This document shows positions 1 through 64,000 of a DNA stretch of 64,000 nt, piece by piece. The DNA lies in the NCBI GenBank assembly GCA_964106915.2, contig OZ066919.1. The stretch is one strand, 5' to 3'. Made by a program: the position numbers and the translations under genes. The first letter of the stretch is position 1. Every line of letters begins with the position of its first letter. The notes under the pieces were generated by a model. It had not been told where the DNA came from, made no database searches, and saw only the letters and a list, made by a program, of their open reading frames with translations. The DNA comes from Podarcis gaigeae. Lineage: Eukaryota.

Positions 1-3000
1 CCTTAGTGCCATGAGGTCCTGTGTCTCATGTGGATGACCTCTGAGGCGGTGCAGACTGGGCCTGAGCCTACACAAGGAGTGAAAGTGAAGTCCTCCATTT
101 TTCCTCTCTAGGAGGCTTAAGTACAATCACAGTGCTTTTGCTGGCTTAGTGTTGGCTCCCTGGGTGATTCTGCCACATCCCTGCAAATCTGCTGTAAGAT
201 GCAGAAAATCCACTCACTTTGGATGTTTGTAGAGTGCCCGGCATACGGAGCCAAGCTGGCTCATCAGACTAATGAGCTGGCAGGGATCCTTGTAGCATCG
301 TGGGTGGGTGTTGTGGGGAGAGTCTTCCAGGATATTTGTATCCTGCCTCCCACTTAATGAGCATGCAAGTTGCTGGGTGTGGTAGGAAGGTAAAGATTAC
401 CAGATCGAGGCACTAGGCTGGCATGCAAAGCTGTAAAGAAAAGCTGGGGAGCTTGACAGCTCTCACACAGAGAGAGAATAATAAACACATGAGCCCCGCA
501 ATATTGCACTGGGACTGAAGGAGCTCAGATGTGCTTGGGCAAGAATGTTGGCATGGCTTGCAGAGTGCCTGGAAGCACTGAACTCATTAGGTTACGTTAC
601 ATGATAGTTGGAGGGGAAGGCTGGGTGGGGCTGGGTGGCTGAGAGGGGAGAAAAACAAAAGAAGCTCTTTGTTCAGAACTTACAGGGTTCTCCAAATTCT
701 AGTGAGGAACAGACAATACTTCCTGATGATTCTTGAGGGTATTAGGGTGTGGAGATTTTGGAGGCTAGTGTTAATGACACTGTCTTGGCAACAGCAGCAT
801 AGTCCTATTGACAGAGGTTATAGTTCCCTGGAGGAAAACGTGTTTTGCATGCAGAATGCCCCAGGTTCAATAATTAGCATTTCCAACTGAAAAGATACCA
901 AGTGGAGAAAAAGAAGAACCTTGGACTGCCACTGCTAAGAGAGACAGTGCTGTCTATTGTGAGTTCTTCCCAAGGTCTACCTGTGTAGTTGCAAGAACAG
1001 CCATTCTGAAGTATAACATACAAACAAGTGGCATTATTTGCTTGTCTCAGCTCAAAAATGTTCAGAGAGGGTGATGTTCCATCAGCCCTGCCATAGTTTA
1101 CCCAAGTTAAAGTTCAATCCTATTTATTAAAGAAAAGGATACAGAGATGAAATAAAAAGAAAGATACATTTGTATTAAATATATGTAACTATGACAAGTT
1201 CATCGTTCAAATTTCCTGGGCCTCTCACCACTGTTAACATGTAGCATGTCTGCCAAACCATATTCTCATTTAATGAGCTCCTTCTCTCCTAGAATGTCCT
1301 TTATGAAGAAGGCTCGGTTCATTTCTCAGTTACCTGGAAATGTATCCCAAAAGCATTCTATAGTACAGCTGGAAAGAGAAACTTTGGGAGGAAGGAGTCA
1401 CAAATTGAACTGAACTGGTGGGGTGGGGGCGGCGGCAGACAGACCAAGACAGAGAACATTTGAATGGTCCATGCCAGGTAGGAAGGTGACAGTGCACTAG
1501 CAGACACAGATTGGATAACAGTCTCCTAAACATATGGACATTTTGGGAAACCCTAAGCAAGTTAATACCTTGCTATAGCTGATGAGTTACATTTTATGTA
1601 TGCTTTATTTTTATTTATTTTGCATATTTTGATTACTGATGTAGTGCTGGAAATGAAGAGCCCAAATCTCTGGTTTTAGGCACATCTATACCCTACCAAA
1701 TTCCATGGGTCTGATTATGCACCCCCTTATCCAAGTGATAGCCCAAAGTTCTTATTAATACAGAGCTTGCTTCAGGGAGAGGCAACTGCCACTTGCTGGG
1801 TTCTGTTCTACTCCAGCATGCCTAGAAGTGTGACTTCTGTGTGCCGCTTCTGTGGGCAGCATTGGCATCACCCTATCATACCTTCGGCAGCATGAATTTC
1901 CCTTGCATCTCCACTTCATTTCCAAGTTGCCTAACCAAGCACCAACATGGTGACAGCCACATTTTACATTTCTGGCTATATAACCATGCTGAGAGACGGG
2001 TCCTGTGAAGCCACATTTAGTGGAAACATTCAGTTAACACTGTCCTGGGGCCTCAGCAGATGTGCTTATAAGCTTGCCACCTGACCATTTATATGTCAAA
2101 TTCAGAAAAGAGTGGAGAGGCATCAGGAAATGGAAGGACCTTCCCCTTTGCTTTTGCAGTACCCTAGACTTGAAAGGAATCTTAAAAGCGAGATTTTTTT
2201 TTTTTAATTCTAGAGAGTTGCAGATTGGAAGGAGGCCCAAACTTCCTTGTTTGTTGCATTTCACCAGTTGGGCTCAGGCTCCCTGATGGTTTTGGTTACC
2301 CTAAGTAACACCATATTCTAGCTTAAAACATGGCGGGCAGGACTAGTAAGTGGCCTATGATGAACCACAGTGCCACAGAAAATGGGTCAGGGTGGCGAGC
2401 TCTGTGGAAGGGACAGATGGGCCACCACCCTATCTCGCATGTCAAAAACTCACAACCACAGAAAACATGAATTTTGGAATACCAACTAAATGCTCCTTTT
2501 TTTGATGTGGCAACCCAACTCCTCCTGTTCGGTGTACCTTTGTAAGAGTGGGGCCTAGATTTCTGCGTGCCTGGACCCTGCGTACCTGGGAGCCCTGCTG
2601 CTAAGTTCAAAAGTGAGAAAAAGGAGTGGGCTATTTAGAAGGCAGGGAGATGCATTCTGTATGCAGTCAAACCCGTTCCCTTGTTGCATCTTCACATGCT
2701 CCAGAGCCCACGGCTGAAAACGTGTGTATCCCATGGAGCTGAGCCCACAACGTTTAATATATGCGATTCTATTTATTTTATTTGCAATATGGTGTATACA
2801 GTTGACATTATGGGAAAATATCATGGCGACGAACAGCATAAAATCAACAATAACATGCGATTCACAAAACAAGTACGAAATACATCACAGATCGGCAGAG
2901 GAGGTCAATACATCGCCGGTTCACCCCTCAGGTGAGCATCATCACCACTGGGTGATGAGATTCATGCCTTGGCTGGAGTGCGTGTGTGATGAATGGGTAC

Positions 3001-3029
3001 TCCCCACCCCACCCCCTAGGATCTTCTCC

Positions 3030-3830
3030 TCTGATCGGGACTGAGAGCCGGCGAGGAACCTGTGATCTCCACCAATCCCGAAGACGCTCTCTCCGCGTTC
3101 CCTAATCTCCCACGTGACTTCTTGGAGAGCAGCCCCCCGTCCTGTTGCACTAAACGGGGCTGACGAGGGCGGCGGCGGCGGCGGAGACGGCGGCCCGGGG
3201 AGCGCGCTGGCTGGGAATGGCTGGCCGGAGCTGGCAGGGGCGGCGCTGAGCGCGCAGGAGGCGGAGCTGCCGGCGCGCCCAAGCAGGCCTGATCCGCTCC
3301 CCGGTGTGGGCGCCGCTCATCGTCCTGCCTGGGCTCCGCTGTGCTGCCCGGGATGGGGCGCAGGAGCCGCTGTTGCAGCTGGCCGGGCAGCCGCCCGCTC
3401 TGAGGCCGGGCCGGGCTGGGCTGGGGCCGGGGGAGCCGCCGCGCCGTCCCCTGAGCCGCCCGGCCCGGGCGCCGAGAAACAGCGGCACCACGAGCGCACG
3501 GCGCGGCCGGGAACGAGCAGGCGGTGAGCTGGAGCGAGCGGGGCCGAGCCGGGGAGGGAGTCCGCTGCTCGGGCGCGGGGAGCCCAGAGGGGCTGCACCC
3601 ATCGCGGGCGGGCGGGCGGGCGGGTGGGCGAAGAGAGAGACCCTGCCTTTGCGGCCGCCAGCCTCCTTTTGTTGTGGAGAAGGGGCTGGGTGTGTTCCCG
3701 GCAGGTCTTCCTCACACGGCTCCTCTCGGCGCCTCCATCACCCGCACCCACCTCCGGGGTTCAGGGGCGCATCCCCAGGCGGGGCGCTTCCTCCGGCACC
3801 TCAGCCATGTTTCGTCTGATCACCCACTCC
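3030..3830 (+). promoter_or_regulatory. B4GALT2: CpG island: B4GALT2 promoter and non-coding first exon (probable donor GCG|GTGAGC after 3523)
   Basis: Very GC- and CpG-rich block. CCAAT at about 3072, E-box CACGTGAC at 3111-3118, GC boxes, and a donor-like site at 3524. It is the only island upstream of the first coding exon. Confidence 0.75.
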
Positions 3831-6800
3831 TGGGCAAACTGGGCATTGTGTGGACCGATGGGCTTGGGCATAGGTGTGTCGAGAGGCGCGAATGGATGCT
3901 CTCGCGTGTACCAGTTCTCGGTGGTGTGCAGCGTAGATGCGTGTCTCTAGATAACAGTTGTGCACGGATGTCTGTTTACAAGCAGGTACGTGGGCGAGAG
4001 TAAAGGTGTGCCTCTGGCTGTCTGTCTGCGCGTATCTCTAGGATGCTGGCACTTGAGCCCCTCCCCCAGCCAGCCTCGCTCCCCCTCCCCCAAGATGGCT
4101 CCTGCACAATCCCCAAGGCGCTTCTTCGAGCAGAGAAAGGCTGGGGCTGTGTCTGGGCCGCCTGGGAATTGGGGAGGGGGGGCGCTCTGGCACCTGCTGC
4201 ACAAGCTTGTTCTCAGCCCCTCCGCCTCTGGGCCGGATCACTTTTGAGGTTCTTCTACCCGTTTGAGGTTCCTGACAAGACGGGGGATTTCCTGTTCCAG
4301 GCAGGGGGATCCGTGGAGAAACAATGTAGCCTTTCTCTTAGGAAAAGGGAAGGGGCAGCTGCTTTTAGGAACGAGGGGCCTCACAGCCAAGGCAGCCCAG
4401 GCGGAAAATAATGGAGCTTGTATATGTTTACCAGGCTGTGTGCTCTGTGTGGAACAGAATGGCCTTGTTGCTGTCTTTTGGATCAGTTTTGCAAAAAAAG
4501 AAGAGAGGAATAAACACACACACACACAACAGCAACCCTTGGCTGGCATCCACTTACCTTTCCCAGAGCTTCCCCATGGGCTTCTCTTCAGCCAACTGGT
4601 TTTGTTGCCCCTTGGGAGCCCCTATGGGACTAGGGGCTAGCACTATATATAGCCTAGAAATGTGTGTGCCTGGGAAGCAGGGGGCTCTGTGCTGCCTGTG
4701 CCTTCCTGCAGGCACCATTTACGAATGTTTCACTTTCCTGTTTTCACAGTTGGTAGATAGGTAACTTTCCAAAACAGGTAACTGTTAGGGATGCTTATGC
4801 CAAGTCAGGTCAGCAAGGAACATTATTGACCCGAGACTATGTTTTCTGACTCCAGTTAAAACCTGGATATTTTTTAATGTCCACAAATTGTATAAACATT
4901 GGTGTCTGCTCTCTGGTGATCATCAGGCAGAAGACAAGACTGAATTTCCAGATAAATTATTCACAGCCAAGAAGCAGCCCAGCTGCAGTCTGGCTCCATT
5001 AGTGGATTGTTAACATTGCAAAAGCCCATCTCTCCAGCTTTGCTAACTTGTATTTTGCACAGCTTGCCTGCACTCTGTTTGTACAATGGGATATCCAGCT
5101 ACATACTTAATCGAGGGGAAAGGAATGGAGAGACTCCTGTGAGGCAGGCAGACCTGGGATGCCATCTCATTTAAGAGGCTGCTGTAGATAATATCCTAGG
5201 AATAAGATGGTGGCTAATGGGCTCCTGCAATGTGTACTAGCTTCACAAATAGTCTTTCTTGCCCCAGAGATGAGCTGTCTCTGACACACGGGCCAAGTTG
5301 CCACTTAAGCAGTTTCTGGCTTCTACCTCTGTTTCTCATCCTCTTGTGTGAGAGGAGGCATGGGGTTTTCTTGAATGCAGTGGATGTAGGTTGGCCAAGG
5401 AAGTATCTGAGGATGAACTCGGGGACCAGCAAAGCTCCTGGGAGGAGATAATTATATTCCTTTGGCACCCACTCCACTAGCCAGAGTGCAGCAAAGCCAA
5501 AATTTTGAAGGAATTACATGATGGACTACAATTTTACCAGGCCCAGCTAGCATGTGCCATCTAGGGCTGTTTGGGAGTTATAGTTCAAAACTTTGGAGGG
5601 TGCTATGTTGACAAGGGCTGCTTTAGGACAAGAGACATCTGGTTGACAGGTAAAACATAGTGGTTCTAGGATGCCAATGTGTATCCACATATTCTGTTTT
5701 GAGATATTTTGTTCCTTAAGAGGAGCCATCTTATTGTGAACAAGGATGTGTCTGGACTGGTTTTCTTAATCTTCAGGTTCCCAGTGGCAGACTTTGGATC
5801 CCCAAATTTCAGTGGCACCCTGTGTGATGCTAAACTTTGGTTCCCCCCTCTCATGTCCCATTCTACATCACTGTTGTGGTGCCCCCCCGTAGTGCCAGTG
5901 CCTAGTGTGGCCAAACTGGCTGCGCTACCTTAAAACTACCTCTGAGGTTCCCCACACCCTTCCATTTAAGCAAGGCCTTATTATCTTCACCACGAATAGA
6001 GCAAACTCTGGTGAGGTTATTCATCCAGCAGACTCAGCAAGGCACTGGGATGCTGTCCTGGCACACGTTCTGAGAAATGGCTACTTTTGAGATTCCAGCT
6101 CTGCAATGTGGTTGGAGTAGAGCAAGTGCACCCGGCCCATTGCGAACCGTTAGGAAGCTACATGGCCCTGAGACCAGTGTGATGTGCTCTGCAGCCCGCT
6201 CCTGCTTGGAGCATGACCCATATACAGCAGTGGTGCTGGTGTCGGTTGGTTTGTCAAGGAAGCTGCAAATTTGTACAGGGCTTCATTCATTCCCTGAACC
6301 ATCAGAATGCCCCTGGCTATGTTGTCTTCTGCTCTTGAGCTCTCCTTAGTGTATGCTTTGTTGGGTGTGCCGTAGTGGCAGGTGAGATGTGTGAATCTCT
6401 GGAATGGGAATTGTTGCTTCAGCTCAGATGTTTATATTGTTCCTCTCATTGCACTTTCCTCACTGTGTCCTGGAGCAAGTAAGTAGGGTGTTTGGGACAT
6501 GCAAGGTTAAAATTAAATGAGAGTGCCTTATAAATCCTTTTTCCACTCTGCTGCATTCACAATAAACATACTTAGGGGCATTACTAGGACTTTAAAATAC
6601 TCAGGGCACATGCCCATGATATATATTTGCATATGTTAATTTCCGTTCATGTGTAGGTGTAAATTTAGGCTCTCTTTCAAAGGGAAAGCTAGCCTGCAAG
6701 CAAAATGGTTTTGGGGGAAAAAAGAGAGCGGGGCAAGAGATCTAGGACCTAGTGCAAAAGATCCAGGACTCAAGACTTCTGTTCTATCCCCCATATAATG

Positions 6801-7487
6801 TCCCAGCATGTATTTCAGAAGTTGTGAAAAGCTGTGGTTTGTGTGCCAGGGTGAACACTGTCGTTTTAGTTCAACTCTTTTCAACCCCTAGCTCACAGCT
6901 GATATAAAAACTCCCTGCACATAGAAATGTGGGTGTTTGGGAGAAATCCATGCTTTCCCTGACATTTACGGTACATTACTTTGTGGGTGCATTTTTCCCC
7001 ATGGGAAAGCATTCAACCTCGCTCCAAACCTTCAGGTCAGATGATAGATCTTTAGGAATAGTGTTACAATTTAATCTGTTGGTTGTGTGATCTAGACCTG
7101 GATGAAGTGAAGATTCCTATCCATTAGGGTTGCATCCAAAGCAGCATCAACAGAGTCCTGCTGGCAACAGTGGCACTTCTGTTTCTTCTCCTACCCCTGG
7201 TGTTCCCCCAAAATCTTCTCCAGAGGGTTCCCCAATCCTCCAGAGCTGATTTTGAGAGTGTATGTGGAGCTGAATGGGAGAGGAGGTTCCATTCCATTAG
7301 CACAAGGTCTTTTGTACCAGTGGAACAGGAGCGTTGGACACTGCCCACAGTCATTGTGAATTTGGAGGCAGAAGGAAGTAGTGATGATCAACTGATTGTT
7401 GTAAAATGAATACAGGAGTGTTTTCTTGTGCATACATATTTTGGAAAGAGTGACTACTCCCACACCCACCACCAAAAATTTATTCTG

Positions 7488-7640
7488 ACAGCTCAATTAA
7501 AAGAGCATGAGACTCATAATCTCAGGGTCATGGTCAAGGGTTCAAGCCCCATGTTGGGTGAAAGATTCCATTGCAGGTGGTTGGACTAGAATAGATGATC
7601 CTCGTGGTCCCTTCCAACTCTACAATTCTATGATTCTGTT
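7488..7640 (+). mobile_element. tRNA-derived SINE with CR1-type 3' tail
   Basis: tRNA-like head (agctca...agagcatgagactcataatctcagggtc...ggttcaagcccc) and tail ggtcccttccaactctacaattctatgattct. Confidence 0.75.
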
Positions 7641-8055
7641 ATTCACTGCCTCCCGATGTACGGAGAGAGTTATTGGCTTCTTCCCTTTTTGTGAGGGTCA
7701 TAGAACTCTATAGTGCAGTAGTAAGGCAGAAAGTCTGCTGTTTCAGTCACAAAGGATGAAAGAGATTTTATGGGATTAAGGTATGTGGGTGAATGTACTG
7801 AATATGCAGCTGTCTAACGTGCTAAATGCTTTGTGATTAGCCCAGCATTTGCCTGAATGAAACAGCTTATTATAACTTTCCTCTGTATTAAGCTGAGAGC
7901 CAGATGCTTTGTCCTGGTGCCTGAAGTAGTTACTTGAAAACTCCTATTTCCTTCCATCAATGGCAGTGAGTGCAGTGAAATGTTTGACTTTGGCATAAGG
8001 TAAGACTCCAAATAAATAAATCTATTGTTATAGAGACTTTATTCTTCTTCTAACA

Positions 8056-8190
8056 CAGGGATGCAGAACCCCTGGCCCTCCAGATGTTTCTGAACTACCC
8101 ATCAGCCCCAGCGCAGAAATGGACAGTGGACAGGGATGATGGGTGTTATATTTCAGCAACATCAGGAGGGCCAAAAGTTCTCCACCCCTG
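8056..8190. mobile_element. Short non-autonomous hAT-type MITE
   Basis: CAGGG...CCCTG ends, internal palindrome (ccctccagatgtt...aacatcaggaggg), near-perfect 8-bp TSD ttctaaca/ttctaaga. Confidence 0.75.
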
Positions 8191-9588
8191 TTCTAAGAAA
8201 ACCTACTTACACACAGTCCCATGTTCAGTACTTCCTAACATTTCAAACAGCTAGAATGAATTAAAGGAGCAGGTTTATTATTATTTTTAAGCTGATATTT
8301 CATGCACAGTAACTTGAGATGATGATGATGATGATATATTTATACCCTGCACTTTTCCCTCACAGGGATTGTGAAGGTCTAGGCGGGGAAACAAAAATAT
8401 TTGGAGGGGATACCCAGTTCCACACCAAAAAGCCTTATCCTGCCCCCTAAAGTGAAAAAATAGGCTTATGAAACATTTTCTTTTGGAATGGTGGATAGAG
8501 TTTTACTCCCCAAAATGATTTCTAAAAACTTCATAATAGGAAGACTTTTATGTAAGACTTTGTACAGTACAAGATCCTTACAATATTATTCCTGTACACT
8601 TAGAATAAGCAGGTCAGGAGTTGCACACTGAAAGCACAATTCTCAAATGCAAAAGCAAATTGCATTGCTACCTCTGTGAGGCACTGCAATTGACATGTGA
8701 AAGATCCAGTTACTTTGCTTGTGGGCTTCCTCTTGTTGGCACAGTTGTTGGGTTTGTGTCTGTCCTCTTGCCTGGGCCTCAAAGGACTGTGGGTGTGAGT
8801 GGAGAAAGTAGAGGTTTTAGAAGTCTCTGATAAATATGATGACAGATATTAAGAAGTGGAAACTGATGACAATAGCTCTGAAAATGAGACTGATTAAATT
8901 CCATGTAATATCCATTGAGTCTTGGTCACCCTCTTTCCCCCTCTCAGTTCTTTTTATGGAATTGAGTGCTTTATGTCTGCTTGACACTGGAGGTCTGGAG
9001 GAGACAATAATATTCTTTGTCTTGCTATCATGTTGATGATTCATTCTCTCTGTATAGTGTTTTGCCTGCTCCTCATAAACTGGTAGAACCAAAGAGATGC
9101 TAGGTTCCTTACAGCCTTCTCGACCATTTGGCCCACTATTGGTCTCTTCTGCTGAACATATTGGAGCCTGTCTTTGCATACAGGGAAAGTCCTTAACTTA
9201 CTGAGGATTTGAGATCCATTGGCCACCCTTACCTGGTTTAGCCAGCCAGTTGAAGCCATTTCCTGGAGTGTGCCACTGTCACATTCTGACAGCCTATAGG
9301 AGCCACAGGTGAGAGCTGAGTGCAGGGTGGGAACCAAATGTGGACAAACTTTCCCAGAAAGAGCTTTACAACTCCCCTGCCAGAGGTACACCCCTCAATC
9401 TGCATAGTGCATTAAAAAAGTATTGCAAATGTTTCAGGGTCCCCAGAAATGTCTGTTTTGAGGTAGTGGTGGGAAAAACCCTGGGTTTTTAAATCATGGC
9501 TTCAATATTTCCAGAAAATTTACTTCTCTAGTTAGACCTTAGACTCCTTGGGAATCCTGAGAGTGCCATCCTAACCATTCCTATTCAG

Positions 9589-9915
9589 AAGTAAAGGTAC
9601 CCTTGACCATTAGGTCCAGTCGTGTACAACTCTGGGGTTGCAGCGCTCATCTCGCTCTATAGGCCAAGGGAGCCAGTGTTTGTCTGCAGACAGCTTCCAA
9701 GTCATGTGGCCAGCATGACTAAGCCGCTTTGGGCAAAACCAGAGCAGTGTAAGGAAAGTCGTTTACCTTCCTGCCGGAGCAGCACCTATTTATCTACTTG
9801 CACTTTGATGTGCTTTCAACAGCCTATAGGAGCTGGAACCGAACAACGGGAGCTCACCCAATTGTGGGGATTCAAACTGCCGACCTTTCGATTGGCAAGC
9901 CCTAGGGTCACGCGT
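9589..9915 (+). mobile_element. Sauria SINE
   Basis: Characteristic blocks gtaaaggtacccttgaccattaggtccagtcgtg, gtcatgtggccagcatgact, cacctatttatctacttgcac and gggagctcaccc. Confidence 0.85.
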
Positions 9916-11079
9916 CCTTCTATTCAGAAGTAAGTCCTATTAAACACAGTGGGGCTTACTCAGATAATTGGGGCTAGGAGTGCAGCCCTGCTCTGCATTC
10001 TGTTCTTTCTGCCTGCTTTCTGCTATTATCCTACAAATTCGTTTTCACAGATGGGGTGGGGAGAGATCCTGCTGATAAGGATAAGATCAGATACTCTTCA
10101 CATGTGTGCAATTGTGCCTTAGATCCAGCTTGCCTTTTTTTATCCCCTCCACACACAAAAAAGAGACTCCAGCATGGGATGGCAGGATTTCAAAGTGAAA
10201 GTGGAACAGCCCCTCTTAAATAAAGCTCCTGTTGAGAATTGTTCCCTTCCAAATGCTGTGGAACTGGTGCCTTTTTCTGATAAGAGGTGTGATGATGGGT
10301 GATTGATCTGTGTTATCTGTCATGTCTGTGTGTGCAGGATGTAGGTCTTGGAGGGAGCAAAGGATAATTGAATACAGAAAAGGGGGCGTAGGGGGTGCTG
10401 TTCTGGTGTGGTAAAGGTCTAGTTCCAGAGCTGGTATCTGAGTTGCTGTTGGAGAGATAAGACAGGCCCTGGTCCCTGGAAAGGGATGCACTGCCTAACT
10501 TGGATCATTCCCCTCTTGATTCCTGTGTCTGCCCTCCCCAAAGCTCAAGGGACATCTGCCCTTCTTTCATTTCTGATGTTAAGGGCAGGAGGATATCAGT
10601 GCTGGCAAGTGGGAAGCCCTCTCCTTCCTTCTTAATAACCCCTTGTTGAGTGCCAGCCCTTCATCTCTTTTGTTTTTGTTTCTTTGTCTGGACTGCTTCT
10701 TGCCCATTTGCCAACATTTCTTCTTTATAGGGGGGGATAGAATGTCAGGAGAGTTATTAGATTGAAAAAGCTCATCTACTTAGACTGGAATCAATGCCAT
10801 AGCGTAAGCATGCATAGTCATTCTGCAGGTTGTGGGTGATGGTAGTGATAGGATGGCCACCCTTTCCCCATGAAACATGCCCAAAATTCATGGGGAAGAC
10901 AGAAAGGGTAGTACTCGCTTGCCTTTAACACACTGTGCTCTTATGAGAGTGATTGGTGGGTGCTGCTGGTAGGGAAGGTGTATTTGCTGACCCCTCCATC
11001 TTTCCCAAACAGGCTTGGTGCCTGGGCCAGAGCCCCCTACACTGTGCCCCCCTGATGCTGGCTGGCCTGTGCCCAGAAG

Positions 11080-11389
11080 ATGAGCAGATTGCTGGTGGGA
11101 GTGACCCTGGAGAGGATCTGCAAAGCTGTGCTGCTCTTATGTTTACTGCACTTCCTCATCATCATGATCCTCTACTTTGATGTCTACGCCCAGCGTCTGG
11201 ACTTTTTCAGCCGCTTCAATATGCGCAACTCCTCCCGCACTCTGCCCTACGTCAACGTCTCTCGGCCTAACGGGACTGCCGGGCCTCTGGGCCCTGAGCT
11301 CCTGGCCCCGAGTGTGAAGTCCGTCAGTATGAACAGCACTGTCACCGAGAAGCCCTTACCACCTTGCCCAGAGATGCCTCCTGGCCTAG
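11080..11389 (+). CDS. B4GALT2: B4GALT2 coding exon 1 (exon starts 11013)
   Basis: Acceptor AG at 11011-11012, ATG at 11080, donor TAG|GTAAGA. Encodes the TM anchor and stem. Confidence 0.95.
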
Positions 11390-14300
11390 GTAAGATTACA
11401 GATGAGCTCTGTCTGCCTCATGCCATGTCCTACAGAAGGCCCTTTAGTGGGGAAACTGTATTGCAGTTATTGGGTTTATTTGTGCCCTGCTTGCCACCTG
11501 CTGTTTCCCTGTCAATGCAAATATGTCAAGTGGCTTTGGCCCCTGATAATAGGAGCTAGAAGATCTAGGAATCTGCAGAACAGGCATGGTATTGCAAATC
11601 ATAGGCTCCAATAGCCTCTACCATTGGAGCCAATCCTGCAGTGGAAAAACAGTTGGGAATATGTGGACAGTATTTGTTGAAAGCTGGCAAACTGAATAGT
11701 GTTTTTAGTATATTTACAGTGATCAGATAGCAGATTTTTTAATTCCTTTTTTGCCATGGCAACTCCTTGTCTCTTTCCCAGCCCCACTGTACCTAGCTGG
11801 TGCCTTTCTGCAAGTGGGCTACAAGTAATTGGGGAAAGGGCTCAGCTTCTGCACAGACACGGCTTAGTAGGGGCTACAAGGGTTAGCTCCTTCTTATGCT
11901 GATCTCTTCGAATGAATGCATGAAGTAGACCAGCTTTCACTCACCTGATGCCCTCCAGATGTATTGGACTACAACATGGCTGCTGCTGCTGAAACTTGTA
12001 GCACAAAAACATCAGGAGAGCAATTGATTGGTGAAGACCAAAGTAGACCATCTCCTCACCCTAGGGGGTAAAACATTTAAGGCATAGAGAACTTAATACC
12101 CTTATTCCTGACAGGTGGATAAAGAGTTGAAGCACAAGCTTTGGTATTGATATTTAACTGGGGCGGCTAAAACTTTTATTAAACAATGCAATCTGCAACG
12201 AGCAACAACCTTTCCTGTTAACTCTGAATCACTTAGCTGGGTATTCAAGTTAACTCTGCTTTGACTGATTGCTGTCTCTATGCTTGATACATGTTTCGGT
12301 ATTTAGGTTTCTTCGCTGATTTTTTTCTGGGCAGTGCGCCACCAACTTGGCTGGTGAAAGGGACATGAGCTGTTTGTGTAAGTCAAGAGGCTGTGGCTGA
12401 TGCATAGATAATGGAGTCCTTTCTCCTGCAGTGGGCCGGCTCCTTATCGAGTTCAGCACTCCCATGAGCATGGAGCGGGTGCAACGGGAAAACCCAGATG
12501 TGCGGGAGGGCGGCAAGTATTCTCCCCCAGACTGTGTGCCTCGCCAGAAGGTGGCCATCCTCATTCCGTTCCGGCACCGGGAGCACCACCTCAAGTACTG
12601 GCTGCACTACCTGCACCCGATTCTACGGCGCCAGAAGGTGTCTTACGGCATCTATATAATTAACCAGGTGCGTAGAGAATGATAATGTGAAGCAGTGGTG
12701 CAGTTGGGTCATTGAGTATTCTGGACTGAATGGTCTCATGGGCATCCCCTTCAGATGGTAATGTGCATTACTTCAAAATACGGTATTCCAGCCCTGCTGT
12801 GCTCCGAAGCAGAAGGAGTAGAGCCTGGATATCTGACCCAACGCTCTGTCCTAATGGCACCACTGATGTGGAAGAGAGCAAGATGGTTGGGTTTAGAACA
12901 TAGTGCCATCTGGTTCCCTTGAGAGGAACCTGATTAGGGAAAGTGGTATGTTAGTTTTCATGAATATATGCCTCTCTGTTCTGAGTGGAAGCAAAGGCTT
13001 CCTGCTTTGTGGGGGAAGTTGAGTGTGGGCCTTACAATGCACCATGAACTTTGCACCTATGGTAAGTGTGGAATGTGATGTAGATGCTTCTCACTTGCTT
13101 CTTGTTTAAGAAAAAATCAGGCCTGCTCTCTGACATGACGATAAACCTGAAATACAGTTGATGGGACTTTGCAAGATCTATAAAGGGAGATATAACAGTT
13201 CTAGAAAAAAATAAGAAAAATAGGAGAATGTTATTCACAATGAAATGTAACAAGCGAGAGGTCAGCCAGATGCATCAGGTAAGAGTAAAAGGGTTTGTGG
13301 CAGTTGATGTGATCCTGTCCTTCATTATCTTTCCGTACAGTTTGGTGAAGACACCTTTAACCGAGCTAAGCTGTTGAATGTGGGCTTCCTAGAAGCCCTT
13401 CGAGATGATGAGAGCTATGACTGCTTCATCTTCAGCGATGTTGACCTGGTGCCCATGGATGACCGGAATCTCTATCGCTGTTATGACCAACCCCGGCACT
13501 TTGCTGTTGCCATGGATAAGTTTGGCTTCCGGTGAGTTTGTGCACTTTGATCTTTTTTGAAATGCCAGTGGCCCCTTGAAAATGTTCAGAGTGTCAGAAG
13601 CAAAATTGAAGGAGGAATATATGACTTTATTGCACACATAACTTATTGGCTCTCATTCTGTGTGGCTTGGACATTGTGGGGACCTGCAAGCTGTGAAATG
13701 TGTTTCTTAACTAGATTGCAGTACAGGAACCTCCCCCATTCTTAAGACTACCATGTCACATTTCTTCATAATTTGCAGGGGTTTTGTACTTAAAAGTGGG
13801 GATATACAACGGCTTTGGATGAATCCCAAGCCAAAGCAGGGTGCTTTGCAGGGATTCTGGGATTGTCTGAGACAAAGTGGAACCTCTTCAAGGATCCAGA
13901 GACAAAGTGGGGAGTTCCCAAAGTGCCTCATGGCACCGTGACAACTCTGACAATTGTCTGCTGAAAGCAAAACTAATGTAGCTAACCTTAGTGTATAAGG
14001 AAAACACAAGGGGTGTGGAACGGCAGAAGTAGAACAAATGCCATGGTAAGGGGGGCGGGATTCTGCTGTGATGTGACTGACAGATCAAGCTTGTAACCAG
14101 AGGGAATGAGTTCACCTGGAGTCTTCAACCCCAGTGCTTTGTGAGGAGGAAAGGAAATCCACTTTAGTTCTGTCCCCTGCCTCCCAAGATCAACTTTAAA
14201 AGCCCCTAGTTCACAAAAGTTGAACCAATTTGTCTGCCATTGGCAAGTTTCATACCTAGGGAAACCTCTTTTGTGTCTGGTTTCCAAACAATTGCCCTCA

Positions 14301-17146
14301 AAAGACATGGGAAGTTTAAGTGGACACTTTTTACCCATCCCCAAACTGTGAAGGCTGTCCTTGTGGGAAAACCAATGATACTATCATTCAGAAATTTGAC
14401 AGGATCCATCTTTCTTGGAGACTCTGATGCCTGCAAATTTCATCCAATAGTGGGGGAGGGGGGAAAGTTTCCTTAGAAAAATAACCATAAAATTTCAAAG
14501 GTACCTGACAGAAAAAAGCCCCACCCTGGAACTATTTGGCTGGCTGAATCCGCTGTGGAGCGGCAAATGTGCCTGCAAATTTTATCCACTGTAAAAAGGG
14601 GGAAAGGTATAGCTTAAAAAACAACAACAACCCAATAGTGAACGAGGGGAAATGAAATCTTGTTTTTTCCCAACTCAGACTCAGAAGCACTTGGGACTGA
14701 GGCATGTTGTTTTCTGAAGTACTGACTCAAGGTCCAAACTGAATCTTGTTTGGTGTACATCCCTGATTTAAACTTTGCTGCCTCTTATATGACTAGATGA
14801 AATGCTCCAGGGAAGTCCTTGTGATACTACATTATGGAATAGGCGCTTGCAAAACCTATATGAAGGTGATGTAAACAAGCAGACAGGATCCCCACGTGAA
14901 TGTTCTGTGTTGCCTATATTCTCTTACCTGCCAAACATGGCAAAAGGAGATGGAGGAGGTACAGTGTGTATAAAATGGAACCCTGCATTCCAGCTAAGGA
15001 GAAGGGAAATGGGAAGGATTTAGGAGAGACCTGATGCAGTGGGAGCAATGGGTGACATCACATGGCTGATTTGGAAACTGGGATTTAGACTGTGTCAGGT
15101 GTAGCTTGGACCACCCAGGTTCTGTGCTCCTGAACCCATTCGTGGCTTGACTGATTCCCATCTCTCCTGCTTGTCCTCTGCAGGCTGCCATACTCTGGCT
15201 ACTTCGGAGGTGTCTCTGGCCTGAGCAAGACACAGTTTCTGAAGATCAATGGCTTCCCTAACGAGTACTGGGGCTGGGGTGGGGAAGATGACGACATCTT
15301 TAACCGGTGCGTGAGAGGCTGGGCCAAGCCTAGCCAGAACTTGTTCTCTGCAAGTTGGTTGTAGTAGCCATGTAGTCTGTTTTTCCGTGTGGTGTCTCCT
15401 GGGAATGTGCTGAGTGGCAGGGAACAGCATTCTCTTCTGGGGTGGGGTAGCTGTGCAAATGGCAGGTGGCAATATGCAACACCTGCTTTTCCTATAACAA
15501 TGCTCCCAAATCTGAGAGAGGAGGACATAGGCAGGTAGGTATTCCACAGCACATAACAGGCAGGGCCAAATAGAAGGCCTGGGGAGCCAATACTCTGAAA
15601 GCCAGAAGGGGTTGGGTGTGCTGAGGACTGGAGGGTGAGGACTAACTCCAGCTTTATTTAGAGTTTGCCCCCAACCTGTCTGCTGGTCTTTGAGCTGCAC
15701 TTTTTCTTTACACAGGATCTCGCTTAATGGCATGAAAGTGTCACGTCCTGATGCCCGCATTGGGCGCTACCGCATGATCAAACACGAGCGTGACCGACAC
15801 AACGAGCCCAATCCCCAGCGGTGAGAGAGACAATGTGCTTGCTAGCTCCCTACCTAGTCCATTGCGAGCTACATAAGGAGATAGAAAGCTCCCACAAAAT
15901 TTCTGCACCATTTCCCTGGGCACATAATGGCTTTCAAGCCTGATTTCCAATGGAATATAATCTTCCAGACATATCTTCCCTTTTGTAGCATACTACTCTA
16001 CACCTCGTGAGGAGAGAGGGGCCACATTTGTTTGCCTCCCTGTAGAATGTCCATGAAACAAACCAAGATAGCCTACAAGTCCTTAGACTTCCCCCAGAGA
16101 GTGTTTTCTATTACTGCATGTGCATTCCTCTCTTTCTGATCTACCCCCAGTTTTAATTCCACTCTCTGCCTCTTCTAAGAGACACAGACATGAATCAGAG
16201 TCCCAACCATGCACCAGGTGTGTTTGGTTAAATCTATGTTCTGCTAGTTCTAGGCAAGGAAAGAGAAAGGGACTCCTGTCCTGTGCCCTAACATTTATTG
16301 TCTGGAACCAGAGAAAAGCCACAGCTGGCATGGTTTCAAGGCAATACACTAAACCTTATTTCATGAGACCCTGACATTCCACTTGAGAAGGTTGTGTGGT
16401 GGTAGTAATCACCTATCATGAGAACTAAATGCAGTCACCATCCATGGCCCTCCAGGATCCTATGACACCATCACACTTTGCAACCTTGCTATATCATTTG
16501 ACAGGGACTGTTGTTTTACAGCTGAGCTCTGGGTGGAGAAGCTCACTCTGTTACTTGGGACTTTCAACCTGGAAGGGCTGTGCATGGTGATTGTCCGTTC
16601 ATGTGTTCAGAAAACACAATTTCATTTCGGAAGTCCCAGTGCTTTGTATGCTAGAAATCTGACATAATAAATTGCTTTATTGTGCGTGGATAATGCCACG
16701 TAAGGCTCTTCCCAAAATCCTTCCAAGTGGCCTGAGCTGTCATTAGACTCTCTATTCCAGGCTTCCTCAAACTCAGCCCTACAGATGTTATTGGCCTACA
16801 ACTCCCATGATCCCTAGCTAGCAGGACCAGAGGTCAGGGATGATGGGAATTGTAGTCTCAAAACATCTGGAGGGCCGAGGTTGAGGAAGCCTGCTCTATT
16901 CCATTCATCAAGGAATGGCTTGTAGGTTTAACTTGAATTAATCTAACTGCCTACTTTCATGTGTAAGATGAGTTTTTCTCTGGTTTTCCTGGCAGGTTCA
17001 CCAAAATCCAGAATACCAAGGTGACCATGAAACGCGATGGCATTGGCTCGCTTCAGTACCGCCTGGTGGAGGTGGTTCGTCGTCCCATGTACACCAATGT
17101 AACCGTGGAGATTGGCCGCCCACCACCACGCCCCCCTCGGGGCTGA
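11080..17146 (+). CDS. B4GALT2: Beta-1,4-galactosyltransferase 2, full CDS join(11080-11389,12432-12667,13341-13531,15184-15306,15716-15820,16996-17146), 371 aa
   Basis: N-terminus MSRLLVGVTLERICKAVLLLCLLHFL is the B4GALT2 type II anchor. GT7 motifs KVAILIPFRHR, FNRAKLLNVGF, FSDVD and WGWGGEDDD are present. All introns are GT-AG with consistent phases, and the CDS is 1116 nt. Confidence 0.97.
12432..12667 (+). CDS. B4GALT2: B4GALT2 coding exon 2
   Basis: ctcctgcag|TG...CAG|gtgcgt. Encodes GRLLIEF...KVAILIPFRHREHHLKYWLHYLHPIL...YIINQ. Confidence 0.95.
13341..13531 (+). CDS. B4GALT2: B4GALT2 coding exon 3
   Basis: tacag|TTT...CG|gtgagt. Encodes FGEDTFNRAKLLNVGF...FSDVDLVPMDDRN. Confidence 0.95.
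15184..15306 (+). CDS. B4GALT2: B4GALT2 coding exon 4
   Basis: ctgcag|G...CG|gtgcgt. Encodes LPYSGYFGGVSGLS...NEYWGWGGEDDDIFNR. Confidence 0.95.
15716..15820 (+). CDS. B4GALT2: B4GALT2 coding exon 5
   Basis: cacag|G...CG|gtgaga. Encodes ISLNGMKVSRPDARIGRYRMIKHERDRHNEPNPQR. Confidence 0.95.
16758..16893. mobile_element. Short non-autonomous hAT-type MITE (136 bp, apparently young copy)
   Basis: TIR caggcttcctcaa / ttgaggaagcctg, perfect 8-bp TSD ctctattc (16750-16757 and 16894-16901), extensive internal palindrome. Confidence 0.9.
16996..17146 (+). CDS. B4GALT2: B4GALT2 last coding exon
   Basis: ggcag|G TTC. Encodes FTKIQNTKVTMKRDGIGSL...GRPPPRPPRG followed by TGA. Confidence 0.95.
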
Positions 17147-18521
17147 CTCTTTGCTGCCTGGCTCTGCCCATGGCCCCATGCATGAGGAGCTGTGCGGATC
17201 CCAGCCCTGACTGGTTCAGAGGACTGTGTCCTGGCTTGGAGGAGCTGTCTGCCTCCTTTGTGGGGATGCGGGAAAGGCCAAGACTACACCTTCGCCTTGC
17301 CCCAGCCTTTGGCTGAAGCCCATCTCCTGATCACTAGTCAGTTCTCCACAGTGCCCTTCACAGGTTGGGGAGGAAGTGTGAGTGTGTCATGGTGCCTGGC
17401 GCAGCGCTTAGGGGTCCTGGGCACAGCCAAGCCCCACTCCTGGCTGGAAGGCACTGAGAGCAGAGAAACCTTGTGCAGGTTCTTGAACCTCCCTATCCTC
17501 TCCCAGAACTTTTCACAGAGCGGCATCCCTTAAGGATCCCGGAAGTACAGTACAGGTAGTTGTTTTCCTTTCCTCTCAGTGTGCAAGAGTGCCGTTTGAG
17601 CCTTCCTTCCAGGGGGTGGCCTGGCCTTACGACAAATGCCAGCTCGCAAGGTGTCCAGGTGGTTCACTCGTGCCCAGCTGAGGAGAAGCTCTTCCAAAGG
17701 AGAAGCTCTCATGGGCCTGGCCACTGCCCACCTCCATTCATGGCTTGGTGCTGTCCCCCTGCTGGGCCCTGGGTGTCACTTCTGGCTCCAGTAACAGGGG
17801 CATTTTATACAAAACCCTCATTAGAATACTTGAGTGCTTCCTGGGTTAGTGTGACAGGTAGCCTGTCTGTCAAGGGACAACAGGTCATTCTTCCTAACAG
17901 TGTTTGCTCTTTTGTCTGTGAATGGGGAATATTGGTTGGGCAGTGTGTGCTTCACTTCTCAGCAAGGGTGGAATCAAAATGGCATGGTTCGGCCTACTCT
18001 CTGGTGTGGGCTGGCTTCTCTTTTTTACAGGCACCAATGGACCTATGGCCATGGCTACAGAACAGAGGAAGGTGAAGTTGGCTTCTTGCTGCCTGTCCCC
18101 TACCTCTCACCTCCAACCCACTTACCCCATACCAACCCTCACTCACCAATCAACCTTCCCGCCATCTGCCAGGCAACCTGCCGTTGACCACTCATCGTGC
18201 CCTCTTTGTCAAGCTGCCATCTGCCACCACCTGAGGCCAGGCCCCTGGGTCCGACCGTCTGCTCATGACACATGGTGGCCGTGTGCCTAATTCCTGGAGC
18301 TAGGAAGCTGCTGGTGTCCCTCATCTCTGGTTATGGTGCCTGGCAGGTAGAATCTCCTGCGCCGGTCTACTTTGGGATGGCAGCTGGGCCAGGCTTGAAG
18401 CCAGGCACCAGCGTGTTGCGCAGCCCAGGTGTTGGTGACTTTTGTACATTTGAATGTTTTGATCCCTTTTCAAGCCTATGGTGAATGCAGCACTGGTCAC
18501 TACGATCAGACTTTTGTATTC

Positions 18522-18527
18522 AATAAA
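18522..18527 (+). terminator. B4GALT2: Probable B4GALT2 poly(A) signal AATAAA
   Basis: Canonical hexamer about 1.4 kb after the stop, preceded by TTTTGTA/TGTA elements. Confidence 0.7.
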
Positions 18528-18802
18528 GTTTCAAAACTTGGGAGACTCCTTGCCTATGGGATTCACGTGGGGTCTGTGGATAGGGGCAACGCTGCAGGTT
18601 TATGCAATCTGCAGCCTCCCCTCCTTGTGCTCATCTTGGCAAGGTACAAAATGAAGTATTAAATTCGTTTCCAAATGAATGGCACCTCATTGTGCTTCCC
18701 CAACAAGTTTGTTTAAAGCAGGGACTGGGTTTTCTGGCCCAGGAAACTCTGGGCGTAGTTACTCAGCCCAGAAGACAAGAGAGAACTATTCTACAAGGTT
18801 CT

Positions 18803-18808
18803 TTTATT
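18803..18808 (-). terminator. Probable poly(A) signal of the VWC-domain gene
   Basis: TTTATT on + (AATAAA on -), about 460 nt downstream of the stop at 19264. Confidence 0.6.
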
Positions 18809-19263
18809 GATGCTCACACAGAGAAAAATGGTTAAATAGTAGCAGAAGATGCTATGTTTAGTTGAAGCTGGAGTGGGAATGTGGTGGTGGTTGGTGGGTG
18901 ATTCCCTAAATCATATGGAGAACCTCTGGCTCTCGAGATGTGGCTAAATTATTCCTAACCATTAGTCATGCTGGCTACAGCTGATGGGAGCTGGGAGTCC
19001 AATGGCCACAGGTCGCCCATCCATCCTAAATAAAATGGGCTTTCTCATATGAGCTACTCTCCTGTGTAATAACTCTAGACATTGTCAAGGGAAAGGGGGT
19101 AGATCTGGAAAGGGGGCTGTGACTGGCAATTGCTTATGTGTATGGTTGAAGGAGTTGGGCCAGGGCTGGGTGTAAGGGCACACTAGGGCTTGTCTGAATA
19201 AGCAGAAGCCTTGCAGGTGCTGAAGAATGGCTGGCCCGGGAATTGTTTGGTGTTTGGAGCAGC

Positions 19264-19448
19264 TCAGGTGTGATGTGCACCTGTAGCCCGGCATCCCCGT
19301 AGCCGCTCGCATTTAGCTAAGCGGTTTCCTTCCCAGTAACCGGCGTCCTGGCCATCATGACAGCGGCAACGGGTGCAGGGCCCCACCCATATGCTCTCCC
19401 CAGCAGGAATTACGCGTCGCTGGCTCCCATCCACGTAGCAGTTGGGCC
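19264..19448 (-). CDS. VWC-family gene coding exon 3
   Basis: ctccacag|GG. Encodes PNCYVDGSQRRVIPAGESIWVGPCTRCRCHDG...CERLRGCRATGAHHT followed by TGA. Confidence 0.92.
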
Positions 19449-22400
19449 CTGTGGAGAGACATGCCCATGTATTAGAGTCTGCCATTGTTTGCAGAAGTCT
19501 CATCATGACTCTTAGAAGCAGAAATGGCAAGCAGTTTAAGAGTACAAGGTGGGGGCAACCCAGCCAGATGGGCAGGGTATAAATAATAAAATTATAATTA
19601 TTATTACTCCAGCCTTGCACCCCTATCCTCTACCGGGAGCTCACCTAGTGCCTGTTCGTCCACAGGTTCTGTGCTACAGGCTGCTTTTGTACCAGGAGGA
19701 CATTTTTCATTTTGGGGAGAGCCCCTCTTCTAACACTAGGGCCAAACACCTGCCAAATCCTTCAAGATGAGGTGGGGGCTACCAGGTGTCCCACCATTAT
19801 TTCTAAGTAGGAGGCTTCCTGTTCAGTTAAGCAACCTTGTGTCTGGTCAGCTTGGCCCAATTCCTCTCACTTCCCTGCTCTAGTAGGACAGGGGCCCTGA
19901 ACAGCGAGGGAGACAAAGTTCTCTCTCCCTTCTGGACAGCTTGAAGTGGAACATTTGTCCCTTGCTGTGAAGGTGTGTCTTTCTCACCGTCCTCACAGGT
20001 GGGGCAGCAGTGGCCCTTCTCGTAGACTGGATTGACGCAGGGCGGAGGGGCGCAGTCTGCCACTAGGCAACGAGCGATGCCATCTAGGTCACAGGTACAC
20101 TGCTCACACTCTGAGGGCTGTGAGAGACAAATATTGGTCAATAGAGCAAGGCAGCTTTACGTGGACAGCACACGGTTATGATGATGCAGCTCCAGAACTA
20201 TTTTGCATCAGTGGTGCAGAAGCTTATTCTTTTCTGAGAATTGCATTCCCTTGGGAATCTCTTCAGAATTGCATGCCAGTGGTGTGCTGGTCCAGAGTCA
20301 AAGTGGCTAGAGCACCTCCTCTGCCACCCTATTTCCCTCCCCCTTTTCCTCCTAATCAAATTAGGCTGAGAGAAATAGGTTACCAATCCACCCCGCACCA
20401 CCATGTTGCAGAACTGACTGGATTTTGCGGTTCCAGAATAAATTAGTCATGTCTTCTGTCTGTAATTTGCAAAGAGATGTGTGTATGCAAGCAGGTGGGA
20501 AACTCATGCCTCAGATTAGGCTCCTGGCTGCATCTTTGCTTGCCTGTATCTGTGCTTTAAGTATCACAAAAGAAATATAAGGCCCATCATCTTCCTTTTT
20601 TTGTAATGTGTGAAGCATTCCAAATTGAATGCATAGCCATGGCAGTACTGGGATTATACCATCAGATGGCACTATCAACCAAAAATTGATAGGAGGGAGA
20701 AAAAGCTTCTGTCCCAATCTCCCTTGACTTTGTGTATCTTCAAAACAAAAAAAAAATCCTTCCAGTAGCACCTTAAAGACCAACTAAGTCAGTTCTTGGT
20801 ATGAGCTTTCGTGTGCATGCACACTTCTTCAGATACACTGAAACAGAAGTTTCCAGACCCTTCTATATAGTGAGAAGTTGGGGAGGGGTATTACTCAGAA
20901 GGCTGGTGGGAATGGGTGATTGGCAGATAGCTGTGATGAGCCTGTTGACGACTCTTAACGACTGCAATAGGTCTTACAGGAAGAAGCAAGGGGTGAAAAG
21001 GTGAAAAATGGCTTTGTCATGTATAATGAGATAAGAATCCAAGGTCTTTGTTCAGGCCAGGTTTCTCCATTGTTTTAAGTTTGGTGATAAGTTGTAATTC
21101 AGCAGCTTCTCTTTCCAGTCTATCTGTGTATCTTGTCAGCTCTGGCCAACTCAAGATTACTCTCAAATAATCATGCAGCTGGCCACTGGGGAAACTGACT
21201 GGTCATAAGAAAATGTTGAATAGAGAAAACTGTGAGTGAGTGAGAGATTGTCCCCAGTAGCACAAAACCATCAGGGATCCCAATATGCTAAAAAGGCCCA
21301 TGAATGTGTTTTGGAACCCATTACCCAATCAAGCTCCTCCTTAAAATATCCAGCAAAGGAGACTGAAGTCATTTTCAGCACCTCACCTCTCATTCGCCTT
21401 CTCACTAGCAAAACATGAGGCTAATTCTAGCCAAGCCACATGCTTTTGTTCTCTGCCCTAAGGGGAAAGTTCCAAGATTCTACCTTCTGTTAAATTCCCT
21501 CCCTCCTGAACTAATAGGTTGGTTGTCTGATTTCACACCTTCAGGGTGGGTGATGATAAAGACTGGTCTCCACTGAAGTTCAAGTGGTTGCAGATAAAAA
21601 CATTGGTCACTTGCTCTAGATCACTCGTCACAATACTTTAAAATAACAAAGCTGGAAGATGACATCAACATTTAACACCAAAAATCATATCTTAATGATA
21701 TAATTGTCCATGATCATCTTTATAACTCGAGGGAAAGAGATTGCACAACTTCACTGGCAAGTTGATATCCTGTTCTTTCTACAAACTTACAGTACAAAGG
21801 AAAGTGTTTACCCTTCCTAATTACAGAACTTTTCTCTCTCTAGATCTATAGCACTTGTCTTGCTTATAAGCAAATGCAAGATAACCTAGTTCCAGGAAGT
21901 GTTGGGAAGCAGCCCTATATTACTGTATCCACAACCCAGATGTTCTGGACCTAGAGCAAAATCTGGCCATCCCTAGTAAAGAACTGAGAAGCTTTAGCTG
22001 AGCAAAGTATTTTAGGGCAAGTTAGGCCCCAGCTGAATGGTTCTGGATAATCCAAAGCTTGTTTGCTATTTTATGATATTTTGGTTGGCCATAATAAAGT
22101 TATTGTTTTGGGGGAAATTATGGCTCAATATTGCTTTGCAGAAAGCATTTACTTTCTGTGTACCTTTCAATAGAATTTTGTGTTTGGGTAAATGGGACAG
22201 GCCAAGAGATAAGTCATCAAACAGACACACAATAATTTGGTGTTTAGGTAACGGACAATTCACCTAGGAAGAACCCCACTGCCCATTCTTTGACTATATG
22301 TAGCAACTGGTCCTTTCTTCATCAATACACTTAATCAATACACATTTTTTGCAAACACTCAATTCATGCTATCCAAAGAGGCATGGAGCCCAGGAATGGA

Positions 22401-23396
22401 GGGCTTTGATCTTCCACCTGCAGCCTCAGGGCCAGAATTTGAATCCCTTCGGCTAGTGCAGGCTTAGTGCCAAAAATACTCCTTTCCGAACCCACCCTCA
22501 ATTGTCTAAGTCAGCCATGCTAGAGATTGTTTGGTCTGACTCAAGTCCTAAAATAAACTACACACATTTTTGGCAGCAACAGACAATAGCCAGAAGCAAG
22601 GTCTGAACAGGTCAATGTCAGGCCTAAGAAATGGATGAAAATGAAATTCAATTAGTCAAAGGATGCTCAGCTAGGTACTACAGCCAATAAAATTGCCTTC
22701 TGAATTATTGGTTTTATGGGAACATCTTAAGAGCACCTACAGCTTCATAGAGCACTTTTGATTTGGTGCTTCTCACCCCTTTTGGAAAAATGCAATTTAT
22801 TAGTTTTGTTTGTATTTTCTTTTGCTTCAGCCAGTAATGAACAAACTATAAAGACACAGCGTTCCTGCTTCCAGTCTCTTACTCTCCTGCCTAGGCCTCC
22901 CTTTCAGAACAAGATTTAAGAAACAGAAGGGACTGCTTGAGATTCTTTTTCAGGAGTGTTCGCTTTTTCTCCTCACTTTGCCCATCCATCACCTATTCAT
23001 CCCTGCCCACCTCGCTCTAGATTCCTTCTCATGCCACCCCTTTGCCTAATTCTCCCTTGAATGCCTTACCTGGAAATGCTGCCCCAGCTCATACACTTGT
23101 CCACGGTGCTCACAGCCAACCCTTTCGCAGCGTGGGCAGCAGTCGCTGGGGTAGTGGCTGACGTGAATGCAGGCAGGTGGCAGAGCGGTGCAGTCCGTGC
23201 GGGCGCAGGCGGGCCCCTCCGCTGTGCACTCGCACTGGGTGCAGTGGTCACTGTCCAGGAAATACCACTCCCCAACATAGTACAGGCTCCCGTTGGCATC
23301 GCACGTGGTCACTGGCCCTGCCAGTCCTGGGACGGGCACCAGAGTCAGCAGCAGCAGCAGCAGCGCTAAGCTCAGCTGTGTCAACGGAAAGGGCAT
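19264..23396 (-). CDS. Secreted VWC-domain protein of the Brorin (VWC2/VWC2L) family, complement join(23396-23070,20117-19988,19448-19264), 213 aa (223 aa if ATG 23426 is used)
   Basis: Leu-rich signal peptide, two 10-Cys VWC modules (CxxCxC...CCxxC) and a 6-Cys C-terminal module. Family-typical segments CLVADCAPPPCVNPVYE, CCPTCEDGPNC and IPAG are present. Both introns are GT-AG with phases 0 and 1, and there are no stops or frameshifts. Confidence 0.92.
19550..19606 (+). repeat. LINE-type 3' tail remnant
   Basis: acccagccagatgggcagggtataaataat followed by a (tta)n-like tail; the same motif occurs at about 24540. Confidence 0.6.
19988..20117 (-). CDS. VWC-family gene coding exon 2
   Basis: ctctcacag|CCC. 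Encodes PSECEQCTCDLDGIARCLVADCAPPPCVNPVYEKGHCCPTCED. Donor G|gtgaga. Confidence 0.93.
20745..21122 (-). mobile_element. Penelope-like retroelement 3' fragment (GIY-YIG C-terminus plus terminal repeat)
   Basis: The - strand translates RLEREAAELQLITKLKTMEKPGLNKDLGFLSHYT* (stop 21017-21019), typical of the end of a PLE ORF. It is followed by a hammerhead-bearing terminal region. Confidence 0.85.
20799..20836 (-). ncRNA. Minimal type I hammerhead ribozyme motif (PLE-associated)
   Basis: The - strand reads GUAU CUGAAGA A GUGUGCAUGCACAC GAAA GC UC AUAC. This gives stem I GUAU/AUAC, the CUGAnGA and GAAA cores, a stem II hairpin, a palindromic AGCU stem III and a UC cleavage site. Confidence 0.8.
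23070..23396 (-). CDS. VWC-family gene coding exon 1 (signal peptide, VWC module 1, start of module 2)
   Basis: Encodes MPFPLTQLSLALLLLLLTLVPVPGLAGPVTTCDANG...CCPRCERVGCEHRGQVYELGQHFQ. Donor CAG|gtaagg. Confidence 0.92.
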
Positions 23397-23429
23397 CGCT
23401 GAACTCGAGGGACAGATGCCGGGCATGGG

Positions 23430-24360
23430 AGTTGGCGAGAGGGAGGAGCAGAGCAGCAGCAGTAGGGAAGCGAAGCGGAGGAGAGCTGGCGGGGAAAGTG
23501 GGCATCCAGTCCGCTCCAATGCCGCCCGCGGGGTCCCGCCGGGAGGTTGCCTGCTGAAGCTGCAGCTAAGAACCGCCCTGGCGTGCCTCGGCCTTTGTGC
23601 AGCCGCCGCCCGGCCCGGTCCGCCCCTTCTTGCAACCCGAGCCCGCCCAGGGGCACAACACCCCCTCCGCAACGGAGCGGGCGGGACCGGGGCGGTGGGA
23701 GGGACCTGGCCCCCTATCTGCACCTCAGGAAAAGCCTACTAAGACAAGTCCACTGTGCTCCCTCTCCAAACCCCTCGAACACTTATCCGGGGAGCCAATG
23801 CTGCGTCTCCCCAGTTCCCAGTCTCCGCGGCCTCCAAAACACGCGCGGCGCTGGATCTCTCTCTCCCCCCTTATTCCTAGGAACATTAACGGGCATTGGG
23901 CAAAGAAAGAAGTTTCTCAATACTGTACTGTTGCTAAAGCAAAAGGCCAGTGGGACCCCTTCCGGATGAAAACTGGCCGACGTGTGGCTGCTCTTTACCT
24001 CCGATTGCTTGGGTGCAAGCGCGGGCGCACCAAGAGCTTCAACGCACACGCTTCCTTCCCCCGGGACCCCCGTCTCCACGCTCGACCGACATCCTGTCTG
24101 CCTCGTGGGCACGGCTCCTTTAAGAGGCGAGGCTTCAGAGGAACGCGGCGGGGCGTTTCCATGGAGACGGCGAGTTTATATTCCAGAGAGTTAGAGGGTG
24201 GAGGGGGCTCGGATAGGGCAAGACGCCTGGCCCTCCGCCCCTCCGCCGCAGGTGAGGGCTACCGCAGAGTTATGTCCGTGGGTCCGTAGTGAGAGAGGAA
24301 GTGTGGGGAGAGTAAAAGGTCTGGGGCGGAAGTGGGCTCGGTGGGCCGAGACGTAGGTGA
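23430..24360. promoter_or_regulatory. Bidirectional CpG-island promoter between the VWC-family gene (-) and CCDC24 (+); probable CCDC24 non-coding exon 1 ending at 24251
   Basis: CpG-rich block between divergent genes, with GC boxes, an X-box at 24155-24168, donor CAG|GTGAGG at 24252, and GGGGCGGAAGTG at about 24323. Confidence 0.7.
24155..24168. promoter_or_regulatory. RFX X-box GTTTCCATGGAGAC
   Basis: One mismatch from the palindromic GTTTCCATGGAAAC X-box, located in the proximal promoter of CCDC24. Confidence 0.65.
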
Positions 24361-24484
24361 GTTAAGCACTGGGGAGCAACTATGGGGAGGGATAATGGCC
24401 AATAGGTTACATTTGGGGCTATAAACAACTACCTGACATTCAGAAGACATCTGAAGGCAGTCCTGTTCAGGGAAGTTTTTAATG

Positions 24485-24605
24485 TGTGACATTTTAATGT
24501 ATTTTTAATCTTTGTTGGAAGCCGCCCAGAGTGGCTGGGGAAACCCAGCCAGATGGGCGGGGTACAAATAAATAATAATAATATAATAATAATAGTAATA
24601 ATTAC
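24485..24605 (+). repeat. 5'-truncated LINE 3' end with (AAT)n tail
   Basis: ggaagccgcccagagtggctggggaaacccagccagatgggcggggtacaaataaataataat. A second copy in the window lies at about 19550. Confidence 0.65.
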
Positions 24606-25615
24606 GATTAACGGGAATTAGTATGACTCTCGAGGTTAATGTGAGGGGATGAGTTTGGTATATGGAGAGCAAGAAAAATCATATGCTCTTATTCTCTGGT
24701 GGCCCACGTGGGAGAAAGGTGAGTGCAAGTAACATGATTTGTAGACAGTAGTGCAACTCAGGGGGAAAGTACAGAGCACCACAAAAATGGGGTGCCTCAA
24801 ATGGCCATCTAGAGAGTGTCAGGTGATGGAGTCAGGAACAAACGACCTGTGGCAGCACCTGGGCTGGCATGGGCATGTTGTAGTCTATTGGCGCTGATGG
24901 TAGTCACAGCGGCATCCTTGTTTTCTACAACAGTTTTAGTCAGAGGGTGGTTAGCCAGGCATGTACATGCCACTCAATTCAATTTTTTACTTTTATTTTC
25001 ATCCTTGGTGCTCCCCCCCCAAAATAAACGTGTTTAACTTCAGGGCAGCAGAAGCAAATTCCATTGTATTCCTGTAATGCTAGTGCTATGACTTAAGTGA
25101 GTTTAGAATGTGAAACTGTACATGCTCAGAGTATTTCACAACCATTTATCTATTGTGCTAATGTATCAGGAATGTAGGAGCAGTTATAAAACATGGGAAT
25201 GGCTTAACTGACAACTGACAAATGTAATATGTGTGGCTGTCTAATGGGAGAGGGGTGTAAAACCATGGATGTGGCCAGGATTTTAGTTGGGGAGGGACAA
25301 AGTTGTTGAGCTTTTCTTGGGAAATCATGGATGAAAATACCTCATAAATAGGACATTGCGGGGGGGCAGGCTTCTGTTGGGGGGGCAGAACCTCAGATAA
25401 TTGAATACTTTCAATGGTTTTCAATAATATTTGTGAATCTTGGGAGGACAGCAGCCCATGTGTAAAACCATTAAGTTCAGTGTCTAAAATTACCTAGGTG
25501 CACCACTGCATGTTGCACCAAGTAGTTGTGATGTGGAGCTCCTACTCACTGTCTCATTGGCACAATCTTTTTTTCCTTTAAAGCCTCATTTATCGTGGAA
25601 TCGGATACAGCACCC

Positions 25616-25771
25616 ATGTTGCCCTTGCCTGGTGCATCTGGGGAATCCTTGCAGTCCGTACCATCACTCTGGACAATGGTAGAGGAACAATTAGCACCCA
25701 GTGAGAGGCTTGAGGCGAAAGCTATCTTGGGTCATGGCCTTGTGGAACGGAGCTTGGAACTTCATGCTGAG
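25616..25771 (+). CDS. CCDC24: CCDC24 coding exon 1 (exon starts about 25584)
   Basis: Polypyrimidine tract with AAG acceptor. Encodes MLPLPG...SLELHAE. Donor GAG|gttaag. Confidence 0.85.
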
Positions 25772-28700
25772 GTTAAGTACCAAAATACTGGATCTCCTAT
25801 TCAAAATGATTCACAAAAGAGCAGAACAAACAAACCACCTCTTACTACACAATTTAGAAGTGGCTGGTGACAAAGGGATATCTGAATAAAGCATCAAATC
25901 TAGGTCTCATCAGCTAAAGAGGCAGCACTAATTTTGTAAGGGGATTTGACTGATGAAAGGGCCCACCTTTCATGTCTATATATTGAGTGGAGTGGACAGT
26001 GCTAAAATTGAGTGGAGCTAAGAGAGGGCTTATAAATTGTATTAAGCCCCCTTCCACTGAGCAATGGCCACTAGTTTTGGCATACATGCAATTTCATATA
26101 AAGTAGCATTCATGTGTATGATAATCTTGTATGGAGAAAACCTCTGGTTTGCCACTTACATCTGCTTTGAGTGCTGTTTAATTTAAGTGAAAGGGAAGCA
26201 TATCTGAGAAGGCAAGTCAAGGAGGGGATAAAATATTGCAACCACCCCCTCCCTGTTTGACAAGGTCCCCATTTGCCAGCTCCCAGCTCAGCTGGTTCCT
26301 AATGCTTGGCCAGAGCCCCTAATCCATGCTATTCCAGGCCCTTTGTTCTCCTCCAGCCATTCATGCCCTTTCTTTATTCAGCATGGTCCTGACTGCAGCT
26401 GAGAAGAACAGTAAACATCCCAGAGGCTTTTCACATGGTAATTGCCTTACCTCCTCTTGAAACCAGAAGAGCAAGCACAGCACACCCTGACAAGATGGCA
26501 CCTTTTTCACTCTATCACTTCTTCATGTTAAAGCTTTGCTTGAGATCCAGCCCCCCCATTGTGATTAGTGACCCCTCCCCAGCCTTTATGGGGTCTCTCC
26601 CTCTTCATCACAAGCCTGATAAATGTAGCTCAGGTACTGCCTGTCTCCCTGCTGTGTTCTTGTATGTGTCTCTGCTCCCCTCCCCAATTGGATATCTGAG
26701 AGGCCGCCCAGGGAAGCAGCTGTACCATAACGTTCCTCTTGTGGATGTGTGGGGCCAGAAAGGGAGTTCTGGCGCTTGCCTGCCTTACAAATATCCTGCA
26801 GATATTTTTGCGGCATGACCTTGACTTTCCTCATGGGGGGAGGGAGAGAATGATTGTGGGTGGGCTGTCTGCAGCTTTGCACCTTTTATGGAGTGTACAG
26901 ACGGCAACAAAGTAGTGCCCTCTTGCCAGCTACATTGGAATGACAGTGTCCTGGCTGGTGATCTTATCTTCTGCAGGCAACTTTGCCCACTTTCTGCAAA
27001 AGAGTTCTTTTTTTTAAACCTAAAAACTTGACTCTTAATCCTAAAACACACTTCACATAAACTAATAGCCTCATAGTCTGTTCCCAGTCTTTGGGGAGAT
27101 GCAACGTTTTACTGAATTCAGTGTGCTCTCTCACACATTTATCACATTTGCGGCATCTTTTATTTCCTTGATGCATGACATACCTCCAAAAAGTTGTCAG
27201 TTCCCTGACTGTGGCCTTTATGAAATGTAATTGTCTACCATCAGGTGAGTAATTAACCCTTGGCTAGGTATTGGTTTTCTTTTCTTGCAGGCAGGCACCT
27301 GGCTTGATTTCCAGATGTGCAGAATAGCAATACTGGGAATGGGAGTGCAACTTGTATTTTTAGGTTGTGTCAGTGCTTCATCATTTGGGGAGGTGGAGGG
27401 TGGGGGAAAGATTACTTTGAGAAAGTTACTGCAGTTTGTGTCAGTGTGCACATGTGTGAATTTCTGCATGTGGCAATGCACTGTCCCTAATGCAGTCCAA
27501 CCCCTTCCCTATTTACAGGTGCGGACACTGTTGGAATTACATCAGGAGTTGCAGTCAGGCCGCCTTGGAGTGGAGCAAAGCCCACTGCAAGCGGATGACA
27601 GCTGGGCCTTGCTGGCAGCTCCCCCCAACCTCAAGGAGCTGGTGAGGGAGGAGATCCGCCTTCTTCTAATTGGCCTACAGCAGAAGGCATCGCAGGAGGG
27701 CAGGTACTGGAGATTGGAAGAGAAGGGACTTGAGAGAATTAAGGGCTGAGTTGAGGGGGAGCAGGTAGTAGGGATAGAAGAAAAGCAAGCAGAATATCTT
27801 AGGACCTGAAGCCTATTTGATAAAAAAATGAGCCCATTAGTTTCCAACTGATGTGGCTGGTGGTATTTATGTGTGCGGAATGGGTGAGTTTTATATCATC
27901 TTTTGGCCAAAGCAGTCTAGATTGAGGAAGCCATAACTATTTGTTATGAGAGGCTTAGAGTTTCATGGGACAAACCAGTTAGGAGGCTAGACAATAACCT
28001 GATTGTCTCTCTTAACAAGAACAGGATGAGGGAAACCTCTGATTCCACTCAGATATAAATAAGTCCAGTGCCACCTAGTGACTAAACTATATATTTACAC
28101 TATTGACACAGTATTCTTTCTCCCTTTGCCTTCTAAGGGTGACTGTTCCAGAAATGCTTACTAGGAAATATCAGCTCCAATGCAATTTAATTGGCAGTTC
28201 CAGTATAGTTTCAACATGATTGCCGCTCAGATGGCCAATGTCCAGCAAAAATAACCTGTACCAAACATATGTTTGCACCACACACCTCCATCTGTAACTT
28301 GCGCTCCCATTCAAGTGTAGCTTGTCAGTTTGTGTGCCTCTCTAGTCTTTTTTATCTGTAGAATTAATTCCAGCCTTACATTCCCATTCTTTGGGTCTCA
28401 ATCACATAACCTTTGTCATTCCCACTTAGCTCCCTTACATCATGCAGGAATTGCATTGCTGAGCGCCTCTATCAAGAATGCCAGTCCTGCTAGTGCGTTT
28501 GTTTTTTATGGTGTGTTCAGTCCATAGCCTGAGGCTGGGATTATGTCCCACCTCCAAAGTGAGCATTCATCCAAGTGAGCACTGGGATCAGCACCTGCTG
28601 GAACCCTTGCCTGAGGATTTGCTCCCTGCCTTAGCCCTGTGTAACCAATGAATAGCTCAGTGAAGGCACGGATTAGAACAGGCTGGCTAGTAAGGGATGA

Positions 28701-31700
28701 GCTCTCAAACTCCTCATGCTGGAGTTGTTTGTACCATGTTGCCATATCGGAGAATCCCTTCACACCCTTTAAACCTTTCTACTATCTCTCAGTCACAACC
28801 TGAAATTCTGCATTTGTTACTTACTTTCAAATAGCTCCCCTCTTGTTGAATTGACATGAGCACAGGTCATGGCTCCCTGTGTTCTGCCTAGAACTGGGTG
28901 GTCCAATAAATGGCCTGAGGGCTGCATGTAGCCCTCAAGGCCTGTTTTGTTGGCACAGGGCAACATTTGACACCCTCCCCAGCCCTCATGCTGCCTTCCC
29001 AAAGCCAGATAAGCAAGGCACTAGGCTTAGCGAAGGAGGTGTAAAGGACCTGGCAGGGTCCTAAAGTCCTCCTGTCTCCTACCCAAAGCCTAATTACTGC
29101 TTCTCTGGAGTGCTCTAGGACCCTCCCAAAGCCTGTTGTCTCACTTAGCTGGCTTTGGGAAGGCAGGGCAAGGACTGGGGGGTGGCATCAAATTTTTGCC
29201 TCAGTCTCCCCACTGCACAATACAGTATGTGTTCTGTTGGTTCTGTGTCAAACTACTTTTGTGGTCTACCTTGGTATGGAAAAATGGACCTCACTGGGCT
29301 CTTTAGTCCAGCTTGTTTTTCCTTTTAGGCTTCTATTCATTCCAGCTACTGGGTGGTTTTGTGACCCAGCACTGCCACCAACTGGTCTTCTCTTGTCCTT
29401 GTCAGCCCAAAGACTGGGGATGAACAAGACTTATAGCTGTATGTTTTCTGCTTCACAGGAACCAAGATTGTGCCATCGCTAAATACAGCCCTCATGTGGT
29501 CACCTTTGCACTGAAGGCAAATGCTGGCAATAGTCAGTCTTCATCTGGGAGCAGTGCCCTAATCAGGTAAGACTGAAGGAAGCTGCAGCCTCCACACAAT
29601 GAGCTTCTGGGCTGTGACTTGTTCTTACCCGGAACACCATGAACTGTATCACCACAGGAGGTCTCAGAATCCAGGACTGATTTTGTCTGTAGGAAGCCTA
29701 ACACCACAGAGTGCCATATGCCATAGACTTAGAAACCTAGCAGCAATAGGTTCTTTTTGCATTTATGGGCAGTTTGGGGCTGATCACTATTATCCCATTT
29801 GATCCTTATACAAGTTCCAGGAGCGGGGTCTTGCAATGAGTTGGCCTCCCTGCTGGTTTCAGTCCCATTGTGGCATTAATCTAGAAATGTGTTTGTATTA
29901 TTTATATAGAAATGCATATTATGCATATGTAGAATTAGCAGTGGTGTGCCCACTTAAATTATAAGTCTCCATTTTGGATAGAACCTTAATGTTAAGTCAG
30001 AGAGGCTGTGAAATTACAAACTCAGCCAGCAAAGATGGGGCAATATCAATGGGGTGGGGTGGGGAGACTCACTGAGCAAGCAGAAATCTTTGTGCAGGGC
30101 TTCCACTGACAGAGATGTAGGTGAATCCCACCCCTAGTATGTTTTCCTTTTATATCTAGTTGAAGAAACCAAGAGCAGGTTGGTATGCGGAGGTACAGTC
30201 TCTCAAACATCTTGGTGAGGTTCCTGGGCATATCAGCTCCAGTTTCTGTGGTGTTAAGTACCACCTGTAGGTGAATTTCAGAATGAGTTCCCTTCTTTTG
30301 GCTGATATGGACTTAAAGGGAGGTATAGACCACATTCTAGTCCATTGGGTGGGGTTAATTTCATAGCCTATATCATGCTCCCATTGTTCTTTGATTGCAT
30401 CAGTGTTGTGGGGATTTACTTTAGTTTGTTTTGGAGAAATGGGTGTGCTGTTGTGGGGATGTTTTCGATGGTATCCCCATGAATTTTTGTTCCTCTGCAG
30501 TTATGGTTGGCATGGTCAGCCCTGTTAGGAATCTTCTGATTTCCTGTTCAGGTGGGTTGCGGGAAGTGTATAGGTTGGCATAAAATTCTGAGGTTATTTC
30601 TTTGGTGGTGGATGTTAATGCAACCGTCTTTTATAGTGACACAGTATATACTTGTTTTGAGTGATTCCCCCCCCCCCCCCGCATCTGTTTGCTAATAGTC
30701 TGGAGTTCTTCCCTTCATATTCGTAAAAGCATTGTTTAGGGTATAGGATGTTAATCATTGTTTTTTGTTCTATGAATTTAAGGAGGTTTTTTTGGCTCCT
30801 GTTTGTTTGTAGTGTGATGACAAGGTTGAAATGTCTTGTTCTAATTTACCAATTTTTGAGGAAGTTTGTTTTTTAAGGGATCTCCTCTCCTTTTATGTAA
30901 GCTCCTCTGATGACCACTTGCATTGTGTTCCAGAGAAGGGGGGTTGCAATGTCGTCTACATCGTTGTCCTTAAAGTAGTTTTGGAGAGTTTTCAAGAGAC
31001 TCTCTAGGTAGTTCGTTTGTGGTTAGGATGGGGCTGAAGGACCATGATTGGGTAGTTTATGCTTCCTCTCCTGTTAGAAGGGTTGCTTCTACTGGGGCAT
31101 GGTCTGTGATTTTAATGTTCTGTGTCTTAGTCCTAAGAAGCATGCTAGTTCGGTTTGATGAATCCCTGTCCTGTGACAGCCATACAGAGAGGATGGGAGT
31201 ACAACTCATTGAAAGAGACTAGGCGTCCTGGAAAGAAAATGACTGACATCCCCAACCAAATTCTGTTACCTGATCCTTGTGTCAGTGTCCCATTCAAGCT
31301 TTGTTTAGTGCAGGAATGCCCAGTTGCAGGCATCAAGCCTGTCTGGTCACAGGAAAATGCAAGTCTCATCCAATTTCTGTTTCCTTAGGCCATTATTCTC
31401 CAGAACCGCTAATCTGGAATCCTTCTGTAATAAACTGAATATTGCCCATATCAGTGAGGTAGCCTCTCAACTTCGGTAAGTTTTTGCTCTATTAGGTTTT
31501 TTATTTGCACAAATATTGTAAGAGGGAAGAAGGCACAAGAGGGTTACAGGTATCCGTTGCAGGTGTCTGGAAGGCAGATATAACAGAAGACCTTGTGTCT
31601 GAGAACAGTAAACTCACTGCAGAGACAGAAGGGAAGCTGGGGATGGCATTGTGTGAAAATGTGTGCAGATGGACCCAAGCAGCTTGTATTCTACCTTCTA

Positions 31701-34700
31701 ACTCTCCCCATCAGCTGTCTCCCAGTCTGGCCTATACCACAATCATGAAGACAAGGCGGGGCAAGAGTCTCTTTCCAAACTTCCTCTGGGTACAGATATA
31801 GTTTCTATGGCACATTTTGCTCTGTGTAATTGCAAGGAGTGAAGCAGATGAAACAACAGTTGTGGCAGAACTTGGTGGGAAGGGCATAGCATAAAAAGGT
31901 GGGAACCTCAAGAGAAGGTCAAGAAGCAACACTGGAGTGTGGTGTCTAAGCCATACATAGTCTTGGCTCCCAGTGCAGTCTCCAGTGGGGAACACACAAA
32001 GGGCTTTGTAAAGATTCTTCCATCTTGTGCCACTGGGCATTCTGCATATTCCAGGCACTATGTATAGTTATTGAAGGGAGCTTACTCACGTCCACCCTCA
32101 GAAATGCCAGAAAGTGTTCACCAGCCAGGAACTTGGGGAACTCTGAACAAGGAGAACAGCAGAGTACAAAACAAGGTTTAGAAACACTGTCGGCATTAGA
32201 GATACTTGTACCTAGTTACGAACTGCTTCAAAGAAGTGTGGTTTTCTCTTCTCATCCCTAGCAACATGAGCTGCCATTGCAAGCAGATAGTGGCTATCCT
32301 CAGATCTAACTTTCATTTGAATTGCCAGCCCCCACATTGGGAACGTAAACAAAAAGTGAGGAAGATGTGGAAACACCAAGTCTGTAGTGCTGGCAATTGT
32401 TTTCTGTCCCAAATGTATCACCACCTTTGGGTCTCACAGGCTGTACCATTTTTCCTAGAACCTTGCTAGAGGATGAGTGCTCTGATCTGGAAAGATACAT
32501 CCCCTATTTACAGGTAAGGGCTGAACCCTTCTCATCTCAAGGAGGGTCTCTAGAGTTCCTCATAAGCAGTGTTTCTCCCATGCGCTTCCAAGCATCTGCT
32601 TCAAGTTTTGGCCAATAGGTCTGTGAGACTGGTTTTTGTTGCAGCTTGGGTGGAGCATCTGCAGCAACATTTCCTCAGCCCTTCTAGACTATTGTGTAAG
32701 AACAGAGGCAAGGCTCTGTGGGATCTGACCAAAGCCCCATCTAGTCTAGCACCCTGTTCTCACAGATGCTTATAGAAAACTTGCATGCAGGATATCCCCA
32801 CGGCACGTCATCTAAGTTGGCACCCATCCCTATATCTCATGGGGGCAAATTCCATAGTTAACTTTTGTTTGTCCTGAATGTTGCAACCATCTTCTTCATT
32901 GGATGGACCCAAGTTCTAGTATTACTGCTCTCATGTCTTCCCTCCTGCCCACGTACATAGGAGCTTGGTGTCAGAGCTGTATCTACAAAGCTGTTCCCAT
33001 GGCTATGGCAGCCTGGGTTAGAACAGGCCTTGGGTCAGAACTCTTGAGAGGAGTGACAAGGGTGTTTGGCTTCCATACCAGTTCTACAACTGCCCAAATA
33101 GCTAGCTTTTTTGTCTCCTTCCCAAATCTGGGGGACAGGGAGGGGCTGAGGAAAGATGTGAGTGGCAGGAAAACTGTTATGATGATTTGGATGTGAAAAC
33201 ACCATCACATTGGGCTGCAGGACTGCTGCAAGAGTACTTCCTGTCACCAGTGTCTGATGATGATGATGATGATGATTATTTTCAAAACACACCTTTGCAG
33301 CAGTACACCCATAGTGCTGAGAGCTGCCAAGTTATGAAATCACAGTGACTTGTGACTGCGGAATCAGGGTCAAAAGAATTGTTCAACTGCAGTTGGCATG
33401 ATCATCTAGTCCCAATGATCATCTACTCCAACCTCCGGCAATGTAGGCTATCCACTGCTAGAGCATCCCTGAGAAGTGGTCATTTAGCCTCTGCTTAAAA
33501 ACCTCTAGCAAATGAGAGCCTATTAAGTCAGCCCACTAAGTTTCTAAGTCAGCAACCTGACAGACTATTTTCCAGAAGAATATGAAACAAGCGTCATCAG
33601 CTGAAGGGGCTGGATATGCTGGTGTGTATCCATTAGCTTTCTGCAGTGACTGGGGCAACTAGAAGGCTGGGAGGAAAAGTAAGGTATTTAATACGGGAAG
33701 ACATTCCAACACGAGGAAAACCTGTAAGCAGAGACATGTACATCTTTAAGAGAAATTGTATAGTTAAAGGTGCAGCTTCTTTCTTCTGTGTTGTGTTTCC
33801 TATAGCATTTTTCATGTTCCACAGTGCCAACTGGAGGAGGCGCATCAGCATGCTACAGAGCTGCTAGAGGCAACACATGAGCCCACCATGGCTGGTATGC
33901 AGAACCCGAGTCTCGGATAAGGCCAGGCTGGGAATTGGGGAAGGGATGCAGCATCATGGTGCCTATAGCCATCATCTTTAGGCAGGTGTTGCCAAGGAGT
34001 GGCGTTTGCAGTGGGGCATGGTCTCTTTGTGAGTGCCAGCCCCAATGCTCTTCATGATTGTTGCTTCCCCCAACCCCCATGAAATAGGGTCTTCTCTCCA
34101 CAGAATTACAAGAGGAGAAGCGTGCCATGGAACGGGATTTGCAGCTAAGCCAGCCTAAGCCAGGCACCAGCCCTTCCCTGATGTCGAAACATCTTGGGAG
34201 TAGCAGCTACCAGCCGCAATTCAGGTGGGCCTGCAAGCACCAAAGCTATGATACCATGAAGCTGCATAATATTATAACTGAGGCGTAGCTGTCAAACTGG
34301 CGCCTGCAGCAGAGAGGTGCAACCATAGTTCAGGGTTGGTTTATTATTCTATGGCAGAGGTCACCAATGCAGTGCCCTCCAAGTGGGGCTGTTGGGAGTC
34401 TAACATCTAGAGTCTAACATCTTGTTGGCTCTTTGTGCTGTATGGTCTCTAGCATACCTGCCATATTTTAAGTAAAAATTCTGGAGTTTGTTCTGCGCAG
34501 GACCCATTAGTTCTGCTGTAGTGACTAAGGCTCTTCTGTCCTTGACGCTTTACACGGAAAGATGCTTGGTCAACACCTCCTGCTTCTTGGTAACCCCTTC
34601 CTTTCCTTTTGCAGTGGCTTGAGAGGCTCAGCAAAAGGACCAAGCTTTGGAGAGATCAGTCCTGCTTCTTCACCAAATCTCAGAGACCAGGCTTCTCCTT

Positions 34701-34984
34701 TATGCCATCAGGCACTACCCCGGTGGGGCCACTCAGCACGAGGGTCCTATGGATGGCCGCAGCGAGATGGTGAGGAACCCAACCATGCCAGGAAGGACAA
34801 TGATGTTCTGTTGCCCAGACCTGTGCTGCCAGTGCCTCTGAAAGGGGGCAGGATTGCTTCATCCTGCGGGCTGGCAGTAGCAGGGTTGGACCATGTCTTC
34901 CACCCCACACCTCCTACAGAGCCATGCCCAGTGCCCCGCTTCTGCCCTCGCACTCGGCTGCTGCGATGCAAAGGACCCAGCTAG
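25616..34984 (+). CDS. CCDC24: Coiled-coil domain-containing protein 24, join(25616-25771,27519-27703,29459-29566,31389-31475,32459-32513,33825-33894,34104-34224,34615-34984), 383 aa
   Basis: Segments PSLWTMVEEQL..SLELHAEV, LLAAPPNLKELVREEIR, KYSPHVVTFAL, LLEDEC and EPTMAELQEEKRAME resemble CCDC24. Phases are consistent (1152 nt), and the gene is syntenic between B4GALT2 and SLC6A9. Confidence 0.88.
27519..27703 (+). CDS. CCDC24: CCDC24 coding exon 2
   Basis: tttacag|GTG...AG|gtactg. Encodes VRTLLELHQE...QKASQEGR. Confidence 0.9.
29459..29566 (+). CDS. CCDC24: CCDC24 coding exon 3
   Basis: cttcacag|G...AG|gtaaga. Encodes NQDCAIAKYSPHVVTFALK. Confidence 0.85.
30180..31250 (-). mobile_element. 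Degenerate L1-clade LINE ORF2 fragments
   Basis: The - strand gives peptides IKITDHAPV (APE SDH motif, about 31100), LLWNTMQVVIRG (about 30920) and YRWYLTPQKL (about 30255), with many stops and frameshifts. Boundaries are approximate. Confidence 0.7.
31389..31475 (+). CDS. CCDC24: CCDC24 coding exon 4
   Basis: ttccttag|G...CG|gtaagt. Encodes PLFSRTANLESFCNKLNIAHISEVASQLR. Confidence 0.82.
32459..32513 (+). CDS. CCDC24: CCDC24 coding exon 5
   Basis: tttcctag|A...CAG|gtaagg. Encodes TLLEDECSDLERYIPYLQ. Confidence 0.85.
33825..33894 (+). CDS. CCDC24: CCDC24 coding exon 6
   Basis: ccacag|TGC...G|gtatgc. Encodes CQLEEAHQHATELLEATHEPTMA. Confidence 0.85.
34104..34224 (+). CDS. CCDC24: CCDC24 coding exon 7
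   Basis: ctccacag|AA...AG|gtgggc. Encodes ELQEEKRAMERDLQLSQ. Confidence 0.8.
34615..34984 (+). CDS. CCDC24: CCDC24 last coding exon
   Basis: Strong polypyrimidine tract ending ttttgcag|T. In frame to FHPTPPTEPCP...RTRLLRCKGPS followed by TAG. Confidence 0.78.
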
Positions 34985-35369
34985 AGAATGGAGAGCTGCC
35001 GCCTTCCCTTAATTACCCCATTTCCCGCTCCCATGCTACAGAGTCTTCAAGGGACCTAGCCCTGCAGCATCCTGTGCCTCAAGAGTTGCTGCGGTTGCCT
35101 TTTGCTCATCCTTGTGAACAGGGTCAATGGGATTCCAGGGAAAGCGAAAAGGCAAAGAAATGCATACACACAACCTCCCCCAACCCATGAATGCAGATAA
35201 ACTACTTGCAAGTGGGACCCATGCCAGTGAGATGCTTCTTCTCCTTCTTGTCCACAACACAGGACAGTGGGCCTTGTGGCAGTGAGGCTGTGAACCCAAC
35301 CCACACCTTCCCCATTCCTCCACGCACACCAAAGAACTGTACCACCCAAGGTTCAGGAATATAAATTTC

Positions 35370-35375
35370 ATTAAA
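35370..35375 (+). terminator. CCDC24: Probable CCDC24 poly(A) signal ATTAAA
   Basis: Common variant hexamer about 390 nt after the stop, in an AT-rich patch. Confidence 0.45.
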
Positions 35376-36325
35376 ATCTATCAGACTTTAAAAATCTACA
35401 ACTGGAAGAGTCACAGTATGGGAGACGCGTCACAATTATTGCTATGAACAATGAGGCGGCAATGCTAGCTGCCGCCTTCGACACAGGAGGAAAGGTCAGA
35501 CACGGAACCATGCATTAAATAGTGCAGCCTCGGCGCAGAGGAGGGAAGGTCTGGGGGCTTGCGGCTTAGGGCAAAAGTACCATCATGGCATGGCGCCATC
35601 TGTCCCCCCTCTCCCTCTTAACTGCTCACGATGCAGACGTTTGGCACTTGAACGCTGGCTGCTATGCCCATGCCACCAGCTGGAGCAGGTACCACGTGGG
35701 TAGGAGCCAGGTGTGCCCTCGCTGTTGGCACCATGGCTACACCGCAGCAATCGTGCACGGCTGGGAGCTGAGGGGTGCCCCCCCCGACATGCACTGTTTG
35801 GCATTGGTTAAGTGAATTGGCATCGGGGTACAAGACAGGATTGTGGCTGCCGGGGTCTCCTGTCTCCTCCACCCAGGCGTTTCTAGGGGGTAAAGTGCAG
35901 GCAGCAACACTGACATGGGAACACGGGATGGTGAGGCCGGAAGACGGAACCATTAGTACCTCCTACCCATCTGAGGCAGCACAGGCCCTGCTTTGTGTTA
36001 GGGAGAAAAGCCTTGGAGCTGGAGACGGGGCTGGTGCCTATGGCCAACTTCTCCAAAGCTTCACCATGAAGCTAGCAGCTTCTGCCCCCACCACTAGTGG
36101 AGAAGTGGGCCACATGGAACCCAGGCCTGGCCAGGATAGCCTTTAGGGAAGCTTGTGCTTTTGCTCTGTGTGTGTGTGTGTCTTTCCCACCTGCAATGGT
36201 GTGGGCAGGACTTGGCACATCATCTGCTCTTAGCACCATGGTTGGCTCTGTCCCTTTCCCTGTGGGATAGGGCACAGCTAGGTCCCAATGGTCTCTTACC
36301 TTTGTGGAGACCCCATTCAAATTAA

Positions 36326-36331
36326 TTTATT
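36326..36331 (-). terminator. SLC6A9: Candidate proximal SLC6A9 poly(A) signal
   Basis: AATAAA on the - strand, about 1.2 kb after the stop codon. Confidence 0.45.
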
Positions 36332-37522
36332 CCCTTTAGGGGAAGAGTGTAGAAAAGTGCTTCAGAATAACAGGCTTGGGGGAGCATCCAGAAGATGCTG
36401 TCTAGACCAGGAATGCACACCTGGGCAAAATCTGTCCAGTGGGCTGCATGTGCTGCCCAGAGTCTGTGTCGCTGCCCAAGATGTCTATCATGGTAATACG
36501 GTGCATCCAGCCTCTCAGCTGTCGCTTTTTCTATTTGTGAGAGATGCTGTTTGCTTATGTTTCACTCTGCAGGTGTGCGATTCTGGATGGTGTGCAAATA
36601 AGGCTCAATATTAAGATCAGGAGGGAGACAAGTGCATATTTTTGTTCATGGAGTTGTGATCCTCCCATGCTCTTGCAACCCAATTAAAGAGAGCTCTCCT
36701 GCCCCCTACCCACCCACCCCAATCATTAACCTGCCAAATTCAATACATAGTTTCTAGCAGGAACGTTTCTTATCATGGGAGGCCATGGCGAGAAGTGCAA
36801 ATTGGTAAGTGCTGGGGAAGCTAGCTTTCCTTTCCTAGGTGGGGAAGCTGGGAAGGTCTGGGCAGTGGTTGGGGGGGGGGGAGGTGCAGTCTTAAGTGCA
36901 TCTCTGGAAAAGCCCTCGCAGGGGCAACAGCCTAGCTGAAGGCTGCCTAGCCTGTGGCCAAGCGATGCCTAGAATGTCAGGATTAACATTTACAATTACA
37001 ACCAACCCTCTTTCCCTCCCCCCACCCCAATCCCCCATTTGCTTATCTGTGGGGCCAGTCCCCAGGGCCCTGATCCAGGGCAGTATGGGGCATACCACCC
37101 CCAATAGATACCAGACCCCCTGGGCCCAGGTGCAGCTGCCAGAATCCACCCCCAAAGGGGTTGCTGAGCCAGCGAGGCTCCAACCGACCCTCCTCCTGGT
37201 GCCCTTTCCCAAGGCACCCCCAACGGTTCAGCCAGTACACACCCTCCCCACCCCTGACCATGGTCCTGGTTGCGAATTGGGGCCATCCGAACGTGACTGT
37301 AAACATGAGGGTTACAAGATGGCACGGGGGCACTAATGAGGTGGGTGGGGTTGGAACTCACAGCCCCTCCCCCAGAGTCCGGCGCAGCCCGGGAGCCAGG
37401 GCTCCCCCACCCAGTGGGGGGGCACTGTCATATATCTGAGCAGAGTAGGGTTTGGAGAACCAGGGCAGGTGGGAGAGGGGAGGTGCAAGGAGGGCTCCCT
37501 GCCCTGCCTCCCAGGCTCATGT

Positions 37523-46166
<8,644 letters not shown>

Positions 46167-46904
46167 CTGCCAGAAGAGGACAGTCAGTTATTGCAGGTAG
46201 GGGAATGGCAAGAGGGTGGGCGGAGGTAAGTTATCCTATTCCTTCCTTCTGGGTCTCCCCTACTATCAATCCTGTAAGGTCTTCCCACAAAAAGAGGGGC
46301 TTTAGAAGGGGCAACAGGCAGATAACAAAACAAGTCATATGGATGGGGACACACACACACACCCTTCTGCAACTTTGGATGCTTGCGCTGCTGGTGGTTT
46401 AAAGTCACTCCCCTTCCCCAGCTGGAGGCAAAGCAGGCAGGGGGCGGAGAGTTTGATTATGCTAAGGGGGCTGCTACCCCCTGCCTGCCCAGATGAATAG
46501 TCCTGGGTCAGGCTGTAGGGAAGCTGGCAGCTGCAGCCCATACAAAGCAGGCATAAGAGGAGTCAGCACAAAGGAGCCTCTGTGCCTGTTCCCTCTGCCT
46601 GCCTACTGATGGAGCACAAGAGGCCACAGGAAAGGCAAGCAGATCCCTTTACTCACTGGCAGGGAAGCTAAGCCCATCAGGGCATCAGAAAAGCCCTGCT
46701 GGACCACACCAAGCCCCACCTAACCCAGCATACTGCTTCCATCACTGGCCAGAACAATTGCTTTGGGAAGCCCACAAGCCAGGAGGGGGGCTTCATGAAG
46801 ATACCTGTTGTTTTGTCCCTGGCACCTGATATTTACAGATTTACCTGAATCATTTATGTCATTACTTCATGAATGAACTCTCCATGCGGAGGTTTCATTT
46901 AAGC

Positions 46905-47594
46905 CAAAGGTTTTCAACCTTCTTGAGTCCATGGCTCCCTTGACCAACTACGTTCTTTCTGTGGCACCCCTGTGGGGCTCAGGAGCCCAGTTATGTCACC
47001 CCTTGCTTGCTTGCAGAGCTGGCAGCCTCACACACTTTTTTGAACACCCCCCCTTTGTGGAGTGTTCCCTCAGCCTCCTCTCCGCTCCCCTCTCCTTGGG
47101 AGTCCTCCAGGCAGCACCTTAAATTGGGAGGCAGCAGTGGCTGCAGCAGGAGCCGCTGTGCCTACATGGCAGATAGGCTCCCTTTCAGCACAGGGCACTC
47201 GGATCCCAGGCAAGCCTTGGAAACAGCAAGAACAAGAAAGGCCAGTGCAGTACCTGCCTGCCTGCCCGGCCTCCCAATTGTCTGTCCATTCCCAACAGCA
47301 AGGGCTGGCGGACTGGCTGGCTGGGCTCCCTCATCCACTTGCTTGCTTACTCCGAGGCTGCCTCAGCGCCTGGCAACCAACACCTCCTGGCCAGCCCCAC
47401 AGGCACCAGTTGCCTGGGGAGCTTGTAGCCAGGGCTTTAACAAACAGCTATGCAAGCCTTTGGGAGGTAGATGTGAAAGGGCATCAGAGGAGGGAGGGAA
47501 GGAAAGAGGGACAGAGCCCAGTGTTGCCCGCAGCACCCCTGACCATCATTCAAGACACCCCAGGGTGCCATAGCACACTGGTTAGAAACCACTG
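46905..47594. mobile_element. 690-bp non-autonomous hAT DNA transposon
   Basis: Imperfect TIRs caaaggttttcaacc / ggttagaaaccactg, flanked by perfect 8-bp TSD atttaagc (46897-46904 and 47595-47602). Confidence 0.8.
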
Positions 47595-49593
47595 ATTTAA
47601 GCCATTGTGACCGACTGCTGCTGAGACTTTGCATCCTATAATTATTTATCGCCCTTTACAAAGCCCTATAAGCCAGTGACCATTACTGTATCCTGTGACA
47701 GGGAATGCCCAATGTTAACTATGTTTTGTGTGAAGAAGGAACAGGAATATACTCGTGCTTGTTCCTGGCAATCTCAGGAGGAAAACTGGATCCTCTCTTT
47801 GGCTCTTGGTAGCTAATTCAGAATATGCCCATCGAGCGTACAGTCTATGGATGTTTACATGGCATCACTAAATTGCCCTTTTATAGATGTCAACTCCCTT
47901 TTATACTCACAATAAAAGTGGGGAAATTACTATATCTGACCTGTCAGCCCATAAGTGAGAGCTGTTCTATTAAGAACATATAATGGTACACGGACTACAG
48001 GCAACTCCCCGTTTGCATGAGGATTGAGTTCCGGGTCACTGCGCATGTCAGCGGTCACACGTAAGTCCATACCACCCCTGCCCCCATCTGGGGCCAAAAA
48101 CAACATATGCACCAGCAATTTTGAGTTGCACAGTTTTAACTTGTGTGACAAGCCAGATTCTTCCCTGTAAGACTGGAAACTGGTGGGAAGAATGCACTAG
48201 AGAGTGGAGAGGGTGGGGAGAGAAACACTTGCTTTGACGCAATGTCATCTAATCTCCCCAAAAACAATTCCGAACCAATGGTCATTAAATAGCCAATGTT
48301 ATCTCCCTGCAAACAAATCAGGGCGAATGCTTAGTAAACAGGTCATCTGGAAGGAAGTGCCCACGGTGTGTCTATCTGTGACAAAGGCTGGTTATTGGCT
48401 GTAGTAAAAGGATATCACCAGGAGAGGGAGCCTCAGTCCTCCTTAATCATACCGAGTCCTTTAAAGTCTGTCAGAGAAAATAAATGATACTAAAAAATCT
48501 TGGCCCATCACCCTAGAGTTCCCCTTCCGAATGTGTCCAATGCTAGCCCAAGCCTTAGACATGCCCCCGATTTCTCTATCCCCTAAGGGGCAGGGGAAGA
48601 ACAGAGGCTACTTGCCGCAGCGTTGACAGAGCCAAGGTCTGAGCTACCTTTGGAACAGTACGACTTCCAAGTGGCTGGAAGCACTCAGCCCCACACAGAA
48701 GAAGCCCAAGCACCACACAGGACAGGATGCTGTCATCAAGTGTAGCCGCTTTCCGCAGGACAAAAATGGAGCTTTTGTGCATCTAGCTCCATCCTGGCAC
48801 CACCAGTTCCCTGTACTGCCCAAGGATAACAATGGCAGCCTTCAGATCAAAGGAACGGGAGATGTGTTGTGTCAACAACAAAGCCTGGCTTCTCTTCCCT
48901 TAGAGCGGATGGGGCACATCTGGCTGTGCTCTGGAACAATATTTCTCTGGCGGCTACTGCCTATACCTTGCCCCTTCCTCCTACTGAGAGATGGGACATC
49001 ACCTGAAGATGCTTCTAGGTTCAGTTCTCCTGCATGAGACTTAAGTGATCGTTAGTTCACTTGCCTACGTACTTGAGGGGTAAATCAGAATTTGAAGTAA
49101 GTTGGGTCAGCAATTTGCAAAGACTCTCCTCTGTCAACTGCCACTTGTAAAATTATTAACATCTTATTAAGAAAATTTCAGTTATAGAGAAAATAAAGTG
49201 ATAAAAGAGAAGGTAGAGAGAGAAGAACAAATAAAAAAGCAAAAAATTAAAACATAAGAAAAGACATAGGATACACTAAATATAATCAGCTATACTACCA
49301 TACATTATTATATAGGTATATCAGTACTATTATTGTCCAAATACATATATGATTATTGATAATCTACTATATTCTGTATAATCTCATTCCAAATGCCAAT
49401 ATATTTCACCTATTATTCATAAGCAGTTAAATAAACCATGACAGAGCTGTTTCTTTCCAGTTGAAGGCGTCAATAAGTCAATAAGCGAAGATTGGGAGCA
49501 AGGCGATGCAGCTGGCGCATCCTAGAATCCCTTGGTTAGACGGATGGATGATCAGCCCTGTGCTAGCAGCTTTTGCATCTTGACTGTTTAAAG

Positions 49594-49704
49594 CAGGGGC
49601 AGGGAAACTTGTAGCCCTCCAGACACTGCAGGGCCGAACTTCCCACCATCCTCAACCAGGGATGCTGCAGTTTGTAGTTCAGCCACAGGTTTTCCCAACC
49701 CTGG
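49594..49704. mobile_element. hAT-type MITE copy
   Basis: cagggg...ccctg ends, ccctccaga...gtagttcagc core, near TSD gtttaaag/gtttaaac. Confidence 0.6.
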
Positions 49705-52700
49705 GTTTAAACCTCCCCAACCCAATGCTGCTGCTTCTCATGAGGGTCTAAAGCATTTCCTTTTATCTTCTGAGAAACTCACATTGGCTCCTGTGGTTTG
49801 CACCTCACACCCAGCCAGTGATCCCTCCAGTTGCTGGTGTGTTAGGAAGAGGGTGCTGCACTTGAGTGCTTATGAGATAGGTCAGCTTTACTACAGGAAG
49901 GGAGAAAAGAGGGTATTGTAAAGAAAAAGTGGGTGTCCTAGGAAAGGAGCACTTGGCCTCTGTGGGCCCTCCCTCCTGTTCATGGCTGGGGATCCAGCAG
50001 CAGCCTGCCCCTGCCCCATGTTCCAGGATGCTTTGCTGGGGAGGATGTTGCTCCCTGAGCCCCACTACTTCTCAGGAGCTCTGAGATGAACAGGCTGCCA
50101 GCAGGGGCCTTTTGCAGGAGCCTCTCCTGTGGATGCACCTCCTTTGCTCTCCCCCGGTGCACGCAGCACACTCCACGTAGGCGCACGTGGCTGCCCGCTG
50201 ATCGCAAACAATTGCTGTGAGCACTCAGCAAATGGAAGCCGTCGTTTCAGCTTTGCCTCCTGCCACTGGGATGGGAGGGGGCTGGCAGCCGGCGAGTTGT
50301 GCACCTAACCGTGTCATTCAATTAGAGCCAGCAGCCGCTCTGGCACAGAGCTGCCAAGGAGCCATCTGCTGCGCTAACTGGGGGGACTGGCAGGGTACGG
50401 GAGAGCCACGCCTGCTAGAAGTGACCTCTGCTGCGAGCCCTGGCCATGGAAGCCGGAGTGGGGATTGTGGCATCATGGGGACTCAGCGGCAACCTAAAGG
50501 ATCATCTCCAAGGATCTCCATGTTCTGCAAGGGACAGGGAGACCCTGCACACAACCTGTCTCCAAAGAAAAGACTGCACGCACAATACATTTATAGCACC
50601 CCCCCCCAAAGAATCCTGGGAGCTGTAGTTGGTTAAGGGTACTGTGAAGTGTAGCTGTATGAGGGGCAAACTACACTTCCCATTATCCTTAGGGGGTGTG
50701 TTTTAAAAGTATGGTATGTACACAGCCAAAGGTATACATTTGCCAGTGGCAAGCAGGGAGTAATACAACATCCTAATATCCTTATCCCAGTCTTTCTCTG
50801 TATTCTTCACATCCACCCTTGACATGAGGGAGGCTTGAAGTCATTTCCCCATAAGTGGAGTCTTGGAGGGGCAAATGCAAAGAGGGAAAATCAGCAACAC
50901 TTTGCACACACAGAATGCATCCCAACCATAGTTGCAAGACAAGGGAGTCAGGCCAAGAGACAATCCTGCATCATGGCAACGTTTGACCCAGCAGTTCCAC
51001 GGGCTGCTCTTATGGGGGATGTTTGTGTTTTAGGGGCAGAAAATCTGGCACTTTTGAAGAGCTGTGGCACAATATGACCTTTAACAGATGTTGCCTCTCC
51101 TCCATCAATTCTGAAATGAGAAACAGAATATGAACAGAGCCCCAGAGCGTTCCAAGACTAGCAGTGAGATACATGTATTTATGCATATTTGTCCCAAGGT
51201 TTCTCTGCATGCTTGTTTACAGAAAAGTATGTGTGTAACTGTTACATACCTGCACATATACATGTGTATGCATGCATCTAGCTATGTGCAAATAACCTTG
51301 CAGGGTTTGCTTACAGAGGGATAAGGTTGATGGCCTGAGCATTGCCAGCAACTTTCCCTTGGTGCCTTTTGGCTGAAGGCTAAACCAGCCCTGCCACATG
51401 GGGTCTTTAATATGGGTGGCTACTCTTAACCAAACAGCCTTCTCCCTCCAGATACAGTCAAGCTGTTACTGCATAAATGCAGCTTCTGGAGGGGCAGTTC
51501 TGTTAATCTGTTGCAGCAAAACCAACAAAGTGCCTTGTGGCATCTTAAAGACTGAACCAATTTATTACGACACTAAGTATTATCCTCATTTGGTACTGTA
51601 AATACACCACACACTCACACTGTGCATAGCAAGAAGAAGAAAAAGGACAACCAGTGGAGCGGAATGGCAATAAAATGCAAAAAGTACATGCAAAGACTGA
51701 TTTGAACTTAAATGGGGATGGGAAGAGCAGCAGCATTCACAACAGCAGTAACTAGTAAAAATACAACCATCCTAGCATTGTTAATTAGCAAACTGTACTG
51801 GGAAAGGAACCACTGTGTCTATTTATGCCCAAACGGATACAAGAAAACTTCTTAAGTTCTGATTCAGTCCTTTCAGCTGCTGACATCTCTCTTTAACATT
51901 TCCATGTTGAAGAGAAGCAGCTTCCAGGTCAGCAGTGGAGTGTGTCGGAAGAATTAAATGTTCGCTCAGTGGATTCTGATAAAAAGGCAGGTATCTCACC
52001 ATATCAGACCTGGGCTAGCAGCTCCAGTCCACTTGGATGATGGCGTATGTGTAATTTTATCTCAAAGAGTCCCTACAAAGACAATCTGAGGAATTTGGAG
52101 TAATAACAGGTTATTCCACTCCTGGCTTTAGTGGCAAGTTTCCTATTAAGGTTCTGGGTCTGTACCCACCTGAAGGAAGCTTCTTTCTTTGGCTTTGTAA
52201 GATGTGTGACACAATGGACAGCAGAGGCTCCTCAGTGCTTTTCCACTTAGACCAATAGGCCTTTCACCAGGGCACAGCAGGGAATCTGGGGCAGAGAGAG
52301 GAAGTGCTAGCACCCCCTCCCTTTCTCTCAGCCGCGGAAGCAGGGAGTCCAGATGCTGTAAATCAAGCAACGAGTGCGTTCCCAGCTCCCCTCCCGCTCT
52401 GCCCCCCATTCCTTCTGCATTGATCGAGTCCTTGCCGGGCGCTTGCGGCCATTCATGTTCCCTGAGCATGGGCTCGGGACGAGATGTTCAGGCGGCAGCC
52501 ACATGTGACCGCGTGGCACGTTCGCTGGCGCAGTTAATGGGGTTGCCAGCCTGGCTACACAGCACTTTGCAAGGAATTGGATACACAGCCTGGTAGCCTT
52601 CCCCATAAGGAGTCATAACGGTGCGGTAGCTGTGTCAGGCTGTTGCAGCAAAAACAGCAAGAATATTGCGGCATCTCAAAGACCTGTGGAATAGAATCTA

Positions 52701-55224
52701 CTTTATCAGATGCATGAAGCGTTATCCTGCATTTGCTGCGGTGGTGGGGGTCTCTCTCTGAGTGCATGTATGTATATCAGCTGTGTCTGCATGCCACAAT
52801 AATGCTGTTGGAAGCGGAGTTCTGATTTGTTACCATGAAATAAACTAAAAATGTAAAGCCAAGAACAAAAGTTGACTGCTGTTCACAACTTCCCAGAAAT
52901 AAATATCCCATGAATACGTTTGTGTGTGTTTTTTTTACACTAAATCTTTGTCAAATCGCTGTACAAATCGGTGTATATGGCCAACACACAAATTCTCTCA
53001 CTAATAATTAGTAAACTAATTAACAATGTGGTAAGATGAGCTACTGTTGCTCGATTCTGGCACAGGTGAAAAAACTGAACTTTTCATAAATTACAGTTCA
53101 GCAGTTTCACGCTGGAAGTCTCCCTCTGAAGTTCCTTTGCTCAAGAAGATCAGTAACAGTGATCTGGGTGGTTGAAGTGTTCTCTCCCCCCCCCCCAGGT
53201 GGTTTCTGAATAGGGTGGCAGTTTATGATGTTCTAGTACTGTAACATGAAGCTCCAGGGTATCACACAACACAACTGCCTCTATCCTTTATATTCTACTT
53301 GTGCCAGTTTGACATTAAAGAATGACTCTACACCATTAGGCTGTGAAGAAAAATGGTCATAGTTCGTCCTACCAGTTCAGCTGCCCTAGCTGGTACACAG
53401 TTTTCCATGGCCAAAGGAGCAGCATCTCAAGTGTAAGGGCAGCACTATAGTTGGCTGCAGGTCAGATCCTCCATGGCTGACTTCTTAAAGCATGCTGCTC
53501 ACTCTGAGTAGCCTAATCCAACTTGAATTGCAAAGCGAGCACTAATGAGGCTTCTGTTCTGCTTAATTAATGGGAGCTCAGTTCACTCTGGCCACGTGGT
53601 GGTCTATTGGGCAGAGAACTCCCAACAGGAGCTCAAAGAGAAGGCTGGAGTGAAACTCATGGAAGTAGCCCATTGACTTGGGCAACTCCCAGCATACACT
53701 GCTGCTTCTTAGCATGTTAGGATCAAGCCGCTCTTTGGAAACTTTGGACTAGTTCATTTCACCTCCCTGAGGAGGAAATGTAGGGAATCGGTCCTCCACT
53801 GCTTCTGTTACTACTTCTTAGGGGGAGGTGAGTACTGAGGCTAATCCTCCGTTACCATTGCCTTTCCTTCAGCCCCTGGAAGAAACTACCAACCCTGCCA
53901 TTTTGGGGCAGGCAAGACAAGCAGTGGCTATAGCAGGGCAGAAATGGGCCACACATTCCCTTATTAGAGGAAGACATGTGAATTAGTTCCCACAGTGGGT
54001 CAGAAATTAAATCAGTTGACTTTTCATGAAGGAAAACTGTCTTGGCAAGAAAACATGTATTTGGCGGGTCTGGCCAAATCATGTACTGGTGGCAGCAATT
54101 TTACCTGTCGCACACAGACAGAATGTTTCACTGTTTGGAAGATTTATAATGATATCCTCCCAGAACAAGGGCTGATTTAAATCAGTGCTTTAAATAGAGT
54201 TTCCAGCTTTCTAATTCATGTATTTACTCAGCAAGTGTATATACTAAACAGATGAAAGTCAATGAAATTCTATATATTTTATACTAAATTCTGCCTCAGC
54301 TTTATACTGCTACCTAGGAGCATATATGGTCATGCAGCTTTCAATGGTGAAGTTAATTATTCTGTTTGGCATTCTTTCTATACATATGTGTAAAGGCACT
54401 TACTTGAATACTTTTATACAGAACTTTCCAGAAACAAGGGCTGGTAGTTACTGTATAGAAGAGCACTGTTTCTCCATGGTTATTTTAATTTGTTTTTTAA
54501 CATTATTTTGTTTTTCCCCATTTTGCCAGCAAGTCTCCCCTGTAACAGGCTCTCATCACATTGCCAGGGCATGCAGCAATACAGCCTGCTCATGCATTCC
54601 CATCCAAGGCCTGCCAAGCCTCCTCAGGAAGCATCCAGCAGCTCATTCATCCTCCAGACCCAAGGGCATAAGAACCTCCTGGGGGGGGGACAGAATAGGA
54701 GAAGAACCATGTATGGGACCCTGGGGAAGAATGGGGGGAAAGTTCCACACACCTTTCTATACTTGTGGAAGAGGATTCCAATTGGATCAGACATAAGAAA
54801 GTGATTCGTAAATTAAAAAATAGCAGCAACAACAACAACCCTGGTCCAACAAACCAAAGAATAAGCTATGAGAACACAGAATCCTGCCTCTTCCCTTTTC
54901 TCTTCCTTAATTAACATTTCCTTGTTTCCTGAAAGAGTTTCCAACAATATATGAACTAGGAAATGATCATTTGAGTGATCCCTGTCAAGCAGGATAGCAA
55001 ACCATGGACTGCTATCCTGGTTTGTAGGGATCATTCAAACCACATTTTCTTAGTTTGGACATCATGGTTCGGATGCCACCAGTTTAATAACTTAAGTAGT
55101 ACTGAATTAAAGTCCATGTGGGATAAAAATGAAAAGTCTAAAACAAGCTGGTAGGCAGACACACACACACTTTCATTATCAGTTTATGATTCCAAGCTTC
55201 TGTTCTGACTTTGTACTTGGCAGT

Positions 55225-55360
55225 TCTAGAGTGGCATCTGTCTTAGCCTATTGCAGCAACAACAAAAGGGTCTTGTGGCATCTTAAAGGACAACAAATTA
55301 ATAAAGAGAATTACGGCATAAATGTTTGTGGACTACAGTTGATTTCATCAAGTACATAAA
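55225..55360 (-). mobile_element. Old Penelope-like terminal repeat remnant (a related piece lies at about 51490-51570)
   Basis: tgtggcatcttaaag-ac-aac block is similar to gtagcaccttaaagaccaac of the 20.8 kb element. A decayed hammerhead-like core follows. Confidence 0.45.
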
Positions 55361-58300
55361 GTTGCAGGTATATCTTCACATGGTTATTTGGGGGGGAGGG
55401 TTTTGAAGAATTGCAAATGCTGATGCCAGAGGTAGTAATAAATTGTGTAATTAACAGTGGTAACTTACAAAACAGTTGTTGCTGATAACACAGAAACCCT
55501 GACATCTGTAAGCTAGGTTGCACGCAGAGTGTGATAAACAAATAAGCAATGTCCCAAATTTCCAATTCAGTCAACAAATTATAGCACTGAACCTCTTGAT
55601 GAATTCAGTGGTTTTACACTGCAATTTCTCTTTAAAGCTCTGTGATGTCCTTGGTTTCAGCATGCATGCACAGGGGCCTCCTGTACTGACATGGTGCAGC
55701 TATTTCATCACACTACATTGGTACAAGATGCCTCTGTGCAGGTATAAATGTATCACCTTACGTGCCAGACAATCATGATGAAAGCTACCAAGTTCTTGGT
55801 CTGCTGTGGAAGCACAGGTTTCTACCAAATTCTACCTCAGGCAGAATTGTGAGCCCTCCTTAAATGTTTGTTAAGTCTGGATTTCCTCCCCATACATAGG
55901 CAGTGAACCAGGAGTGGGTGCAAACAGTCACTATTCTCCAGACATTTAGCTGGCCTCTCTCCCATTACTGAAATGTTGTGGTTACTTGAGAGGGGAAATG
56001 CATTTTTAAATGTTCACCTCCCCAGGAAGGCTCTTTATCCCTGGTGTGCTCCTGAATAAAGATTCTTCCTGGTGCTGCCACTATCCCCATATGAGTGCGG
56101 TACCATACCTTTCCTCACTATTTGTGACTATTGCAGAAATACCAATGCCTCAATGGGCAAAAGCAAATGCTGCAAATGTTTTCATATTCAGCCGGAGCCA
56201 TGTTGGAACTGATCCTGAGCAATAGGTGGCAAAACTAGGGGAGCCATTTACCCTGAATCCCCATGGATGCCATTAACCTGCTTCTCTCTCTTCTTGCTCT
56301 AACAAAGCACAAAAGGGGAAAGTACCACAAACTTCACTTTTTACTTACAATGCTGGTGAATTCAAGAAAAAGTGTGTGTGCATCTATATTCACATACATG
56401 CATGATTTTGCATCCTCCTACCTGCACCCATCAAGTCAGGACTCATTCACACTTCCACATGCCCTGCTGGTTGCCCTCGGGGAAACCCAATCTTTACTGC
56501 TGAATTGGAGCAAACATCAGTTGGGTTTTTGTCCAGATTGACATTTGCTCTGATTTAGCACTAAACAGCAGGCTTTCAGGAAGTTGTGGGGCATAGGCAA
56601 AACCACTCAGACCCATGTTTTCCAGGCATGGGACAAGCGGAAGTGCGGAAGTGTAGACGAGCCCTCAGTTGCATAGCAAATGTGGTACAAATACATACTG
56701 AATTTGACTCAAGTGATGACACAGATCAGAGAGTCACCCATGGTTTCTCCTAGAGACACAGCAGGATTTCATAGGCATGAGAAGGGGAAGGAAGTTCTTA
56801 TACCACCTCATGCTCATCCATCAGGACTCCCTGGCAAGAGCTACCTTTCTTATGCTAATTCACCTGTTGGCTCAACTGGTGGGCCTCATGGCTGAGCTTG
56901 TAAGGCCACTGGGCTGCTTCCAGAAGGAGGCTTCAATCAGGCAACAGGATTTATGCTAGAGAAGCTCCTGTCAGCTGCACAGCCCCTTCCGGCAAGTGGT
57001 TCCCAAGGGACATGCTGCCCTTGCGGTGGTGAAGGAAGAGAAGCAGGTCTGGGCTAGAAGCCAGGTGGCAAGGAAGGCTTAGCTAGGAGCCAAGGGAAAT
57101 CCCTCTTTTGATCCCAGCTCACTCATTGCTTGAGTCAACTGGAGCCTCACCTGACCCCCCACTCATTACCCCACAAAGCCTCCAACTCTGGGGCAGTGCA
57201 GGCAAGAAGACAACTAGCTGCTCAGCTTATATCAACAACAAGAAGCCTAGAGTATGCTGGAGTCAAACTGTTCATAACATGATGCCCTCAGTACCAAAGG
57301 GAACAGGGAAGATCATTTTGGAGTGCCAGTGGGTAGAGACTGGGCACAGAATGTTCATCCTAGGCTAGGAGCTGCACAACGTGTGTGTTTCTAAATATTC
57401 TAGTGGAAGTCAGAAGGAAAAGAGAAAGCAGCAGATATTACCAGAAAAGCTTTTCCCAATTCCCCCAGCCTTGCTGGTCAAAGGGCTCCCATGATCACCT
57501 TCACATACTGCACCTTTATTGCACTGAATCAGTGTTGTACTCAATATACAATGGGTCAGAGGGGAGATAACATATTGAGGGTTCTATGCTTCAGTCTGAA
57601 GCCCAAACATTTTAGTAAAAGTCACATGGGACACCCAGCAGAGGTGCTGCTACCCAGGTGTGTTCTGAAGGCACAGGAGGTCACCACTTGGCTGATGCTA
57701 AACAGGTTTGTGGCTGGATTGCCTGAGAACTACATGCAGGCCTCCTTGGATCCCATGATAGAAGAAAGGAGGGATATAAGTGTAATAAAATAAAATAACA
57801 TAATAGATGCTATTCACACAATATGTGAAAGTATATTTAATTGGAGGGAGATGCCTGAATCAGGAGATGTTGAAAGAGTGGATTGTTATGCCAGTGAGAA
57901 GTTAACATTAAGAATAGTGAATCCAAGCATCAAATTAAATATTATTCAGTGTTTGATAGACAGGGCGGATCTTTTCTTTTCTTTGCCTTCTTTTGCTACA
58001 ACCTTTAGACTGCATTCACTATCATTCTATAGATTTTCCCCTTCTCCAACACATATCAAGTATGAGCACGGGGGGGGGGGTTCTCATTTCATTTGCCCCC
58101 AAACTTGAATCCTTTTGGCGTAGGAAGCAGCACTTCCAAAATGGTGCTAGGCAATAAATTGCGGGGATGGAAGAGACAAGCTGCTTTCCTAGGTGGGATG
58201 TTTTCTCCGCTTCATCCTTCTCTGGAATTGCAATAGGGTGGTGGCACTTTGGAAAAAAGATTACATAGATCAATCAGCCTCCCTCAGCCTGCTACCCTCC

Positions 58301-61300
58301 AGATGTGTGGGACTATAACTCCCATAAGCCTCAGCTAGAATGGCCCATGGTCAGGAGAGTGGGCATTATTGTCTACTAACATCCAGAGGGCCACAGATTG
58401 GGGAAGGTTGTCCTAGATGGATGACTAAAAAACAAACTTGCTTGCCATGTGTATCCTTGGTGCCATCTTGCAGGCACTTTCCCACCAGCCAGTTCAGGGG
58501 CTAGAGCTCTTACAGTTAGGGTCCAGGGCAGCGTATTTTGGAGAAAATCCGCCACCCCTAAATTGCTCTTCAAATTCATTCCCTGTGATGGGGCTTTCAG
58601 CTTGCCTCAAGATTGATTCTTGTCACTCTGGTGCTTCTCTGTAAGCTCACCTCAGCACTATTCTATATATTTCCTCCATAAATTATTTGCTTATATTACC
58701 ACCCTCTTAATTCAAAATACCGTATGGTTTAATGGATGTTGAACTAAAGGGAGCCTGTTGAATGGACAGAGGCAGCAAATCAAAGGCTTGTGTCAAAAGT
58801 AGCACTGTCCAGCATGCCAAGAATAGCCAAAACAGTTAGAAAAGAATAAGGAACTGAGGTTGTGCATCCAAAAATAAGACTTATGCCACCACAAGTTCTA
58901 TATACACACACAGCTCTACAAGGTGACATTGAATTGCATTTGGCCCAGTGCAATTCAAACATAGTTTTGAGCTGGGAGCAGGATGAATTCATTATGCAAC
59001 CCATGACCTCAAAGCAGCTACAGAACCACCTGTATGATCTGTAGCAAGTTCATCAAATCAGAAATCTCACTTTGGGTAAACCTTTGAAAGGAAACGTTGC
59101 TCCACACTGCAAAAGAAGTCACCAATTGTGATGTCCCTCCCTCCCTTCATGTACTGATGAGCAAACTTCTTTTTAATCACGGAAATTATTTGTCTGCTTC
59201 ACTGACTATAACAACGGTTTGGACTCCATCTGGCACCCAGGCTGAACCTTAAATTGCTACAGAAAGCAACTGAGGGTAAAACATATGACCTGATTAAATC
59301 TATGCATCAACCCATCAAATGCAGGATAAAAATAAATAGGCAAACTGAGGTTTTAAAAGAGGCATAAAGGAGTGAGCTGGGGACGCAGCACTCAACTCTC
59401 CTCACTCCAACCCATACACAAGCTGCAACCACAATCCATCTGGCCTCAGACTTCCTTTAATTTGGATAGATCAGCTTTGTTAGCTATCACATTCAGTGCG
59501 ACAGCAAGGAAATCAAGTGCAGTATCCGAGTCCCACAAGTCAGGTTGGGAGATAACACATACTGTGACCATCCAGGATTTTGGGTAGGTGGGATTAATTT
59601 AGTCAAGGTTTAGCCCATGTACAGGCAATTCGCTGGACCACAACTCCCATCAACCCCAGACAACATGTCCAATGGTCAGGGATGAGTTGCAGTGCAGCAA
59701 TTATTTGGAGGGCCCAGTGGCAGACCTTCATTTTTAGGGCCCTGAAGCTTGAATTGTTATGGGAGCCCCTTTGCAACCAGCAATTAGGTCTGGATAACCA
59801 CTGTTATCTTCTTCAGTTGGGTTGTTTACAATCTTTACAACATCCATGCTACTGACTCTCAAAACTCTGAGAAATATATATAAAAACAAATAAATAATCA
59901 ATCTGAGCCATGCAACTCAAATTGAGTCTACTAGACCCATTTTTTTTAAAAGCAATGTGGATGAAAGTTGCTTCTGGGGCCCCTCTGGGATTAAGGGCCC
60001 TGAAATTTAAACTTCATTAGTTTCGTAGCAGATCCACTCCTGGGTTCCCCATCCCTGGTTTAGGCTCTTGCCTTCGGAAGGGTGCAGTCAAGACTGATTC
60101 ACAGAAAAGTAGCAATGGAAACTCAGAAGTCTTTGCCGAAGGGAGAGGAGGGGGTATCCTAATCATGATGGCTCTGGTTGTGATGCAAGCAATACATTTG
60201 CTTGCAGGTGTTGAGATTTGGTGAAGTTGGTGTTCCATTTTTTAGAGACAGTTCCTAGATATCATTCTTAAAAAGGTGAAACCTGTTTCAAGGTGCTATG
60301 AGAAAAAACCAGTAATAGGTCCCACCCCCAATAATCTTAATTAATGAGTTGAATTTTCCTTTGTACTTGTAGTCATTCTGATACTTCATTTAAAGTTTCA
60401 TAGTATATTTCTTGGTACATCCAAAACTAAGGGAACTGAATGTGATTTTCATTTTTTAAAGTCATTCTTGCTGGCTGTGGGACTTCTTCTAGAAGTGCAA
60501 AAATGCTGTGTTCCCCTTACCGCAAGCCAAGTTGCAGAACTTACAAATTGCAGCTGGCTTCCAGTATTTGAAGTTTCTTGCTAGTATTGATATCTCTTAT
60601 AAAAATGATAGTATAACCAAGTCAGTATTAATACATTTTTTAAAAGGTTCAATTTCCTCTCTTTTAATTTTACTGCTGACAAATCACCAAAAATATGACT
60701 ATTCACCCTATACTATACTTTGTGTTGAAAGCCATGCATATAAAGGTATTGTTTGCTTGTGGCTGATGCAAGAAATTTTGCTGCCTTTGGCAAAAGACAA
60801 AATGGCGTCTCACCATTCCATGTACAGAAGCCAACTAGATTAGTATTTAAATCTTATTTCAATACTAGCAATGGTATAGTGTCCACCATACCTGACGGCA
60901 GCAGACTACTCTGTGGTTGCAGGATAGGTCACAAGGCAGCATTGTCCACAACAAAATGGTATGGTCTAGGAACTCACTAGCAGGAGAACCCAAGGGGCTG
61001 CTGTCATTGCACCCCAGCACCTGGTAAATTAGACAGTCACATCACTCTGTCTAATGGTAGGGCTGGCTTTGTTGATGCCTCTTCTTCTTGCTTTTAGTTG
61101 TTTTCACTTTTAAAAAGTTACTGAGGGCATGGATCCTGCAATCTGTTTTAGGAATCCCTCTGTTCAAAGGCTCAGATAAATTCCTTGTCCAAACCCCTGA
61201 CCACAGACACTGTCCCAGCAGAGCAATCAGTGCATCTGTGTTTGAAGCTTCCCCTTTACTCCACACAGAGCATCAAAAGTTCTGGACAGGTGTTACTAAG

Positions 61301-62821
61301 AAAAGTGAGGGGGAACTTCTTGGCTCCATGGGCCAGATCCTTAGCAGGGTCTGGTCTAGTCTCACAAGCCAAATTTGACAGGTGGGTGAGGCTTCCCACC
61401 TGTCAATCACCTGACTGCACAAGGGAATCAGTGCTTTGAGGTCTCAAAGCTATGACTTCAAACCACCACATGCAGCTAATCCAGCAAACTAATCCACAAA
61501 TTGGTGGTGGGCAAGCCTGTTTTCCCTTGCTAATTCACAACAAGGAGTGCACTTCAAGGTTCCTGATTGTGCATTGGCAACTGCATCTTACCTGCCCCGC
61601 ACCTAACATCATATATGACATCAGGTGTGGGGCAGCTGGGGTGGCTGGCCGTATTTGAACCTCTGATGAGCCAAGTTTGGTCCGTGGGCCAGAGGTTCCT
61701 CACCCCTGTGCTAAAGTGTGCAGGAAGTGAAGTTACCAATAGCTACATGGCCTTTACAGCCCCTCATGCAGTAAATACTGTTCTCTGGCTCTCTCTAGAG
61801 GCCACAGGGAAACACAGCAGCTCCCCACACCTCCAGCTGGCAAATGTAATTTAATGTATATAAGCTGTGAGGGTACAATGGTGACCCCAAAGCTGTAGGG
61901 CCTGAGCAGTGCTGGAAAGCATTTCCTGCTACCGGACAACACAGACCATAAGGTGATGGAAGCGAGCACTACAAGAAAGCAAGGACTAGAGCCCTCAAGA
62001 AGAAAAAGGCCACCTTACTGAAGTCCACAGTAGGGGGGATAATGCACATGTGCAGCCACAAAAGTTTATTCACTCACACCTACAACCATAACCAACCTTA
62101 AATGCAGACTTTCTGGCTTCATAAAGCGGATGGAATGGCAGCCAAGGAGCAGCCCCCCCTCCCTGCACTCCTGTATGTTTATGGGCTGGAGCCCCCAAAC
62201 TGTTTTATGCATCTCCACCCTCATGAGAAACAGCCTGGCAGTGATGCCTGGGCCACATTGAGCCTGGCAATTCCTCACCTCTTTGCGCTGTCTCCCCGGG
62301 AGCCAGCACAAAGAGGCTTTGAGAGAGTGTGGTTACCAGCTTTCATTGAGTCTCCGGCATTAACTTCTCCCCTTTACCCCCTTTTTAAACTTGCTGTGGC
62401 AGCCGCAGCAACAGGACCCCCTCGCTTCTTTGTGGAACTCGAACACTCACACACACTCACACACTCACATGATTCCTTCCTCCCCCATTGGAAAAACGGC
62501 TCCCTCCCCTTCCCCCTCACTTTAGGGCTTTAGGGAAGATTCCCCACTGACCTGCTCTTGGGGGCAGGGAACCCCTTGGCTGCTCATTCCCGGTATCCTG
62601 GGGCGTTGCTAGAGCTGTGGCTGTTTGCTGCCTCCTTCGCATCCAGCCCCGCTGCTACTGGGGCGGTAATGTGCTTGCCTCTCCCTCATGAACTTGGCAT
62701 TACTCTCAGCTCAGTTCTCCCAGCACCATGCTGCCCCCGTCTGCCCAGTGCCCAGCACCGCGCTGCCCAGCACCCACCAACATTCTATACCCAGCCACAT
62801 GGCTCCCCTCTACTGCTGCAA

Positions 62822-62883
<62 letters not shown>
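62822..62883. repeat. Compound microsatellite (TC)n(AC)n
   Basis: Seen directly in the sequence. Confidence 0.95.
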
Positions 62884-62887
<4 letters not shown>

Positions 62888-63902
62888 GAGCTCACACTCC
62901 CAGAAGGACCTAGGATCACCCATTTCCTCTGCTATTAAGGCTGTATACACCCCACCATCACCAAATCCTGGGAACCATAGTTTATCCATTCACAGAGCTG
63001 CGATTCCCAGCACCTTTAATGAGCTACTTTTAATGTATGGCGCACATGCAGCCTAGTCTCCACTCTCATGGACAAAAGGTGGCTCCTCCTAAGAAGTGAT
63101 AACCTACAGTACACAGGGAAAGCTCATCATGTTATCTGGGAGATCTGCAGTCGGATCTTACAGTGCTTTGGTTTTCATTAAAGATTGGGTCAGGGCAGAA
63201 CTGCTGTGAAAAGCAGCATGCAACTCCTCTCGCTCAAAGCCTTTCCCCTGAGGCTATTTGTACCTCTGCAGAAAGTGTACTTGGTAAATGATGAACAAAC
63301 GTGAATGAGGTAAAGACTCAGAGGGAACGAAGAAAGAGCGTGGAATCCCAGCAAATTCCACATGCTTTCAGGCTACAAACAAATGAAGCTGGAGGGTGCA
63401 AGGCAGTGTCAGGATATATTTGGCCAGCATGACTAAACCAAGCAAAATGAGCCTGGAGGTCTATCCCTGTCATACAGCCCATATCCATTTGCTTTCCAAG
63501 GGTCCTATGTGGAATTGCTCTTGTGAGGCATGAATGTACTTCATTTTCCTTCCCAGCATTCAGTATTCAGATCCCACTGAACCAGAACCTAGGAAGCTGC
63601 CATATACCAAAGCCAGGCCATTGGTCTAGCTAGCTGCGTAGTGTCTACATTCAACTAGCAACAACTCTTTAAGGTTTCAGCCAGAACACTTTTCCATCTC
63701 TACCTGGAGATGCTGGGGACTGAACTGGGTACCTTTTCTATGCAAATGGTTCCCCTTATATCCACTGGCCTGTGGAGCCAGCTATAAGCACCTTCAGGTA
63801 GAGATGCAGCAAACAGCTCCAGGGCAGGGATCTGGCTTACCTGAAGCTGAGACTTGCATGCACAGCAACATGGAAAGCTGCTGTATATCATTTAGCAACA
63901 TC

Positions 63903-64000
63903 TGGATAGCTCAGTTGTTAGAGCATGGTGCTGACAATGCCAAGGCTGCAGGTTTGATCCCTGTTTGGGGCAGCTGCATATTCCTCCATTGCAGGAGGCT
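63903..64000 (+). mobile_element. tRNA-derived SINE head, runs off the window
   Basis: gatagctcagttgttagagcatggtgctgacaatgccaaggctgcaggtttgatccc has A-box and B-box-like motifs but a broken cloverleaf. Confidence 0.7.

What the first reader, a model, noticed from the sequence alone, without database searches (positions are those of the whole stretch)
19264..23426. Intact, unnamed third Brorin/VWC2-family gene between B4GALT2 and CCDC24
Seen: three exons splice into an uninterrupted 213-223 aa protein with a signal peptide, an NGS sequon, two complete 10-Cys VWC modules and a 6-Cys tail, plus its own CpG promoter and AATAAA. Known: VWC2 (Brorin) and VWC2L (Brorin-like) are secreted neural BMP antagonists that are also found in AMPA-receptor complexes. 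They share the VADC..P.CVNP.YE...CCP.C..GPNC...IPAG pattern, but in mammals they lie near IKZF1 and IKZF2. To my knowledge human B4GALT2 and CCDC24 are adjacent, with no VWC gene between them. Inference: this is a separate paralogue, neither VWC2 nor VWC2L, retained in reptiles and lost in the human lineage. It would be a functionally uncharacterised extracellular BMP/TGF-beta modulator. Module 1 has a canonical CxxCxC (CTQCEC), whereas I recall a shorter CxCxC spacing in VWC2/VWC2L, and the tail carries an insertion (QDAGYWEGNRL).
Basis: partly seen in the sequence, partly recalled or inferred. Interest (0 to 1): 0.85.

Follow-up and report, generated by a model that had tools for sequence, protein, structure and literature searches.

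The report
Ancestral-type Brorin paralogue (zgc:113531)
This wall-lizard gene encodes a small secreted relative of the BMP-blocking protein Brorin. It is annotated in databases but apparently unstudied, has stayed next to the same neighbouring gene since lampreys, and seems to have been lost separately in mammals and in the crocodile-bird line.

Summary
In detail: three exons (357/130/185 nt, GT-AG introns) give an intact 223-aa secreted protein with two 10-Cys VWC modules and a 6-Cys tail. It is not unknown. The mature protein is 100% identical to RefSeq Podarcis muralis XP_028589577.2 (confusingly named 'VWC domain-containing protein 2-like'), and it is the orthologue of zebrafish zgc:113531 (NP_001013504.2). 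It is neither VWC2 nor VWC2L (AU p=0.002 and 0.006), nor merely 'third': VWC2, VWC2L and si:dkey-283b1.7 form one derived clade, and this gene is a separate, slow-evolving lineage. It sits tail-to-tail with B4GALT in lamprey, pike, turtle and lizard (dN/dS 0.07-0.12), and spliced transcripts exist for orthologues. Its cysteine spacing matches the Ciona gene exactly over both modules, so it keeps the ancestral form. It is absent from gap-free intervals in echidna, parrot and crocodile, which implies at least two losses. Most likely role: extracellular BMP-family ligand trap acting through module 1, which resembles Crossveinless-2 VWC1 (inferred, untested). No paper on it was found, and the scan had no other note on this gene.

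The parts
23070..23426 (-). Coding exon 1: leader and signal peptide, VWC module 1 (C42-C100) and the start of module 2
   Evidence: donor GTAAGG follows 23070
23319..23396 (-). Predicted signal peptide (about residues 11-36). ATG 23396 has a purine at -3 and matches the 210-213 aa orthologues; ATG 23426 is the RefSeq start
   Evidence: (sequence, Kozak context); cleavage site inferred by eye, no predictor run
23127..23303 (-). VWC module 1, Cys spacing 19,2,1,6,4,6,9,0,2, with an NGS sequon at 23294-23286; closest solved relative is Crossveinless-2 VWC1
19988..20117 (-). Coding exon 2 (130 nt, phase 0 to 1): rest of VWC module 2
   Evidence: exon is also 130 nt in turtle, pike and lamprey
19264..19448 (-). 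Coding exon 3: GPNC tail with 6 Cys (VWC2L_C) and the TGA stop
18803..18808 (-). Putative poly(A) signal AATAAA, about 280 nt from the B4GALT2 poly(A) signal (18522-18527, +); tail-to-tail
23251..24500 (.). CpG island between this gene and CCDC24 (head-to-head; likely bidirectional promoter)
24117..24179 (+). Conserved promoter element with an RFX X-box-like motif, also in turtle and crocodile; used as the right-hand marker of the interval
   Evidence: blastn to turtle L003, 78% over 63 nt; crocodile L007 about 14655-14701; the X-box label is from memory
11080..18527 (+). Neighbour B4GALT2 (coding exons 11080-17143, 3' end 18527), tail-to-tail
25607..34171 (+). Neighbour CCDC24 (exon matches at 25607-25773, 27603-27707, 29454-29513 and about 34100), head-to-head

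Best explanation
This is the wall-lizard orthologue of zebrafish zgc:113531, the slow-evolving, ancestral-type branch of the Brorin family. It split from the VWC2/VWC2L/si:dkey-283b1.7 branch before lampreys and jawed vertebrates parted (shown). It stayed next to B4GALT2, and it was lost from that interval in mammals and in crocodile and birds (shown for echidna, parrot and crocodile). Mechanism (inferred): the signal peptide routes it to secretion as an N-glycosylated, disulphide-rich, acidic protein of about 188 aa. VWC module 1 starts right after the signal peptide, as in Crossveinless-2, and binds a BMP-family ligand dimer through its N-terminal segment and first beta-subdomain. That masks receptor sites and damps SMAD1/5 signalling locally, as Brorin and Brorin-like do. 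Confidence is about 0.95 for identity, about 0.8 for two independent losses, and 0.55 for the BMP-trap mechanism.
For: Identity: mature protein 100% identical to P. muralis, P. raffonei and P. lilfordi proteins; zebrafish NP_001013504.2 and UniRef 'Zgc:113531' fall in the same family clusters. Paralogy: the V clade has 100/99 support on a 1.2-1.8 substitutions/site stem. AU tests reject Z+VWC2L (p=0.006) and Z+VWC2 (p=0.002). Sea lamprey, white shark and stingray each carry both kinds. Synteny: pike, turtle, lamprey. Selection: dN/dS 0.12, 0.08 and 0.07 versus turtle, pike and lamprey. Spliced RNA of orthologues: a 1566-nt Logan contig translates to the full protein, and full-length Logan proteins come from short contigs in the gecko (1.0 kb) and lamprey (1.9 kb) clusters. 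Function: zebrafish and mouse Brorin inhibit BMP signalling (PMC5407822). The only PDB sequence hits are CV2 VWC1, E=3e-4, on module 1. The model (pLDDT 88) matches the BMP-binding VWC domains of collagen 2A (Z 6.6, rmsd 3.1, 64 aa) and CV2 (Z 4.5, rmsd 4.5, 61 aa). The position of CV2 Ile21 is Leu in 80 of 102 orthologues, and fish keep a clip-like V-A-G-Q-E-N-T-C (CV2 determinants from PMC6270503).
Against: No binding or expression data exist for this branch. VWC folds often do not bind BMP: only 1 of 5 CV2 VWC domains does, and CCN3 vWC does not (PMC6270503, PMC10326224), yet CCN3 scores Z 5.4 on the model. The CV2 Ile27 position is Thr or Ser. The clip Gly sits at the CV2 position in only 48 of 102 orthologues, and lizards have Pro where T5P weakens CV2 binding. 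The lizard clip may be cut off with the signal peptide. The protein is only about 40% identical to the Brorins whose activity is known. No reads from this species could be examined. The position of Ciona relative to the duplication is unresolved (44/0).
Confidence: 0.55

Rival explanations
1. It is a TGF-beta-family modulator but not a plain BMP antagonist: it prefers activin/GDF ligands, or it binds Chordin-type antagonists and so promotes BMP signalling, as CV2 can.
For: CV2/BMPER acts both ways and binds Chordin through VWC domains (PMC8377005; PMC2944808). The CV2 BMP2 epitope is only half conserved. Activin inhibition by VWC2 is recalled from memory, not checked.
Against: Both tested family members inhibit BMP (PMC6502786; PMC5407822).
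Confidence: 0.17
2. Its main role is as a secreted synaptic or neural matrix component, for example in AMPA-receptor/Noelin complexes, like Brorin and Brorin-like.
For: Brorin and brorin-like co-purify with AMPA receptors (PMC6502786). Extreme conservation from lamprey to lizard (75% of the mature chain) suggests a fixed protein partner.
Against: It lacks the acidic N-terminal extension and the DYRGK motif shared by the whole V clade. The Ciona-type architecture predates the vertebrate synapse proteome (inference). No expression data were available.
Confidence: 0.13
3. It is a secreted VWC protein with a partner outside the TGF-beta family (a receptor ectodomain or matrix protein), as in NELL2-ROS1 or CCN proteins.
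For: The best Foldseek hits are the tandem VWC region of NEL/NELL2 (E=1e-6). Many VWC domains do not bind BMP.
Against: Those hits reflect tandem VWC geometry only (rmsd 10-18). The family architecture and tail are Brorin-specific.
Confidence: 0.13
4. It is a translocated VWC2 or VWC2L, or a decaying pseudogene.
For: NCBI names these proteins 'VWC domain-containing protein 2-like', and the intron positions are the same.
Against: AU tests; both kinds occur in the same genomes; zebrafish brorin is linked to ikzf1 (PMC5407822); dN/dS is about 0.1; spliced transcripts exist.
Confidence: 0.02

Closest known systems
zgc:113531 (zebrafish NP_001013504.2, LOC541359) and RefSeq 'VWC domain-containing protein 2-like' LOC models such as P. 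muralis XP_028589577.2
   Same: It is this gene: same clade, same Cys spacing, same B4GALT/CCDC24 neighbourhood in a teleost (pike); mature chain 100% identical to the Podarcis models.
   Different: Nothing substantive; the leader has two more Leu than P. muralis. No paper on the gene was found.
VWC2 (Brorin) and VWC2L (Brorin-like)
   Same: Signal peptide, two 10-Cys VWC modules and a GPNC 6-Cys tail; two introns; identical module-2 spacing; about 35-43% identity.
   Different: They have CxCxC and spacing 20,1,1,6,4,6,7,0,2,6, an acidic N-terminal extension ending in DYRGK, and an IKZF-linked locus (shown for brorin in PMC5407822). This gene has 19,2,1,6,4,6,9,0,2,4, no extension, a sequon in module 1, and sits by B4GALT2.
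si:dkey-283b1.7 (fish, bichir and shark paralogue)
   Same: Another unstudied Brorin-family paralogue.
   Different: It nests in the V clade as sister to VWC2 (96/92), has the derived spacing and has lost two tail cysteines.
Ciona VWC2-like gene (XP_078487850.1)
   Same: Identical Cys spacing over modules 1-2 and the same two intron positions. Its neighbours are PPIH, POMGNT1 and a DUF5578 gene, which from memory map to human 1p34 around B4GALT2.
   Different: 36-37% identity, a longer N-terminal region and no adjacent B4GALT within 10 kb; the tree does not resolve whether it is the orthologue of this branch alone or of both.
Crossveinless-2/BMPER VWC1 (PDB 3BK3, 2MBK)
   Same: VWC directly after the signal peptide; best PDB sequence hit to module 1; Ile21 position kept as Leu; clip-like segment in fishes.
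   Different: CV2 has five VWC plus VWD/TIL domains; here the Ile27 position is Thr and the clip is variable.

Membership tests
Brorin/VWC2 family (Chordin-type VWC proteins) | Secretion signal | tested here: met
   Hydrophobic leader at about residues 11-36, conserved across orthologues; judged by inspection, no predictor run
Brorin/VWC2 family (Chordin-type VWC proteins) | Two 10-Cys VWC modules plus the family-specific C-terminal Cys domain | tested here: met
   (PF23333, PF23334 and PF23331 above cut-off)
Brorin/VWC2 family (Chordin-type VWC proteins) | Coding region split by two introns at conserved positions | tested here: met
   Same junctions in lizard, turtle, pike, lamprey and Ciona; two introns in brorin per PMC5407822
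Brorin/VWC2 family (Chordin-type VWC proteins) | BMP antagonism | not testable with these tools
   Only indirect: CV2 epitope partly conserved
Brorin/VWC2 family (Chordin-type VWC proteins) | Mainly neural expression; AMPA-receptor association | not testable with these tools
VWC2 orthologues | Groups with VWC2; CxCxC spacing; DYRGK motif; IKZF1 linkage | tested here: not met
   AU p=0.002; spacing and motif differ; neighbours are B4GALT2 and CCDC24
VWC2L orthologues | Groups with VWC2L; CxCxC spacing; DYRGK motif | tested here: not met
   AU p=0.006
zgc:113531 orthologue group | One clade with zebrafish zgc:113531 | tested here: met
   88/94 support, 86% of bootstrap trees; 70-79% identity to fish, amphibian, shark and lamprey members
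zgc:113531 orthologue group | Conserved position next to B4GALT(2) and CCDC24 | tested here: met
   Pike, turtle, lamprey (B4GALT only); the zebrafish locus itself was not fetched
CV2-type BMP-binding VWC | N-terminal clip (Ile2, Gly4, Thr5) plus hydrophobic patch Ile21/Ile27 | tested here: inconclusive
   Leu at the Ile21 position in 80/102, Thr or Ser at Ile27, Gly at -5 in 48/102, Pro at -4 in squamates

The most novel reading that the evidence does not exclude
This overlooked gene is the positional and structural heir of the single pre-vertebrate Brorin gene. It stays on the ancestral chromosome segment and keeps the ancestral module-1 surface, while VWC2, VWC2L and si:dkey-283b1.7 descend from a diverged duplicate that moved to the IKZF-linked segment before the genome duplications. 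It would be a BMP-family modulator conserved at 75% identity for over 500 million years and then dropped independently by mammals and archosaurs, with turtles showing a remodelled module 1.
Probability: 0.5. Interest if true: 0.6.

Novelty: new member of a known kind. Interest (0 to 1): 0.42.

Why it matters
BMP regulators shape neural and skeletal development, and their inventory is drawn mostly from mouse and human, which lack this gene. A highly conserved secreted family member in lamprey, fishes, amphibians, turtles and lepidosaurs is hidden under the same database name as VWC2L, so it is likely mis-assigned in transcriptome studies of these animals. It can be tested directly in zebrafish (zgc:113531). 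Comparing it with Brorin would show what the remodelled module 1 of VWC2/VWC2L gained, and the two losses give a natural experiment. It is still a paralogue of a known family that annotation pipelines already call, not a new kind of system.

Tried and rejected
After that call I sent no window letters from that stretch to any search tool. Later searches used tool-returned protein ids, one of which (P0135, P. muralis) has the same mature sequence, and local scripts. The spliced model was searched exon by exon by reference; the joined search was left out, and the joined CDS was used only locally for translation, identity and dN/dS. No human contig was fetched or compared; statements on human 1p34 are from memory, and a paper search to confirm them found nothing. 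N gaps in the crocodile and tinamou loci were left unfilled; tinamou (2.5 kb gap) is inconclusive. The alligator look-up found no record; the shark and wombat loci came without DNA. In the trees, P0220 was truncated by my trimming; one search is the corrected tree. The ESM Atlas did not identify the taxon of P0220. Paper searches for zgc:113531 or its gene id, and for family evolution, found nothing relevant; most subscription papers are not covered. Rejected: translocated VWC2/VWC2L, pseudogene, 'third member', and 'loss only in the human lineage'.
Full report
Observation. They join into an unbroken 223-codon frame with 27 cysteines, a hydrophobic leader and one NGS sequon. A second ATG at 23396 gives 213 aa, has the better Kozak context and matches the 210-213 aa orthologues. 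Each exon hits a Brorin-family Pfam model above its curated cut-off. An AATAAA lies at 18808, about 280 nt from the B4GALT2 poly(A) signal on the other strand. The CpG island at 23251-24500 lies between this gene and CCDC24, head-to-head, so it is probably shared.

Identity. An exon-1 search returned 67 relatives at mostly 60-98% identity from squamates, turtles, amphibians, lungfish, gar, teleosts and sharks. [quoted passage not shown] The same clusters hold zebrafish NP_001013504.2 (LOC541359) and UniRef entries named Zgc:113531, plus tuatara and lamprey proteins. Lamprey is about 75% identical over the mature chain. I found no paper on the gene in the searchable library.

It is a live gene. 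Exon 2 is 130 nt and the junctions are identical in turtle, pike and lamprey. Nei-Gojobori dN/dS of lizard against these is 0.12, 0.08 and 0.07, with dS near saturation, so these are rough values. A 1566-nt Logan contig encodes a complete fish orthologue without introns, and complete Logan proteins on 1.0 kb and 1.9 kb contigs occur in the gecko and lamprey clusters.

Place in the family. A profile search of cluster representatives brought in the other members: VWC2, VWC2L, si:dkey-283b1.7 with shark relatives, two further lamprey and two hagfish genes, a Ciona gene and unnamed invertebrate-type proteins. In the corrected tree, VWC2, VWC2L, dkey-283b1.7 and those four cyclostome genes form one clade (100/99) on a long stem. 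The window gene and its orthologues, including lamprey, form another (88/94). Forcing the gene with VWC2L or with VWC2 is rejected (AU p=0.006 and 0.002). Sea lamprey, white shark and stingray each hold both kinds, so this is paralogy, older than the lamprey-gnathostome split, and the gene is at least the fourth family member.

Which form is ancestral. Cysteine spacing across modules 1 and 2 is identical in this clade, Ciona and the unnamed P0220 (19,2,1,6,4,6,9,0,2,4,17...). All V-clade proteins differ at four of these intervals (20,1,1,6,4,6,7,0,2,6; one hagfish protein has 22 at the first), and more distant relatives also have CxxCxC. The Ciona gene has the same two introns. Its neighbours are PPIH and POMGNT1 (best PDB hits) and a DUF5578 gene, which I recognise as ARMH1. 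From memory, all three lie on human 1p34 around B4GALT2, which would make this locus the ancestral position; I could not confirm the map positions. The tree does not resolve where Ciona branches (44/0).

Synteny and loss. The order CCDC24 (head-to-head), gene, B4GALT (tail-to-tail) is seen in pike and turtle, and the B4GALT link in lamprey. I then read the B4GALT2 3' flank in lineages that gave no protein hit. In echidna, 2.7 kb of gap-free DNA separates B4GALT2 from CCDC24, with no remnant by tblastn or hmmsearch --max. In night parrot, B4GALT2 is followed by SLC6A9 after 3.2 kb, gap-free, with no VWC remnant and no called CCDC24. In saltwater crocodile, the B4GALT2 poly(A) signal (14154) and a conserved promoter element (about 14655) are 0.5 kb apart without gaps; in lizard and turtle the same markers enclose the whole gene over 5.6 and 4.4 kb. 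Tinamou has a 2.5 kb gap and is inconclusive. No named orthologue from a mammal, bird or crocodilian appeared, although bird and mammal-like V-clade proteins did; cluster lists are capped at 15, so this is supportive, not complete. Since turtles and lepidosaurs keep the gene, at least two losses are needed: mammals and archosaurs. Turtles have a remodelled module 1 (36/59 identical to lamprey versus 50/59 in lizard), having lost the sequon and aromatic residues; their GC3 of 0.94 may explain part of this.

Mechanism. Shown: a secreted-type architecture and two VWC folds (model pLDDT 88; best matches collagen 2A vWC Z 6.6, CCN3 Z 5.4 and CV2 VWC1 Z 4.5, all modest). Known: Brorin inhibits BMP signalling in vitro and in zebrafish (PMC5407822), and Brorin and Brorin-like also co-purify with AMPA receptors, with unknown role (PMC6502786). 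The only PDB sequence hits are CV2 VWC1, on module 1 including its N-terminal segment. CV2 binds BMP2 through a clip (Ile2, Gly4, Thr5) and a patch (Ile21, Ile27) (PMC6270503), blocking both receptor sites (PMC8377005). Here VWC1 also follows the signal peptide directly, the Ile21 position is Leu in 80 of 102 orthologues, and fishes have a clip-like segment. However, the Ile27 position is Thr and the clip varies. Many VWC domains bind no BMP (PMC10326224). I put a BMP-family ligand trap at 0.55; other TGF-beta or pro-BMP modes at 0.17; a synaptic AMPAR role at 0.13; a non-TGF-beta partner at 0.13.

Verdict. The gene is real, intact and distinct from VWC2 and VWC2L, but already annotated and named in zebrafish. 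What appears undescribed is its status as the ancestral-type branch and its separate losses in mammals and archosaurs. New member of a known kind; interest 0.42.

Noticed in passing
window 20799-20836, minus strand (intron 1): Minimal hammerhead-ribozyme-like motif (CTGAAGA, palindromic stem II, GAAA, very short stem III) in sense orientation. It is the only copy in the window. From memory it resembles the Penelope-like-element hammerheads common in lizards. The minimum-energy fold only partly gave the canonical shape; Rfam was not run.
   Followed up: partly
L004/L005 13794-17040 (night parrot): CCDC24 also appears to be missing between B4GALT2 and SLC6A9 in this bird (no called gene, no blastn match), and none is called in tinamou L008; crocodile keeps a CCDC24-like gene.
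   Followed up: partly
L003 10001-10315 (Emys) and other turtles: Turtle module 1 is strongly remodelled towards Ala/Arg/Gly/Pro, loses the N-glycan site and shifts the core charge from about -10 to +2, while module 2 and the tail stay conserved.
   Followed up: partly
window 24117-24179; L003 9371-9431; L007 14655-14701; L006 about 16270-16290: Conserved promoter element with an RFX X-box-like palindrome upstream of CCDC24, kept in species that lost the VWC gene; it suggests ciliary-type regulation of CCDC24 (inference).
   Followed up: partly
window 18441-18527; L004 14831-14919; L007 14083-14154; L003 13864-13950: A conserved 3'-UTR element just before the B4GALT2 poly(A) signal in lizard, turtle, bird and crocodile.
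   Followed up: no
L010 1-22520 (Ciona): The Ciona Brorin-family gene is flanked by PPIH, a DUF5578 (ARMH1-like) gene and POMGNT1, possibly a preserved ancestral chordate segment.
   Followed up: partly
proteins P0251, P0261, P0254/P0480, P0263 (no window coordinates): si:dkey-283b1.7 and shark relatives form another unstudied Brorin paralogue, sister to VWC2, lacking two tail cysteines.
   Followed up: partly
window about 37700-44430, minus strand: Exons of an SLC6A9-type (glycine transporter, SNF family) gene, completing the conserved order B4GALT2, VWC gene, CCDC24, SLC6A9; identified from translated frames.
   Followed up: no
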